IMG/VR virus record: IMGVR_UViG_3300010370_006650
Location: 1 to 58,619 of that record
DNA length: 58,619 bases
From: a virus
Taxonomy: Duplodnaviria; Caudoviricetes
Strand: one strand, 5' to 3'
Part shown: one piece after another, positions 1 to 58,619 of the stretch
Layout: every line of letters begins with the position of its first letter
Position numbering within the stretch: the first letter of the stretch is position 1
Notes under the pieces: model-generated
The model's input: the letters and a program-made list of their open reading frames with translations, nothing else
Database searches by the model: none
Told to the model about the DNA's origin: nothing
Program-made: the position numbers and the translations under genes

Positions 1-1434
1 AACTCCAAGTTCTACTGGGGTACACAGTTCGAGCACATCGAAGTCATTACGAAGCCAAATGCAAGCAACCTAAAGAACAAGTCGATCGAAGCATACGCCA
101 AGTACTTCCCAGACTTCTCTACGACGGTCAAGCCAGTCATTGTTGGCGACAACACCGGCGCAGAGGACACGGCAGCTAACGGCATCATCGACGCAGATAG
201 ATTCTGCAATAACTTGTTCAGCCTTGAACACATTCAAGTCGTTACTGGTTCGACCGGTAAGGCTGATGTCCGCGAATGGGATGAAGCAGTTTACGTCAGA
301 AATGGCGTCATCGCAGCAAGCGACGCTAACAAGACTCGCGCATTCGGTACGACTGACTTGGTAGAAACTACGAACAGACAATTCGCCAAATTTACCTTGT
401 TTATGCAAGGCGGATTCAATGGCGTCAACATCTTCGATCGTGACGAGTTCAATCTAACCAACAACGCAGTGTCTTCCGACATGGTCTTTGGCAATGGTCG
501 CCTTCTCAACGATGGACCAAACGTCAAGGCTTATACGAAGGCCGTCGACATCATGAAGAACACGACCAACGTCGACATTCAGTTGTTGGCGATCCCTGGT
601 CTACGTCATCCAATCGTAACTGATTACGCGACGGTGGCGACAGAAGAAAGATTCGACGCGCTTTACATCATGGACGTCGAGCAATACAACGAGGACGGCA
701 CGGACGCAGAGAACGAAATTCGTCTTGATTCTCAAATCACTTCGGTTTCTAACACGATCCAAAGCTTCCGCGACAGAGCGATCGATTCGTCCTTCGCCGC
801 AGCGTACTTCCCAGACGTCAACTACGCTGCGCCAGACAATAGCAACGTGTTTGTACCACCATCTGTTCTTGTCCTCGGTGCAATGGCTCTCAACGACGCA
901 GTAGGCCATCCATGGTTTGCACCAGCGGGCTTCACACGCGGTGCTCTTCCAACGGCTGCGCTCGAAGCGAGAGTCAAGCTCAAGGACGAGGATCTCGATG
1001 CTCTCTACAACGAGCGTATCAATCCACTCATCGCCTTCGTCGGCGCACCAAAGAGCGGTACCAACCCAGCATCTGGCCTCGTCATCTGGGGACAAAAGAC
1101 ATTACAAATCGCAGCTTCATCGCTCGACCGTGTCAACGTCCGCCGTCTCCTCATCGAGATTCGTCGTCAGGTTCGCGAGATTGCAAACACGGTTCTCTTC
1201 GAGCAAAATCGCGAAGCAACCCTCGCGGCTTTCTCGGCGGCAGTCACACCAAGACTCCAGAGAATCCAGGCCCTCGCTGGTCTCGAGAGATTCCGCGTCA
1301 TCATCGATTCTTCGACGACGACACAAACGGACATCGAGAACAACACGGTCCGTGGCAAGATCTTCGTACAACCAACCAAGTCGATCGAGTTCGTCTCCCT
1401 CGACTTCGTCGTGGCAAACAACGTCAATCAGTGA
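1..1434 (+). CDS. Contractile tail sheath protein, C-terminal part (frame is open from base 1, start lies upstream of the window)
   Basis: Sheath C-terminal motifs PWFAPAGFTRG, LYNERINP, VIWGQKTLQ, LDRVNVRRLLI, IFVQPTKSIEFVSLDF; no stop in frame 1 from base 1. Confidence 0.95.
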   Translation, partial: NSKFYWGTQFEHIEVITKPNASNLKNKSIEAYAKYFPDFSTTVKPVIVGDNTGAEDTAANGIIDADRFCNNLFSLEHIQVVTGSTGKADVREWDEAVYVRNGVIAASDANKTRAFGTTDLVETTNRQFAKFTLFMQGGFNGVNIFDRDEFNLTNNAVSSDMVFGNGRLLNDGPNVKAYTKAVDIMKNTTNVDIQLLAIPGLRHPIVTDYATVATEERFDALYIMDVEQYNEDGTDAENEIRLDSQITSVSNTIQSFRDRAIDSSFAAAYFPDVNYAAPDNSNVFVPPSVLVLGAMALNDAVGHPWFAPAGFTRGALPTAALEARVKLKDEDLDALYNERINPLIAFVGAPKSGTNPASGLVIWGQKTLQIAASSLDRVNVRRLLIEIRRQVREIANTVLFEQNREATLAAFSAAVTPRLQRIQALAGLERFRVIIDSSTTTQTDIENNTVRGKIFVQPTKSIEFVSLDFVVANNVNQ

Positions 1435-1463
1435 CGCATATTAATCGAGGATTAATCTAATAT

Positions 1464-1532
1464 GGACAACAGCGGTGCAATTAAAAAGAGCGCAATAAAG
1501 TACGTAAGAGCGCCGCTGTTGTCCTTTCTTTT
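1464..1532 (+). terminator. Long inverted repeat plus U-tract between sheath and tube genes
   Basis: GGACAACAGCGGTGC (1464-1478) pairs with GCGCCGCTGTTGTCC (1510-1524, one G-U), followed by TTTCTTTT. Confidence 0.55.
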
Positions 1533-1626
1533 CGGATGGAAGACATCATTCGAAGGTTGATTAAAAGTTTAGTTTGAATTTCGCAAAGAAACATATATTT
1601 AGAAAAGGTGACAGGAGAATAAAACC

Positions 1627-2118
1627 ATGGCCGCAGAGACATTAGACGTTACATCGATGATTCCAAACAAGTTCGAGCCAAAGCGCAAGAATCGCTGGAT
1701 TCTCATGATTGAAGGTATCGACGCATACATCATCAAGACGACTGCAAGACCAACAATCACGACGGAAGAAGTTGAAGTTCCATTCATCAACTCCCGTCGT
1801 TATCTTGCAGGAAAAACATCGTTCGGTACAATCGGCGTTACTCTCCACGATCCAATCGCTCCATCCGGCGCTCAACAGGTCATGGAATGGGTCCGTACTC
1901 ACTTCGAATCCGTTTCTGGTCGCGCTGGTTACGCCGACTTCTACAAGCGCGACATCCAACTCAAGATGCTCGATCCAGTCGGTACAGTCGTCGAGCTCTG
2001 GGACATCAAGGGCGCGTTCATCACCGAAGCAAACTTCGGCGAAGTCACCTACGAAGACGGCGGTCCAATGGAAATCTCAATGACACTCCGTTTCGACAAC
2101 TGCGTGCTTCAGTTTTAG
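1627..2118 (+). CDS. Tail tube protein (T4 gp19-like)
   Basis: Follows sheath; 163 aa; FEPKRKNRW, YKRDIQLKMLDPVGTVVELWDIKGAF, ISMTLRFD pattern; AGGAG RBS. Confidence 0.9.
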   Translation: MAAETLDVTSMIPNKFEPKRKNRWILMIEGIDAYIIKTTARPTITTEEVEVPFINSRRYLAGKTSFGTIGVTLHDPIAPSGAQQVMEWVRTHFESVSGRAGYADFYKRDIQLKMLDPVGTVVELWDIKGAFITEANFGEVTYEDGGPMEISMTLRFDNCVLQF

Positions 2119-2150
2119 AAAAAGTCTTTTACCGAATCGTAAAGTTAAGT

Positions 2151-2187
2151 ATAATTACCTCTGTGGCTTTTTGCTACGGAGGTTTTT
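2151..2187 (+). promoter_or_regulatory. Putative late promoter (ATAATTA) followed by a hairpin that sequesters the endonuclease RBS and may double as terminator
   Basis: ACCTCTGTGGC-TTTTT-GCTACGGAGGT stem (2157-2183) contains GGAGG, followed by TTTT and ATG 2188. Confidence 0.65.
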
Positions 2188-3096
2188 ATGTTTAAGTGCC
2201 CCAAATGCGATTTTCAAATCGAGAATATTAATTCTCTAAGGATTCACGCTTCAAAGAAACATGATCTTTCAAGCGAAGATTTATACATCCAAGTCGTTTT
2301 AAACGGAGATAAGCCAGTTTGCGAGTGTGGTTGTGGTTCCGAGACGAAGTTTAATGGATTAGTGAATGGATATTCCAAGTTTGTGTGGGGCCATGCTTCA
2401 AGAGTAAACAATAATTGGGGGCATAACAAAGAAGCTTTTGAAAAAAGCATTACAACTAGAAGAAAAATGTGGGAAAACGGAGAAATTCAAGGATGGTGTA
2501 AGGGTTTAACAAAAGACGACCCACGAATAGCTGCGATCGTTGAAAAAATGAATACCCATGAAAGATCAGAAAAAATATCTAAATCTTTAACGGGAAAATC
2601 AAAATCAGAATCTCATAAACAAAAAATCTCGGAGCATATGAAATCTTATTGGAGCGAAGAAACCAATAGAGAACGACAAAGCTTAGAACAAGCCGAGAGG
2701 GTCAAAAATGGATTGTTGACAAAATGTACTCGTATTCATGGTTATTTCGATAATCACAAAAAGTCGTCTCAACCGAATCTTTATTACAGGTCACTATTTG
2801 AATTAAATGCCATACTTCACTTAGAATCAAGCGAAGATGTTATTTCATATACATTTGAACCTTACAACATTGAATATTTTTTCGACGGAAAAACTAGACA
2901 TTATATCGTTGATTGCTTGATAGAATATGAAGATGGAACAAAGTCTATCGTGGAATTTAAACCAAGCTGCCACGTCGTCCACGAAAAGAATATCGCAAAA
3001 TTTCGATCAGCCGAAAAATTTGCAAATGAAAATGGATTTAGATTTGAAGTGTGGACAGAGAAGTCACATGGCTTTTTATCGAGAAAAAGTCGTTAA
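2188..3096 (+). CDS. Free-standing homing endonuclease-like protein: C2H2 finger, CECGCG motif, NUMOD3-like segment, TnsA-like PD-(D/E)XK nuclease
   Basis: CPKC..H..H; LTGKSKSESHKQKISE; YRSLFEL..EPYNIEY..YIVD..VEFKP; AT-rich relative to flanks. Confidence 0.75.
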   Translation: MFKCPKCDFQIENINSLRIHASKKHDLSSEDLYIQVVLNGDKPVCECGCGSETKFNGLVNGYSKFVWGHASRVNNNWGHNKEAFEKSITTRRKMWENGEIQGWCKGLTKDDPRIAAIVEKMNTHERSEKISKSLTGKSKSESHKQKISEHMKSYWSEETNRERQSLEQAERVKNGLLTKCTRIHGYFDNHKKSSQPNLYYRSLFELNAILHLESSEDVISYTFEPYNIEYFFDGKTRHYIVDCLIEYEDGTKSIVEFKPSCHVVHEKNIAKFRSAEKFANENGFRFEVWTEKSHGFLSRKSR

Positions 3097-3283
3097 TTGC
3101 AGAGTGGGTAACCAACTACCATATTGAGAAGAATATTTCTGGGGGTGGTCCTGTGCGTATTGTGCCATGATGCAGAGCATTCTATGCATTAGTTGTTGTT
3201 TTGGGGCGTGTCACTGTTTACGTTTATAAAACTAGTGTTTATTATTTGATTGACTTTCTTTATATCGATAGAAGGAAAAACAA

Positions 3284-4165
3284 ATGAGCACAGAGAATCG
3301 TGAACAACGTAACGCAATTTTTGGTCCAGGGCAATCATTACCTACTGGTATAGATCCACGTATGCCGACACAATCAGCGGCTGAAAAGGTAAAGGCTGAG
3401 TTCGGCCTGGACATTCCGCTTGAGACAGTACCTCTACCATCGTCGGGTAAAGTGTATTCTCAAGAATCGACGTTGTATGGTGCGGAGACTGTCGACATTA
3501 GACCTATGACCGCGAGAGAAGAAGACATTCTTACTTCTCGTGCTTTGATCAAGAAGGGCACTGTCATTACAGAGCTAATCAAGTCTTGCTTGGTTGATCG
3601 TTCGATTAATCCATCGGACTTGTTAGGTGGCGATAGAAACGCGCTGATGGTTGCCATTAGAATTACAGGTTACGGTCCACAATATCCTGCTGAGATCGAG
3701 TGTCAAGAGTGTGGAACAAAGGCGAATCACGAGTTCGATCTTGCTCAATTGCCAGTTCGTAGGCTCGAAATAGACCCAGTCGTACCAGGAACGAATCTTT
3801 TTCAGTTCGTTTTGCCGCGTAGTAAGAAGACGGTTAAGTTCCGTTTCTTGACAGGTCGTGACGAAGAAGAGATCATGACTACTAGCGAGAAGCAAAAGAA
3901 GTTAGGCTTGTCGACTGAATCTAACGTGACGACGAATTTGATGTATGCTATTTCTTCGATCGACGGAATCGAAGATAGAGGTAAGATTGCAAGCTTCGTG
4001 AAGATGATGCCTGCGATGGATTCGTTAGCACTCCGTAATTACATTAAGGATAACGAGCCAGGCGTCGTTATGAAGCAAGAAACTTCTTGCCCGTCTTGTG
4101 GACATTCAGAGGAGGTAGCGATGCCGCTCGGTGTCAACTTTCTTTGGCCTCAGGCCGGAAGATAG
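3284..4165 (+). CDS. Baseplate hub / tail assembly chaperone (T4 gp26-like)
   Basis: VPLPSSGKVY, IRPMTAREEDIL, two CxxC pairs (CQEC, CPSC), C-terminal NFLWP; located between tube and tape measure. Confidence 0.75.
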   Translation: MSTENREQRNAIFGPGQSLPTGIDPRMPTQSAAEKVKAEFGLDIPLETVPLPSSGKVYSQESTLYGAETVDIRPMTAREEDILTSRALIKKGTVITELIKSCLVDRSINPSDLLGGDRNALMVAIRITGYGPQYPAEIECQECGTKANHEFDLAQLPVRRLEIDPVVPGTNLFQFVLPRSKKTVKFRFLTGRDEEEIMTTSEKQKKLGLSTESNVTTNLMYAISSIDGIEDRGKIASFVKMMPAMDSLALRNYIKDNEPGVVMKQETSCPSCGHSEEVAMPLGVNFLWPQAGR

Positions 4166-4412
4166 AGAACTTCTGATATTGGAACCCGCCTTTAATCTGA
4201 TGTATTATGGCGGGTTCCTTTGGAAGGAAGTCTATAATCTTCCTGTTTCGTATAAACGTTGGTTTATAGAAAGAATCAACAAAGAGCTTAAACAGACTAA
4301 CGAGTCTGGAAATACGCAGTCTCGAGCGTTACATCAAAATTCGCCCGACGTCCGAGCTTTGCAAGGTCACTCCCGCGAACAAACGCCTAGTCGCTTAAGG
4401 CGCTTCACATAA
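4131..4412 (+). CDS. Tail/baseplate assembly chaperone second segment (T4 gp51-like), possibly expressed by +1 frameshift from the upstream gene
   Basis: FNLMYYGGFLWKEVYNLPVSYKRWFIERI motif; overlaps upstream ORF by 35 nt; poorly spaced GTG start. Confidence 0.65.
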   Translation: MSTFFGLRPEDRELLILEPAFNLMYYGGFLWKEVYNLPVSYKRWFIERINKELKQTNESGNTQSRALHQNSPDVRALQGHSREQTPSRLRRFT

Positions 4413-4470
4413 GGAGGTATTATTTTTTTTATCGTATTATTTAATAGGGTACGTAACAATAGGGGCTATT

Positions 4471-4755
4471 GTGGAAAACAAAGAATCTCTCAACGAATTG
4501 CGCGTTAATCTATTAGGGAAAGTTTTTTTTGCTACGCTCGGCGCTTGGTTGGTCGGTCGTTTTGTCAACACTAAGTTAAGGGGTTCTCGAGACGAGATCG
4601 AGGCGGTGGGCAACGCGCTAGCTGCTTCGAAACGTTTTCAAGACGAATTAAATCGCCCAGGCGCCACCGTCGATTCGGTCGTACAAAAGCTCGGCATTAA
4701 ACACATGTCAGCTTCGGAGTTCGAACGCGTATTAGGCGTTCCATGGCCCCTTTGA
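4471..4755 (+). CDS. Hypothetical protein in tail module
   Basis: 94-aa ORF with GGGG RBS filling the gap before the tape measure. Confidence 0.7.
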   Translation: MENKESLNELRVNLLGKVFFATLGAWLVGRFVNTKLRGSRDEIEAVGNALAASKRFQDELNRPGATVDSVVQKLGIKHMSASEFERVLGVPWPL

Positions 4756-4777
4756 TGATTCGTTAGTGGAGAATTAA

Positions 4778-7700
4778 ATGGCGACAGGAGGAAAAGGCGG
4801 AGGTTCCGGACCAAGTAAAGACGATCTATCCATCGTTTCGCAGATGGCTGCGATGATGGTGCAGATGTCAGTTTCTAGCAAACGAATAGCCGACGACTTT
4901 GAAAACCAAGCTAGAGCATCTGCAAAGATGGTCGAAAATATGCAAAGCGTTGGAGGCGGTGAAATAGTCAACCAACTCATGCAGGTCAACGCTACTTTAA
5001 AAGAAGTCGTTGCAGCATTAGCGAATCTAAATGAAACTTCTACAGCAACTTTTGCCGCTCTTTCCCAAGGCGCTTTGAACGCCGCTAATTCGACGCAGGT
5101 TCTTACAAATGCTGCTAAAGCTGCCGGCGACGCGGCAGAAAAGGAAACTACGTCGCTCGAAGACTTAGTTACTGAATTGAAAAAAACAGGAAAGAACGCA
5201 TTGACTGGCCGCGAAAAAATGCAGGCTTTCGGTAATTATTTGAAAAAAGAATTTCCTGTTGCAGCCGGTGCCGCGCTCGGAGCTCTAAGCGGTCTTAAAC
5301 AAGGATTTAGAAATATATTCTCGCTAGCAAAAGGAATAGTAGGTTTCGGTTTTACTGTTGGTAAAGCTTTATTTGGAATTGCTAAATCGATAATATCGAT
5401 ACCATTCAAATTAATGTCTAAGCTGACAGACATGGCCTCGAGTGGTGGCGGCGGAGTAAGCGAATATGCTCAAGCTATAAACAACTTAAGAAAAGAGTTC
5501 GGAGCCCTAAATGGACCCGTAACTAGCGCCATTCAATCAACTGCTGCTTCGATGAAGGGATTCAGCGTGCAAGGCTTGAGCGCGAATCAAGTATTTGGTA
5601 ACGTTGCTGAAAGAATGGAGCAACTAATTAAGCTGTTCGTCGCGGGCGGACCAGCGTTACAAAGATTTAGCGATGAATTTAAGAATAACGGCGGCGCTAT
5701 ACTTGGATTCCAAAAGGGTTTAGGCGTTTCCGACGAACAGATGGGAGCTTTGGCGAACAGAGCTATTAGTTCGGGTACTACTGTGACCTCGCAACTCCTG
5801 AATATGACGAAGCAAGCTACTCACCTAGGTAAAGAATTTGGAGTAGACTTCAAGATTATTTCCAAAGGCATGGCGAAGGCGGTTGCTGACGTAAAGAACT
5901 TCGGAAGTATGTCGCAGAAGCAAATCGGTGCAGCAGTGACGTATTTCGCAAAGCTCGGAGTTGAAGTAGACAAGGTGACGGGCGTCATGGACGCCTTCAA
6001 CACCTTCGACGAAGCCGCTGACAAAGTTTCGACCCTAAACCAAGTGTTCGGTACGAATATCGATGCGATGAAGATACTGGACGCCGAAAATCCAGCCGAA
6101 AGAATATCTCTTTTGCAAAAAGAATTTGCGAAGGCAGGCGTAGCTGGAGAAAAGTTAACTAGAGCTCAGCGACAGATTATTGCTTCTAACATCGGGGTCG
6201 AAGAGTCTGCAATTCAAGCAGCTTTCTCCAGCAAAAACCAGGGAGTTTCTTTAGAAAAAATAACGAAAGAAAGCGAGAAAGCCGAAAAGAAAACGATGAC
6301 TCAAACCGAGGCGATGAGTAAACTCGCCGACGCGATGGATCGAGTTCTTAAGTCAGGCGACACGGGCAGTGGCGGTTTCTTCGACAAGTTCTTAAAGGGA
6401 TTTAGCGATGGCATTACCTCGACAAAAGAATTTAGAGAAATAATGCGAAACATAAGCAAGGCGATGGTAGTCGTGTATATGGAAGGTCGTCGCTTAGGTA
6501 AGGCATTCGTAGAGTATTTTCCAGGTATAAAAGAATTTTTGGGTGGATTAGCCGAAATATTTCAACCACAAAAGTTTCGTATGCTAGCAGGTGGTGTTGT
6601 CGATATATTCACACAATTTTTTAAGGATCTAGGTCAACCAGGCGGCAAGGCATCATTCCCTGACCTGATGCAAAAATTAAAAGATCATTTCTTTAACTTC
6701 TTTAATTCGGAAGAAGGTGCCGGCCAAAAGGTGATGGGCGGATTCAAAAAGATAATGGCGGCAATTCAGGTCATCTTAGCGGGCGGCGTACAATGGATAA
6801 TGGAGAGTGTTGGTAGATTCATACAAGACATCGTTAATTTTATAAGAAATCCGCAAGACGTTCCAGGAGTAGAAAACGCAAAAAACGCAGCTGAAAACTA
6901 CGTTAGCCCTATCGCCATGGCCTTTAGAGAAGGCTGGAAGATTTTGGGTCCTGCTTTAAAGGATTTGACGAAATTAGTTTTTGAAAAATTGATTGAATTG
7001 GCAAAAGAAGGTTTAGAAGAACACAAAGGTAAAATTGCGTTAGCATTTTTTGGGCCGGTTATTTTAAGATCTTTAGTTGGCGCAGGATCAGCCATGCTGG
7101 CAAAAGGCATCGGACAAATGATTACTAACGCTATTGCTGGTCCCGCGGTTACAGGAGCTGCTCAGGCAGCCGGTACGACTGTAACGAGAACGCTGATAAG
7201 CGCTGTGGGACCTGGCGTTACTCAGGTTGTATCCGTCGCAGAAACGACAGCAGCCCCCGCCGCTGCCGGGCTTTTTACTCGATTGGGAAGTAAGTTTAGC
7301 TCTCTCGCAGCCGGGTTTTCGAAAGCTGTGGGTCCTAATGTCTTGAAGGCTTTCAAGTTCGCAGGTATTGCCGCCGTGATCGCGGATGCTGCTGTCAATA
7401 TTTCAGAAGCGATGAATAACTTCGAAGATAAGTTACAAAAAGAAGGGTTCGATCCAGCAACGGCAAAAATAGCAGCAGGTACTACGGGATTAATTAACAC
7501 GCTAACGTTCGGATTACTTCCTAAAGATTTGCAAGCTACGATAGCCTCAGGCGTCGCGTCGATGTCCAACTTCCTAGAATCGAGTCTGGATAAGATGTTC
7601 GGTCCTAGCTTAGCCGAAAACATGAAAGAGCGTTTAGCAGCGCAATTTCAAATCTTCGGTGGATTAGGAGACTTGATCATGGGGCTCTGGAACGGAGATA

Positions 7701-10081
7701 AATCCAGGGTCGATAAGGGAATGAAGAACATTGGAGAAGGACTGTTAAAGAGCTTCCTTTATGGTCTCGAATGGTCTTTTATTGAGTTTCCAAAATTGAT
7801 AATGCAATTAGGAGTTTATTTAATCGAAGGATTTTATAAGCTAACTGGATGGTTGTTCCACAAGCTTGGAGATATATTCCACGCGCTTGAAGGAATTCCT
7901 ATCTTCGGTCCTATCTTCGGCTTGATTGGAGATTTCTTCGACAAGGCCGGCGAATTTTATGAGGGTATCGCAGGAATTTTTGGAAAGCTCCAAGAATTTT
8001 TGAAAAAAGTCGATATCGTGGAATGGTTCAAAGGCGCATACGACTGGATGAAAAAGTTTTTTACTGACGGAACAAGTTCGGGTGAAGGCTTTTTTGGTAA
8101 GCTCTTTGGATGGTTTAAGGATATCGTAGCTGTAATTGAAGAACCATACAGATTATTACGTAAAGTTTTTAACATCATATTTTCTTGGGATACGAAAAAA
8201 TCTTTCATGGAAAATATGAAGGAAAAATGGGACGCTATCGTTTCTGCTTTTAATAGTAGCGCCGATACGATTGAAAAATTGTTTGTAAAAATATTGCAGG
8301 GTCCAAAAGATGCCTGGGGTTGGATTAAAGAAAATATTAGTTGGGAAAATTTCAAAAAACTGGGGGAACACATCGTCGACGGTCTCGTAAATGGTTTGAA
8401 AGCATTAAAAGACAAGGTAGTGGATAAGTTTAAAGAGCCCATTGATGGTATAAAGACATTTTTAGGAATTAAGTCTCCTTCGACCGTTTTTGAAGACATC
8501 GGCGGTAACATAATCGATGGATTGATGAATAAATTGTCGACGTTGCGTGATAAAGCGTTACAGCCCTTTACAGACTTGAAAGAGGGAATTATAGGTTTGT
8601 TCAGGGGCGAAACTTTCTTTAAAATATTCAACGACGTAGTTGAAGGCATAAAGAGCGCACTTGGCAAGATCGCCGATTTTGGCCCTTTTAAGGCAGTTAT
8701 TGATATAGCAAAAAAAGTTTTCGAGACACGATCGCCGTCCAGGGTCTTTATGAAAATAGGCGATCAGGTCGTCGAGGGCTTCGCCATATCGATGGAAGAT
8801 TTACCCAAAGAAGCCCGCGCCCAATTCGAAAAAACGGTTGGAGAAGCGCAAGATTTCGCGAAAGATATGAAGTCAGTCGCGCCACAAGCCCAAGCTGCTG
8901 GCGTCGCGCAAGCAGCAACTCCCCAAATGGGTGCTACAACGATTCCTGTTACAGGCGTAAAAAACATGCTTGATCAAGTTGCTGCTCTCGGTGATGCCGC
9001 TACCAAGGCAGCAGAAGTCGATAAAAAGCTTGCTGACTTTAATTCGGCTCTAACGCCTATCGCTGAAGCGTTATTAGAAACGAACAATAAGTTACCTTAC
9101 GTCGTCGGACCCTTAAGGGAAATCAATACGTTGATCGTTGGTAAAGGTAAAAAAGCAAACGTAACAGAGACAACGAAGCAATTCGTAGAATTGTTGACAG
9201 CGATATCAGAGCTTGGAGATCTTGGTTCCAAATTTAAGAATGAGCGTATCGACTTAAAGATATGGAGTTTGAACGCCGTCGCGGGGAGCGAAGGCGATGG
9301 CTTACAGTGGCATCTTAGTCGTGTGCCACACCACTATGGTCCTGTAGTCGCCGCAGCTTCTTCAATACAAACACTTTTCTCTCAAACTTCTCCTGCTCAA
9401 AAAATTACTGAGGCAACAAGAGATTTTACGGCGCTCTTAAAATCTATAGACGAGCTCGGCGCAATGGGCGTTACTATGAAGAATGAAAATATAGCGAATA
9501 AAATTTGGTCATTAAATACTGCGGCAGACGACCTTGCGTATCATCTAAGTCGTATTCCACATCACTATGGCCCTATTGCAACGCATCTTAAGGGACTCTC
9601 GACATTTATTTCGACTCAATTAAGCACTGCGGAATTTACGGGTGCCTTAAACTCAATTAAGCAAACGGGCGCTGCCGTTACTTCGGGTCTTAAGACTTCA
9701 ATTGAACCGATCCTAAAAGCCATGACCGACATGGCCAACATGATAGTCGAAATAGACAATTCGGTTTCAAAAACAAAAGACATAAATCTTTCTGCTACTT
9801 TACAAAAGTTTAAGACAAGTTTTGGTATGGCAATGGGCCAAAAGGGCTCACACGTCGTTCAAGCCAAAGACGTAACGATCAACGTTAGTTTTGCGGTTAT
9901 GATCGACGCGACGAAGCTTGAAGGTGCTATATTGTCGAATAGCAACTCGAAGATCAAAGAAAAAATTAATCTTGCTATCGGCGCTATATCAGAGATACCA
10001 GCTAAGGAAGTTGGCTTAGAAAATGCCCCGGCGTTAGGACCATTTAAGCAGGCACATCAAAAAACAGCTCCATTGACGTGA
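4778..10081 (+). CDS. Tail tape measure protein
   Basis: 1767 aa, Ala/Gly-rich helical, periodic Trp/Phe region, two SPS repeats (GIKSPSTVF, ETRSPSRVF), position after chaperones. Confidence 0.85.
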   Translation: MATGGKGGGSGPSKDDLSIVSQMAAMMVQMSVSSKRIADDFENQARASAKMVENMQSVGGGEIVNQLMQVNATLKEVVAALANLNETSTATFAALSQGALNAANSTQVLTNAAKAAGDAAEKETTSLEDLVTELKKTGKNALTGREKMQAFGNYLKKEFPVAAGAALGALSGLKQGFRNIFSLAKGIVGFGFTVGKALFGIAKSIISIPFKLMSKLTDMASSGGGGVSEYAQAINNLRKEFGALNGPVTSAIQSTAASMKGFSVQGLSANQVFGNVAERMEQLIKLFVAGGPALQRFSDEFKNNGGAILGFQKGLGVSDEQMGALANRAISSGTTVTSQLLNMTKQATHLGKEFGVDFKIISKGMAKAVADVKNFGSMSQKQIGAAVTYFAKLGVEVDKVTGVMDAFNTFDEAADKVSTLNQVFGTNIDAMKILDAENPAERISLLQKEFAKAGVAGEKLTRAQRQIIASNIGVEESAIQAAFSSKNQGVSLEKITKESEKAEKKTMTQTEAMSKLADAMDRVLKSGDTGSGGFFDKFLKGFSDGITSTKEFREIMRNISKAMVVVYMEGRRLGKAFVEYFPGIKEFLGGLAEIFQPQKFRMLAGGVVDIFTQFFKDLGQPGGKASFPDLMQKLKDHFFNFFNSEEGAGQKVMGGFKKIMAAIQVILAGGVQWIMESVGRFIQDIVNFIRNPQDVPGVENAKNAAENYVSPIAMAFREGWKILGPALKDLTKLVFEKLIELAKEGLEEHKGKIALAFFGPVILRSLVGAGSAMLAKGIGQMITNAIAGPAVTGAAQAAGTTVTRTLISAVGPGVTQVVSVAETTAAPAAAGLFTRLGSKFSSLAAGFSKAVGPNVLKAFKFAGIAAVIADAAVNISEAMNNFEDKLQKEGFDPATAKIAAGTTGLINTLTFGLLPKDLQATIASGVASMSNFLESSLDKMFGPSLAENMKERLAAQFQIFGGLGDLIMGLWNGDKSRVDKGMKNIGEGLLKSFLYGLEWSFIEFPKLIMQLGVYLIEGFYKLTGWLFHKLGDIFHALEGIPIFGPIFGLIGDFFDKAGEFYEGIAGIFGKLQEFLKKVDIVEWFKGAYDWMKKFFTDGTSSGEGFFGKLFGWFKDIVAVIEEPYRLLRKVFNIIFSWDTKKSFMENMKEKWDAIVSAFNSSADTIEKLFVKILQGPKDAWGWIKENISWENFKKLGEHIVDGLVNGLKALKDKVVDKFKEPIDGIKTFLGIKSPSTVFEDIGGNIIDGLMNKLSTLRDKALQPFTDLKEGIIGLFRGETFFKIFNDVVEGIKSALGKIADFGPFKAVIDIAKKVFETRSPSRVFMKIGDQVVEGFAISMEDLPKEARAQFEKTVGEAQDFAKDMKSVAPQAQAAGVAQAATPQMGATTIPVTGVKNMLDQVAALGDAATKAAEVDKKLADFNSALTPIAEALLETNNKLPYVVGPLREINTLIVGKGKKANVTETTKQFVELLTAISELGDLGSKFKNERIDLKIWSLNAVAGSEGDGLQWHLSRVPHHYGPVVAAASSIQTLFSQTSPAQKITEATRDFTALLKSIDELGAMGVTMKNENIANKIWSLNTAADDLAYHLSRIPHHYGPIATHLKGLSTFISTQLSTAEFTGALNSIKQTGAAVTSGLKTSIEPILKAMTDMANMIVEIDNSVSKTKDINLSATLQKFKTSFGMAMGQKGSHVVQAKDVTINVSFAVMIDATKLEGAILSNSNSKIKEKINLAIGAISEIPAKEVGLENAPALGPFKQAHQKTAPLT

Positions 10082-10094
10082 AAGGAAGAGAATA

Positions 10095-10349
10095 GTGGAT
10101 AAAAAAACGAAAAAAGAATATCTTAAGATGTTACACGAAGATAAGTTTTTTAATCACGCGTTGGGTCTTTCTAACAACGAAGAAGAAAAAAGAAAAATAA
10201 GAGCCTTCGCCGAGGACGTGTTCATTAACTTGTTGCAAGGCGCGCTAACTTCGCAAAAAATTATAAAAGAACACCCAGAAAAGTTGGTTGATGTTGCCGA
10301 AGGTCGTATATCTAAAGATAAGGAACCAACGATCGTCAAAGACAAGTGA
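10095..10349 (+). CDS. Hypothetical protein
   Basis: 84-aa ORF in operon, AAGGA RBS. Confidence 0.65.
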   Translation: MDKKTKKEYLKMLHEDKFFNHALGLSNNEEEKRKIRAFAEDVFINLLQGALTSQKIIKEHPEKLVDVAEGRISKDKEPTIVKDK

Positions 10350-10360
10350 GACTTTAAGTA

Positions 10361-13300
10361 ATGGCCGATAAGAGTAAAAATACGGGAACTGGCGGTATAA
10401 ATATCGATGGTAAGGTATACACACCAGATGTTGGAGTTCCCGACGCTGCGGGTGGCGCTCAAGGCGATTATTCTTCTGGCGACATCAACGTCGACAAGAC
10501 GACCAAGGACATTTCGAAACCAACCCGTGAAACCTTCGCCAAGTATCTGAGCAAGACTACGCTGGGCACGGCAGGTTCATCACCACACAAAAACGTATAT
10601 CCGGTTGGTGCGGGCGATCAAACGAAAGTAGAAGAAATAAGGCTAAAGGATACGCAGGGCAATCCTGTGTCTCCGGGCGCTCAGAATAATGAGACAAAAT
10701 TTGCTGCAGGTTTTAATCAGACTATTTCTTCAAATAATCCTGCGGGCATCAAGAGAGGACTGACGACTGGTACGGGACAGGATGGCAATACTCTTTTGCC
10801 AAGCGCGTCTACGGCTGCCGACCCAGGCGGAAATTACGTAAAATTTGTTACATCGACGTCGGACGGAAAAGGCCTACAAGAACCAATAAAGGCGTATACG
10901 AATACCACAATCGGTCCTAACTTATACGATTACGACAGCAACAAAGTTAGTATTTCCGACGGTACGCTAAATCAATCACCATCAGGTCTCAGAGAAGACA
11001 TCAGAATAATATCCACAAATTCCAATGTAGAAACAGACGGTGGTACATCAAAGAATATTCTGGGGGCAGACAATGGTCAAGGGGACTATACATTAACCGC
11101 GACCGAAGCTCGAGCGTTGGCTGGTACGACGACAGCGAAGAACAGGTTTCCCATCGATATTACGCCTAGTGTTGTAACTCTCCGTGATGCTTCCGGAAAC
11201 CCGGTCTCTGTGACTGCGTCGCAAAACAACGTCACAAACGCTAGCTTTTTCACGAAGCTCGTGGAAGAGAAAGAAGTGGGCGGCAAGACAGTCCAGGTGA
11301 TATCCGTTCGCGAGCTGTCGTCCTACACCCCCGCGTTGACTTCGGCCGCCTCTGTCAATGCAAATAAGTTTGAAATTAAGCGCGGTAAAACGGCGGGTGG
11401 TACGATCGACGGCGATGAGTTATTGCTAACAATAGCGCCAGAAAAAAACGGCGTTGTTACTCTTACCCCCGCCGCGCAAACCTACACAGACGAGGTATTG
11501 AAACCAAATCTTAGAGATTATGCTGATTATACAGCTGCCAAGAAGACGGCCAATCTTTCTGGCGACGCACAACAACAAAATCTTTACGACCTTCAAAAGA
11601 CGACCGATCTTGCGACCGACGGTGGAACTTCAAAGAACGTTTTAGACCCCACGAAGAAAATTCCTTTTACAACTGAGGCGGAGCTCGTCAAGACGTTGAC
11701 AGCGATGAACTTCTTCCCTGTCGATTCACCGGTCATCGGACCGCTCGATGCAAAAACTCTCAATCTTTTTAAGCTTGACTCCTCTGCTGTTCTGGCTAAA
11801 ACGAAGAATGAGAAGAGCTTCGCGGATATAAAAATAGGATCGGTCGTAGTTGGATCAAAGGGTAAGCTCATTAACAACAATTTACCTGATGGCAACACAC
11901 TGTTGTTGACAGCTGTAAGTCCAGCTGCAACTTCCGGCGGCCCATATGTAAAGTTCGTTGCGATTGATGTCAACAAACAAAGACAAAATCTGCTGGGCTT
12001 ACAAAATCCGATCAGAAATTATACGGTCGATACCCTAAGTAAAAATCTATACAAGCCAACAGACTCTGACAATAAAGCGATCGTCGATCAACAAGGAAGT
12101 ACAGGGCCAGACTTCTTTGGTCCAAAGCAGCTCCATAAACCTGTATCCGGCCCTGCAGATGCAGGCACGTTTGATAACATTCAAAGTGATCCTTCGAAGC
12201 GCGCGGTAACGAAGGAGATTTTGTTCAATCGTTCTGTCTCCGAAGTAAAGGGTGAAAATGCGCCGGGCGGTGTAGGAAACGTTTATAAGCCTGCGCCTGT
12301 ATTACCCAATGAGCTTTTTAATTTTACAGTAGATGGTTATCCTCGTTCTGTGACAGTCGATCAGAATGTTGTTGTCAGCGATGATCAGTACGTGTTACCT
12401 GTCGCAGATCAAGTTCAACTTCAGTCATCATATACAGAATTTGCTACACAAGATAATCTGCAAATTAAACGTGGAAAATCGCCTGTTGATGCGCCTGATG
12501 GAAATACACTACTTAAAGATGCCGCACCACCTGCCAAAACTGGTGGTCCATACGTAAAACCTGCAACAAGCGTAAGTCCGCCTATCAACACATACGTTTC
12601 TAAGGTTTTACAAAAAAATAGATACAATCCGATTGGAAGAAGTCAGTTCGTTCCATCAGATACACCTGGCGCTGAAGGAAAAACGCAAGACGGCATCGAT
12701 CCTTCGCCAGGTGGACAACGATTCGAGAATATATCCGATAAGGGTGCTCCGGAAGCATCGTTCGTCGGCCGTACAACGCTCTACGCGCCGTCTCAATTAA
12801 AGTTTGGTGAATCGCCGCAGAGCATGAATAATCGTGCTGCTGATGGTAAGAAAGTAGAAGGTTTTACATTTAGACGTTTAACTCGAATTGGTACGATATT
12901 GCAATTGCGAGCCGCGGGCGAAATAATATCGATTACGGGAGATCAAAATGATGACCCGCGCAGCAATGTCGAACAACTAGCAGCTGCGCTCGTTCCAGGA
13001 GCGGGGCAAGCCGGCGCAGGTGTGCCGCTCTCGCGCGAATTATTGAACGTCACAGAGATTATAAAGAACTTACCCGATGAATCTACTGGCGCTGCCGGCG
13101 TCAATACAATAGCTCAGTACGAAGGCGAGTTAATCGATATTAATAGAAACTTTGAAGGCGTCGTCAACACTACTTTGGAAAAATTTTCTGGATTTAGTTC
13201 GCTAGGTTTATTGATTTTGGCGATAGTGCTGGTTGCAGTTGTAATTCTCGTGTTTTGGGGATTGGCTGCGCTTCTTGGAAATTCAGATTCTTTGAATAGA

Positions 13301-15655
13301 GTAAAAAAACTTACCGCAGGCAAATCTTTTTCTAATTCTCAACAAATTTCAGGACTAGGTACGTTTATGGGTCGAGCCGTCGGCGGCGGCACGAATATCG
13401 TAGCCGACATTGTTCAAGCGACTTATGACGGTTCTGCGGCGACTGCTTTATTCGGTATTAAACCTACGTTTAACAGAGATTATTCCGATGCTGTTTATAG
13501 AGGCGCGCTCGCCTTTTTCGGTCTTGGTTCCGGCAACGCAGCCTCAGGTTCACCGAATCCGCCACCATTGTTGTCGTATCCGGGTCAAGTTGTCGTCACC
13601 TCACGCGCTATCGTTAGAGGCGTAGCTCAACTTACCACCGCGTTTATCGATTTGGGCTCGGCGTTTGCATCAGGCAACATATTCGAAGGTATATTTAAGT
13701 TAATCGACATCATAGAAGTTATAAGAAATTCGCGAGTTATAAAGGCCTTAAATACATTTTCACAACTTGGAGATAGAAAGCCCTATACTGTAACTAACGA
13801 TGTTGAGTATATAAAGATACAGTCAAAGCCCGACGCCCCCGTAGAACAAAATAGCGGCGCTCCTACAAGCCCAAGCGATTCTGTCACGACAGGCATTTTT
13901 GGTGGCACAGAGCTGTATCAAATCGCAGATGAACAAAAACTAAACGCTAGCGTAAAAATATCCGAAATTGACTCTATAGACAACAAGAATGTAAAACACC
14001 AAATTTGGCAAAGTCGTGTAATTCCCTCGCCCACGCCCACCTCGCCGCCGAAGAGTATTCGTTTCTTTTATGAAGAATACGTCGGTGTTTCTCAAGTAAA
14101 AAATAGATTGCAGAATTCGAGAGCCCTTGCGTGGTCTTCATATAGGTCGCCATCTTTTTTGATTAACGTGTCTTCGATAAAAGATAGCAGCCTCGATGGA
14201 CAACCGAAATATGATCATATGCGAAATACAAGTAATAATACGCAACAAGTTTATGCGTCAGGTCCAAGATTAGACCAACGAATAGTTGCTGATTATGAAA
14301 AAGCTATTGATGGCGAATATATGCCTTTCTATTTTCACGATTTAAGGACGAACGAGATTATAGGTTTTCATGCCTTTTTGACAAGTCTTAGTGACGATTA
14401 TTCTGCAAACTATGAATCGATAACAGGCGTCGGCCGCGCCGAACCAGTAAGAATATACAAAGACACTCAAAGAAAAATCGGTATAAGCTTCATGGTCGCT
14501 GCCTTAGATAAAGAAGACTTTGATTACATGTGGGAAAAAATAAATCGATTGACGATGCTTGTGTATCCACAATATACGCGCGGAAAAACCTACGCTGACG
14601 AAAATGGTGTTAAATTTGAAAAACCATTTACACAAATGGTCGCTGCAGGTCCCATGGTTAGATTAAGACTCGGCAACCTATTAAGATCCAACTATTCGAA
14701 ATTCAATCTCGCAAGAATTTTTGGGTTGGATGACCCCAGCTCTAACGTTTTTGTTACTCAAGAACAAAGAACGAAAAAAGCAGATGAGATTAAAAAAGCC
14801 CGTGAAGCTGCACAAAAGGCACAAGCAACAAAAGACGCAGAACAAGAATTTGAAACCAATCTTCAAAATCTCTACAAAAAAGACTATACGTACTCGCCGA
14901 AGATTGCAGCTGTTTATAAGACAAAACTAGACGCTGATACAGCAAAAAGACTCGATATTAATGATCAGAATGTCATAGCCCCTCCCAAACCACCAAAATC
15001 TACAAACCAGCCAAATTCAAAACGTTGGGTAAAGGACGGTGAATGGTATAGGACATTCGACGGCGACGCGAACGGCTTCTTGAGATTCAAGATAGACCAG
15101 GTTTTACCAGCGGGATCTAATAGGTCACCAGAGTATGCTTATGGTACGTTCGAGGCGGCGTCGGGTGCCACCGCCGAAGAAAAAAAACAACTAGAGCCTA
15201 ATCCGACAAGTACTAAATATTGGGTTCCGATAAGCGATTTAAAGCTCGCCGGCGAGTCGCTAGGTAAATATGCAACTGAAAAAATTGCGTTTGTTAATGG
15301 AAAAGTTAGCGGTTCAAATAATACTTCGGCTGCAGCTACGCCGAACGCGCCGCCCACCGCGATAACATCTATAAAAGACTTTATGAATGCCAACAACAAC
15401 GTTATCGTAAGATCTTTCGAATCAACAGGTGGTAAAGGTCTTGCAGGTTTTATCGATTCGATCGCTTTTGACTGGTATGATAGAACGACGTGGGATATAG
15501 ATGCTGATCGCAAAGCGCCAAAAATGTGCAAGGTTACGATATCGTTCACGCCAGTTCACGACATAGCGCCAGGTCTTACTGCGAATGGTGAAAATCGCGC
15601 GCCGATTTACCCATTAGGTCCTTATGCTTTTGGCACTCGTGGTCTTAAGATTTGA
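10361..15655 (+). CDS. Large virion protein: N-terminal repeats, central hydrophobic helix, C-terminal baseplate/tube-initiator-like domain
   Basis: C-terminal PFYFHDLRTNEIIGFHAFLTSLSDDY..GRAEPVRIYKDTQRKIGISF..GPMVRLRLGNL..PKMCKVTISFTPVHD; precedes LysM gene. Confidence 0.65.
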   Translation: MADKSKNTGTGGINIDGKVYTPDVGVPDAAGGAQGDYSSGDINVDKTTKDISKPTRETFAKYLSKTTLGTAGSSPHKNVYPVGAGDQTKVEEIRLKDTQGNPVSPGAQNNETKFAAGFNQTISSNNPAGIKRGLTTGTGQDGNTLLPSASTAADPGGNYVKFVTSTSDGKGLQEPIKAYTNTTIGPNLYDYDSNKVSISDGTLNQSPSGLREDIRIISTNSNVETDGGTSKNILGADNGQGDYTLTATEARALAGTTTAKNRFPIDITPSVVTLRDASGNPVSVTASQNNVTNASFFTKLVEEKEVGGKTVQVISVRELSSYTPALTSAASVNANKFEIKRGKTAGGTIDGDELLLTIAPEKNGVVTLTPAAQTYTDEVLKPNLRDYADYTAAKKTANLSGDAQQQNLYDLQKTTDLATDGGTSKNVLDPTKKIPFTTEAELVKTLTAMNFFPVDSPVIGPLDAKTLNLFKLDSSAVLAKTKNEKSFADIKIGSVVVGSKGKLINNNLPDGNTLLLTAVSPAATSGGPYVKFVAIDVNKQRQNLLGLQNPIRNYTVDTLSKNLYKPTDSDNKAIVDQQGSTGPDFFGPKQLHKPVSGPADAGTFDNIQSDPSKRAVTKEILFNRSVSEVKGENAPGGVGNVYKPAPVLPNELFNFTVDGYPRSVTVDQNVVVSDDQYVLPVADQVQLQSSYTEFATQDNLQIKRGKSPVDAPDGNTLLKDAAPPAKTGGPYVKPATSVSPPINTYVSKVLQKNRYNPIGRSQFVPSDTPGAEGKTQDGIDPSPGGQRFENISDKGAPEASFVGRTTLYAPSQLKFGESPQSMNNRAADGKKVEGFTFRRLTRIGTILQLRAAGEIISITGDQNDDPRSNVEQLAAALVPGAGQAGAGVPLSRELLNVTEIIKNLPDESTGAAGVNTIAQYEGELIDINRNFEGVVNTTLEKFSGFSSLGLLILAIVLVAVVILVFWGLAALLGNSDSLNRVKKLTAGKSFSNSQQISGLGTFMGRAVGGGTNIVADIVQATYDGSAATALFGIKPTFNRDYSDAVYRGALAFFGLGSGNAASGSPNPPPLLSYPGQVVVTSRAIVRGVAQLTTAFIDLGSAFASGNIFEGIFKLIDIIEVIRNSRVIKALNTFSQLGDRKPYTVTNDVEYIKIQSKPDAPVEQNSGAPTSPSDSVTTGIFGGTELYQIADEQKLNASVKISEIDSIDNKNVKHQIWQSRVIPSPTPTSPPKSIRFFYEEYVGVSQVKNRLQNSRALAWSSYRSPSFLINVSSIKDSSLDGQPKYDHMRNTSNNTQQVYASGPRLDQRIVADYEKAIDGEYMPFYFHDLRTNEIIGFHAFLTSLSDDYSANYESITGVGRAEPVRIYKDTQRKIGISFMVAALDKEDFDYMWEKINRLTMLVYPQYTRGKTYADENGVKFEKPFTQMVAAGPMVRLRLGNLLRSNYSKFNLARIFGLDDPSSNVFVTQEQRTKKADEIKKAREAAQKAQATKDAEQEFETNLQNLYKKDYTYSPKIAAVYKTKLDADTAKRLDINDQNVIAPPKPPKSTNQPNSKRWVKDGEWYRTFDGDANGFLRFKIDQVLPAGSNRSPEYAYGTFEAASGATAEEKKQLEPNPTSTKYWVPISDLKLAGESLGKYATEKIAFVNGKVSGSNNTSAAATPNAPPTAITSIKDFMNANNNVIVRSFESTGGKGLAGFIDSIAFDWYDRTTWDIDADRKAPKMCKVTISFTPVHDIAPGLTANGENRAPIYPLGPYAFGTRGLKI

Positions 15656-15678
15656 GGACTAATTAAAAGGAAAAAGTT

Positions 15679-15975
15679 ATGGCTTTTAGTCGATATCAAA
15701 GAGATGACACTAGTTCAAATGGAAAGGGTCTCACCGTCGCGCAAGCTACGATCGTGCTTCGACAAGCAATTCGTAATGGATTTATTTTTCCTATAAAGAC
15801 AATAACGGTGACGCAAAGTGACAGGCTGGATACTTTGTCGGGTGAGTTATATGGCGATTCTCGCTATTGGTGGGTATTAGCGGCGGCGTCCAATATCGGG
15901 TGGGGTTTACAAGTTCCGCCAGGAACTATAATTAGTGTATTGGACCTGAATGTAGTTGAAAGGTTGGTCGGTTGA
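15679..15975 (+). CDS. LysM-like baseplate wedge protein (gp53/gpX-like)
   Basis: DRLDTLSGELYGDSRYWWVLAAASNI..VPPGTII. Confidence 0.85.
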   Translation: MAFSRYQRDDTSSNGKGLTVAQATIVLRQAIRNGFIFPIKTITVTQSDRLDTLSGELYGDSRYWWVLAAASNIGWGLQVPPGTIISVLDLNVVERLVG

Positions 15976-18900
15976 TGCCTGATTTTTCAAAAAACTTATT
16001 TGATTTTTATCGTTTTTTGTCGCCGACCGACAGCATTGGAAAATTCGTGATAGATTCGAGAGTGGGTAATAAAAACGAAAAAGAAAGTAAGCCGATACCG
16101 CAAATAGCAGCAGATAAAATCAGACAAACTATTATCGAAAATTTTACGCCTGGTCTTACTGGTACGGGCACGGGACTCGTGAATATTAAAGATTTAATTG
16201 GTAAGCCTAAACCAAACGAGTCAGTAGGTGAAACACAAGAACAAATAATTCAAGCCATTAGAGGAAATTATAACGTAGTATATCAAGCGGCCGGCGCGCA
16301 GAAATCTGACATATTATACGCGGGTTATTTTGCGGACTATCCTAAACCAAACGCCCAAGCTAAAGAACAGCCTAAAACGAGTCCTGCGAAACCACCTGCT
16401 AGAACCGCGACAGGTAAACCCGCGAACCCGCCACCATCACCTCCCTCCGCGGATCCGCCGCCTCCGCCGAACGATAAACAGATAGAAAGAAACTATTGGG
16501 GAAATGTTTGCGATGAAGGTTCAGATAGTGGACCACCGATCGATTTTTCTGTCGTCTTTATGCGCGCTCCGATGTTGTCCAAAGCAGTGTGTAATACGGA
16601 TTTGATTCAATTGTATTTGACGGCTATGCCACCAATTTTTGCGAATCAATTAATGCCATATTGCGACGTCGAATTTCAGATACCCACGTTGTCTAAGCCT
16701 GACGAGGGTCCGATCAGAGTTAATAGACCATCGTTGTATAGATTTTTAATGGGGTCAGGCAGAGATATTTCTAACTTAACAGAAGCTGACAAGTCTATAG
16801 CGTCTATTTTACCAGCGAACGCTAAAAAGAAGAATATACCTGATAACAACAAGCAACAAACTTTTTTTGGTATGGAAATGTTTACTACGCCACAAACGCT
16901 TGTAAACATGGATACGCTTACTGTTAAAGGTGCCGAAAGGTTAGGTCAAACGAGAATTAATGACGCAAAGCCTTTTTTACCCCCGGCAACGCTCAAAGAC
17001 GTCGCGATTACAATACAAAATGCTGGAGCTAAAAACTACGGAAAGAGAACGGCATCCTTAAAACTACACGTTCACGATAGAAAACGTTTAGCTGAAATGG
17101 GGGAATTTCTCCGAGGTTCAGACGGATACAATAAAGCGCTTGTATGGATTACGTACGGCATGTTGGCTCCTCGCAATAGGGGCGAGTTTGATTCATACGC
17201 TAAATTTATAAACGAGAACATGCTTGTTCGTGATGCTTTTGTGATAACAAACACGCAATTTACTTTTACACAAGACGGTGGATGCGAAATTACGCTAACG
17301 CTAGCTGTTAAAGGTGGAGGTAGGGTAGAAACAACTCCGATTACTTTTGGTCCCGTTCAGGCAAAAAAGAAGGCACTAGAAAATATCATAACAAAAATAA
17401 GAGAAAACGCCGCGGCGTTCGGCGGCCAGCGTGATGAGAAATTAGGATTTACGCAGTCCGAGATAAGGATGGCGCAATTTATTTCATCGGCCGCCGAAGG
17501 TAACATTCCTACGTCGGAAGAAGAAAAGAAGAACTTTAACGACGCCGTTAAAAACATTAACGAGCAATTAAAAATCCAGTTAGGTCGCGGCCCCGATTTT
17601 AATTTGCAGATCGCTTTAGAGCTAGTAAAAGATTTACAAGACGCTATTAACAAAAAATCGAGTATCGGAAATGATGCTGCTCAATATGTTAGCTCAAAAG
17701 TGCTGGGCCTTGATGAAAAAAAAGACCCTTTTTTACCCGATGCAAGAAAAAACGATTCAGTCTTTCATTCAACGCTTCCATTGCAACCGCCTTTAAAAGA
17801 TTGGGTCGCTGAAGCAATAAAACGTGGACCATTAAAGTATTACGATGAGGCACTTTGTAAGACGCTACCGAGCGACCGAAGTAACTGCGTAAGTTTCGGA
17901 CGTGTTTTTAGCGCGTTGTGCATGCCTGCAATATTAAGAGGCATCGCAGAAGAGTTTAATTGGTCAGGGTTGCCTGACCTGAAAGAAGCCGGCAGTTGTC
18001 CATATGAAATTCAATTTATTTTTTATCAACTCAATAACCACTGTGGTCCTGCGAGTAGTCACAATATCGCAGAATTTCCTATGAGCATACCACTGTTCGT
18101 AGATGGATTCAAAAGACTGATAGAGTCGACGATCGGAGGCGACGCGATAGCATTAACACAAATGTTTTCTTTTATAAACGAACAACTTCAAGATCCGCGA
18201 CAACCAGGGTATGACAGAAGTTCTTTTTATAAAAGTTTTGACCCCAACGCGAAAGAACAACAAAAGCTAGAACCTAAGGAAGACGAGAATAAATACGCAG
18301 GACAGTTGAGGGATTGGGGGAACAAATACGGTGGCGACTTCGTAACGCCCGACTTAACTTTTGAAATGGAAGTTGGAGTAGGATCAAAAACAGGTGCGCC
18401 AGGCAGAAACGAAACGGCCCGCGATTTATTGACAAGTTTAACTAGTCGCGTAGGCGCAGGCTATACGGAACCAGTTTATCCAGAAGGCGACGTTGGTAAT
18501 AAAAAAACTATTATAAAATTTCACATATTCGATAGAACATGTAGCCCGTTAGACAAGGTAACAAGAGCTCTTCGATTGTCGTCTGACGGAACTTATTATT
18601 TAGTCTCTTCTGACTATGCGGGAGACACGAAGTTTTTAACGCACCTAGAAAATAGAAGCGGAGAGTTGCCTGAAGGGATTACAAAAGTAAACGAACAGTA
18701 CGTGTTTGGAGATCAAACGATTGCAGTCAATATTGGTCAAGGCAAAGAGGCTTTGATGGAATGGCTCGGACAGTTCGTGCCTCGAATCGTCGTCGGAACG
18801 GAAGGATCTTTGATTAGTCAAATATCGATACAGTCGAAGACTAGCGGGCTAGAAGGTCTTATCGCCATACAAGGAGGCGTTCAAAAAAGAACATCTGCGT

Positions 18901-19268
18901 TGGCGGACACAGGTTTATCGCAAAGACAATTTAACCTACCGATGGTGTTATATCCAGCGGACATGACGATGACCACTATGGGGTGTCCGCTGGCTTCGAT
19001 GGGACAACACTTTTTTGTTGATTTTAGCACCAATACGACGTTGGATAACGATTACGTCGTAAAGCAAGTTACTCATAATATAGCGCCCGGTAAATTTGAA
19101 ACGCAGTGGAACTTATCTTACTATGACGGTTACGGTCGAATGATTTCTGACAATGATATAACAAGTCAATTAAATGCTGCAGTAAAAGTGCTACAGGACG
19201 TGGATAAGGCGAAACAGACCGCTCCCTCTACCAATCCTGCAGGAAACAATCAGGGCACCAAAAAATAG
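15975..19268 (+). CDS. Putative baseplate hub protein with Pro-rich linker
   Basis: TGATG coupling to LysM gene; C-terminal MTTMGCP..GQHFFVDF..YVVKQVTHNIAPGKFETQWNL typical of hub/gpD-like folds. Confidence 0.6.
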   Translation: MPDFSKNLFDFYRFLSPTDSIGKFVIDSRVGNKNEKESKPIPQIAADKIRQTIIENFTPGLTGTGTGLVNIKDLIGKPKPNESVGETQEQIIQAIRGNYNVVYQAAGAQKSDILYAGYFADYPKPNAQAKEQPKTSPAKPPARTATGKPANPPPSPPSADPPPPPNDKQIERNYWGNVCDEGSDSGPPIDFSVVFMRAPMLSKAVCNTDLIQLYLTAMPPIFANQLMPYCDVEFQIPTLSKPDEGPIRVNRPSLYRFLMGSGRDISNLTEADKSIASILPANAKKKNIPDNNKQQTFFGMEMFTTPQTLVNMDTLTVKGAERLGQTRINDAKPFLPPATLKDVAITIQNAGAKNYGKRTASLKLHVHDRKRLAEMGEFLRGSDGYNKALVWITYGMLAPRNRGEFDSYAKFINENMLVRDAFVITNTQFTFTQDGGCEITLTLAVKGGGRVETTPITFGPVQAKKKALENIITKIRENAAAFGGQRDEKLGFTQSEIRMAQFISSAAEGNIPTSEEEKKNFNDAVKNINEQLKIQLGRGPDFNLQIALELVKDLQDAINKKSSIGNDAAQYVSSKVLGLDEKKDPFLPDARKNDSVFHSTLPLQPPLKDWVAEAIKRGPLKYYDEALCKTLPSDRSNCVSFGRVFSALCMPAILRGIAEEFNWSGLPDLKEAGSCPYEIQFIFYQLNNHCGPASSHNIAEFPMSIPLFVDGFKRLIESTIGGDAIALTQMFSFINEQLQDPRQPGYDRSSFYKSFDPNAKEQQKLEPKEDENKYAGQLRDWGNKYGGDFVTPDLTFEMEVGVGSKTGAPGRNETARDLLTSLTSRVGAGYTEPVYPEGDVGNKKTIIKFHIFDRTCSPLDKVTRALRLSSDGTYYLVSSDYAGDTKFLTHLENRSGELPEGITKVNEQYVFGDQTIAVNIGQGKEALMEWLGQFVPRIVVGTEGSLISQISIQSKTSGLEGLIAIQGGVQKRTSALADTGLSQRQFNLPMVLYPADMTMTTMGCPLASMGQHFFVDFSTNTTLDNDYVVKQVTHNIAPGKFETQWNLSYYDGYGRMISDNDITSQLNAAVKVLQDVDKAKQTAPSTNPAGNNQGTKK

Positions 19269-19310
19269 CGTCATGATACAATAAAGCTATATGCGCTGTA
19301 TAGTTTTGAT

Positions 19311-20513
19311 GTGGAACCCTTCTGCATATCGTCGACGATTCTTGGTTCAGAAAAACACATGGTCGTTTCACAAGACGGTTTTACGACCCTGTCGAAGGCC
19401 CCAACAGACCTCTGGTTTTTAAATGGCGTTTTAGACCCGCTCAAACCGCTATGTCTCGATACACTACTAAAATTAAAAAATGTAGAAGTACCCACCAAAC
19501 CAGCAGAAAAGTGGACCAAGTCGATGTCGCTACTGACTTCAGGTTCGGCAGCGATACCGTGGTCGCAGACGATGCCCTCTGTCGCCTATAAGTCTTTTGT
19601 AAAGAGCCTTGTAAAATCCGTCGCTGAAACCATCGACGAGTTACCAAAGGATTATTATAAGAGTACCTGGTGTCCCGGTGGTCAACTGTTATGTAGTTTG
19701 AAGGCGGCGAAGGTCGATCCAAAGCTATATAGAGAGATCAGCGCTGAAATTGAGCGAGATTCAGGAGCGTTCGAGACGTTCAAGCCAGGTCCCGGTGGAT
19801 TTTTACCTCCTGTCGTGTACGATCGATTCGCGACGAGGACCGGTAGGTTGACGGTCGAAAGCGGACCAAATATCCTGACTCTTAAGAAAAAATATCGACA
19901 AATACTCAAGTCGACTTTTGCAGAAGGAGCCATTTGTTCCTTGGACTTCGGCGCCCTCGAAGCTCGAATTATTCTTGCAGAAAACGGAAAGGTAGCAACA
20001 GCACCAGACCTCTATAGTTCGTTGGCGACCGAACTATTTGGTGGAACGATCGATAGGGAAGCTGTCAAGATCGCTGTCATTAGCGAATTATACGGAGCTT
20101 CGAAGTCGGCTCTCGGTGCTCGTTTAGGAATTGGTAGTCATAAACTAGAGGAGTTCGTTACAAAAGTCAGGTCGTATTTCGGTACTGCCGAACTTCGCAA
20201 GCGCTTGAAAGAAGAATTCATAAAGACGGGTAAAATCAGAAATAAACACGGTAGATTTCTCGACCTCGACGATCCTCAGGATCACCTTTTCGTTAACACT
20301 TATGCTCAGAGCACGGGTGTCGATGTTTCGTTGCTAGGATTTAAGGCAGTCTTAGAGAAGTTGGGAACTGACGGTGTACGCCCCCTGTTCGTCCTTCACG
20401 ACGCGTTGATTCTCGACGTGAGAGAAGACAGATTGTCAGACGTAGAGGCGATTCGGTCGACGAGTGTGCCAGGATACGCTAACGAATTCCCGCTTAAGTT
20501 CGAAAGGCTTTGA
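19311..20513 (+). CDS. polA: Minimal family A DNA polymerase (polymerase domain only)
   Basis: TRTGRL, motif A LDFGALEARI, motif B REAVK..LYG, NTYAQSTG, motif C LHDAL; only 400 aa. Confidence 0.85.
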   Translation: MEPFCISSTILGSEKHMVVSQDGFTTLSKAPTDLWFLNGVLDPLKPLCLDTLLKLKNVEVPTKPAEKWTKSMSLLTSGSAAIPWSQTMPSVAYKSFVKSLVKSVAETIDELPKDYYKSTWCPGGQLLCSLKAAKVDPKLYREISAEIERDSGAFETFKPGPGGFLPPVVYDRFATRTGRLTVESGPNILTLKKKYRQILKSTFAEGAICSLDFGALEARIILAENGKVATAPDLYSSLATELFGGTIDREAVKIAVISELYGASKSALGARLGIGSHKLEEFVTKVRSYFGTAELRKRLKEEFIKTGKIRNKHGRFLDLDDPQDHLFVNTYAQSTGVDVSLLGFKAVLEKLGTDGVRPLFVLHDALILDVREDRLSDVEAIRSTSVPGYANEFPLKFERL

Positions 20514-20746
20514 TGAACGTCGGCGACTTAGTAACATTAACTTCGGTGCGACCAACAGTTCAGTTAGTCAACTTTGGACACGATCCGCCGGACAGTGGTA
20601 TTGTACAGTCAAACGAGCTGTGTATTGTGCTTGCCATCGAGGCTCCTGAAGCTTCGATCTGGGGTAAAATAAAGGTTTTAGGCAATCGAGGCAACATCGG
20701 TTGGGCTGAAGACGGTTTGTTTTTTGTCGTTGCAAAGTTTTGCTAA
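20513..20746 (+). CDS. Small hypothetical protein (SH3-like barrel possible)
   Basis: TGATG-coupled; MNVGDLV..KIKVL..GNIGW pattern. Confidence 0.6.
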   Translation: MNVGDLVTLTSVRPTVQLVNFGHDPPDSGIVQSNELCIVLAIEAPEASIWGKIKVLGNRGNIGWAEDGLFFVVAKFC

Positions 20747-20799
20747 ATTTTTTTTTTTTTGAAAAAGCGTTATATTTATCAAGTCACCCAGAGGGTAAC

Positions 20800-21333
20800 A
20801 TGAAGATTACAGCAACACAACTACGTAGAATTATCAAAGAAGAACTTGAAGCTGTTAACGAAGCCGTCGACTTCGGCGCTGCATTGTCTGCAGGATCCTT
20901 GGCCGGTGTAGGCCGCGCTTCCATTGTCGCTGCACTCTCGGCATTATCTGATGCAGATTTCAAGAAGTTGGAATTAGCCCTTCGCGAGGCCGGTTTCGCA
21001 AGAGAAGATTCGAAGCGCACCGGCGCGATAGCTGCCGTTGCGGGAAAAATGACCCCAGCTTCTATCTCTAAGAAGATCAACGCTTCTTTGTCGAGCTATA
21101 ACTGGTCGTGGGCCGGTGAATACGACTCCGATAAGCGCGATGCGGTTAACGCTGTTCTTGACAGCACACTTGGTGCCGGAACAGGCAAAAAGTTCGATGA
21201 TGCATTGTATTACTATAATGCAACGGACAAGAGCGATGCCTTCAGGAAGATGTCTCGTGCCGAAGCTGATCGTAAGTATAAGTCGGCGATGGAAACATTG
21301 GCACGAATTGCTGGCGATCTTGCGATGGCGTGA
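20800..21333 (+). CDS. Putative internal head protein with MKIT-x-x-QLRRIIKEE leader
   Basis: ATG 20800 after GAGGG RBS and ATATTTA; leader shared with 38364 ORF. Confidence 0.7.
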   Translation: MKITATQLRRIIKEELEAVNEAVDFGAALSAGSLAGVGRASIVAALSALSDADFKKLELALREAGFAREDSKRTGAIAAVAGKMTPASISKKINASLSSYNWSWAGEYDSDKRDAVNAVLDSTLGAGTGKKFDDALYYYNATDKSDAFRKMSRAEADRKYKSAMETLARIAGDLAMA

Positions 21334-21381
21334 TCTTGTAGTTCATCTACAAAAATTACCGAAAAACTTGGTGAACAATGG

Positions 21382-21410
21382 GGCCACAGTATAGTACTGT
21401 GGCCTTTATT
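21382..21410 (+). terminator. Hairpin / intrinsic terminator candidate
   Basis: GGCCACAGTA-TAG-TACTGTGGCC then TTTATT. Confidence 0.6.
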
Positions 21411-21455
21411 AATTTAAAAATACGATATAGTTATTTCCTGGAGGTTTAATCCATC

Positions 21456-22370
21456 ATGGAAGTAAAATATGTCGTATACTGTTATAGTTGCCATTGTAGC
21501 CTTTGTCAAGGAAAAGACATTTATGTTGGTAAGTCAAAGTATGGATTAGAAAATAGGCACAAAGGTCACGTAAAATGTGCTAAAAGAATTTTATCGGGTG
21601 AAGGTAAGCCCAAAGATATTAAATTCGATTATTTTCTTGCCAAACACGGAATTGAAAATTGTCATATTAGAGAGTTGAAAACATTTCTCACCGAAGAAGA
21701 GATGAATGATGGAGAAATTTTTTTAATTCAAGAAATGAAAACAGACATTTCATTTGGTGGAATGAATTTTGATATTGGCGGGAAAGGAGGTCGAAAAAAA
21801 GGACGTTATAAAATGTCTCAACAGGCTAAAGAAAATTTGAGCATATCGTTAAAACAATATTACTCTCACAATAGCTTTACCCAAGCTGCTAAAGATCATC
21901 TTTCAAATTTGGCAAAAAAAAGACATGAAGATGATCCTGAACTAGGAAAGAGAATAAATCATTCATCATGGGAGACGATTAAGAAAAAATGTCTTGAAGA
22001 TGAAGAATATAATGAAGCATTCAAAAAAATGCAACTTGAAAAAGCGAACAAGGGTGGTCAAGCTTTTTTAAAAAAATTAGAAGATGAAAATTTTAAACAA
22101 GATTATTGCGAAAAAGTAAGTGAAGCAGTTTCTACGTGGTGTGAAGAAAACAAAGAAAAAGTTAAGCAAAGAGCAAAAAAAATAGCAGAGAATAGATCTG
22201 CTAATGGAAAATGGATTGAATCGATTAGAGAAGCTAACAAAAAAGTTACAAAAGAAGAGTACACAAAAAGAGTAGAAAAGGGTTGGGAAACGCGTAGGAA
22301 AAATCTTTTGAACAAATTAAAAGATTCTGATGATAATCAAGAAAATGAAACAGAGACAACTAACTCCTGA
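21456..22370 (+). CDS. GIY-YIG family homing endonuclease-like protein
   Basis: VVY..IYVGKS..ENRHKGH..E..GGMN; Lys-rich NUMOD-like C-terminus; strongly AT-rich. Confidence 0.75.
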   Translation: MEVKYVVYCYSCHCSLCQGKDIYVGKSKYGLENRHKGHVKCAKRILSGEGKPKDIKFDYFLAKHGIENCHIRELKTFLTEEEMNDGEIFLIQEMKTDISFGGMNFDIGGKGGRKKGRYKMSQQAKENLSISLKQYYSHNSFTQAAKDHLSNLAKKRHEDDPELGKRINHSSWETIKKKCLEDEEYNEAFKKMQLEKANKGGQAFLKKLEDENFKQDYCEKVSEAVSTWCEENKEKVKQRAKKIAENRSANGKWIESIREANKKVTKEEYTKRVEKGWETRRKNLLNKLKDSDDNQENETETTNS

Positions 22371-22938
22371 AGAAATTGCTGCGAATTTTGATAAATTTAG
22401 ATCACTATGCGAGAAGCTTGGTGACCGATCACAATCAGCATTAAATCTTGTGGATTCTTTGGGAGAGCGTCTTGCAATTTGTCCTGCCTCGTCCAGACTA
22501 GATTTTCATAATTGCATGGTTGGTGGATTAGTCGACCATTCGCTGCGTGTTCTTTCGAATGCGATGAAGCTGTGCAAGGCATTTGGCTGGGAAGTTCCAA
22601 AGGATTCCCTAATCATTGGGTGTTTGTTTCACGACCTCGGCAAGGTCGGCGATCACGAGCAAGATTATTATCTTCCTCAGGATTCTGACTGGCATCGAGA
22701 GAAGCTTGGCGAGATGTACAAGTACAATCGCGATATGCAGTATATGACTGTTCCTGATCGCGGAGTTTGGTTGTGCCAACACTTTGGACTGAAACTAACC
22801 CAAGACGAGTGGTTGGCCATCAAACTAAACGATGGACAATACGCAGACGAAAATGCTCCCTACAAGATGAAGGAGCCGAGGCTAGTCGACATCGTGCACA
22901 CGGCAGACCTTATTTCTACGAAGCAAGAAAAGGAATGA
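22345..22938 (+). CDS. HD-domain phosphohydrolase (YhaM-like HD)
   Basis: PAS..FHN..GGLVDHSLRV..LFHDLGKVG..HTAD. Confidence 0.85.
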   Translation: MKQRQLTPEEIAANFDKFRSLCEKLGDRSQSALNLVDSLGERLAICPASSRLDFHNCMVGGLVDHSLRVLSNAMKLCKAFGWEVPKDSLIIGCLFHDLGKVGDHEQDYYLPQDSDWHREKLGEMYKYNRDMQYMTVPDRGVWLCQHFGLKLTQDEWLAIKLNDGQYADENAPYKMKEPRLVDIVHTADLISTKQEKE

Positions 22939-22954
22939 CGCCATACTTAAATCT

Positions 22955-23215
22955 ATGAGCGTATTATTACGTCGGTACATTAGATCGATTATTCTTGAGA
23001 TCGAGGGTAACGCCCACGTACCAAACCAGATGCCAGGTACAAAAAAGCCAGGCGATAATGATAAGGACGAGGATGAGGTCGAGGAATTGGGCGAGTTCAG
23101 CGGCGCAGGAGCGATCGCTGGTTTTGCAGCGCCGCTTGGATACGCTGGTAAAGACGCCGAAGGTCCAGGTGCTAAGGGCGAACGCGACAAGCGTAAAAAG
23201 CCAGGTTGGCGCTGA
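22955..23215 (+). CDS. Small late protein with LRRYIRSIILE leader
   Basis: ATACTTA 5 nt before ATG; acidic/Gly-Ala segment EFSGAGAIAG. Confidence 0.7.
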   Translation: MSVLLRRYIRSIILEIEGNAHVPNQMPGTKKPGDNDKDEDEVEELGEFSGAGAIAGFAAPLGYAGKDAEGPGAKGERDKRKKPGWR

Positions 23216-23224
23216 AAAGAAACC

Positions 23225-23332
23225 TTGAACAGTCAAAAAGTTTTGTGGTAGGGTAGAAATACCTGCACGGTGCAGGGTGATATTCCTACCACAGGTTAGG
23301 AATAGGAAACGGAAAAGGATAAGGAAAATATT
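23225..23332 (+). promoter_or_regulatory. Promoter and structured leader of SSB gene
   Basis: TTGAAC-18nt-TAGGGT; hairpins CCTGCA/TGCAGG and TATTCCTA/TAGGAATA; five GGA units at 6-nt period. Confidence 0.55.
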
Positions 23333-24178
23333 ATGGCAATTGATCTAGAAGCAATTAAGCGTCGTGTTGCAGAGCTTTCGGGTGTGAAGAAGACGTCGTC
23401 GGTCCAGTTGTGGAAGCCGAGTCTTGGCGAGCACAAGATTCGATGTCTACCATGGAAGAACGCGCCAGATGGGCAACCCTTCATGGAGAGATGGTTCTAT
23501 TACATTGGCGATAATGCTGGTATCTTGGCTCCCAACCAATTTGGCAAGCCTGATCCAATCAACGAGTTGATTCGTAAGCTATATAGCAGCGGTAAGCCCG
23601 ATGATAGGGTTCTAGCCAAGAAGCTACAACCAAAGATGCGATGCTACGCTCCAGTTATCGTCCGTGGAGAAGAGGACAAAGGCGTCCAAATTTGGAGCTT
23701 CGGTAAGTTGGTTTATCAGCGTATGCTTGGATTCTTCCTCGACGAGGAGGTCGGTGATATTCTCTCCCCAACGGAGGGTTTCGATCTAAAGGTGTCGATT
23801 ACGAAGCAACCAGGCAAGCAGTTTAACGATACGACAGTCGACCCAGCTCGTCGTCCAACGAAGCTACACGAGGATTCGAAGGTCGCCGAACAATGGCTTA
23901 ATTCGATTCCAAATCTTGACGATATGTATCGTCTAAAGTCGACGCAAGAGATCGAGACTGTTCTCAATAACTGGTTGAGCGGTGGCACGTCCGAAGAGAT
24001 GGCAACGCCTCCAACGACGAGAGGTCCAGCTCCAGCTGATGCGCTTGATGATTTGGTCGCTGAGGTTAAGGCTTCAGCACCAGAGAAGAAGAAGGTCAAG
24101 AAGACCGAGGACGAGGCACCTGTTAAGAAGCAATCGCTAGACGATGCTTTCGCTGACCTAATGGGCGACGACGACTGA
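23333..24178 (+). CDS. Single-stranded DNA-binding protein (T4 gp32-like)
   Basis: LWKP..IRCLP, PVIVRGEEDKGVQIWSFGK, EGFDLKV, acidic C-terminus LDDAFADLMGDDD. Confidence 0.85.
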   Translation: MAIDLEAIKRRVAELSGVKKTSSVQLWKPSLGEHKIRCLPWKNAPDGQPFMERWFYYIGDNAGILAPNQFGKPDPINELIRKLYSSGKPDDRVLAKKLQPKMRCYAPVIVRGEEDKGVQIWSFGKLVYQRMLGFFLDEEVGDILSPTEGFDLKVSITKQPGKQFNDTTVDPARRPTKLHEDSKVAEQWLNSIPNLDDMYRLKSTQEIETVLNNWLSGGTSEEMATPPTTRGPAPADALDDLVAEVKASAPEKKKVKKTEDEAPVKKQSLDDAFADLMGDDD

Positions 24179-24199
24179 CGTCGTTGTCTGTTGATCAAA

Positions 24200-24230
24200 G
24201 CGCCGGAAATCAAATAGGTTTCCGGCGTTT
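24200..24230 (+). terminator. Intrinsic terminator after SSB, overlapping recA -35
   Basis: CGCCGGAAA-9nt-TTTCCGGCG then TTT. Confidence 0.65.
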
Positions 24231-24264
24231 GTACTATTAGAGCTTGATGGGGATAATAACTGTT

Positions 24265-25464
24265 ATGGCAAAATCTAAATCCGAAGACAATCAAATTAAA
24301 AAGAGCAATAACGAAGTTGATAGCATGATGAAAGATCTTATTTCGTCTATCAACAAGGAGTTTGGAACCCGCATCGCTTTTAACCTTTCGGAAATGGATG
24401 CGCCGACCGTAGTAAAGCGCTGGATCGATACAGGGTCGATTCAGCTAAATTACGCTATCAAGAACGCTCTCGGTGGCGGTTACCCCGAGGGTCGAATTAT
24501 CGAAATTTCCGGATTGCCCTCTTCAGGTAAGTCTCACTTGGCTTATCACGCCGCTGCTGTCGCCCAAAAGATGGGTGGTTTGGTCGTTTATATTGATACC
24601 GAAAATGCGACGCCGGTACAGAAGCTTGCCGACATGGGTATCGATGTTCGTAAGCGATTTGTCTATTGCGATTCGCACTGCACCGAAGAAGTTTTCTCGA
24701 TCATTGAGTCGACAATCCTCAAGGCGAAACAAATCATCGAGAAGAACGTTCCCATCCTAGTTATTTGGGATTCCGTCGCGGCTACATCGCCAAAGGCTGA
24801 GCTTGATGGTGAATACGAGCAAAATTCGATTGGTCTTCAAGCACGCGCTATCTCCAAGGGCATGCGAAAGATCACTGGAGTTATCGGGCAGAATAATGTG
24901 ACTTTGCTGTGTCTCAATCAAATTAGAGACAACATCGGCGTAATGCACGGCGATCCATTGACCACGCCTGGTGGCAGAGCTATTCCCTTTCACTCCTCCG
25001 TACGTATCCGACTTGGAAGTGGAAATCAAGTCAAGGACAAGAACGGTATGCCGATTGGTATTCATACCACGGTAACAATCAAGAAGAACAAGGTCGCTCC
25101 ACCATTTCGCAAGTGCGAGTTCGATATCATCTTTGGTAGAGGAATTGTCGAAGACGAATATCTATTCGACGAATGTCGCGCTCATTGTAAGGAGAACGGT
25201 CCCGTCAAGCGCAAGGGTCACACCATTAATATTTCAGGTGAAGGCGCGTGGAAGGAACTTAGCGTTGTCAATGAAAAGACGGGTGAGGTTGTGGTAGAAA
25301 AGAAGTTCTATAAGAACGACTTCGGAGCGTTGATGAAAGACAATATCCATGGTCCTTTTATCATGGAAGTAATTGATGCAGCTTTAACTATGACTGCGGG
25401 TCCTGCTGCTGACCCGACAGAGATTGATGATAACGTTGCTGATGATGGAGGCACCGATGAGTGA
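24265..25464 (+). CDS. recA: RecA/UvsX recombinase
   Basis: IDTGSIQL, GGGYPEGRIIEISGLPSSGKS, YIDTE, WDSVAA, NQIR, TTPGGRA, KKNKVAPPF. Confidence 0.97.
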   Translation: MAKSKSEDNQIKKSNNEVDSMMKDLISSINKEFGTRIAFNLSEMDAPTVVKRWIDTGSIQLNYAIKNALGGGYPEGRIIEISGLPSSGKSHLAYHAAAVAQKMGGLVVYIDTENATPVQKLADMGIDVRKRFVYCDSHCTEEVFSIIESTILKAKQIIEKNVPILVIWDSVAATSPKAELDGEYEQNSIGLQARAISKGMRKITGVIGQNNVTLLCLNQIRDNIGVMHGDPLTTPGGRAIPFHSSVRIRLGSGNQVKDKNGMPIGIHTTVTIKKNKVAPPFRKCEFDIIFGRGIVEDEYLFDECRAHCKENGPVKRKGHTINISGEGAWKELSVVNEKTGEVVVEKKFYKNDFGALMKDNIHGPFIMEVIDAALTMTAGPAADPTEIDDNVADDGGTDE

Positions 25465-25906
25465 AAGACCAACTAACCCAATCTGGATTAAAGTTTTAAC
25501 AGACGATATTTCGCAAATTCCAGCATATCAAACATCTGGTTCCGCGGCTTGTGACTTAAAGTCCACCGATGAGTTAGTTATTCCTTCAGGAACGCGCGTA
25601 ACAGTAGGAACTGGTATTAAGCTAGAGATTCCTAACGGTTTTGGTGCAATGGTATGCTCACGGTCGGGTCTAGCTGCCAAGAACGGAATTCAGGTTCTAA
25701 ACGCTCCTGGCATCATTGATACCGACTATAGAGGAGAGATAAAGGTAATTCTGCATAACTCAGGTCAGTCAGAGTTTATTGTTAAAAAAGGCGATAGGAT
25801 TGCACAACTTTTATTTTTCCCCATTTTTCAAGCCATCTTTCAAAAGGCAGAACTAATTGACAATACTGCTCGTGGCGAAGGCGGTCTTGGAAGTACTGGT
25901 GTTTGA
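25457..25906 (+). CDS. dut: Trimeric dUTPase
   Basis: AACDL, RSGLAAK, GIIDTDYRGE, GDRIAQL, RGEGGLGSTG. Confidence 0.97.
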   Translation: MSERPTNPIWIKVLTDDISQIPAYQTSGSAACDLKSTDELVIPSGTRVTVGTGIKLEIPNGFGAMVCSRSGLAAKNGIQVLNAPGIIDTDYRGEIKVILHNSGQSEFIVKKGDRIAQLLFFPIFQAIFQKAELIDNTARGEGGLGSTGV

Positions 25907-26871
25907 TGACTGACAGACCAATACTCATCGTCGACGGCGCAAATCTCTTTATCAGGTCTTGGGCCGCTTACCCAACGATGTCCGCTCATGGTTACCAAAT
26001 GGGAGGATGTATGGGATTTATGAAGACGCTCGGAAGAATCTTAACAGAGATTCAACCTAAAGCTGTCTACGTAGCCTGGGAAGGTGGCGGTTCACAGCGC
26101 CGTCGACGTTTATTCCCCGAATATAAGATGGGTCGTAAGGCCCAAAAGCTAAATCGCTTCTATGGCGATGATATTCCCGAGTCGGAAGAGAATAAAAAAC
26201 ATCAGCTGATTTCGTTGTTGGGAATGCTAAAGTTTACGCCAGCTTGTCAGATTTATGTTTCCGACTGCGAAGGCGACGACATCGTCGCTTTTTTGTGTAA
26301 AGGACCATTTAGGCAAGAAAATAAGATCATCGTTTCGTCCGACAAAGACATGTATCAGTTGTTGGATGAAAAGACCAAGATTTATTCGTTGCACAAGAAG
26401 ATCGTGCTTACTGCAGAGGACATTTTTGAAGAATATCGAATTAAGACCCACAACTTTGCGATTGCTAAGGCTTTGTGCGGCGATGTTGGCGATAACGTTC
26501 CGGGCATAAAAGGCATCGGATTCAAGACTGCGGCTACGAAATTTCCGATGCTTGGTAACGATTCAGAAATTCTTTTACAAGAGGTCATCGATTTTTGTCA
26601 CTCGCATTCTTCCGAGTCGACTATTTATCGCCGCGTTTTGGAGAGTGAACATGATCTTAAGAGAAATTGGCGACTCGTTCATCTGGATGGTAGCATGTTA
26701 TCAGCAGATCAGATTTCGCGCGTACAACATGTCATCGATACATTCGCCCCTCGTGTTGATAGGATTGGCCTTATAAAGGCCCTGGTTAAAGAAGGCGTTA
26801 ATGACTTTGACATCGAAGCATTCATTTATGCTTTTAGATGCGTAAGTGGACTTGGATCTTCAAATAACTAA
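25906..26871 (+). CDS. 5'-3' exonuclease / flap endonuclease (Pol I N-terminal, T4 RNase H-like)
   Basis: LIVDGANL, EYKMGR, EGDDIVA, SSDKDMYQL, GDVGDNVPGIKGIGFKTA. Confidence 0.93.
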   Translation: MTDRPILIVDGANLFIRSWAAYPTMSAHGYQMGGCMGFMKTLGRILTEIQPKAVYVAWEGGGSQRRRRLFPEYKMGRKAQKLNRFYGDDIPESEENKKHQLISLLGMLKFTPACQIYVSDCEGDDIVAFLCKGPFRQENKIIVSSDKDMYQLLDEKTKIYSLHKKIVLTAEDIFEEYRIKTHNFAIAKALCGDVGDNVPGIKGIGFKTAATKFPMLGNDSEILLQEVIDFCHSHSSESTIYRRVLESEHDLKRNWRLVHLDGSMLSADQISRVQHVIDTFAPRVDRIGLIKALVKEGVNDFDIEAFIYAFRCVSGLGSSNN

Positions 26872-26880
26872 GAGAACACA

Positions 26881-28329
26881 ATGTTAGACAACGAAAACAA
26901 GACGACCAAAGTAACTTTCGGTACGTACGGTAAATCATTCCAAGAAAAAATTGGACAAGCGTTATTGACGGATCCACGATGGGCCGAGCAGATGATGGAG
27001 GTTTTTGATTCTTCTTATTTCGAGTTGAAATATCTCCAGTTTCTTGCCGACAGGTACTTTGCCTATTCTAAGAAGTACAAAGTATTTCCAACGTTGCAAC
27101 TTCTTGTGACCATTATTCGTGAGGATCTTAAGGTCGGTACCGATACTATCCTTCGAGATCAGATCATTGAATACCTCCAGCGTATGAAGGCGAATCCAGA
27201 TCCAGGCGATCTACAATTTGTCAAGGATAAGTCTCTTGATTTTTGTCGCAAGCAAGCTCTAAAGGCAGCGCTTGAAGACGCAGTCGATCAAATGCAAGCA
27301 GAAAAGTACGAATCGATTGTAGATTCAATTCGAAAGGCCGTTCTGGTTGGAACAGCGCCAGCTCTTGGTCACGACTTTTTTGCAGATTACGAAGCTCGTT
27401 TTACTAGACTTCAACGAAACTGCGTCGCGACAGGTCTTGATGATCTTGATCGTAAAGAGATTCTAAATGGAGGCCTCGGCGCTGGTGAAATTGGCGTTAT
27501 CGTCGCAGCTACAGGCGTCGGCAAATCTCACTTTCTTACGATGCTCGGCGCAAATGCCTTGAAGCAAGGCAAGAATGTTTTGCACTACACGTTTGAGCTG
27601 TCAGAAACAGCGGTCGGTGTTCGATACGATTCTAATCTTTGCGATATGGAATCGAATCAAGTCATCGACAGAAAAGAAGAAGTGCTCGAGAAGTACAAGG
27701 AAATGAAACTTGGCAGACTAATCATCAAGGAGTTTCCTACGAATACTGCGTCGATCTATACAGTTCGGTCACACATCGAACGTTTGGACGTCAAGGGTTT
27801 TAGACCAGATCTAATCGTTATCGACTACGCCGACATTATGCGTTCAACCAGACAATACGATTCTTTGCGCCACGAATTAAAACTAATCTATGAAGAGTTA
27901 AGAGGATTTGCGTCCGAAAAGGGCATTCCAGTCTGGACGGCTTCCCAATCGAACAAAGAAGGTTCTAATAGTGACGTCGTCGATCTTAGCAACATGTCTG
28001 AAGCTTATGGAAAGGCGATGGTCGCAGACGTAGTCCTATCTATCTCGAGAAAGTCCCACGAAAAGGCGACAGGTTGGGGACGACTATTCGTAGCAAAGAA
28101 TCGAGCAGGTAGAGATGGTCTGGTTTTCCCAATTAAGATAGATACTGCTCGCAGTAAATTTGAAATTGCCGGACAGGCAGGCAATATGGAAGAAACCAAA
28201 TTAGACGACGAAGCGGCGCAAAAACAAGCTTTACGCGCCAAATGGCGAGAACTTAAAAATGATTTTTCAACCTCGCGAAAAGAACATCACGAAGAATCGA
28301 CAAATTCGATAACGGTAGCAGGACATTGA
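26881..28329 (+). CDS. dnaB: Replicative DNA helicase (DnaB / T4 gp41 family)
   Basis: Walker A ATGVGKS, YTFELSE, IVIDYADIM, WTASQSN, VAKNRAG. Confidence 0.93.
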   Translation: MLDNENKTTKVTFGTYGKSFQEKIGQALLTDPRWAEQMMEVFDSSYFELKYLQFLADRYFAYSKKYKVFPTLQLLVTIIREDLKVGTDTILRDQIIEYLQRMKANPDPGDLQFVKDKSLDFCRKQALKAALEDAVDQMQAEKYESIVDSIRKAVLVGTAPALGHDFFADYEARFTRLQRNCVATGLDDLDRKEILNGGLGAGEIGVIVAATGVGKSHFLTMLGANALKQGKNVLHYTFELSETAVGVRYDSNLCDMESNQVIDRKEEVLEKYKEMKLGRLIIKEFPTNTASIYTVRSHIERLDVKGFRPDLIVIDYADIMRSTRQYDSLRHELKLIYEELRGFASEKGIPVWTASQSNKEGSNSDVVDLSNMSEAYGKAMVADVVLSISRKSHEKATGWGRLFVAKNRAGRDGLVFPIKIDTARSKFEIAGQAGNMEETKLDDEAAQKQALRAKWRELKNDFSTSRKEHHEESTNSITVAGH

Positions 28330-28369
28330 GTTATAGTTATTTAACTAATCGTTAAGCTTGGAGAAACAA

Positions 28370-30946
28370 ATGAACACATTTACTCGTGACGAAGCTTTCA
28401 CGGCATCCTTGAAGTATTTTAGTGGCGACGAACTAGCGGCAAGCGTATTCGTAGACAAATATGCCTTGAGAAATCCAAATGGACAATTGTTGGAACTTAC
28501 TCCTTCCGACATGCATCGTCGCCTCGCCCGCGAATTTGCTAGGATCGAGGCTAAGTATCCTAATCCTCTTTCTGAAAAAGAGATCTTTTGTTTGCTAGCA
28601 GACGTCGAACACCTCGACGTCGCACAAAAAGACAGGATGTCTATTGAAGAGCTAGCGAAGGAATCTAGGGGATTAGGACCAGTCGTTCCCCAGGGTTCTC
28701 CTATGTCAGCAATTGGTAACGATTTCCAGTACCAGTCGCTGTCAAACTGCTTCGTCATTCAGTCGCCTTATGATTCCTACGCAGGTATTCTTAAGGCCGA
28801 CCAAGAACAAGCTCAAATCATGAAGCGTCGTGGCGGTGTTGGTTTCGATATCTCTACGATTCGTCCAAAGGGTATCGTCACAGCCAACGCAGCTCGTACC
28901 ACCGATGGTATCGGCGTCTTCATGGAGAGGTTCTCCAATACCTGCCGTGAGGTTGCTCAAGGTGGTCGTCGTGGTGCCTTGATGTTGACCATTGATGTTC
29001 ACCATCCAGAAATTCGCACGTTCGTCAATATCAAGCGAGACCTTAAGAAGGTTACCGGTGCTAACATCTCTATCCGTCTTACAGACGAGTTTATGCAGGC
29101 AGTGAAGGATGGCGGAAAAGCTCACCTTAGGTTCCCAGTAGAGAAGGATGCTAAGCATTCTATCGAAGAGTGGGTCGACGCTAAGCAACTTTGGCACGAG
29201 ATCATTGAGGCAGCTTGGGCATCCGCAGAGCCAGGCTTGCTTTTCTGGGATACAGTGAAGAAGAGAACTCCAACAGAGGCATACGCTTCTTGCGGTTATG
29301 GTTCGACTTCTACAAATCCGTGTGGTGAGATCGTTCTTTCTCCATACGATTCTTGCAGATTGCTTCTCGTCAATCTCTATAAGTTCGTCAAGAATCCATT
29401 CACTTCCGCCGCGGCTTTTGACAACGAAAGATTCAAGGACGTTGCTGTCAAGGCCCAAAGACTCATGGACGATTTGATCGACCTGGAGATCGAGGCGGTA
29501 GATAAGATTATCACCAAGATCCAAAATGATCCAGAACCTGAAGAAGTCAAACAAGCCGAGCTCGATCTTTGGAACAAGATTAAGAAGGCGGCTCTTGGTG
29601 GAAGAAGGACTGGGTTGGGTATCACGGCCCTCGGCGATACTCTAGCGGCGATGGGGTTCGTCTACGGCTCGAAGATTTCTATCCAGATGACAGAGTCTCT
29701 CTATAAGGCGTTGGCTCTATCTGCCTATCGTTCGACGGTAACGATGGCAGCAGAGCGTGGTGCATTCCCTGTCTTTTCTCACAAGCTTGAGGAGAAGCAT
29801 CCGTTCATCCAACAAATTCTCGAGTCAGACCCCGACCTCGTAAAGGATTATAAGAAGCATGGTCGCCGAAACATCGCTCTAACGACGACTGCGCCAGCTG
29901 GTTCTGTTTCTGTTCTTACGCAAACGACAAGTGGTATCGAACCGGCGTTCATGCTCTTCTACAAGCGCCGCAAGAAGGTCAACGGTGATGATCCAAACAC
30001 CAGAGTCGACTTCGTCGATCCGCTCGGCGACAAGTGGCAAGAGTTCATGGTCTACCACCACGCTTTCAAGAAGTGGATGGAGGTCAATCATAAGACCGAG
30101 GAGCGCGTTGCAGAGTCTCCATATCATGGCGGTACAGCCAATGAGATCGACTGGGTTGCCAAGGTGGATCTACAAGCGGCAGCGCAGAAGTGGATCTGCC
30201 ATTCTATCTCTAACACTACCAATATTCCAAACTCAACTTCTGTCGACGTTGTTAAGGACATCTACATGAAGGGTTGGGAGACTGGATGTAAGGGCGTCAC
30301 TATCTATCGTGATGGTTGTCGAACCGGCGTCCTTGTGGCCGAGACGAAGAAGGAAGAGAAGAAGGTTGATGGTCAACCGGAAGCTTTGGTAGAAAGCCAC
30401 GCGCCAAAACGACCCAAGGAATTACCTTGCGATATTCACAGAATAAACGTGAGGTCAGGAAACGACAATGAGTCGTATCTTGTATTGGTTGGTAGGTTAG
30501 CTGATAAGCCTTACGAGATCTTCTGTGGGTTGTCTCAACATGTCGAAGTTCCGAAGAAGGCTAAGACGGGTCTTCTTATCAAGAATGGTAAGAAAGACGG
30601 TGTAGCAACTTATAATCTCCAGATTCCAATTGGCGACGACGACCACCTTCTTTTCAAGGACGTTGTCGAATTATTTGCAAATCCTAATCACGGTGCCATG
30701 ACAAGGACGTTGTCGCTAGCACTTCGACACGGTGTACCAGTTCAATACGTCGTTGAACAATTACAAAAGGATAAGCACAGTGGTCTACAGTCTTTCTCTA
30801 AGGCTGTTTCTAGAGTCCTAAAGACTTACATTCCTGATGGAACTAAGTCGCAATCAGACAAGACTTGTTCTTCTTGCGGAGTTGAAGGCTTGATTTACAA
30901 AGAAGGTTGTGTTACGTGTGCGTCGTGCGGCTGGTCAAAATGTTGA
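28370..30946 (+). CDS. nrdJ: Class II (adenosylcobalamin-dependent) ribonucleotide reductase
   Basis: LSNCFV, GGVG, RRGA, STNPCGE, CRL, APAGS, SGIEP, GCKGVTIYRDG, C-terminal EGCVTCASCGWSKC; no nrdB beside it. Confidence 0.93.
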   Translation: MNTFTRDEAFTASLKYFSGDELAASVFVDKYALRNPNGQLLELTPSDMHRRLAREFARIEAKYPNPLSEKEIFCLLADVEHLDVAQKDRMSIEELAKESRGLGPVVPQGSPMSAIGNDFQYQSLSNCFVIQSPYDSYAGILKADQEQAQIMKRRGGVGFDISTIRPKGIVTANAARTTDGIGVFMERFSNTCREVAQGGRRGALMLTIDVHHPEIRTFVNIKRDLKKVTGANISIRLTDEFMQAVKDGGKAHLRFPVEKDAKHSIEEWVDAKQLWHEIIEAAWASAEPGLLFWDTVKKRTPTEAYASCGYGSTSTNPCGEIVLSPYDSCRLLLVNLYKFVKNPFTSAAAFDNERFKDVAVKAQRLMDDLIDLEIEAVDKIITKIQNDPEPEEVKQAELDLWNKIKKAALGGRRTGLGITALGDTLAAMGFVYGSKISIQMTESLYKALALSAYRSTVTMAAERGAFPVFSHKLEEKHPFIQQILESDPDLVKDYKKHGRRNIALTTTAPAGSVSVLTQTTSGIEPAFMLFYKRRKKVNGDDPNTRVDFVDPLGDKWQEFMVYHHAFKKWMEVNHKTEERVAESPYHGGTANEIDWVAKVDLQAAAQKWICHSISNTTNIPNSTSVDVVKDIYMKGWETGCKGVTIYRDGCRTGVLVAETKKEEKKVDGQPEALVESHAPKRPKELPCDIHRINVRSGNDNESYLVLVGRLADKPYEIFCGLSQHVEVPKKAKTGLLIKNGKKDGVATYNLQIPIGDDDHLLFKDVVELFANPNHGAMTRTLSLALRHGVPVQYVVEQLQKDKHSGLQSFSKAVSRVLKTYIPDGTKSQSDKTCSSCGVEGLIYKEGCVTCASCGWSKC

Positions 30947-30999
30947 GCTATTTATCCACAAACTAAGCAACTTTTACAACCCATCAAATAGTTATTAAC

Positions 31000-32007
31000 A
31001 TGATAACATGTCTTATCTGTTCAATAACATTTTCAAACAACATAGGTGGACAATTAACAAGTCACCTAAAAGATGCTCACAATATTTCTTTGAAGGATTA
31101 TGTCATTAAATTTGATTACGATGGAAATCCTCCAAAATGTGAATGTGGTATCTGCGAAGATATTCCCGTTTTTTCTAGAGGAAGTTTTCAAAGATATGCT
31201 TTAAATCATCACAAATTTAATGTTAGAGAAAAGTTGTACATTCAAAAATATGGCAGTCCTAAATGTTATGAATGTCAAAATCCAGTAAAGTTTGATAGAG
31301 GTACTCCAAGAAAATATTGCTCTGCAAAGTGCGTCGGAAAAAACGTAGGTTTTTCTTTATCTGAGACGCAGAATACAATTAAAAAAGTCGTTCAAGAAAA
31401 ATACGGGGTTTCTAATGTTTCCAACTTAGACTCTACGAAATCCAAAATTTCAGCTTCTAATTCAGGAAAAACCTGGAAGATGAACGATGAAGGAAAGAAA
31501 AAGATTAGTGAAGCTTCAAAAAAGCAATGGACAAATCAAGAATACAGACAAAAAATGTCTGAAGTTGTTTATTCGAAAGACGAACTACAACGGCGTTCAA
31601 GGTGGTTAAAAGAGAAAAATCAAGACCCAAAATTCAGAGAAAAAAACTTTAAGAATCACAAAAATAGACTCAGTAAACTTCATCAAAAAATTAGAGAAAA
31701 ATTGAGCCTTGATGATCTAGGCTTTGTTTCTGAACAAAGAGTTTTGAAATATTTTGTTGATGAGTTAAATGAGAAAAAAAAGTTAATCGTTGAGATTTAT
31801 GGCGATTATCCTCATGCAAATCCTAAAAAGTATTCAGAAGATTTTGTTGTAAGATTACATGGTCAATCGTTTACCGCTGCAGAGAAACGAGAACAAGACT
31901 TATTAAGAAAAAACAAGTTAGAAGAAGCTGGATATACTGTCATCGTTGTCTGGGAATCTGATGACATTGAAGAAAAGAAGAAAGAAATAATGAATCGTGT
32001 AGAATAG
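31000..32007 (+). CDS. Homing endonuclease-like protein: Zn-binding N-terminus, NUMOD-like linker, Vsr/DUF559-type nuclease
   Basis: CLIC..H..H, PKCECG, YCSAKC, YFVDE..IVEIYGDYPH..D..GYTVIVVWESD; AT-rich. Confidence 0.75.
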   Translation: MITCLICSITFSNNIGGQLTSHLKDAHNISLKDYVIKFDYDGNPPKCECGICEDIPVFSRGSFQRYALNHHKFNVREKLYIQKYGSPKCYECQNPVKFDRGTPRKYCSAKCVGKNVGFSLSETQNTIKKVVQEKYGVSNVSNLDSTKSKISASNSGKTWKMNDEGKKKISEASKKQWTNQEYRQKMSEVVYSKDELQRRSRWLKEKNQDPKFREKNFKNHKNRLSKLHQKIREKLSLDDLGFVSEQRVLKYFVDELNEKKKLIVEIYGDYPHANPKKYSEDFVVRLHGQSFTAAEKREQDLLRKNKLEEAGYTVIVVWESDDIEEKKKEIMNRVE

Positions 32008-32026
32008 TTATTGAGCGGAGCACAAC

Positions 32027-32482
32027 ATGAAACTAAAGCAACTTCAACAAGAAAGAATCGAACAAATCATTAGAGAAGAGATGCGCGGCCTCAAAGAAGG
32101 TTGGGAGGCAGCAAATAAACTAAATCGAGTTTCTTCTCTTAACGAAAAAAATCTTTTTGAAGGTGAAACTCCTCTCGAGCAAGACATGTCTGCAGGTTCT
32201 CTTTCTTCTGCTTTGGAACAAACCTCTATGGACTCTGCACAGGCTTGTATCGTAGATTTCGATAACGAGTTACTAAAGCATATCGCTTCGGTTCTAAAGA
32301 GCCATGGATTACTCGCCGCTGGTGACGACGCTGGTAGCGTTTATGAAATGTTAGCTGATTTTGATGAAGACGCAATGGTTCTAGCGCAACAAGAATGTGC
32401 GTCTGATATCGTGGCTGCTCTTGAAAAATACATTTCTGAAATGGCTGTTTTGGCAGCTGGTGTATATTCGGGTCACGAATGA
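32027..32482 (+). CDS. Hypothetical acidic late protein (IEQIIREE leader)
   Basis: GGAG RBS, ATAGTTA upstream. Confidence 0.7.
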   Translation: MKLKQLQQERIEQIIREEMRGLKEGWEAANKLNRVSSLNEKNLFEGETPLEQDMSAGSLSSALEQTSMDSAQACIVDFDNELLKHIASVLKSHGLLAAGDDAGSVYEMLADFDEDAMVLAQQECASDIVAALEKYISEMAVLAAGVYSGHE

Positions 32483-32772
32483 TGAAAAAAGAAGCACTTC
32501 CTCCACTTACGCGAATATCCGTCAAGGATCTTCGACGATTAGTTAGGGAAGAATATGCCCGTGGCATTCCTGACTTTGTGACGACTAACGCAGCTTCTAA
32601 TTGTGCAGAAGAAATGAAGCGTCACCTAGTAAGATACGTGCAACAAAAGGCTAATAATCCCCAAATGCAAAGAGAACTTCTGGGTCGCGCTAATGCCTCA
32701 CTTGAAGACATGGAAAAGGAACTTAAGCAGGTTATTGAAAAGCACATGATGGCTTTTATCTACAACGTTTAA
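32479..32772 (+). CDS. Hypothetical protein (DLRRLVREE motif)
   Basis: ATGA overlap with upstream gene. Confidence 0.7.
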   Translation: MMKKEALPPLTRISVKDLRRLVREEYARGIPDFVTTNAASNCAEEMKRHLVRYVQQKANNPQMQRELLGRANASLEDMEKELKQVIEKHMMAFIYNV

Positions 32773-32812
32773 AGCTTTATAAAGCGAAGGCATGATGTGT
32801 TATTATGCTGTC

Positions 32813-33472
32813 ATGCCTTCGCAACAGAACAAAGTAGAGTTAATTGGCTATTATGGATCGGATGAAACTCATGCCCTTTCAGCTTGGACGTCAACGTCGA
32901 GAGACCTGACTGAAGACAAGAAAAATAGAATCCCTAAACTACTTAAGATGCTCGCAGAAAACGGGCATGAAACGCCTTTTGAAAAGTCTTCGCTACATTT
33001 TCTTGTAACGACAGAGATAGCTACACACGCGCAACTCCTTAAACATCGCATCGGCGTCTCTATCAACGCCGAGTCTGCTCGTTATAAAGAGCTCAAGGAC
33101 GATAAGTACTATGTTCCAGTCGATTGGGACCTCGAAGAACGTGAGCAATATATCGAACACATGGAAGCGAGTCTTCAAAAGTACCACAGTACGTTAGAAC
33201 GCTTGGTACAAAAAGGGATGAGTCGTAAGCGTGCAAAGGAATCGGCTAGGCTTTATCTTCCATACGGTAATCAAATTACGGCTGACGTAATGTTTAATTT
33301 CCGTAGTTTTGTTCATTTCCTACGCTTGAGATATTCTGATCATGCTCAAGTCGAAATTAAAGACATCGCAAAGCAAATGTTGGACTTGGTCGTAGAAACC
33401 AATTCGTTCTCAGCTACTCTTGAGGCGTTTGGGTTGATGAATGGAAATGAATTAAGAGGACCGTTTACATGA
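32813..33472 (+). CDS. thyX: Flavin-dependent thymidylate synthase ThyX
   Basis: GHETPFE, QLLKHR..SINAESARY, KESARLYLP, NFRSFVHFLRLR..HAQVEI. Confidence 0.95.
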   Translation: MPSQQNKVELIGYYGSDETHALSAWTSTSRDLTEDKKNRIPKLLKMLAENGHETPFEKSSLHFLVTTEIATHAQLLKHRIGVSINAESARYKELKDDKYYVPVDWDLEEREQYIEHMEASLQKYHSTLERLVQKGMSRKRAKESARLYLPYGNQITADVMFNFRSFVHFLRLRYSDHAQVEIKDIAKQMLDLVVETNSFSATLEAFGLMNGNELRGPFT

Positions 33473-34065
33473 GCAAATTAATCGTTATTGAAGGCGCCGA
33501 TCGGTGTGGTAAAGCGACGCAAGCAAGGTTGCTTCGCGAATATATGGCCAGCTTTGGCATTATGTCGACCATCGTCGAAGTACCAATTAGGTCTGTCGTT
33601 ACGTATAGAGTCGTATATTGGATGCTTCAGAATGGCCTCGCCAAAAAATTCCCAAAAACATTTCAAGTATTACAGTTCCTTAATAGAAAGATTTTTCAGA
33701 TCTTTTCTTTGCCTCGTTTAGAAAGCGAGTACGATGTTATTATCTTTGATAGATGGAGCCTATCCACGATAGTGTACGGCGGCGCTTCTGGCGTATCAGA
33801 CGAATTTACGACGCGATTATCAAAACTGTTGCGTCAACCTGATCACACATTCATACTTTTAGGACAATCTTTTCCACACGAAGCTGAAGATGTTTATGAA
33901 GCAGACAAGACTTTGCAGGAAGAGGTAAGACTACGTTACGCTGCCTGGGCGCTAAACAATCCAGACAAGACAACTGTGATTAACTGTCGTCAAAATAAGA
34001 AAAAGATATCTAAAGAGATTAGAGAAATTTTAAAGTCTAAAAAGATTGTTTCAAACTTTCGATAA
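33469..34065 (+). CDS. tmk: Thymidylate kinase
   Basis: IVIEGADRCGKATQ, IFDRWSLST..YG, PDHTFIL. Confidence 0.9.
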   Translation: MSKLIVIEGADRCGKATQARLLREYMASFGIMSTIVEVPIRSVVTYRVVYWMLQNGLAKKFPKTFQVLQFLNRKIFQIFSLPRLESEYDVIIFDRWSLSTIVYGGASGVSDEFTTRLSKLLRQPDHTFILLGQSFPHEAEDVYEADKTLQEEVRLRYAAWALNNPDKTTVINCRQNKKKISKEIREILKSKKIVSNFR

Positions 34066-34120
34066 AAACATGAATTGATACAAATTTTTGTCTTATTGTA
34101 TGATGTGAAAGAGGTAAATT

Positions 34121-34363
34121 ATGAGCTATAAGATTTCAGATTCTGTTGCGATGCGTTTTATTCAAATTTTTCAAGAAGCCGTTCTTTTAGGCATCGATGG
34201 TGCAGATCTTATGCGACAGGTTAGATTAGTTGTTGATGAAACAACGCCTGATACAGTTACATTATGTCCTGCATACGAAAAGCAAGTAGCCGAAATGCAC
34301 CAAAAGTATTTGGAGGAAGCTGAGCTGCTAAAGACATCTTCTACTGACGTTTTTTCTAGCTGA
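34121..34363 (+). CDS. Hypothetical protein
   Basis: GAGG RBS; TTGATA-18nt-TATGAT upstream. Confidence 0.75.
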   Translation: MSYKISDSVAMRFIQIFQEAVLLGIDGADLMRQVRLVVDETTPDTVTLCPAYEKQVAEMHQKYLEEAELLKTSSTDVFSS

Positions 34364-34371
34364 AGCGTTTC

Positions 34372-34452
34372 ATGACGCCGTCGTTAGTTTTTATAATTAT
34401 CGTTTTTAGTTTTCTTACTATTTTGAGATTTTCTATTAGCGAGGATGATTAA
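34372..34452 (+). CDS. Possible 26-aa membrane peptide (MTPSLVFIIIVFSFLTILRFSISEDD)
   Basis: Exactly fills the gap; stop abuts next ATG; single hydrophobic stretch; no clear RBS. Confidence 0.4.
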   Translation: MTPSLVFIIIVFSFLTILRFSISEDD

Positions 34453-34818
34453 ATGGATAAGCTTCAACAGATGTGGACTCAACAGGAGTCCTTTATGCGA
34501 CTTTTGCAAAAGAAAAGAAATTTTCCCGAGTTTCCAGTAGACGTAGCATCAAAGGGCGGTCAAAAATTTCTTAAGGGAATTACTCACGAATGTATGCACG
34601 AGCTTTTCGAAGCTAATATGATGCTGAAAAACTCAAAAGACCATAGAGCGACCGACGTTACCGAATTTGATAAAGATTCTTACGTAGAAGAACTTGTCGA
34701 TGCGCTTCACTATTTTTTTGAGATCGCTATTACAAGTGGTATTTCGATGGACGAGTTACACGAAGCCTATATGAAGAAGGGTCAAATCAATATCGATCGT
34801 ATTGAGAACGGTTATTAA
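34453..34818 (+). CDS. All-alpha NTP pyrophosphatase (dimeric dUTPase/dCTPase/MazG-like)
   Basis: HELFEA..K..H..EELVDALHYF..YMKKGQINIDRIENGY. Confidence 0.8.
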   Translation: MDKLQQMWTQQESFMRLLQKKRNFPEFPVDVASKGGQKFLKGITHECMHELFEANMMLKNSKDHRATDVTEFDKDSYVEELVDALHYFFEIAITSGISMDELHEAYMKKGQINIDRIENGY

Positions 34819-34907
34819 AAAGCGCCGAGGGGGGGTTCCAATTTTTTAAATCGTGGTTATCATATACTTGTAACGGTTGATGAACCGTTTAAGGAGGAAT
34901 TACACAA

Positions 34908-35267
34908 ATGTTAGTTCGGTATAATGACACGATGCGTACACCCATGTTTGATCTGCTCGATTCTTTTAAACTTTTTAGCGATTATGAAAGAAAAGCTTCT
35001 AGGTATCGAAACGACACGATCGATGAGGAAGGCGTAAAAATTGAATTGCCTGGCATTAAAGCCTCAGACGTCGACGTCACTGTCGATGGTCGATCGCTTA
35101 AAGTTACAGGTAAATCACGTCATGGAACTGAATTTAGTTATTTGTATACGCTGAAGTCGACCGTTGATGAAACTGCTATTACTGCTAGACTAGTTGATGG
35201 TTTACTTACGATTTCGCTACCGAAGAAAGATGAGCACTCCGCTAGAAAAATTACTGTTACTACTTAG
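34908..35267 (+). CDS. Small heat shock protein (Hsp20)
   Basis: IELPGIKASDVDVTVDGRSLKVTG, ITARLVDGLLTISLPK, RKITV; AAGGAGG RBS. Confidence 0.9.
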   Translation: MLVRYNDTMRTPMFDLLDSFKLFSDYERKASRYRNDTIDEEGVKIELPGIKASDVDVTVDGRSLKVTGKSRHGTEFSYLYTLKSTVDETAITARLVDGLLTISLPKKDEHSARKITVTT

Positions 35268-35294
35268 TCTGTTATAGCTGCTGCGAGTTGTTAG

Positions 35295-35324
35295 AAGGCC
35301 CGAGAAACTCGGGCCTTTTTTATT
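35295..35324 (+). terminator. Intrinsic terminator after Hsp20
   Basis: AAGGCCCGAG-AAA-CTCGGGCCTT followed by T run. Confidence 0.85.
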
Positions 35325-35370
35325 GATTTGTTTTATGTAAAACGAAACCTTGTGAGTATACAATCGAGAC

Positions 35371-35787
35371 ATGTCACCAGAAAAAGATGCAGATCTCTGT
35401 AAAAAGTATCCATTAATTTTTAAGCATCGCAATGGATCAATCATGGATACCTGCATGGCTTGGGGATTTGAATGCGGAGATGGATGGTTCGACCTCCTCG
35501 ATACACTTTGTAGCGAGATTCAACGTTATGTAGACTGGAAGTCGAAGGATTTTTCGCAAGAAGAAAAAGAGTCTCTACAAGTTATTGCTTCACAAGTTAA
35601 AGAAAAATTTGGAACGTTGCGATTTTATTATTACGGCGGCGATGAAGCCATTGGCGGCATGGTCGACCTGGCCGAAGCTCTTAGCGCCAAAATTTGCGAA
35701 GACTGTGGTTTTCCAGGAAAACTGCGTTCAAGCGGTTGGCATAGAACCGTTTGCGATTCGTGCGAAGGTAAGAGAAAAAATTTCTAA
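35371..35787 (+). CDS. Conserved phage hypothetical protein with C-terminal Zn ribbon
   Basis: GFECGDGW..QVKEKFGTLRFY..CEDCG..GWHRTVCDSC. Confidence 0.75.
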   Translation: MSPEKDADLCKKYPLIFKHRNGSIMDTCMAWGFECGDGWFDLLDTLCSEIQRYVDWKSKDFSQEEKESLQVIASQVKEKFGTLRFYYYGGDEAIGGMVDLAEALSAKICEDCGFPGKLRSSGWHRTVCDSCEGKRKNF

Positions 35788-35818
35788 ATTCAAATAGGAA
35801 AATTGGATATTTATGTAT

Positions 35819-36370
35819 ATGCCTCGGGTTTTGTTGCTCAACGCCGATTGGTCACCCTTACAGTTCATTACCGACATAAGGGCATTGCGACTATTGATGA
35901 AAGGTCGCGCTGAAGTTATAACGCTTGATGAAACGCCAAGTATGTGGGACGAATATTACACTACTGTTTCTAGTAACTACCAGATCCCCGCAACGATTCG
36001 TTTGAATTTTCGTGTAAGCGTTAATCCCTCAGTAGCAAGGTTTAGAAAGAGAATCTTGTATAATCGTGATGATTGGTCTTGTCAATATTGCAATAAAAAG
36101 TTGGGCTGGAGTAACGTAACAATTGATCACGTAGTTCCAAAATGCAGAGGTGGTAAAACGACCTGGAAGAATTGCGTGGTTTGTTGCAAGATTTGTAACA
36201 GAAACAAAGGCTCCAAATTGTTGCACGAAGCTAACATGAAGCTATTGAAACAACCTTCAGAACCAAAGTTAATCCATTTTTGGAATTTAAGTGAAAAACA
36301 AAGTTGGCATAACGATTGGACTACTTTCGTCAATCCTCGCGACGCTTATTCGTCTTATGCAGTAGAATAA
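35819..36370 (+). CDS. HNH endonuclease (McrA-like)
   Basis: VLLLNADWSPL, RDDWSCQYC, TIDHVVPKCRGGKTTWKNCVVCCKICNRNKG. Confidence 0.9.
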   Translation: MPRVLLLNADWSPLQFITDIRALRLLMKGRAEVITLDETPSMWDEYYTTVSSNYQIPATIRLNFRVSVNPSVARFRKRILYNRDDWSCQYCNKKLGWSNVTIDHVVPKCRGGKTTWKNCVVCCKICNRNKGSKLLHEANMKLLKQPSEPKLIHFWNLSEKQSWHNDWTTFVNPRDAYSSYAVE

Positions 36371-36428
36371 AATAACTTTCGTAAAAATTGTCGAAGATGG
36401 TGTATATTTAGCATTCAGGAGTCTGTTC

Positions 36429-37553
36429 ATGGGCTTAAAGCTGAATGAGCTACAGAAAGTGGTAAAAAACGTTGTGAAAAATGAGAGAAATATTGATGCT
36501 CTCCGTGGAGAGATAGTTCGAACTCTTGGTCACACAATTCTTGTTTCTAGGGGTTTAGAAAGAATGGCTGAGAGTGCGAACGAGCGCCTCGACATTCTAG
36601 AAGCTACGGATAAATCTTACGAAAGAATTCGTCCAGCTCTGTTGCTTAAGTTCATCGATTCTTCTTCTCCTGAAGTTCGTAAATTAGTGGCTAGGTTATT
36701 ACCGGAATCTTTTTTAAAGCCCCTCATGAAGGATTCTGATCCTGCTGTAAGGGCAACCGTAGCCAACAGACTACCTACGCATTTAGTTAACGAAATGACT
36801 CGTCGCTTTCCAAAAGACGATACGCTTCGTCAAATTTCCAAGGCTAAAAAATTGCTCGAAGCTGGCTTACCAACGCCAGAAATTGAAGACGAAGAATTCG
36901 ACATGTATGGTCTTGAGCCAATCGGCGACGTTTTTGGCGATGTCGATTATCCCGATTTGACCGATGCGTGGTATGATACTTTGGCTTTAAAAATTCTCAA
37001 CATGTACGGTAGAAACATCGAAGAACAATGGGAAGAAGCTACCGTTCATCAGTATGTCGACAGTATGGCTTCTATGGGCGTCGAGGTCGATCGTCAAAGA
37101 CTATTAGACGCGGTTTACGACCTTTTAGAACAACGAGCCGATGCCGTGCTTGAAGAAAATTCGCTAGCATCAATTGCTGCAAGATTGCGTCTCGAAGAAA
37201 CCGTCGTAATGCCCGTTATATCAGAATCAATAGATCCTGTTCAGCAGTTGATCGAATCGAGGCCCTCGCCAAGTGACTACATTAAGAAGTTCGAAGAACT
37301 ATTTTCTGTCAAGTACGTTAACTCAAAAAATCCTGCTGCAGCTATAATGACTGAAGGAACCACGCGTGTGGTACATCCAGCCTCTGCACAATTATTCAAC
37401 AAGTCCATCAGAAACGTCGACGAAAAAGCAGTCGATGCTTACGTAAACGCCTGGAATTCTAGAAACAAGATGAAGGGTGAAAATTATTATAAGCTCGCTT
37501 GGACGCAAGGCGACGTTGACGGATTAGTTAATTTCCACCTGGAGTTAAAGTGA
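36429..37553 (+). CDS. Hypothetical late protein with short HEAT-like repeats
   Basis: DSSSPEVRKLVARLLP / DSDPAVRATVANRLP; ATATTTA and AGGAG upstream. Confidence 0.7.
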   Translation: MGLKLNELQKVVKNVVKNERNIDALRGEIVRTLGHTILVSRGLERMAESANERLDILEATDKSYERIRPALLLKFIDSSSPEVRKLVARLLPESFLKPLMKDSDPAVRATVANRLPTHLVNEMTRRFPKDDTLRQISKAKKLLEAGLPTPEIEDEEFDMYGLEPIGDVFGDVDYPDLTDAWYDTLALKILNMYGRNIEEQWEEATVHQYVDSMASMGVEVDRQRLLDAVYDLLEQRADAVLEENSLASIAARLRLEETVVMPVISESIDPVQQLIESRPSPSDYIKKFEELFSVKYVNSKNPAAAIMTEGTTRVVHPASAQLFNKSIRNVDEKAVDAYVNAWNSRNKMKGENYYKLAWTQGDVDGLVNFHLELK

Positions 37554-38110
37554 TGAAAAAAAGGATTTCCGAATCGATCGAAATGATGTTGACTGTTGAA
37601 CCAAATTTACAAGTAATGACGGACAATATGATTGCCGAGTGGGGCGGTACGCCATACCCACAATTATCCGTAGCTCTTGTTCATCTTAAGTATTTGGCAG
37701 CGTTGCACCAAAATCATCACTGGACATGCATGGGCGATCCTTATTATGGTGATCACCTTCTTTTTGAAAGACTTTATGGCGACTTAGCCGCTGAGATCGA
37801 CGCGATCGCCGAAAAGTCGATTGGTCTTGGTTGCACTGCAAATGTCGATCTTCAACTTTTGCATTCCCAGCTTCTTAAACTAACGGTCGGCGCAGGTTCT
37901 GCGTCAACGATTCCTCAGTCGACAGATTTAGCTAAGAAATCTTTAATGGCGGAGATGAACTTCTTGGCTGTTATGAAACACCTCTGCGATTCACTTAAAG
38001 AATGTGGTTTGATGACACATGGCCTCGACAACCTCCTCGCGGGTATTGAAGACAAGCACGAAGGCCACGTATACTTACTGAAGCAAAGAATCTCTAAACC
38101 GCTAGTTTGA
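37553..38110 (+). CDS. dps: Dps/ferritin-like protein
   Basis: HQNHHW..G..YYGDHLLFERLY..EIDAIAEK ferroxidase pattern; HEGHVYLL. Confidence 0.8.
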   Translation: MKKRISESIEMMLTVEPNLQVMTDNMIAEWGGTPYPQLSVALVHLKYLAALHQNHHWTCMGDPYYGDHLLFERLYGDLAAEIDAIAEKSIGLGCTANVDLQLLHSQLLKLTVGAGSASTIPQSTDLAKKSLMAEMNFLAVMKHLCDSLKECGLMTHGLDNLLAGIEDKHEGHVYLLKQRISKPLV

Positions 38111-38120
38111 GGAATTTATC

Positions 38121-38354
38121 GTGGATCCAATGTTAGCAACGATCATGTATTTCGCAGGAAATTTTATCCCCCAGGGATGGATGCCTTGCGACGGTTCTAC
38201 GTTACAGGCGCAACAAAACGTAGCCTTATTTTCTTTGCTTGGAAACAGATTTGGTGGTGATGGTATCCACACTTTCTGCCTTCCAAAGATTCCTGATCTA
38301 AATGGACTTAAGGCAATAATCTGTGTTGAGGGTATCTACCCTGCAAGACCATAA
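38121..38354 (+). CDS. Stand-alone phage tail collar domain protein
   Basis: FAGNFIPQGWMPCDG..NVALFSLLGNRFGGDG..TFCLP; IICVEGIYPARP. Confidence 0.85.
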   Translation: MDPMLATIMYFAGNFIPQGWMPCDGSTLQAQQNVALFSLLGNRFGGDGIHTFCLPKIPDLNGLKAIICVEGIYPARP

Positions 38355-38363
38355 GGAAATAAC

Positions 38364-38924
38364 ATGAAAATCACAACAGCGCAATTAAGAAAATTGATTA
38401 AAGAAGAAATGACTGCGGTTATGAGTGGCAAAGATCCGCAACGTTTTCTTCACGGTCATGAATCTGGTCATCCAAACGACGATGAAGGATACATGATGAA
38501 ATTGCGTCTTGCTTCACTCAAAAAAATGGCTATGGAAATCTGCGAATTGGTAGAAATGGGCGACCAATTTCCAGGTTGGGTCCAAGACCACGTTGCAGTT
38601 GCACATGAAAACATGCACCAAATTCACGGCTACTTGACTGGCGACGAGATGATTCGTCAGCACGGTGCAAACCAATTAAGCGTCGCTGAAGGTCTAAAGA
38701 GAATCGACGAAGCTCACACAAGAATTACTCCTGAAGAATTAGCTGCATGGCAGAGCGGAGATTGGGGATTCATATCAGAAGCAGACAAGGAAGAAGTCAA
38801 AGACCCAAACGACCAACCTGGTTCTTGGGCTGCGGATTATGAACCTTGCAAGTCTTGTGGTTTTGACCACCGATACGAACCAGCTGAGGCATTAGCAGCG
38901 CATAAGAAAAAGAGCAAGAAATAA
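38364..38924 (+). CDS. Putative internal head protein (MKITTAQLRKLIKEE leader)
   Basis: Leader shared with 20800 ORF; DEGYM..PGWVQDHV motif. Confidence 0.7.
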   Translation: MKITTAQLRKLIKEEMTAVMSGKDPQRFLHGHESGHPNDDEGYMMKLRLASLKKMAMEICELVEMGDQFPGWVQDHVAVAHENMHQIHGYLTGDEMIRQHGANQLSVAEGLKRIDEAHTRITPEELAAWQSGDWGFISEADKEEVKDPNDQPGSWAADYEPCKSCGFDHRYEPAEALAAHKKKSKK

Positions 38925-38974
38925 ATTATTTCGTGCTATTGTAAAAGTAGCACAAAAAGAAATAATTTGTTGAC

Positions 38975-40063
38975 ATGCAAAGAACGCTTTGTTTCGATGA
39001 CGTGTTGCTCGTTCCTCAGTACTCAGATATCGAGTCTAGATCGACAGTAGATTTGTCCGTCGCGGGATTTGATGATCCAGATGCAAGGTTAATGCCTGAA
39101 TTGCCTGTCTTGACTTGTCCGATCGTCGGTTCTCCGATGGACACGGTTATGAGTCCTGAATCTGCGATTATTTTATCAGAGATCGGTGGATTTGGAGTGT
39201 TTCACCGTTATTGTACGATTGACGATGCCAAGAAATCGTATCTTAAATTTGTCGAATTAGCAACAGATACTGACGCTCCCCAAAATGCTATGGTTGCAAT
39301 CGGCGCGACTGGAGATTACCTAGAACGCGCTCATGAATTATACGAAGCAGGTTGCAGGGCTTTTTGTATCGATGTTGCTCACGGCCATCATGCTTCGGTA
39401 AAAAGTGCATTAAAAGAAATGCGTTTGAAGTTTGGTGATAATGTGCACATTATGACAGGCAACGTTGCAACGCTTGAAGCGTTTAACGATCTTGCAGACT
39501 GGGGATCGAATTCAATTCGTGTCGGAGTAGGTGGAGGATCGATGTGTTCAACTCGTATTCGGACAGGCCATGGTATCCCTACGCTACAATCAGTTATGGA
39601 TTGTGCAAAATCCGATAGGGATGTTTTTATTGTTGCCGACGGAGGAATCCGTAATTCGGGCGATGCCGTTAAGGCTCTAGCTGCAGGAGCCGACATGCTG
39701 ATGTTGGGTTCAATCCTCGCAGGCCACGACGAGTGCCCTGGCGAATTAATCGATGATAAGGGATTGACTTATCGATCTTCCGGCGCTGCCTTGGGCGTCC
39801 CATTGTTTAAGAAATTTAGAGGTATGGCCTCTCGTGAGGCACAATTAAATTGGCGTGGCCGAGTTTCTGTCGTAGAAGGCGAATCTACGATGGTTCCATA
39901 TAAGGGTCGCATGCTGAATACGATCGCAGACCTTTTAGAAGGAATTAGATCTGGATTGTCTTACTCTGGCGCTCGCACGATTAGAGAACTTCGCGGTAAG
40001 GCTAAGTTCGTCACAGTGACGCCTCAAGGCGTTCAAGAAAATATACCACACGGTAAACGGTAA
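38975..40063 (+). CDS. guaB: IMP dehydrogenase / GMP reductase family protein (no CBS domains)
   Basis: LCFDDVLLVP, SPMDTV, IDVAHGH, GNVAT, GVGGGSMCSTR, ADGGIR, FRGMAS, SGLSYSGA; IMPDH versus GMPR not resolved. Confidence 0.85.
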   Translation: MQRTLCFDDVLLVPQYSDIESRSTVDLSVAGFDDPDARLMPELPVLTCPIVGSPMDTVMSPESAIILSEIGGFGVFHRYCTIDDAKKSYLKFVELATDTDAPQNAMVAIGATGDYLERAHELYEAGCRAFCIDVAHGHHASVKSALKEMRLKFGDNVHIMTGNVATLEAFNDLADWGSNSIRVGVGGGSMCSTRIRTGHGIPTLQSVMDCAKSDRDVFIVADGGIRNSGDAVKALAAGADMLMLGSILAGHDECPGELIDDKGLTYRSSGAALGVPLFKKFRGMASREAQLNWRGRVSVVEGESTMVPYKGRMLNTIADLLEGIRSGLSYSGARTIRELRGKAKFVTVTPQGVQENIPHGKR

Positions 40064-40064
40064 A

Positions 40065-40526
40065 TTATTTCTTGGGCTTTATGCCTTTATTCTTCATGCT
40101 CCAAGCCACTGCCCACGGGTTATCGACGTCTGGTTCTTTCTTAAGAGCCTTAACTACATCTTCATAACCCTTGGGCGTCACCTCGTCGAGACTTGATTCG
40201 CCCATACCACATTCGCAAGTTGCTTCACTCATGCCGCACTCGCCGCACATACCAGCACCTTCTGAAAGTCCACAAGAGCAAGAAGCGTCAACCTTAGGAG
40301 GCATTTGACCGCACATCGGACAAGTATCGCTATCGTCACATGCACATTGACCGTCGATTGGCATTTCGCCGCATGCTGGACAAACGACAATGTCTTCTGA
40401 AACGTCTCTAACACCTACTGCGCCAACATCGGCGATGTCTTTTACGTCACCAACTTTTGTTCCAAAGACTGGGTCAATTGGCTCGCCGAACATTTCTAAT
40501 AGCGCTTTTTCTAACTTCTTGTTCAT
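40065..40526 (-). CDS. Cys-rich hypothetical late protein
   Basis: Three CxxC..CxC units; fills gap; ATATTTA 5 nt upstream of ATG on the minus strand. Confidence 0.75.
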   Translation of the reverse strand: MNKKLEKALLEMFGEPIDPVFGTKVGDVKDIADVGAVGVRDVSEDIVVCPACGEMPIDGQCACDDSDTCPMCGQMPPKVDASCSCGLSEGAGMCGECGMSEATCECGMGESSLDEVTPKGYEDVVKALKKEPDVDNPWAVAWSMKNKGIKPKK

Positions 40527-40560
40527 GGGAATAAATATAACCGATAATTAAGATTATCAT

Positions 40561-40860
40561 ATGGCAGATTCTATGTTAATAGCGATTAGCGTGATGCTGT
40601 ATGGAACTGCTTTTGTTTTAGGGTTCCTTGTTGGGCGTTCGAATGCAAGTCCAATTGCTTCGAGTCTAGAAAAGGGATCGTTTTTAAAATCAACATCGAC
40701 AAAGGCGAAGACCGCAGTTCAAATCGACGAAAAACGATTTGTGACATCGATTTCGACAGATTCCTTGGAGAAAAAAGGAAAAGACTTGGGGACTCAAACT
40801 GTCGTAAACGACAGCGTCGATTCTGCAGTTTCAAAGCTGGCGATGCTCAAAAAAAAGTAG
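40561..40860 (+). CDS. Small membrane-anchored protein
   Basis: N-terminal hydrophobic helix LIAISVMLYGTAFVLGFLVG; directly upstream of actin-like gene. Confidence 0.7.
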   Translation: MADSMLIAISVMLYGTAFVLGFLVGRSNASPIASSLEKGSFLKSTSTKAKTAVQIDEKRFVTSISTDSLEKKGKDLGTQTVVNDSVDSAVSKLAMLKKK

Positions 40861-40883
40861 TATACTGTATTTAGGAGATAAAC

Positions 40884-41888
40884 ATGGCTAAAGGATTAGA
40901 CGTCGGTACATCATTTATCGTTCTTGCTTCTGAGAGCGCAAAAGGCAAAGTTGTTTACAAGGATTTTCGCGATGCCTTTTACGTTATCAAACCTTCGACA
41001 CCTATCGCGACGAAGATGATTGAGAAGGGTTTGGCAGGAAAGACATTCGTTAAAGACTCCGACGGTTCTTTTATCATTCTGGGTAAGGATGCAATCGAGA
41101 AGGCAGTAGAAAGAAATGATTCGGCGAAGCGACCAATGTATAAGGGCGTTGTCTCATCGAAAGAAAAAGACGCCAGAAGAATTTTGACGTACATCCTTAA
41201 AGAGGTAGCTGGCACTCCTACGGAAGCTGGTGAAAAATTAGTCTTTTGCGTACCAGCTCAACCTGTTGACCAAGAAGACGAAGACTTTGACGTTGGATAT
41301 CACGAAGACGTTATCATCAAGTTATTGACCGAAGTTGGTTACGCTGCTCGCGCAATTAACGAAGCAGAAGCTCTATGCTATTCTGAATTAGAAAACGACG
41401 ACTATACTGGCGTTTGTCTGTCGTGGGGCGCAGGCATGGTCAACGTTTGCGTGATGCTTAACGGTGAGCCTGTTGTTAAGTTTTCTACTACAAAGTCAGG
41501 AGATTGGGTGGATCGCATGGCCGCGGTAGCGACTGGCGAATCTGATTCAATTGTACAAGCCGAAAAGGAAAACGGCGACTTCGTAGTTGGTGAACCAAAC
41601 GAAAATCAGGTTTTATCGGCCGTCGCAACCTATTACGACCGTCTTATCGATTACACGACGAAGCAACTCGCCTCTGCGATGGACGGTCACAAGTCAATTC
41701 CAAAGTTTAAGGATGCTTTGCCTGTCGTCGTGGCAGGTGGAACTTCCAAGGCCAAGGGTTTCGTGGATCTATTTGCCAAGAAACTTGAGGAAAATGGATT
41801 CCCTCTACCCGTCAAGGAAGTTCGTCATGCAGCTGATCCTCTGCACGCAGTCGCTCGTGGCTGTTTAATTGCGGCGCAGGTAATGTAA
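40884..41888 (+). CDS. Actin-fold ATPase (MreB/MamK/FtsA-like)
   Basis: GLDVGTS, INEAEA, SWGAGMVN, SGDWVD, VAGGTS, PLHAVARG. Confidence 0.85.
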   Translation: MAKGLDVGTSFIVLASESAKGKVVYKDFRDAFYVIKPSTPIATKMIEKGLAGKTFVKDSDGSFIILGKDAIEKAVERNDSAKRPMYKGVVSSKEKDARRILTYILKEVAGTPTEAGEKLVFCVPAQPVDQEDEDFDVGYHEDVIIKLLTEVGYAARAINEAEALCYSELENDDYTGVCLSWGAGMVNVCVMLNGEPVVKFSTTKSGDWVDRMAAVATGESDSIVQAEKENGDFVVGEPNENQVLSAVATYYDRLIDYTTKQLASAMDGHKSIPKFKDALPVVVAGGTSKAKGFVDLFAKKLEENGFPLPVKEVRHAADPLHAVARGCLIAAQVM

Positions 41889-41897
41889 TATGCTTGC

Positions 41898-42659
41898 ATG
41901 AAAAAAGTCGAGTTCAAGGACGGCCTGGCAATAAACGGCGACTCCACGTCGCAAGAGATTGTAGACATTGTGAAGGACTATCTGGGGAACGCTAACGTTC
42001 CCCTCATCGCCACCGATCCACCGTATGGCAATATCGTTATGCAGGATTGGGATCGAGTCAAAATGTCCGACGACGAGTACGCAGATCATATGATTCAGTG
42101 GACTCGATTGTGGTCGCAGCTCCTCGAACAAGGCGGAGCTTTCTATGTCTGGGGTGGAATAGGTCTACCTAACTTCAGACCGTTCATCAAGTATTTGACA
42201 CGTGTGGAAGACAACAACTTTAAGATGTCGAACTTGATCACGTGGTCGAAGAAGCGCGCCTATGGTGTCCAGAACAACTATCTTTTTACGCGTGAAGAAT
42301 TGGCGTATTTCGTCAAGGGCAATCCAAAGAAACCCCTCAAGTTTAATATCCCGCTATTAGAGACGAAGCGAGGGTATGCCGGTTACAACGAGAAGTATCC
42401 AGCCAAGAGCGAGTTCTTTCGTCGTACCAATGTCTGGATGGACATCAACGAGATATTCAAGGGCAAACTTCATCCAACACAAAAACCTTCTCGCGTTGTA
42501 GAAATCCCGATCGAAGTTCATACTGATCCAGGAGAATTCGTCATCGATCCTTTTGCGGGATCCGGCGCGACTGCGTTCGCTGCCAGAAAATTAGGCAGGA
42601 AGTTTATCGTTGTTGAAAAGGACGAAGAGATCTTTGAAAAGATGATCGAAAAATTGTGA
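41898..42659 (+). CDS. DNA methyltransferase, N6-adenine/N4-cytosine, beta-class
   Basis: TDPPY precedes HPTQKP and IDPFAGSGAT. Confidence 0.92.
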   Translation: MKKVEFKDGLAINGDSTSQEIVDIVKDYLGNANVPLIATDPPYGNIVMQDWDRVKMSDDEYADHMIQWTRLWSQLLEQGGAFYVWGGIGLPNFRPFIKYLTRVEDNNFKMSNLITWSKKRAYGVQNNYLFTREELAYFVKGNPKKPLKFNIPLLETKRGYAGYNEKYPAKSEFFRRTNVWMDINEIFKGKLHPTQKPSRVVEIPIEVHTDPGEFVIDPFAGSGATAFAARKLGRKFIVVEKDEEIFEKMIEKL

Positions 42660-42716
42660 TCGACCGCGTGCATGAAAATTTGTCTAACGATGTGTTATTG
42701 TAGTTAGACAAACCTT

Positions 42717-45700
42717 ATGTCGCATACTCCCAAACGTTTCGTCGGTCTTCACGGGCACTCAGGCGCGTCGGTTTTCGATGGACTCGATTACCCACAAGAT
42801 CACATTGATTTCGTCATGGAAAATGGCATGGACGCCTGGTCGCTTACGGACCACGGCCACATGAATGGATTTGGCCATGCGTATCTCCACGCCGAAAAAT
42901 TGCGAAAGTCAGGCAAGAACTTTAAGCTAATTCCTGGTTGCGAGATGTACGTCCATCCCGACCTGAAGCAGTGGCAGGTTGACCTCGAAAAGTCAAAAGA
43001 GAAGCCAGCGAAGAACGAGTCGATTATTACGCCGCTGACGGCCGTGGTCGACGCCAACGACGAGACGGTAGACGTCGGCGTCGAAGAATCTACGCTGACT
43101 ATCGAGAACGAGGACGAAACTAAGTCGGGCAAATACAACGATCCAGTGAAGCGCAGGCACCACCTGGTCGTGCTTCCAAAAACATCCGTTGGTTTGCAAA
43201 GGCTATTTCACCTAGTTTCTAGAGGGTACCTGGAGGGCTTCTATCGCTTCCCCCGTGTCGACTACTCTATGTTAAAGGAGGCCGCGAAGGGCGGTCATCT
43301 GATGGTTAGCACCGCTTGTCTCGGCGGACCATTGTGTTACGACGTTTTTGAACAACTTCAGAAGGTTTCTTTCGAGGAATTAAAGTACACTCTTCTCGAC
43401 GATTCGGCCCTTTTTGAGCGGGTGTTGACGTCGATGGGAAATACGTACGACAAGCTGGTCGACGCTGTCGGTAAAGAGAACGTCTGCCTGGAGATTCAAT
43501 TCAACAAACTATCGGCGCAACACTTGGCCAATAGGGCCATCATCGAGTTCGCGAAGCGTAATTCTCTGACCGACCGCCTCGTAGTTACTTGTGATTCACA
43601 CTATTCTCGACCCGACCACTGGAAGGAGAGAGAAATCTACAAGAAGCTGGGATGGCTCAATTACCAAAGTTTCGACCCAAACTCGCTTCCGAAGTCGCCC
43701 GAAGAATTGAAGTGCGAGCTTTATCCCAAGAACGCGACGCAGATCTGGGATACGTACCGCCAATCGACAGAAGGTATGACGTTCTACGACGACACGATCG
43801 TCTGTGACGCCATTGAACGAACTCACGATATCGTTCACAATGAACTCGCCGACATTCAACCCGATCGTTCGATGAAGCTACCGTCCTACGTCATTCCAGA
43901 AGGTATGACGGAAGACAAGGCCCTCGTCGCTGCGTGTAAGGAAGGATTGGTCTGGCGCGGTTTGGCAGATAGACCCGAGTACATCGAGCGCCTCAAATAC
44001 GAGTTAAAGATCATTCGCGACAAGAAGTTCTCCAACTACTTCTTGACGATGAAGGCCATCCTCGACATTGCAAGAGAAAATATGCTCCTTGGCCCAGGCC
44101 GCGGTTCGGCCGCCGGTGCCTTGGTTGCATATGTGTTGGGCATCACCAACCTCGATCCAATCGAGTACGACCTACCCTTCGAGCGATTCATGAATCCGGC
44201 TCGCCAAGGTTATCCCGATATCGACAGCGACATCTCGGATCGCGATAAGTTGCTCGAACTCCTTCGTGATAAGTTCGGCGCGCAGAACGTAATTCCAATC
44301 TCGAACTATAACACCTTCAAGCTAAAGAGCCTCATCAAGGATATCTCGAGGTTCTATGGAATTCCATTCGAAGAAGTCAACGCTGCGATGGCGCCGATTG
44401 AAGACGACGTGAAGCGCGAGCTGTTCAAGCCAGGCACCGACAAGAACCTCTTCGTGCTTACCTACGAAGACGCGATGAAGTATTCAAAGTCGCTACAGGA
44501 CTTTATCGCCGCGCATCCCGAGGTCGCAGGACCCATCAAGATTCTATTCAAACAGAATCGGTCTCTTGGTCGTCATGCTGGCGGCGTCATCGTTTCGGAA
44601 AACATTGCCGAGAGAATGCCATTGATCCTCGCCCGCGGTGAACCTCAGACGCCGTGGGTCGAGGGCATGACCTATAAGCACCTCGAGGAACTTGGCTGGA
44701 TTAAGTTCGACTTGCTCGGCCTCGAAACCTTGCGCATCATTGAGCGAACCATCCACCTTATCCTCCAGCGTCGAGAAGGTATCGCCAACCCGACGTTTCC
44801 ACAGATCCGTGCGTGGTTCGATAAGCACATGGATCCGAAGAACATCGACCTGAACGATCAAAAGGTCTATGAATACGTTTACCATGAAGGTCGATTCGCA
44901 GGCGTATTCCAGCTTGCAGGTCAAGGCGCGCAGCGTCTCTTTATGAAGGCGAAGCCCAAGAACATTATCGATATCGCGACCTTGACATCGATTTTTCGTC
45001 CGGGCCCCCTCGCCGCAGGCGTCGATAAATTATATGTCAACTCGAAGAACGAACCAGACAAGATCGATTATCAACATCCTTTAATTAAAAAGGTTTTGGA
45101 ACCGACGTATGGTTGTATCGTATTTCAGGAGCAAATCATGAAATTGTGCTCTGTCGTTGCTGGTTTTCCCGAGGCAGAGACAGACACGATTCGTCGAAAT
45201 CTATTGAAGAGAACTGCTGCGAAGAGAGATGCTAACTTTGACGAAGCGAAGAAGACGAAGGACGAATTCGTTGCCGGATCGGTTAGAAATGGCGTTCCTG
45301 AAAAAATTGCCGACGATCTTTTCGAGAAGATCTTGTACTTCGCTGGATACGGCTTTAACGCATCGCACGCTGTGTCTTATGCGATCGATTCTTACTATTG
45401 CGCTTGGCTCCTCACCTACTTTGAGGAGGAGTGGCTGTGCGCGTATCTCGAGTCGATGTCGGGTACCGACGACAAGCGAGCCAAGGCGTTCTCCGAAGTG
45501 AAGGCTCTCGGTTATAAGATCGTCAACGTCGACATCAATTATGCAACGGATAGTTGGACGATTCTAGATGGCAAGCGATTCATGCCAAGCTTCTTGTCCT
45601 GTAAGGGCGTTGGCTCGGCGGCGATCGAAGAACTCATCGAGAATCGACCCTATAAGTCTATCGAAGAGATGCTGTGGTACCCGACAGGTCAATGGCGACA

Positions 45701-46286
45701 TTCAAAGTTTAATAAACGAGCGCTTGAGGCTCTTGTAGCCATCAAGGCTTTCGATTCTCTCGATTGCGTCGGTCCCGACAAGACCTTCAACAACTACAAA
45801 CAAATGTACGAAGTGTTGATCAATCGCAACAACGAGATCAAGAAGTGGACGAAGAAGAATCCGACTGCAGGTATGGAAGCTTTCAAGGCAGCGTTAATCG
45901 AGACCCAGGACATTGAAGACTGGACGCGCCGCGAAATTGTCGACAATAGCACCAAGTACCTGAGTTCGTTCAACCCAGCAACTCTGGTACCTGACTACAT
46001 CCTTTCCAAGTTCGAAGAGAAGGGAATTAAGCCTATCGACGAAGTAGAAGCCAGCGACGTCTATTGGTTTGTAGTCATGGGCGTCAAGGAGAAGAAGACG
46101 AAGAATGGTAAACCATACTTGATGTTGGATACTTCGGGTCCAACTGGACAAATCAAACGACTGTTTTGTTGGGGTTGGAATGGCGAGACCGAAATCCCTG
46201 TTTATTCGGTCTGTATTTCAGAAGTCACTGTAGATAGTTTCGGGTGCAAAACGTTCGTTAGTAAGATTAAGATCTTGGAGGGTTGA
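42717..46286 (+). CDS. dnaE: DNA polymerase III alpha subunit
   Basis: PHP domain HGH..DG..TDHG..GCE; GPGRGSAAG; PDIDSD; GRHAGG; IKFDLLGL; YGFNASHAVSY. Confidence 0.97.
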   Translation: MSHTPKRFVGLHGHSGASVFDGLDYPQDHIDFVMENGMDAWSLTDHGHMNGFGHAYLHAEKLRKSGKNFKLIPGCEMYVHPDLKQWQVDLEKSKEKPAKNESIITPLTAVVDANDETVDVGVEESTLTIENEDETKSGKYNDPVKRRHHLVVLPKTSVGLQRLFHLVSRGYLEGFYRFPRVDYSMLKEAAKGGHLMVSTACLGGPLCYDVFEQLQKVSFEELKYTLLDDSALFERVLTSMGNTYDKLVDAVGKENVCLEIQFNKLSAQHLANRAIIEFAKRNSLTDRLVVTCDSHYSRPDHWKEREIYKKLGWLNYQSFDPNSLPKSPEELKCELYPKNATQIWDTYRQSTEGMTFYDDTIVCDAIERTHDIVHNELADIQPDRSMKLPSYVIPEGMTEDKALVAACKEGLVWRGLADRPEYIERLKYELKIIRDKKFSNYFLTMKAILDIARENMLLGPGRGSAAGALVAYVLGITNLDPIEYDLPFERFMNPARQGYPDIDSDISDRDKLLELLRDKFGAQNVIPISNYNTFKLKSLIKDISRFYGIPFEEVNAAMAPIEDDVKRELFKPGTDKNLFVLTYEDAMKYSKSLQDFIAAHPEVAGPIKILFKQNRSLGRHAGGVIVSENIAERMPLILARGEPQTPWVEGMTYKHLEELGWIKFDLLGLETLRIIERTIHLILQRREGIANPTFPQIRAWFDKHMDPKNIDLNDQKVYEYVYHEGRFAGVFQLAGQGAQRLFMKAKPKNIIDIATLTSIFRPGPLAAGVDKLYVNSKNEPDKIDYQHPLIKKVLEPTYGCIVFQEQIMKLCSVVAGFPEAETDTIRRNLLKRTAAKRDANFDEAKKTKDEFVAGSVRNGVPEKIADDLFEKILYFAGYGFNASHAVSYAIDSYYCAWLLTYFEEEWLCAYLESMSGTDDKRAKAFSEVKALGYKIVNVDINYATDSWTILDGKRFMPSFLSCKGVGSAAIEELIENRPYKSIEEMLWYPTGQWRHSKFNKRALEALVAIKAFDSLDCVGPDKTFNNYKQMYEVLINRNNEIKKWTKKNPTAGMEAFKAALIETQDIEDWTRREIVDNSTKYLSSFNPATLVPDYILSKFEEKGIKPIDEVEASDVYWFVVMGVKEKKTKNGKPYLMLDTSGPTGQIKRLFCWGWNGETEIPVYSVCISEVTVDSFGCKTFVSKIKILEG

Positions 46287-46287
46287 C

Positions 46288-46776
46288 ATGAAAACAGGCG
46301 GTATTATCGTTGAGGGCGCTGAACAGCAAGGTAAGTCTACTTTCTGCGACAAATTGTCAAAACGACTCGGTGTAGAAATCATTCATATGCACAAAGGCTA
46401 TGGTTTCGTCGACGGCAAGTTCGATTACCTGACAGGTTATTTTTACGACATCGATCGCCGACCTGGTCCTTTCATCTACGATCGCTCGTATGTTTCCGAG
46501 CTGGCTTATGGCAAGGTTTTTCAGCGAAACAATATAACACCAGAAATTCTGCAAGGAATTGAATCTCGCTTTCAGGATCTAGGTTATTTTCTTGTCCTAC
46601 TGGAACTAAACTTGCCGTGGATCGATCGAGCAGAGACTGTCACTCAAGAGCAGAACGAAAAAGTCAAAAAGGCTTACCGAGAAGTTTTTCCGCAACTAAA
46701 GATCGACAAATTCCTGATAAATCCATCGGATGACGCCGTAGAATTTATCGCTAAACAATACGAGGCCAGAAGATGA
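46288..46776 (+). CDS. Deoxynucleotide monophosphate kinase (thymidylate kinase-like)
   Basis: IIVEGAEQQGKST P-loop; YDRSYVSELAYG. Confidence 0.85.
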   Translation: MKTGGIIVEGAEQQGKSTFCDKLSKRLGVEIIHMHKGYGFVDGKFDYLTGYFYDIDRRPGPFIYDRSYVSELAYGKVFQRNNITPEILQGIESRFQDLGYFLVLLELNLPWIDRAETVTQEQNEKVKKAYREVFPQLKIDKFLINPSDDAVEFIAKQYEARR

Positions 46777-48032
46777 AAATTTTGCTATTGACCTATGGTA
46801 ACGAGAGTTCTATCGAGATGATTCGCAGCATCGCGGAGCTGAATACTCACGAAGTATACGGTTGCCACTATGATACGATCAACGCAGGCCTCGCATACCT
46901 GAACAAAAATTACATTGTCGAATGCCCTAATCCTTTCAAGACAGCGCCCCAATTCTTGAAGTGGTTGGACAACTTCGTCATCGACGCAGATATCGACAAG
47001 GTTTTTGTTACAAATTGCAAGATGCTTAAATTCTTGTACGACAACTGGAACGATGTTGGTTGTCACGACAAGCTAGCGATCCCTGGCAAGGATAATTTGG
47101 CTCCATGTTTATTCAAAAATAAGTTATACGAACTATTACCGGATATTTCTCCGAGAGTTTTTAAGAGTCATGAAGAAGCACCAACCGACGTCGATCTCTT
47201 CGCCAAGCCTTGTTATAGTTCCTCTGCCGAAGGCGCTCGAAAACTAAAGAACAATGTTGCTTCTTGGCAAAGCGTTACGACGGAAGATGTCGTGACCGAA
47301 TACCTACCAGGAGAAGAGTTCACGGTAGATTGTGTCTCTACTCCAGACGGCGACGTAGTAGACTGGAATGTGAGGCTTCGAGCTAGAATTAGGGATGGCA
47401 TTACTTCGTACGGTCGCTCGGCTCCCGAATATTGGGAGTTGATCGGTGAGCACGTTAAGACGATCGCTAAGAAGTTGAAACTACCCTACTTTTGGTTCGC
47501 TCAATTTAAGTTTGATTCTAATGGCGTTCCTAGGTTGCTCGAGGTTAACTGTCGAATTAGCGGTAGTTTTTGCATTACAAAGGCCTCGCGAAAGGATTAC
47601 GTCAAATTCGCAATGGCGGATTTCGCAGATGGAATTATCGTGAAGGGTCCTGCAGGTGGCCGTCATGCGATCGCTCGCCACATGAATGTCTTGCCAGTCG
47701 CAAAGAAAACTTGGGTGTGGGACATCGACGGCACAATCTGCACAGAAACTGGTGGTAACTATCACTTGTGCGAACCATTTACGGATGCTATTAAGAAGCT
47801 AAACATGTTGCACGATAGAGGCGACGAGATCGTTTTACATACCGCCCGTGGTATGAAGAGGTTCAACAACGATGTTTCGGCAGTTTACCAAAATCTTTAT
47901 GAACTAACCAAAAAACAATTAGAGGCGTGGGGTGTAAGATACGATAAGCTCATTATGGGCAAACCTTATGGTACGTTAGTCGACGCTGACGCTATTACAG
48001 TTGACGATCTACAATTAGAGGAGACAAAATGA
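46773..48032 (+). CDS. ATP-grasp protein (carbamoyl-phosphate synthase-like) fused to HAD phosphatase
   Basis: FAKP..SSA, EYLPGEEFTVD, QFK..LLEVNCRISGS; C-terminal WDIDGTIC..HTARGM..YDKLIMGKP. Confidence 0.8.
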   Translation: MKILLLTYGNESSIEMIRSIAELNTHEVYGCHYDTINAGLAYLNKNYIVECPNPFKTAPQFLKWLDNFVIDADIDKVFVTNCKMLKFLYDNWNDVGCHDKLAIPGKDNLAPCLFKNKLYELLPDISPRVFKSHEEAPTDVDLFAKPCYSSSAEGARKLKNNVASWQSVTTEDVVTEYLPGEEFTVDCVSTPDGDVVDWNVRLRARIRDGITSYGRSAPEYWELIGEHVKTIAKKLKLPYFWFAQFKFDSNGVPRLLEVNCRISGSFCITKASRKDYVKFAMADFADGIIVKGPAGGRHAIARHMNVLPVAKKTWVWDIDGTICTETGGNYHLCEPFTDAIKKLNMLHDRGDEIVLHTARGMKRFNNDVSAVYQNLYELTKKQLEAWGVRYDKLIMGKPYGTLVDADAITVDDLQLEETK

Positions 48033-49798
48033 AAACCACAACGGCATTGATGCTTACGCTTGGACACAATTCTTCTGCAGTTTATTTCGATGGAGAAAAA
48101 GCCGTCGGGTACGAAGAAGAGAGACTAAACAGAGTTAAGTCTTCAAGCGCTTATCCGCGTTTGTCTCTTGAGGAGATCGAAAAGAACGTAAAGATTCAAC
48201 CCGGAAGTTACGTTTTTGTATCACACTGGTTTGATCGTTTAAACTTCGACGAAACCTCTAGCAAGTATTTTGATAAAGAGCACTTCGATTCTTTCGTCGC
48301 TAAGTACTCTTTGCGTAAAGTCATTTTGAGCGAAGGATTCACTCATCACGATGCCCACGCATGGTCAGTCGTTTCGTTCCTGAGAAATAAGCGGCAACCA
48401 CGCCACGATGCGCTACTTTCGCCGGGTGATAAGTTCCACGTGATTGCTGCAGATGGTTATGGAACCTTCCAGGAAGTCTTTAGCGTTTATGAATTCGACG
48501 CTAACGATAATTCTTCTAGACTGAAGTTAGTCGATAGGTTCCATGGCTACAACTATTCTTTGGGACTTATGTATCAATATGCTACTTCGTATTGCGGCAT
48601 GAAGGAGAACCAGGACGAGTATAAGTTCTTGGGATACGAAACGCATGTTACGAATCTTTTATCTCCAAGCTCGATTGATCTTTTGAGAGATATCGCTCGC
48701 CAAAAATCAACGAACATGTTCAATTCGATGATCTCTACGAAGGATTGTAGATCATCTACCTGGCAAGACCCAAACAACCTCGTCAACTTGAAGTCGCTGT
48801 CGGAAACAAAAGAATACTGGACAAAACACTTCGACGAAGTATTGTCCGCCGTATCACCAGGAATTTCAGGTCGCAACCTGAGAATCGTCATCGGTCACTA
48901 TATTCAAGAATTGATCGAGGGCGTTGTCACAAAGATGATCGACCATTATTCTATTAAACACTTAGCTTTGGCAGGTGGAATTTTTTATAACGTTAAGTTA
49001 AACAACAAGGCTTTACATAAAGTGCCTGGATTGTTCTCGGTCGTGCCACTGGCTGGCGATCAAGGTTGCGGCGTCGGTATGTACGAAGCTCATGTTGGTG
49101 GATTCGAATGGGGCGATTTAAAATGGGGGCCGCGACCACAGTTCGCTACGTGGCAATCGAAGGTCTCGACTGAAGACTTATCAAGGTATGGTAATCATAT
49201 TCAATATTACTCGGCAGCAGACAGAGAGCGCGCCGTCGAAGATACGGTCAGCTCGCTCGAAGCCAACGAATTAGTCAACGTAGTAAAGTGCAAAATGGAG
49301 TTTGGTCCAAGAGCGTTGTGCAGCACGACCACGCTGGCTATTCCAACTACATCCAATGTCGAGATTATTAACGACATTAACGAACGCGATACCGTTATGC
49401 CGATGGCGCCAGTTATGTTGAGTTCCGCCGTCGATAACTTCTTCGATACCAGCTATAGCAATCGTGTAATTGGTTCGGATAGATTCATGATCTTAACGTA
49501 CGACTATGTGTCTCCAGATCTTGAAAACTACGGAGGTATCGCTCACAAGTATCCTGACTACGACGTGTGGTCTGGTCGCCCACAGCTAATCGATTCAGAC
49601 GATGCCTTTATGACATCCGTACTTTCTAAGCTAAGCCATAAGTCTAAGGCGCTGATCAATACTAGTTTCAACGCACACGGTCGACCAATCGTTTACGCGT
49701 TAGATAGCGTATTGGATAGTTTTAAGTTTGAATTCGATAAGGCTATGGAGCTTGGTCATAAGCTTCCCCTTCTCTATCTTTGCGACTTTGATGGTTGA
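48029..49798 (+). CDS. Carbamoyltransferase (CmcH/NodU family)
   Basis: EEERLNRVK, HHDAHA, DGYG, SLGLMY, LAGGIFYNVKLN, GDQG, EFGPRAL, INTSFN..GRPIV. Confidence 0.92.
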   Translation: MKTTTALMLTLGHNSSAVYFDGEKAVGYEEERLNRVKSSSAYPRLSLEEIEKNVKIQPGSYVFVSHWFDRLNFDETSSKYFDKEHFDSFVAKYSLRKVILSEGFTHHDAHAWSVVSFLRNKRQPRHDALLSPGDKFHVIAADGYGTFQEVFSVYEFDANDNSSRLKLVDRFHGYNYSLGLMYQYATSYCGMKENQDEYKFLGYETHVTNLLSPSSIDLLRDIARQKSTNMFNSMISTKDCRSSTWQDPNNLVNLKSLSETKEYWTKHFDEVLSAVSPGISGRNLRIVIGHYIQELIEGVVTKMIDHYSIKHLALAGGIFYNVKLNNKALHKVPGLFSVVPLAGDQGCGVGMYEAHVGGFEWGDLKWGPRPQFATWQSKVSTEDLSRYGNHIQYYSAADRERAVEDTVSSLEANELVNVVKCKMEFGPRALCSTTTLAIPTTSNVEIINDINERDTVMPMAPVMLSSAVDNFFDTSYSNRVIGSDRFMILTYDYVSPDLENYGGIAHKYPDYDVWSGRPQLIDSDDAFMTSVLSKLSHKSKALINTSFNAHGRPIVYALDSVLDSFKFEFDKAMELGHKLPLLYLCDFDG

Positions 49799-49800
49799 AC

Positions 49801-50466
49801 ATGATTATCGTAAAACAGCCTGAATTTGAGAACGACGACTATCTGTTTAGGATTGAAGCGCATAAATTACCAAAAGCCGGAGAAGCTCTGTCTTTTCTTA
49901 AGAAGATCGATCCGTTTGCAGCGGATTACTATTGGTCGAAGAGACAGGCCTTTCTGACGCAAGATACCAATCCAAGCGTTTTTTCTAAATTTGTCCAGGA
50001 TAAACCTAGCTTGAGGAGCTTGTCCGACTTAGACGCGTTGGACTCTACGATCTATACTGTCGCTTGTGAAAGAGAGAATAATCTTGGTTATCGAGATATT
50101 CTTATGAATTTAAAGCGACACCTGTTGCAAAAACCTGAGACTCGTCGTTGCATGTTAAGATTCGCCAATAGCTATGAAAGATACCATATCAGCGAGTCTG
50201 CAAGACCCCTAGATGTGACTTGTCTAAGTTTAATTCATTATCTAAAGCAAGGACCTAAACTAGTTTTTAGGGCGTCAGATGTAAGAAACGAATTGTTGGT
50301 CGATATCTTGACTATCAACGAATTTTTTATCGATCCTGTTTATAATTCTAATTTCAAAAATTACCAGATGTCAGTATATTCTTCTACCGCACAGTGTGTT
50401 TCAAGCTGGAATAACTTTGTAAATTTATTGCAGCGTTCGTATAGCGTCGGAGGAGAAAATAGATGA
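49801..50466 (+). CDS. Divergent thymidylate-synthase-fold protein
   Basis: KPETRR, DVTCLSLIHY, VFRASD..LLVD align with TS PDSRR, PC, RSxD..N/D motifs. Confidence 0.55.
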   Translation: MIIVKQPEFENDDYLFRIEAHKLPKAGEALSFLKKIDPFAADYYWSKRQAFLTQDTNPSVFSKFVQDKPSLRSLSDLDALDSTIYTVACERENNLGYRDILMNLKRHLLQKPETRRCMLRFANSYERYHISESARPLDVTCLSLIHYLKQGPKLVFRASDVRNELLVDILTINEFFIDPVYNSNFKNYQMSVYSSTAQCVSSWNNFVNLLQRSYSVGGENR

Positions 50467-51452
50467 AATGTTTGATAACGGGCATCGCAGGATTATTGGG
50501 CGCAAACTTTTCGAGACATCTACTAGAAAAAAATTACAAAGTAGTCGGAATTGACGATTTAAGTGGAGGATACGAAGAGTTTGTTCCACCCTCGGCAATT
50601 TTTTATAAAGTCGATTTAACTCGCGCAGATGCAGTCAATCAAATCTTCGAAAGAGAAAGCCCAGATTGCGTTTTCCATTTCGCTGCTTACGCCGCAGAAG
50701 GATTGAGTCCTTTCGTCAGAAATTACAACTACACCAATAACGTTATCGCTTCTGCGAATGTAATCAATGCTGCTATTAACAACAACATCAAGAAAGTCGT
50801 CTATACTTCTTCGATGGCGGTTTATGGTACAGGTAATCCACCATTCGTAGAAGAACAATTGCCGATTCCAGAAGATCCCTATGGCATCGCGAAGTATGCT
50901 GTAGAAATGGACTTTAAGTTGGCGCGCGAAATGTTCGGCCTGCGATACAGTATTGTTCGACCACATAACGTTGTTGGTGTTTACCAAAACATATGGGATC
51001 GCTATCGTAACGTAATCGGGATATGGATTAGACAGGCTATTGCAGGCGAACCACTTACGATATATGGAGACGGCACACAAGTCCGCGCCTTTTCCGACAT
51101 CAAATTCTACATGGAACCATTTGAGAAATTGATGACCGATCACGATGGTGAAATCTTTAACATTGGCGCCGACAAGTATGTTACGATAAACGAGGCCGCC
51201 GACGTGGTCCTAGACGTTGCTAAAGAATTTGGTATTAACGCGACTAAGGTTCATTTAGAAAAGAGAAATGAGGTTCATGCTGCTTATTGCGACCATGCGA
51301 AGGCTCGTAATCTTTTGAACTTTAACGACGATACTAACCTAAGAGAAACAGTAAACACGATGTTCGGTTGGGCGCTAACTCAACCTGTTCGCGACACGAA
51401 GCGTATGAAGTACGAGATAGAAAAAAACATTTATTCTTTTTGGAAAAAATGA
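50463..51452 (+). CDS. NAD-dependent NDP-sugar epimerase/dehydratase
   Basis: ITGIAGLLG, TSSMAVYG, PYGIAK, RPHNVVG, IYGDGTQVRAF. Confidence 0.92.
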   Translation: MKCLITGIAGLLGANFSRHLLEKNYKVVGIDDLSGGYEEFVPPSAIFYKVDLTRADAVNQIFERESPDCVFHFAAYAAEGLSPFVRNYNYTNNVIASANVINAAINNNIKKVVYTSSMAVYGTGNPPFVEEQLPIPEDPYGIAKYAVEMDFKLAREMFGLRYSIVRPHNVVGVYQNIWDRYRNVIGIWIRQAIAGEPLTIYGDGTQVRAFSDIKFYMEPFEKLMTDHDGEIFNIGADKYVTINEAADVVLDVAKEFGINATKVHLEKRNEVHAAYCDHAKARNLLNFNDDTNLRETVNTMFGWALTQPVRDTKRMKYEIEKNIYSFWKK

Positions 51453-51465
51453 GGTATAAGTTAAC

Positions 51466-52428
51466 ATGAAAATGAAACGCGTATTAGTTACGGGTGGCGC
51501 TGGATTTATTGGTAGCAATTTAGTAAAAGCTCTCGTCGATAGGGGCGCAGAAGTCGACGTCGTCGACAATATGTCGAATGGACATAAAGAGTTTGTGCCA
51601 GCTGGTTGTAACTTGTTCGTTGCTGATTTTGCGTCGGAAGATATTCTGTCGAAGATCAAGGCAAAAACATACGATGTAGTTTTTCATTTGGCTGCAATTC
51701 CTCGTGTTAGTTACTCGGTTGAACATCCTGTTGAAACGCACGAGACGAATGTGAATGCTACATTGAAGTTGATCGATACATGTAGAAACAACATTAGACG
51801 ATTTGTCTTCGCTTCATCATCGTCAGTATACGGTGGCGCCGATGCTTTGCCAACGCCAGTTTCTTCTCCTAAAAACCCAAAGTCGCCATACGCTTTGCAG
51901 AAATCTATCATAGAAGACTATTTGTCTCTATATCACCTGCTGTACGGTCTCGACTCAGTAAGCCTTAGATTTTTTAACGTTTTTGGACCTAATCAGTTAG
52001 GTGATTCTCCGTACGCTACTGCAGTGTCAGCCTGGTTGACTGCTATTCACCATGGAAGATCGATGCGATCTGATGGAGATGGTTCACAATCGCGCGATAT
52101 GTGTTATGTCGATAACGTCGTAGACGCTTGCATAAGAAGCGCTGAGGCTGATGCTGAGCTAAGAGGAGTTGCGTTGAATGTTGCTTGCGGCGATCGTAAC
52201 ACGAACAAATCAATACTAGAATTTCTTTTGTCTAAGTATCCAAACGCCAAGTACCATGATGCTCCATGGAGACCAGGCGACGTGATGCACACGCAGGCAG
52301 ACATTAGCAAAACTCATGAACTTCTTGGATACGTTCCTTTGGTTCGTTTCTGGGAAGGATTAGAACGAACGATGAAATGGTACGAGGAAAACTGGTCTTT
52401 AATCAGCTCATTGAGTCTATCTAAATGA
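51466..52428 (+). CDS. NAD-dependent NDP-sugar epimerase (UDP-Glc/GlcNAc 4-epimerase-like)
   Basis: VTGGAGFIGS, ASSSSVYG, SPYALQK, RFFNVFGP, GDGSQSRD, RPGDV. Confidence 0.92.
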   Translation: MKMKRVLVTGGAGFIGSNLVKALVDRGAEVDVVDNMSNGHKEFVPAGCNLFVADFASEDILSKIKAKTYDVVFHLAAIPRVSYSVEHPVETHETNVNATLKLIDTCRNNIRRFVFASSSSVYGGADALPTPVSSPKNPKSPYALQKSIIEDYLSLYHLLYGLDSVSLRFFNVFGPNQLGDSPYATAVSAWLTAIHHGRSMRSDGDGSQSRDMCYVDNVVDACIRSAEADAELRGVALNVACGDRNTNKSILEFLLSKYPNAKYHDAPWRPGDVMHTQADISKTHELLGYVPLVRFWEGLERTMKWYEENWSLISSLSLSK

Positions 52429-53417
52429 AAGCATATCATAATTTTACCGAAGCGTACGTCGATATCATTCGTGATGTCTATACGTCGCCAGAGTTTACTT
52501 CATCGCCCCGCGGCATGAAAGTAAAAGAAATTTTAGGTTATCAATTTAAGATTCTAAATCCAAGAAATCGAATCCCTTATGTTAAGGGAAGAGACTTTTC
52601 AATTCACTATATGGTTGCTGAATTACTTTGGTATTTAAGTGGCAACGATTCGACTAATTGGATTTCGAATTATTCGACATTCTGGTCTAAGATTTCAGAC
52701 GACGGCGAAACAGCAAATAGCGCTTATGGTGCTAGAATTTTTAAGTCACACGATCGTATCGCAAAAACTGTCGACGAAAATTGGACGCAATGGAATTACG
52801 TGGTCGAAGAACTAAAGAAAGACCCAGACTCTCGTCGCGCCGTAATTCACATACGTTCTCCCCAAGATTCGATATTGGCGCAACTCGATGTTCCTTGCAC
52901 TTTGTCTCTTCAATTCTTTTTGCGTGGAGATAAGGTTTACATGGTTACCTCGATGCGATCGTCAGATGTTATTCTTGGATTGGCGTACGACGTACCTGCT
53001 TTTACGCTCTTTCAAGAACTTCTCGCTTTACAGCTAACTAAGGAACTAGGTCGACCCATTGGCTTAGGCGACTATACTCATCTCAGCGCTTCTCTACACG
53101 TTTATGAGAGGCACTTTAAAATGGTCGAAAAAATATTGGATGAAGATACTCGGCGAGATTATCGAGACGTTTTAGAGATGCCGCAGATGCCCGACAATCC
53201 ACCCCTTGGGAGGCTAATGTCGCTCGAAAACGATATTAGGAATCTCAATGACGAACAAAAACTAGTAGATTTCGAAATTGGGTTTGAAGATTACTGGAAG
53301 GATTGGGCAAAAGTGCTGGTTTCTCATCGCTTACAAAAGCTAGGTAATGTTGGGCTTGCCAATCAGTCGCTTCTTTCCACGAACTTTGAAGGTTATAAAT
53401 ATTTTGTAAAAGAGTGA
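52425..53417 (+). CDS. Thymidylate synthase-family enzyme, probable dCMP hydroxymethylase
   Basis: AELLWYLSG, SAYGAR, DPDSRRA, DVPCT, MRSSDVILGLAYD, SLHVYERH; Asp at the ThyA Asn position. Confidence 0.88.
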   Translation: MKAYHNFTEAYVDIIRDVYTSPEFTSSPRGMKVKEILGYQFKILNPRNRIPYVKGRDFSIHYMVAELLWYLSGNDSTNWISNYSTFWSKISDDGETANSAYGARIFKSHDRIAKTVDENWTQWNYVVEELKKDPDSRRAVIHIRSPQDSILAQLDVPCTLSLQFFLRGDKVYMVTSMRSSDVILGLAYDVPAFTLFQELLALQLTKELGRPIGLGDYTHLSASLHVYERHFKMVEKILDEDTRRDYRDVLEMPQMPDNPPLGRLMSLENDIRNLNDEQKLVDFEIGFEDYWKDWAKVLVSHRLQKLGNVGLANQSLLSTNFEGYKYFVKE

Positions 53418-53420
53418 AAC

Positions 53421-53981
53421 ATGAATCCGACTTTTACGATTTATACGGGTCCGATGTTTTCTGCCAAGACGACATCGCTTCTTTCGGTCTTGGATCGATA
53501 CAAATACCAAGGGAAAAAGATCGTTGCATTTAAACCGCAACTTGACGATCGATATAGCGTAGACAATATATCAACGCACGGTGGCTGGAAAGTTCCAGCA
53601 ATTTGTGTTAAAGCAGGTAGCGATATTTTAGAAAAATTAGCAGAGCTGGACTTTAACCCACACGTCATCGCCGTAGATGAAGCTTTCATGATTCCTGGCG
53701 TAGCTGAGGTTCTTATTTGGCTGTATAGAAGTGGTTATACGATAGTCGCGTCTAGCTTAGATTTGTCTGCCACGGGCAAGCCCTTCGAGGAAATTGAAAA
53801 GATGCTGCCTTGGGCTACGAAGATTGAAAAGTTAAGTGCGGTTTGTGTTGTTTGCAATAAAGATGCTTTTTATACCTACAAAAAACAAACGGGTGGAGAT
53901 GAAATCGAAGTTGGTGGCGTTGAATTATACGAACCGAGATGTTCGCGGTGCCATCCGTTAATTATCAATCCGGAGGCCTGA
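53421..53981 (+). CDS. tdk: Thymidine kinase
   Basis: GPMFSAKTT, FKPQLDDRY, VDEAF, AVCVVC, VGGVELYEPRCSRC. Confidence 0.93.
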   Translation: MNPTFTIYTGPMFSAKTTSLLSVLDRYKYQGKKIVAFKPQLDDRYSVDNISTHGGWKVPAICVKAGSDILEKLAELDFNPHVIAVDEAFMIPGVAEVLIWLYRSGYTIVASSLDLSATGKPFEEIEKMLPWATKIEKLSAVCVVCNKDAFYTYKKQTGGDEIEVGGVELYEPRCSRCHPLIINPEA

Positions 53982-54422
53982 ATGGAATTGATACGTCCTT
54001 CTTGGCCAGAAACATGGATGGCCATTGCTCATCTTGTTGCGCAAAGATCTTATGATCCAACTTTAAAAGTAGGCGCGATCATTGTGTCAGAAGACAATTC
54101 TCAAATGTTGTCTATTGGTTATAATGGTAATTATCGCGGGGGGCCCCACGAAAGAGAATCACAAACGCCTGGACAAAGTGGTTTTATACACGCTGAAGTA
54201 AATGCTTTGGTTAAGTGCGATTTTAATTTTCACAAAAAGAAGCACATGTATTTAACACATTCACCATGTCGTCATTGTGCAAAATTAATTGTGAATGCAG
54301 AGATATCTACAGTTATATATGATATTCCCTATCGGGATGTTTCGGGACTGGAAATTTTAACTTCTGTTGGAATTAAGGTTTTTAATCTTAGTGATGCTAT
54401 AATTAACAATAAGACTTTATGA
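53982..54422 (+). CDS. dCMP deaminase
   Basis: QRS..KVGAII..SIGYNG..HAEVNAL..HSPCRHC. Confidence 0.92.
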   Translation: MELIRPSWPETWMAIAHLVAQRSYDPTLKVGAIIVSEDNSQMLSIGYNGNYRGGPHERESQTPGQSGFIHAEVNALVKCDFNFHKKKHMYLTHSPCRHCAKLIVNAEISTVIYDIPYRDVSGLEILTSVGIKVFNLSDAIINNKTL

Positions 54423-54700
54423 AAAATTTAACTGAAGAAGACATTATACGGGTCATGCGTGAGGAGTGGCAAGCAAAAGTTGCCGCCCTAACAGAAGAAG
54501 TCGATTTGACCTTTAAGGCTAAGGTAGATGGCGAAGACAAAGAAGTCATTTCTCAAGATCTAAAGGTTCGACACAAAAAGAGCCAGTTGTTGTATACTGT
54601 CGTTTCAGTTGGCCCTCGTGATATCGTACTTAAGACTCCTGAGGGCGAAGAATTTTTACTAGATAAGGACCAGTTGGAGGACGAATATGAGCTTGATTGA
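54419..54700 (+). CDS. Hypothetical late protein (IIRVMREE leader)
   Basis: ATGA overlap; ATAATTA at 54399. Confidence 0.7.
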   Translation: MKNLTEEDIIRVMREEWQAKVAALTEEVDLTFKAKVDGEDKEVISQDLKVRHKKSQLLYTVVSVGPRDIVLKTPEGEEFLLDKDQLEDEYELD

Positions 54701-55400
54701 CAAGAACGAACTAGACAAAATGTTGAAGGGCTTTGTTAAACGAGCCGTAGATACGACGGTTACCTCCAAGCTTCCAAAGCTAGACGAGGCTTTTGTTCAT
54801 GAGCCTAAGCCATTCAAGCAGGTTTCTGAACTAGTTTCTCAAAAAACGAAAACAGCACACGAAGAGCTTTATAAGGGCTATGTCGAAACCTTTAATAAGG
54901 TTTCTGCAGAACTAGATACTGCAGAGCGTTCTGATGCTAATGCCCGACATTCCCAGTTTAGAAATTTAAAGCTCGACGAGACCTGGAATCTAAACGCGCT
55001 TTGGTTACACGAGCTCTACTTTGCTAATTGCTTTGATCCTCACAGCGAAATTGTAATGGATTCAATGTCGTACATGAGGTTGGAGCGAGACTTCGGCACA
55101 TTTGAAGATTGGCAGCGTGATTTCATGGCCTGCGCATTGGCTTCGCGCGCTGGTTGGGCAGTCTGCGGTTATCACATGTTCCTTAGAAAGTACGTTAACG
55201 TTATGATCGATGAGCACAGCGGAAATGTGCCCGTTGGTCTTTTCCCCATCATTGTTGTCGATATGTGGGAGCATGCTTATTATCGCGATTATTTGACCGA
55301 CAAGAAGTCTTACCTCATTTCGCAAATGCGTGAATTTAACTGGAACGTTATTGAAGACCGCGTGAAGAAGGCCGAAGGCATCGCGCAGGTGGTGAAGTGA
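54687..55400 (+). CDS. sod: Fe/Mn superoxide dismutase family protein
   Basis: AHEELYKGYV, LHELYF, RDFGTFEDW, AGWAV, DMWEHAYYRDY, FNWNVI. Confidence 0.88.
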   Translation: MSLIDKNELDKMLKGFVKRAVDTTVTSKLPKLDEAFVHEPKPFKQVSELVSQKTKTAHEELYKGYVETFNKVSAELDTAERSDANARHSQFRNLKLDETWNLNALWLHELYFANCFDPHSEIVMDSMSYMRLERDFGTFEDWQRDFMACALASRAGWAVCGYHMFLRKYVNVMIDEHSGNVPVGLFPIIVVDMWEHAYYRDYLTDKKSYLISQMREFNWNVIEDRVKKAEGIAQVVK

Positions 55401-55927
55401 TGGCTTCTTTAAAGTTAAACCAACTTCGTAAATTAATTGCTGAAGAAGTGAAAAGAAGTCTTGCCGAAGCAGGTGCGCAAGACAAACAAGAAGACGGCGA
55501 AGATTCTTTAGATAGCCAAATCGACAGATATTTGTCTGATTATGAATCTGAGTCTAGAGTTTCCAAAATGGAAGGTAAAGACTTTAAAATGATGGTTCGA
55601 CGTTTTCTGTCAGAGGCAGAAGAAGACGAGAAGAAAGACGCAGAGCCTGAAAAGTTAAAAGCAGAAGACATCGACGTAGAAAATTTCTTGGATAGCGTAA
55701 TGCGTCTTGTCGACAATTATGATGCATTGTTGGAAGTGCGTAATACAATTCTTCGACGAGCAGTTAATTTCCTTGTAAAGGGTTACGAACCAGCGGTTGC
55801 AGAAGCTTTTAAAGATAACTTGTTAGATGTTTATGGTATGGAACTTGGAAAATCAAAATCTGAAGTCGAAGACGAGGAATTTCAAGCTCCAGCCGCTGAT
55901 CGTGCCGGCGTTTCGCCAGGTGCTTGA
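55400..55927 (+). CDS. Hypothetical acidic late protein (LNQLRKLIAEE leader)
   Basis: TGATG coupling; shared leader. Confidence 0.7.
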   Translation: MASLKLNQLRKLIAEEVKRSLAEAGAQDKQEDGEDSLDSQIDRYLSDYESESRVSKMEGKDFKMMVRRFLSEAEEDEKKDAEPEKLKAEDIDVENFLDSVMRLVDNYDALLEVRNTILRRAVNFLVKGYEPAVAEAFKDNLLDVYGMELGKSKSEVEDEEFQAPAADRAGVSPGA

Positions 55928-56229
55928 TGAGATTTGACACATTCGTAGACAAAAAAAGTATTCATTTTAAATTAGACAAAGACGTGCATCTTGCCCTAAG
56001 GGCAAAGCTTTTTAAGTACAACATTTCGATGCAAGAGCTTTTCGACGAGTTTGCCATTTTAGTGGTAACTGACGTTCCAAAAGCTCGTTCGATAGTTGAA
56101 TCGATTTTAAACAAAAAAATGAAGTCGGTTTTGAGTGGCGAGAAAAAGCGCAAGAAAAAGAAAAGAGAAGTCTTTAACGAAGTGGATACAGATACGTTGT
56201 ATAATATGATTAACGAATCGGAAGATTGA
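55927..56229 (+). CDS. Small basic protein, possible ribbon-helix-helix DNA binder
   Basis: KSIHFKLDKDVHLALRAKLFKYNISMQELF strand-helix-helix pattern. Confidence 0.55.
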   Translation: MRFDTFVDKKSIHFKLDKDVHLALRAKLFKYNISMQELFDEFAILVVTDVPKARSIVESILNKKMKSVLSGEKKRKKKKREVFNEVDTDTLYNMINESED

Positions 56230-56501
56230 TGAGCGAGAAAAGCGCATTTAAGTCGATGATGGAGGGCTTTATCGAAAAGTCAATAGCGTCGTCGCCACAT
56301 TTCAGAAAATTAGTGGATAGTATGACGATACTTGCCCTTGAGTCTAAAAAAGTTGCGGAAGCAATTTTAGTCTTGAATAATCGACTAAATGAGCATGAAC
56401 AGTTGATATTGAAACTAGTAGAGTTGCAGCGCGCTAAGCCCAAGGACTCTCTCGACATCGATCTCCTGAAGACCAAAGAAAAACCTTCAAAACCTAATTA
56501 A
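56229..56501 (+). CDS. Hypothetical protein
   Basis: TGATG-coupled ORF. Confidence 0.65.
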   Translation: MSEKSAFKSMMEGFIEKSIASSPHFRKLVDSMTILALESKKVAEAILVLNNRLNEHEQLILKLVELQRAKPKDSLDIDLLKTKEKPSKPN

Positions 56502-56506
56502 GTTTT

Positions 56507-56896
56507 ATGCTAGACAAAATTAAAAATTTTTTTAAGAACTCGTGGGGCTATCTTGTCGCTGGTGTTGGAGTCGTCTTTGGGCTAGCCTTCTTTAGAAAGA
56601 AAGTTGATCACTATGAAAACATCGTGCAGAAATTGCAAGACTCTCACCAGAAAGAACTCGACGAAATTAAGAAAGCTAGAGAAGAAGAACGAAAAAAATA
56701 CGAAGAGAATGAAAGAAAATATCAAGAGAGAATGGCGATTATCGAGAAGGAATACGAGACTGCAAAAAAAGAACTCGATGAAAAGAAGCGAAAAGAAGTC
56801 GAGGACATCGTTAAAAAGTATGGTAATCAACCTGATAAGTTGGCTCAAAGGTTGGCTGAAGTGACGGGATTTAAAATTATCATGCCGCAGGATTGA
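56507..56896 (+). CDS. Membrane-anchored coiled-coil protein
   Basis: N-terminal TM WGYLVAGVGVVFGLAFF then charged coiled coil. Confidence 0.7.
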   Translation: MLDKIKNFFKNSWGYLVAGVGVVFGLAFFRKKVDHYENIVQKLQDSHQKELDEIKKAREEERKKYEENERKYQERMAIIEKEYETAKKELDEKKRKEVEDIVKKYGNQPDKLAQRLAEVTGFKIIMPQD

Positions 56897-56898
56897 TC

Positions 56899-57438
56899 AT
56901 GAATATTCAAAAAATTATTTCGACATTAATTCTTGTTACAACTCTATCAAATCTAGCACTTGCGCAAAATATTCCTTCGCCAGAACCTGACGAGACTACG
57001 AAGAATATGAGGATATTGCCGCCGATGAAGTTACAACCTGGCGAAAAAGACCCCGGTGCGGCGCTCTCTCCGATGAAACTAGGTCAGCGAGCGCCATTTA
57101 CAGGTGTGTTATTGTCACCAGTTGCCGTCGCTAATGTAATCGTCGAATTCGAGTCTTTTGAAGAGAGACTTCATATTGAGGTTATGCGATCAGTGAGCGA
57201 AGAGCGAGCAGCTGGCGATAAGAGACTCAGCGACGCTAACGCTGGTTGCGTAGCCGACAAAAAAGAGCTTCAGGCAAATTTAGACGCTTCAAAAAGAGAA
57301 ACCGACGCGTATAAAACGGAATTGAAGAATATTAAGGATTCTCAACCTAACCCCTATATCTGGGCAGGATTAGGCGCCCTTGGCGGCGCGGCTTTTACGT
57401 TGTTGACGGTTTTTGCTGTTACACAAGTCACGAAATAA
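56899..57438 (+). CDS. Exported coiled-coil protein with C-terminal TM helix
   Basis: Signal peptide ending ALA-Q, APFTGVLLS, coiled coil, IWAGLGALGGAAFTLLTVFAV. Confidence 0.7.
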   Translation: MNIQKIISTLILVTTLSNLALAQNIPSPEPDETTKNMRILPPMKLQPGEKDPGAALSPMKLGQRAPFTGVLLSPVAVANVIVEFESFEERLHIEVMRSVSEERAAGDKRLSDANAGCVADKKELQANLDASKRETDAYKTELKNIKDSQPNPYIWAGLGALGGAAFTLLTVFAVTQVTK

Positions 57439-57563
57439 TTCTAGTTTCGTTATATTTAGGAAAAGCGAGGATCTGTCATGTCTAAAAGCATTCAAGCGAT
57501 CAGAACAAACTTAGGAAAGTTTGAACTTGCTTGATTGAGCGGACGCTAAATTTTGGAGTAAAG

Positions 57564-58514
57564 ATGAGCTTGTTAAATAACAAAAAATTTATGAATGAAT
57601 CCGAATTGCGTTCGTTGGTAAAAGTCCTTCTCGAGGACAAGTCATTAGGGCCACAATTGGTAAAAGTAAATCCAGTCGTGGATCCATCGGCCATTTTAAC
57701 AGATCCATCGAATCCTGACTACAAGCCAAATACAAAGCAAGAGTTGCAAGTTGCTGTGACAGCAATGATCGACGATTTGTCAGACGACAAAGTACCAGAC
57801 TTGTATGATTCGTTAAAGGGCGCGTTACAGTCGCAAGAAGAAGATAAAGGAAAAGACCAAATGGACAAGAGCAACAAAAAGATTGAAGAATCTATACGCA
57901 TGGCTATTCGCGCTTTATTGGCAGAAATTGAATTGCCACGTTCTATTAAGGAATATTACGCAAAGGATCCTGCTACTGGTGAAATGGTTTGGAAGGGTTC
58001 CGGACCTGCTCCTAAGCTTGCTCCCGGCGCTGGCGTTCAAAAGCTTGATCCGTCTGCCCGTGGAATCGAAGTTGGTCCTCAGTCTCCCGCTGGAAAGTCG
58101 CTAAAAAGCACTTTCAAAAAAATGAAGGATTCGGACTTCACAGTGCCTGATTTAACTCAACCTGAAGCAGGCCGCATGCGTCGAAATAAGATGCAAGAGG
58201 GCGATAAGTTACTTCAGCTTGCCAAAGAATTTGGATTCAAAAATCCAAATGGCGTTTTGCAGTTTATCAACCGCGTTTTGGAAAAGCTAAAGAGAAGATT
58301 CGACGATTACGACGCGGTGGCAATTGCTTCACTCGAGATAATGAAAGAGTATATCGACGAACTATCGACACCGTACAAGTCGGGTTCTAAGACACTAGAT
58401 CCACTAATCACCCCTCAAGATGCAGAGCTAATGCGTCAACATCCAGAGTTGATTAAGGATCTTGAAACATTCAGAGTTTATTTGAACAAGAAACTACGCG
58501 AAAGAGGACTTTGA
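57564..58514 (+). CDS. Hypothetical late protein (ESELRSLVKVLLE leader)
   Basis: GGAG RBS before ATG 57564; ATATTTA at 57452. Confidence 0.7.
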   Translation: MSLLNNKKFMNESELRSLVKVLLEDKSLGPQLVKVNPVVDPSAILTDPSNPDYKPNTKQELQVAVTAMIDDLSDDKVPDLYDSLKGALQSQEEDKGKDQMDKSNKKIEESIRMAIRALLAEIELPRSIKEYYAKDPATGEMVWKGSGPAPKLAPGAGVQKLDPSARGIEVGPQSPAGKSLKSTFKKMKDSDFTVPDLTQPEAGRMRRNKMQEGDKLLQLAKEFGFKNPNGVLQFINRVLEKLKRRFDDYDAVAIASLEIMKEYIDELSTPYKSGSKTLDPLITPQDAELMRQHPELIKDLETFRVYLNKKLRERGL

Positions 58515-58515
58515 T

Positions 58516-58619
58516 ATGAGTCAATCGAGTTGTATCGTTGCAGCTGTTCAATTTGAACCCAAGCTGTTGGATGTTCATCACAACCTCGCGACGGCAAAAC
58601 AACTCGTTTTTGAAGCTGC
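58516..58619 (+). CDS. Carbon-nitrogen hydrolase (nitrilase superfamily), 3'-truncated by the window
   Basis: MSQSSCIVAAVQFEPKLLDVHHNLATAKQLVFEA matches the family N-terminus; GAGGA RBS. Confidence 0.65.
   Translation, partial: MSQSSCIVAAVQFEPKLLDVHHNLATAKQLVFEA

What the first reader, a model, noticed from the sequence alone, without database searches (positions are those of the whole stretch)
46288..54422. Candidate cytosine hypermodification operon (hydroxymethylase, carbamoyltransferase, ATP-grasp/HAD, second TS-fold protein, two sugar epimerases) coupled to dnaE
Seen: nine genes overlap or nearly abut, starting 1 nt after the dnaE stop: dNMP kinase, ATP-grasp/HAD fusion, CmcH/NodU carbamoyltransferase, divergent TS-fold protein, two NDP-sugar SDRs, full TS-fold enzyme, thymidine kinase, dCMP deaminase. 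Known: T-even phages make hm-dCMP with a TS-fold enzyme plus a dedicated kinase, and phage carbamoyltransferases linked to TS genes have been shown to convert 5hmC to 5-carbamoyloxymethylcytosine. Inference: this phage replaces C with a modified base. The extra ATP-grasp/HAD, second TS-fold protein and sugar epimerases are not needed for that simple two-step route and suggest a more elaborate, possibly undescribed base such as a carbamoylated sugar-cytosine, copied by the phage's own DnaE.
Basis: partly seen in the sequence, partly recalled or inferred. Interest (0 to 1): 0.92.

Follow-up and report, generated by a model that had tools for sequence, protein, structure and literature searches.

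The report
Jumbo-phage carbamoyl-hydroxymethylcytosine operon with extras
An uncultured giant phage carries, just after its DNA polymerase gene, the known gene set for replacing cytosine with carbamoylated 5-hydroxymethylcytosine, plus a second shrunken thymidylate-synthase-like enzyme of unknown role, while the sugar genes in the cluster are neighbours shared with related phages and not clearly part of that pathway.

Summary
Nine tightly coupled + strand genes follow dnaE, with junctions from -4 to +13 nt, and eight of the nine gene identities were verified; the kinase call rests on weak matches.

The core reading is supported.
- The 330-aa TS-fold enzyme carries the residue signature of a dCMP hydroxymethylase, not of thymidylate synthase or of a 5-hydroxy-dCMP synthase.
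- ThyX and Tmk elsewhere in the window cover dTMP synthesis.
- The carbamoyltransferase (CT) belongs to a phage family that sits beside a TS-fold gene in 68 of 78 IMG/VR loci.
- The 223-aa ORF is a real but very divergent TS-fold protein.

The "sugar-cytosine" extension is not supported.
- No glycosyltransferase was found in the window.
- SDR2 occupies the same slot in 47 of 50 related loci that lack CT.
- SDR1 relatives mostly have no nucleotide genes near them; the one examined in detail lies in a glycan island.
- In one other phage the slot of the ATP-grasp/HAD gene holds a true carbamoyl-phosphate synthetase.

This scan already noted the CT plus mini-TS pairing on other genomes. Verdict: a new variant of the 5-carbamoyloxymethylcytosine pathway published in 2021. 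Its accessory steps are unresolved.

The parts
42717..46286 (+). dnaE-type DNA polymerase III alpha (1189 aa), directly upstream of the cluster
   Evidence: PHP, DNA_pol3_alpha, finger and HHH_6 domains. It lies upstream of the cluster in 6 of 8 mini-TS loci.
46288..46776 (+). 162-aa P-loop, Tmk-like nucleotide kinase; proposed 5hm-dCMP (or 5cm-dCMP) kinase
   Evidence: PHROG 761 'thymidylate kinase' 3e-10. Pfam hits are below threshold. P-loop at residue 10 and DRS motif at residue 65. tblastn hits in 7 of 8 mini-TS loci. phmmer hits in 12 of 78 CT loci.
46773..48032 (+). ATP-grasp (ATPgrasp_Ter) fused to a HAD-type phosphatase, 419 aa; accessory gene of unresolved role
   Evidence: Pfam 3e-15. 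PHROG 1238 and 415 on residues 311-402. TIGR01689 and 'carbamoyl phosphate synthase-like' models, both below cut-off. AF2 pLDDT 90.6. Foldseek best matches are 2pn1, PylC, L-amino-acid ligases and biotin carboxylases. Present in 3 of 8 mini-TS loci.
48029..49798 (+). NodU/TobZ-family O-carbamoyltransferase (589 aa); proposed 5hmC carbamoyltransferase
   Evidence: Carbam_trans_N and Carbam_trans_C. PHROG 1601 5e-53. PDB relatives NovN, GdmN and TobZ. 36-37% identical to genes of Bacteroides and Acinetobacter phages that sit beside TS-fold genes. 68 of 78 related loci carry a TS-fold gene.
49795..50466 (+). mini-TS: 223-aa (221 aa from the ATG at 49801) divergent thymidylate-synthase-fold protein
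   Evidence: No family hit. 63 homologues. AF2 pLDDT 93. Foldseek matches MilA and TS. hhalign against the TS330 family gives E 2e-4. Invariant residues include R117, R118, D140, C143, R159, A160, S161, D162 and D170.
50463..51452 (+). SDR1, GalE-like NDP-sugar 4-epimerase-type extended SDR (329 aa)
   Evidence: Epimerase 8e-48. Best PDB match is a UDP-glucose 4-epimerase, 4zrm, 8e-38. In 65 of 80 related loci none of the nucleotide genes lie nearby.
51466..52428 (+). SDR2, UDP-HexNAc/hexose 4-epimerase-like extended SDR (320 aa)
   Evidence: Epimerase 2e-53. Best PDB matches are 6dnt, 6wj9, WbgU and WbpP. It holds the same slot before TS/TK/deaminase in relatives without CT.
52425..53417 (+). 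TS330: MilA-like cytosine-nucleotide C5-hydroxymethylase with deoxy-type residues; proposed dCMP hydroxymethylase
   Evidence: PF00303 6e-31. MilA 3e-44 over the full length. D155, C158, S179, D181, D189, H225, Y227 and R137, read.
53421..53981 (+). thymidine kinase
   Evidence: PF00265 8e-39.
53982..54422 (+). dCMP deaminase
   Evidence: PF00383 9e-21. PHROG 174 1e-43.
32792..34065 (+). ThyX plus thymidylate kinase: a separate dTMP/dTDP route that frees TS330 for cytosine chemistry
   Evidence: Thy1 3e-38 and Thymidylate_kin 2e-14.
34453..34818 (+). MazG-like / dimeric-dUTPase-like NTP pyrophosphohydrolase; candidate dCTP-clearing enzyme (inferred)
   Evidence: dUTPase_2 3e-6. PHROG 12184 9e-14.
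25424..25906 (+). trimeric dUTPase
   Evidence: PF00692 5e-34.

Best explanation
This is a T4-style, nucleotide-level cytosine-replacement operon of an uncultured jumbo myophage. Its end product is most likely 5-carbamoyloxymethylcytosine.

Proposed steps:
1. TS330 converts dCMP to 5-hydroxymethyl-dCMP using methylene-tetrahydrofolate. This is inferred from residues and has not been assayed.
2. The 162-aa Tmk-like kinase raises it to the diphosphate (inferred).
3. The phage DnaE polymerase incorporates it (inferred).
4. The NodU/TobZ-type carbamoyltransferase carbamoylates the 5-CH2OH, using carbamoyl phosphate and ATP, on the nucleotide or on single-stranded DNA. That chemistry was shown for a related enzyme by Yang et al. 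2021.
5. dCMP deaminase, ThyX, Tmk and TK keep dTTP supplied. dUTPase and a MazG-like pyrophosphatase clean the nucleotide pool (inferred).

The mini-TS is a conserved extra enzyme of this cassette. It keeps the cysteine nucleophile and the cytosine- and phosphate-binding residues. It has no recognisable counterpart of the N-terminal (folate-side) half or of the ribose 3'-OH ligands, so its step is unknown.

SDR1 and SDR2 are sugar-nucleotide epimerase-type genes resident in this genomic slot in related phages whether or not they carry CT. The ATP-grasp/HAD is an accessory of a subset of cassettes. It may feed the carbamoyl donor or tailor a sugar nucleotide.
For: TS330:
- Its best solved relative is MilA CMP hydroxymethylase, 3e-44 over the full length. 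The nearest TS scores 1.5e-23 and T4 gp42 scores 4e-13.
- It has Asp at the E. coli L143 and N177 positions, keeps Asp169, and has Ser and Arg where MilA has Ala176 and Lys133.
- These residues are tied to a hydroxymethyl product, cytosine specificity, not being a 5-hydroxy synthase, and deoxyribose preference (sections read).
- All 31 TS-fold hits next to SDR2 relatives share the same signature, DCSDDHY.

dTMP route:
- ThyX and Tmk are encoded elsewhere in the window.
- The complete 297,894-bp relative G001 has exactly one PF00303 gene plus ThyX.

CT:
- It has both carbamoyltransferase domains.
- Of 78 IMG/VR CT loci, 66 carry a TS-family gene and 68 carry a TS-family gene or a mini-TS.
- By eye, many motifs match the assayed enzyme printed in Yang et al..

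Synteny:
- The order dnaE, kinase, CT, mini-TS, TS330, TK, deaminase is conserved across the mini-TS loci.
- Pool-cleaning genes are present in the window.
Against: - No enzyme here has been assayed, and no virion DNA chemistry is available.
- Identity to the assayed CT was not computed.
- The CT family also carbamoylates sugars and antibiotics; NovN, GdmN and TobZ are the nearest solved structures.
- The conserved mini-TS implies that the published two-step route is incomplete for this lineage, so the final base may differ. It occurs in 21 of 78 CT loci, and a further 17 of 78 have a second TS-family ORF.
- Five of 78 CT loci carry the ATP-grasp/HAD, and all five also carry an SDR. This leaves room for a sugar-linked step.
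- Only about 18% of the genome is in the window, so a glycosyltransferase could lie elsewhere. The complete relative G001 has GT1 and GT2 genes in an island at its genome ends.
Confidence: 0.62

Rival explanations
1. The final base goes beyond 5-carbamoyloxymethylcytosine. The mini-TS attacks C6 of 5hm- or 5-carbamoyloxymethyl-dCMP with its cysteine and expels the hydroxyl or carbamate as a leaving group. The exocyclic methylene that results is trapped by another nucleophile, giving an undescribed 5-substituted methylcytosine. The ATP-grasp/HAD might add to or process that group.
For: - The mini-TS keeps an invariant Cys143, Asp140, Arg117/118, Arg159, Asp162 and Asp170 in a confident TS fold.
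- Only residues 103-218 align to the TS330 family. The His/Tyr pair that binds the 3'-OH is not conserved.
- All 8 mini-TS loci from IMG/VR carry CT within a few kb.
- 21 of 78 CT loci carry a mini-TS, and 17 more carry a second TS-family ORF.
Against: - The chemistry is pure inference.
- The cultured phages Effie and BF503P1 have CT but no match to the mini-TS profile.
- Loss of the folate site is inferred from the lack of alignment and has not been shown.
- The assayed CT made a stable 5cmdC product without any partner (passages read).
Confidence: 0.2
2. The SDRs, and perhaps the ATP-grasp/HAD, make a special UDP-sugar. An unidentified glycosyltransferase places it on 5hmC, and the CT possibly carbamoylates the sugar.
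For: - Both SDRs have intact NAD and YxxxK motifs and resemble UDP-hexose or UDP-HexNAc 4-epimerases.
- A preprint shows phage 5hmC glycosyltransferases that depend on a partner epimerase (passages read).
- Sister phages carry, in the CT cassette's slot, a 347-aa protein that the ESM Atlas places with T4 beta-glucosyltransferase-like clusters, scores 0.97-0.98.
- SDR2 sits beside a hydroxymethylase-type TS in 31 of 50 loci.
- A bacterial ATP-grasp relative lies in an NDP-sugar glycan locus.
Against: - The window has no hit to GT1, GT2 or T4-type GT families and no match to the 347-aa protein. The complete CT-type relative G001 also lacks that protein. The PF09198 search rang nowhere, controls included, so it carries little weight.
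- CT and mini-TS occur without any SDR in L010 and L011, and in record G003 (70% complete).
- The CT phages Effie and BF503P1 have no SDR.
- Only 9 of 78 CT loci have an SDR.
- 11 of 50 SDR2 loci have TK and deaminase but no TS-fold hit.
Confidence: 0.12
3. The cluster makes a small-molecule nucleoside, mildiomycin-like, or serves a surface or virion glycan, and does not modify DNA.
For: - The nearest solved relative of TS330 is MilA, from a nucleoside-antibiotic pathway.
- CT relatives act in antibiotic pathways.
- ATP-grasp ligases and SDRs are typical of such clusters. This point is recalled and was not tested.
Against: - TS330 has the deoxy-type Ser179 and Arg137 that reverse MilA's preference for CMP.
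- The genes are translationally coupled to dnaE, TK and dCMP deaminase.
- No Pfam family typical of hmCMP N-glycosidases or cytosylglucuronate synthases appeared among the window ORFs scanned.
Confidence: 0.04

Closest known systems
5-hydroxymethylcytosine carbamoyltransferase / 5cmdC route of uncultured sewage phages (Yang et al. 2021, eLife, PMC8670742)
   Same: A two-domain NodU/TobZ-type carbamoyltransferase sits next to a TS-fold gene with a dCMP deaminase nearby. That paper reports the same co-occurrence (passages read), and reproduces it here. Many sequence motifs are shared by eye.
   Different: - This is a jumbo-phage context coupled to dnaE.
- There is an additional conserved mini-TS, an ATP-grasp/HAD and two SDRs.
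- The hydroxymethylase is MilA-like with a C-terminal extension.
- Identity to the assayed enzyme was not computed, and its diagnostic residues were not mapped.
T4 hydroxymethylcytosine pathway (gp42 dCMP hydroxymethylase, gp1 dNMP kinase, cd, tk, gp56 dCTPase, alpha/beta-glucosyltransferases)
   Same: The logic is the same: hydroxymethylase, dedicated kinase, dCMP deaminase, TK and pool-cleaning pyrophosphatases. The gene names on the T4 side are recalled.
   Different: - The decoration is carbamoyl and not glucose.
- TS330 is much closer to MilA than to gp42 (3e-44 against 4e-13).
- dTMP comes from ThyX and not from a ThyA-type td.
- The polymerase is DnaE-type.
MilA CMP 5-hydroxymethylase of mildiomycin biosynthesis (PDB 5jnh, 5b6d)
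   Same: It is the best solved relative of both TS330 (sequence) and the mini-TS (fold). It has Asp at the positions that specify cytosine and a hydroxymethyl product.
   Different: TS330 has Ser179 and Arg137 where MilA has Ala176 and Lys133, which is the deoxy-type pair. The mini-TS has Ala160 like MilA but lacks the His/Tyr ribose ligands.
Flavin-dependent 5-hydroxy-dCMP synthases of the TS fold (RB69 gp48, DLP3 gp80; Lee et al. 2026 NAR, PMC13326640)
   Same: They are TS-fold paralogues with non-folate chemistry that start cytosine hypermodification.
   Different: Their diagnostic D169N change is absent. TS330 keeps Asp181 and the mini-TS keeps an invariant Asp162.
Epimerase-dependent phage 5hmC glycosyltransferase clusters (bioRxiv 10.1101/2023.12.21.572611)
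   Same: Sugar epimerase genes are embedded in a cytosine-modification cluster.
   Different: No glycosyltransferase is present here. The likely equivalent is in sister phages, a 347-aa BGT-like candidate at L084:4950-5993, and not in this window.

Membership tests
Cytosine-nucleotide C5-hydroxymethylase (TS superfamily; T4 gp42 / MilA type), for TS330 | Thymidylat_synt domain above the Pfam cut-off | tested here: met
   108 bits against a cut-off of 24.3.
Cytosine-nucleotide C5-hydroxymethylase, for TS330 | Catalytic Cys (E. coli C146) and Asp in place of N177 (cytosine specificity) | tested here: met
   C158 and D189 are invariant in alignment A2. The spacing 3/23/8 matches L143-C146-D169-N177.
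Cytosine-nucleotide C5-hydroxymethylase, for TS330 | Acidic residue at the L143 position (hydroxymethyl and not methyl product) | tested here: met
   D155.
Cytosine-nucleotide C5-hydroxymethylase, for TS330 | Deoxyribose preference: Ser at MilA A176 and Arg at MilA K133 | tested here: met
   S179 and R137.
Cytosine-nucleotide C5-hydroxymethylase, for TS330 | Makes 5hm-dCMP from dCMP and methylene-THF | not testable with these tools
   This needs an enzyme assay or an in vivo LC-MS assay.
ThyA thymidylate synthase, for TS330 | Asn177 and Leu143 | tested here: not met
   Both positions are Asp. All NCBIfam thymidylate synthase models score below their cut-offs.
5-hydroxy-dCMP synthase (flavin-dependent TS homologue), for TS330 and mini-TS | Asn at the D169 position | tested here: not met
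   TS330 has D181 and the mini-TS has D162, both invariant.
5hmC carbamoyltransferase (Yang et al. 2021), for the 589-aa protein | Carbam_trans_N (Kae1-like) plus Carbam_trans_C (YrdC-like) architecture | tested here: met
   Both domains are above the cut-offs.
5hmC carbamoyltransferase, for the 589-aa protein | Genomic linkage to a TS-fold cytosine-modifying gene | tested here: met
   Met in the window and in 68 of 78 related IMG/VR loci.
5hmC carbamoyltransferase, for the 589-aa protein | Close sequence relationship to the assayed enzyme and its differential residues (W408, G421, R423 in the paper's numbering) | tested here: inconclusive
   Motifs were compared only by eye with the printed sequence. 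No alignment was computed because that sequence is not a stored one. The residues were not mapped. The supplementary figures were not opened.
5hmC carbamoyltransferase, for the 589-aa protein | Carbamoylates 5hmdC in DNA or nucleotides | not testable with these tools
   This needs an assay.
Thymidylate synthase superfamily, for the mini-TS | TS fold | tested here: met
   AF2 pLDDT 93. The Foldseek matches listed are MilA and TS entries, best E 6e-6, TMq 0.46-0.62.
Thymidylate synthase superfamily, for the mini-TS | Sequence-profile membership (PF00303) | tested here: not met
   No Pfam hit. The profile found no TS in the PDB. hhalign against the TS330 family gives only E 2e-4, probability 45%.
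Thymidylate synthase superfamily, for the mini-TS | Folate-side N-terminal half and the His207/Tyr209 3'-OH ligands | tested here: not met
   Residues 1-102 do not align to the TS330 family. The aligned positions of H225 and Y227 are not conserved. Actual folate binding was not tested.
Phage DNA glycosylation system | A DNA glycosyltransferase gene in the cluster or window | tested here: not met
   The window has no GT family in the Pfam scans of its ORFs. It has no match to PF00534, PF00535 or PF09198, and no match to the BGT-like 347-aa protein of sister phages. The window is only about 18% of the genome.
UDP-sugar 4-epimerase (extended SDR), for SDR1 and SDR2 | Epimerase-family domain with a Rossmann glycine motif and YxxxK | tested here: met
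   Pfam. The motifs are visible in the alignments.
UDP-sugar 4-epimerase, for SDR1 and SDR2 | Score above an NCBIfam equivalog cut-off (GalE, TviC and others) | tested here: not met
   All listed NCBIfam models score below their cut-offs, so the substrate is unassigned.

The most novel reading that the evidence does not exclude
The carbamoyl group is a leaving group and not the end point. The folate-less mini-TS re-activates 5-carbamoyloxymethyl-dCMP through its cysteine and swaps the carbamate for another nucleophile. This would be the cytosine counterpart of the pyrophosphate-activated 5hmU route to hypermodified thymidines. It would yield an undescribed DNA base, with the ATP-grasp/HAD either supplying the carbamoyl donor or extending the new group.
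Probability: 0.18. Interest if true: 0.85.

Novelty: new variant of a known kind. Interest (0 to 1): 0.55.

Why it matters
Phage DNA hypermodifications decide which restriction and CRISPR defences work against a phage. They are also a source of enzymes for epigenetic sequencing.

The 5cmdC route has been assayed only for one metagenomic enzyme. This work shows three things.
- The route sits in a clade of jumbo phages as an exchangeable cassette. A glucosyltransferase-like gene occupies the same slot in sister phages.
- A second TS-fold ORF recurs beside the carbamoyltransferase, in 36 of 78 loci.
- Some phages place a carbamoyl-phosphate synthetase in the slot where this one has an uncharacterised ATP-grasp/HAD.

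Each point gives a directly testable hypothesis about missing steps in the pathway.

Tried and rejected
- DNA search of the whole cluster against deposited phage genomes found no match.
- Sequence searches of the mini-TS against Pfam, PHROGs, NCBIfam and the PDB, as a single sequence and as a profile, gave nothing usable. Direct BLASTP against the ORFs that follow CT in BF503P1 and Effie, and against BF503P1's second TS-fold gene, gave no clear homology.
- The kinase has no usable PDB hit by sequence.
- The promoter and terminator scan of 42000-58619 was uninformative. It found 18 terminator-like sites against 15.3 expected.
- Complex prediction on CT plus mini-TS returned 'no answer' (score 0.01, mark 0.32). 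This is not evidence either way.
- PF09198 (T4 glucosyltransferase) rang in no genome, including the controls, so that search says little.
- I considered a mildiomycin-like small-molecule reading. I rejected it on the deoxy-type residues and the replication context.
- I considered that the mini-TS is a 5-hydroxy-dCMP synthase, as an earlier scan note suggested. I rejected it on the retained Asp at the D169 position.
- The count of 6 of 78 CT loci matching the ATP-grasp/HAD profile includes one false member. L281 is a 1079-aa CarB, so the true count is 5.
- The contig-length coincidences between (six pairs) suggest that the mini-TS and the ATP-grasp/HAD share contigs.
- Many IMG/VR loci are redundant copies of near-identical phages, for example L004/L005 and L034-L036, and several are cut by contig ends. 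The locus counts therefore overstate the number of independent cases.
- Literature: the searches 'carbamoyloxymethyl + phage', '5cmdC' and 'carbamoyltransferase + jumbo phage + thymidylate synthase' found only Yang et al. 2021 as relevant. I saw no paper describing the mini-TS or this jumbo-phage cluster.
- Of Yang et al. I read passages. Of Zhao et al. 2016 I read passages. Of Lee et al. 2026 I read the outline and sections 24, 27 and 28. Of the glycosyltransferase preprint I read passages.
- Supplementary files were not opened. Those of Yang et al. (neighbourhood maps, residue positions) may bear on CT membership.

Full report
**What the window is.** It is an IMG/VR virus record of 58,619 bp that CheckV rates as 18% complete. 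It encodes the following:
- tail sheath, tail tube and T4-type baseplate proteins
- gp32-like SSB, RecA and dUTPase
- 5'-3' exonuclease, DnaB, ribonucleotide reductase, ThyX and Tmk
- an N6/N4 DNA methylase and a DnaE-type polymerase

It is therefore a fragment of a large myophage. A related record, G001, is a complete 297,894-bp genome with terminal repeats.

**The observation.** All nine ORFs exist on the + strand at the stated coordinates. Their junctions are +1, -4, -4, -4, -4, +13, -4, +3 and 0 nt.
- Pfam confirms the ATP-grasp, both carbamoyltransferase domains, two Epimerase-family SDRs, the TS domain, TK and dCMP deaminase.
- The HAD-type C-terminal part of the ATP-grasp protein shows in PHROGs and NCBIfam, and as a DIDGT motif.
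- The kinase is only weakly assignable: PHROG 761 at 3e-10, with a P-loop and a DRS motif.
- Coupled genes continue past 54422, so the right-hand boundary is arbitrary.

**The full-length TS-fold enzyme (TS330).** Its best solved relative is MilA, a CMP 5-hydroxymethylase, at 3e-44 over the whole length including the C-terminal extension. The nearest thymidylate synthase scores 1.5e-23 and T4 dCMP hydroxymethylase 4e-13.
- Lee et al. 2026 list the diagnostic positions in E. coli numbering. L143 to Asp or Glu goes with hydroxymethyl products, N177 to Asp with cytosine, and D169 to Asn with flavin-dependent 5-hydroxy-dCMP synthases.
- Zhao et al. 2016 show that MilA's Ala176 and Lys133 give its CMP preference. 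The Ser/Arg pair of TS and T4 gp42 gives dCMP preference.
- TS330 has D155, C158, S179, D181, D189 and R137, with the expected 3/23/8 spacing. By these criteria it is a dCMP hydroxymethylase.
- Because ThyX and Tmk lie elsewhere in the window, TS330 is not needed for dTMP. The complete relative G001 likewise has one PF00303 gene plus ThyX.

**The carbamoyltransferase (CT).** It has both family domains. NovN, GdmN and TobZ are its nearest solved relatives.
- It is 36-37% identical to genes of Bacteroides phages and of Acinetobacter phage Effie, which lie beside TS-fold genes.
- Yang et al. 2021 showed that such a phage enzyme converts 5hmdC to 5-carbamoyloxymethyl-dC, using carbamoyl phosphate and ATP. 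It acts on single-stranded DNA and on 5hmdCTP (passages read).
- The window's protein shares many motifs with their printed sequence by eye. I did not compute an alignment.
- Of 78 IMG/VR loci that encode a relative of this CT, within ±7 kb:
  - 66 carry a TS-family ORF
  - 21 carry a mini-TS
  - 68 carry one or the other
  - 30 carry a dCMP deaminase
  - 9 carry an SDR
- The 10 loci with neither TS type are all cut short by a contig end.
It travels with TS genes.

**The 223-aa ORF (mini-TS).** It has no family or PDB sequence match, but it has 63 homologues of about 215-220 aa.
- An alignment of 34 of those 63 plus the query gave an AlphaFold model with pLDDT 93.
- The Foldseek matches listed for that model are MilA and thymidylate synthases, with probability 1.00 and TMq up to 0.62.
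- Profile-profile alignment against the TS330 family pairs TRRC with SRRA, DVTC with DVPC, FRASD with MRSSD, and the Asp of LVDIL with D189. It gives E 2e-4 but a probability of only 45%.
- Invariant residues include R117, R118, D140, C143, R159, A160, S161, D162 and D170.
- Only residues 103-218 align. The positions matching H225 and Y227 are not conserved.
- It keeps Asp at the D169 position, so it does not fit the 5-hydroxy-dCMP synthase signature.
- All 8 IMG/VR loci found with its profile carry CT.
- The converse does not hold. Effie and BF503P1 have CT without it. Another 17 of 78 CT loci instead carry two TS-family ORFs.
- A complex prediction of CT with the mini-TS gave no verdict.

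**The sugar genes.** SDR2 resembles UDP-GlcNAc/GalNAc 4-epimerases and SDR1 resembles GalE-type enzymes. Neither reaches an NCBIfam cut-off. Their genomic distribution argues against a dedicated role in the CT pathway.
- Of 50 SDR2-related loci, within ±6 kb:
  - 3 carry CT and a mini-TS
  - 28 carry a hydroxymethylase-type TS without CT
  - 11 carry TK or deaminase with no TS hit
  - 8 show SDR2 alone
- Of the best 80 of 178 SDR1 relatives:
  - 65 have none of the nucleotide genes nearby
  - 10 have TS330 without CT
  - 3 have other replication or nucleotide genes
  - 2 have CT
- One SDR1-only locus, examined by Pfam, is an island of SDRs, methyltransferases, GT17 and GT61.
- CT and mini-TS occur without an SDR in L010 and L011. 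Record G003 (70% complete) has no Epimerase-family gene.

**Sister phages.** In sister phages such as L084, the slot between dnaE and SDR1 holds a similar small kinase and a 347-aa protein.
- The ESM Atlas places the 347-aa protein with Glyco_trans_1_2 and T4 beta-glucosyltransferase clusters at 0.97-0.98. This is a lead only.
- That protein is absent from the window and from the CT-type records G001-G003.
- The simplest picture is a conserved block (SDR genes, hydroxymethylase, TK, deaminase) with exchangeable decoration cassettes: a glucosyltransferase-like gene in some phages and CT with the mini-TS in others.
- Epimerase-dependent 5hmC glycosyltransferases are known. The SDRs may therefore serve DNA glycosylation in the sisters. 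In this phage their role is open.

**The ATP-grasp/HAD.** Its model is confident (pLDDT 90.6). It resembles a structural-genomics 'carbamoylphosphate synthase large subunit-like' protein (2pn1), PylC, L-amino-acid ligases and biotin carboxylases. Structure therefore does not settle its chemistry. Two lines of context pull in different directions.
- In L281 the gene directly upstream of CT is a true carbamoyl-phosphate synthetase large subunit, 5.6e-285 to E. coli CarB. An earlier scan note reported a phage CPS in a similar operon. By position, the ATP-grasp here could feed the carbamoyl donor.
- Against that, a 27%-identical bacterial relative sits in a classic NDP-sugar glycan locus. Of 80 bacterial loci, 16 have an SDR nearby and none has CT or TS.
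- All five CT loci with the fusion also carry an SDR.

I leave both roles open.

**Verdict.** The core is the 5cmdC pathway known since 2021, here in a jumbo-phage setting coupled to dnaE. The mini-TS, the ATP-grasp/HAD and the cassette-exchange pattern are the new elements. The carbamoylated sugar-cytosine idea lacks its key component, a glycosyltransferase. Nothing here was assayed, and the final base is a prediction.

Noticed in passing
window 40884-41888 (+): A 334-aa actin-like protein matches the Volactin family over its full length (PF25216, 3e-67). It lies two genes upstream of dnaE and is 93% conserved in L004. An actin homologue of an archaeal-named family in a jumbo phage is unusual.
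   Followed up: no
L084:4950-5993 (+) and about 20 other loci: Sister jumbo phages lack CT and the mini-TS. In the same slot they carry a 347-aa protein that the ESM Atlas groups with T4 beta-glucosyltransferase-like clusters (0.97-0.98). It is flanked by a small kinase, SDR1, SDR2 and a 76%-identical hydroxymethylase. These look like alternative hmC decoration cassettes.
   Followed up: partly
L281:3709-6945 (+): A phage contig of 168,026 bp encodes a full carbamoyl-phosphate synthetase large subunit (5.6e-285 to E. coli CarB) directly upstream of its carbamoyltransferase.
   Followed up: partly
78 CT loci L240-L317: 36 of 78 carbamoyltransferase loci carry two TS-fold ORFs. 19 have a mini-TS plus a TS-family ORF, and 17 have two TS-family ORFs. 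A second TS-fold gene therefore recurs in these loci and is not confined to this clade.
   Followed up: partly
window 4778-10081 and 10361-15655 (+): Two adjacent giant ORFs of 1767 and 1764 aa, and a 1098-aa ORF at 15972-19268, have no Pfam match.
   Followed up: no
window 41898-42659 (+): An N6/N4 DNA methyltransferase gene (PF01555, 2e-33) lies immediately upstream of dnaE. This is a second possible DNA modification in the same phage.
   Followed up: no
window 54687-55400 (+): A 237-aa protein with an Fe/Mn superoxide dismutase C-terminal domain (3e-18) follows the cluster. It is conserved in that position in most related loci.
   Followed up: no
L084:2216-4430, L046:197-5014: In relatives the dnaE gene is interrupted. 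Intein-splicing domains and an inserted ORF are present. The window's dnaE is a single 1189-aa ORF.
   Followed up: no
window 2188-3096, 31000-32007, 35813-36370 (+): Three endonuclease-type ORFs are scattered among core genes: a TnsA-like N-terminal domain, a DUF559 protein and an HNH protein. They are probably homing endonucleases.
   Followed up: no
L011:8685-10001 (+): In a smaller phage (59.8-kb record), a 438-aa fusion of a dNK/AAA_28-type kinase with a uracil-DNA-glycosylase-superfamily domain sits between CT and the mini-TS.
   Followed up: no
window 38975-40063 and 19311-20513 (+): The window also holds an IMP dehydrogenase/GMP reductase family gene (8e-85) and a 400-aa ORF with only part of a family-A DNA polymerase domain.
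   Followed up: no
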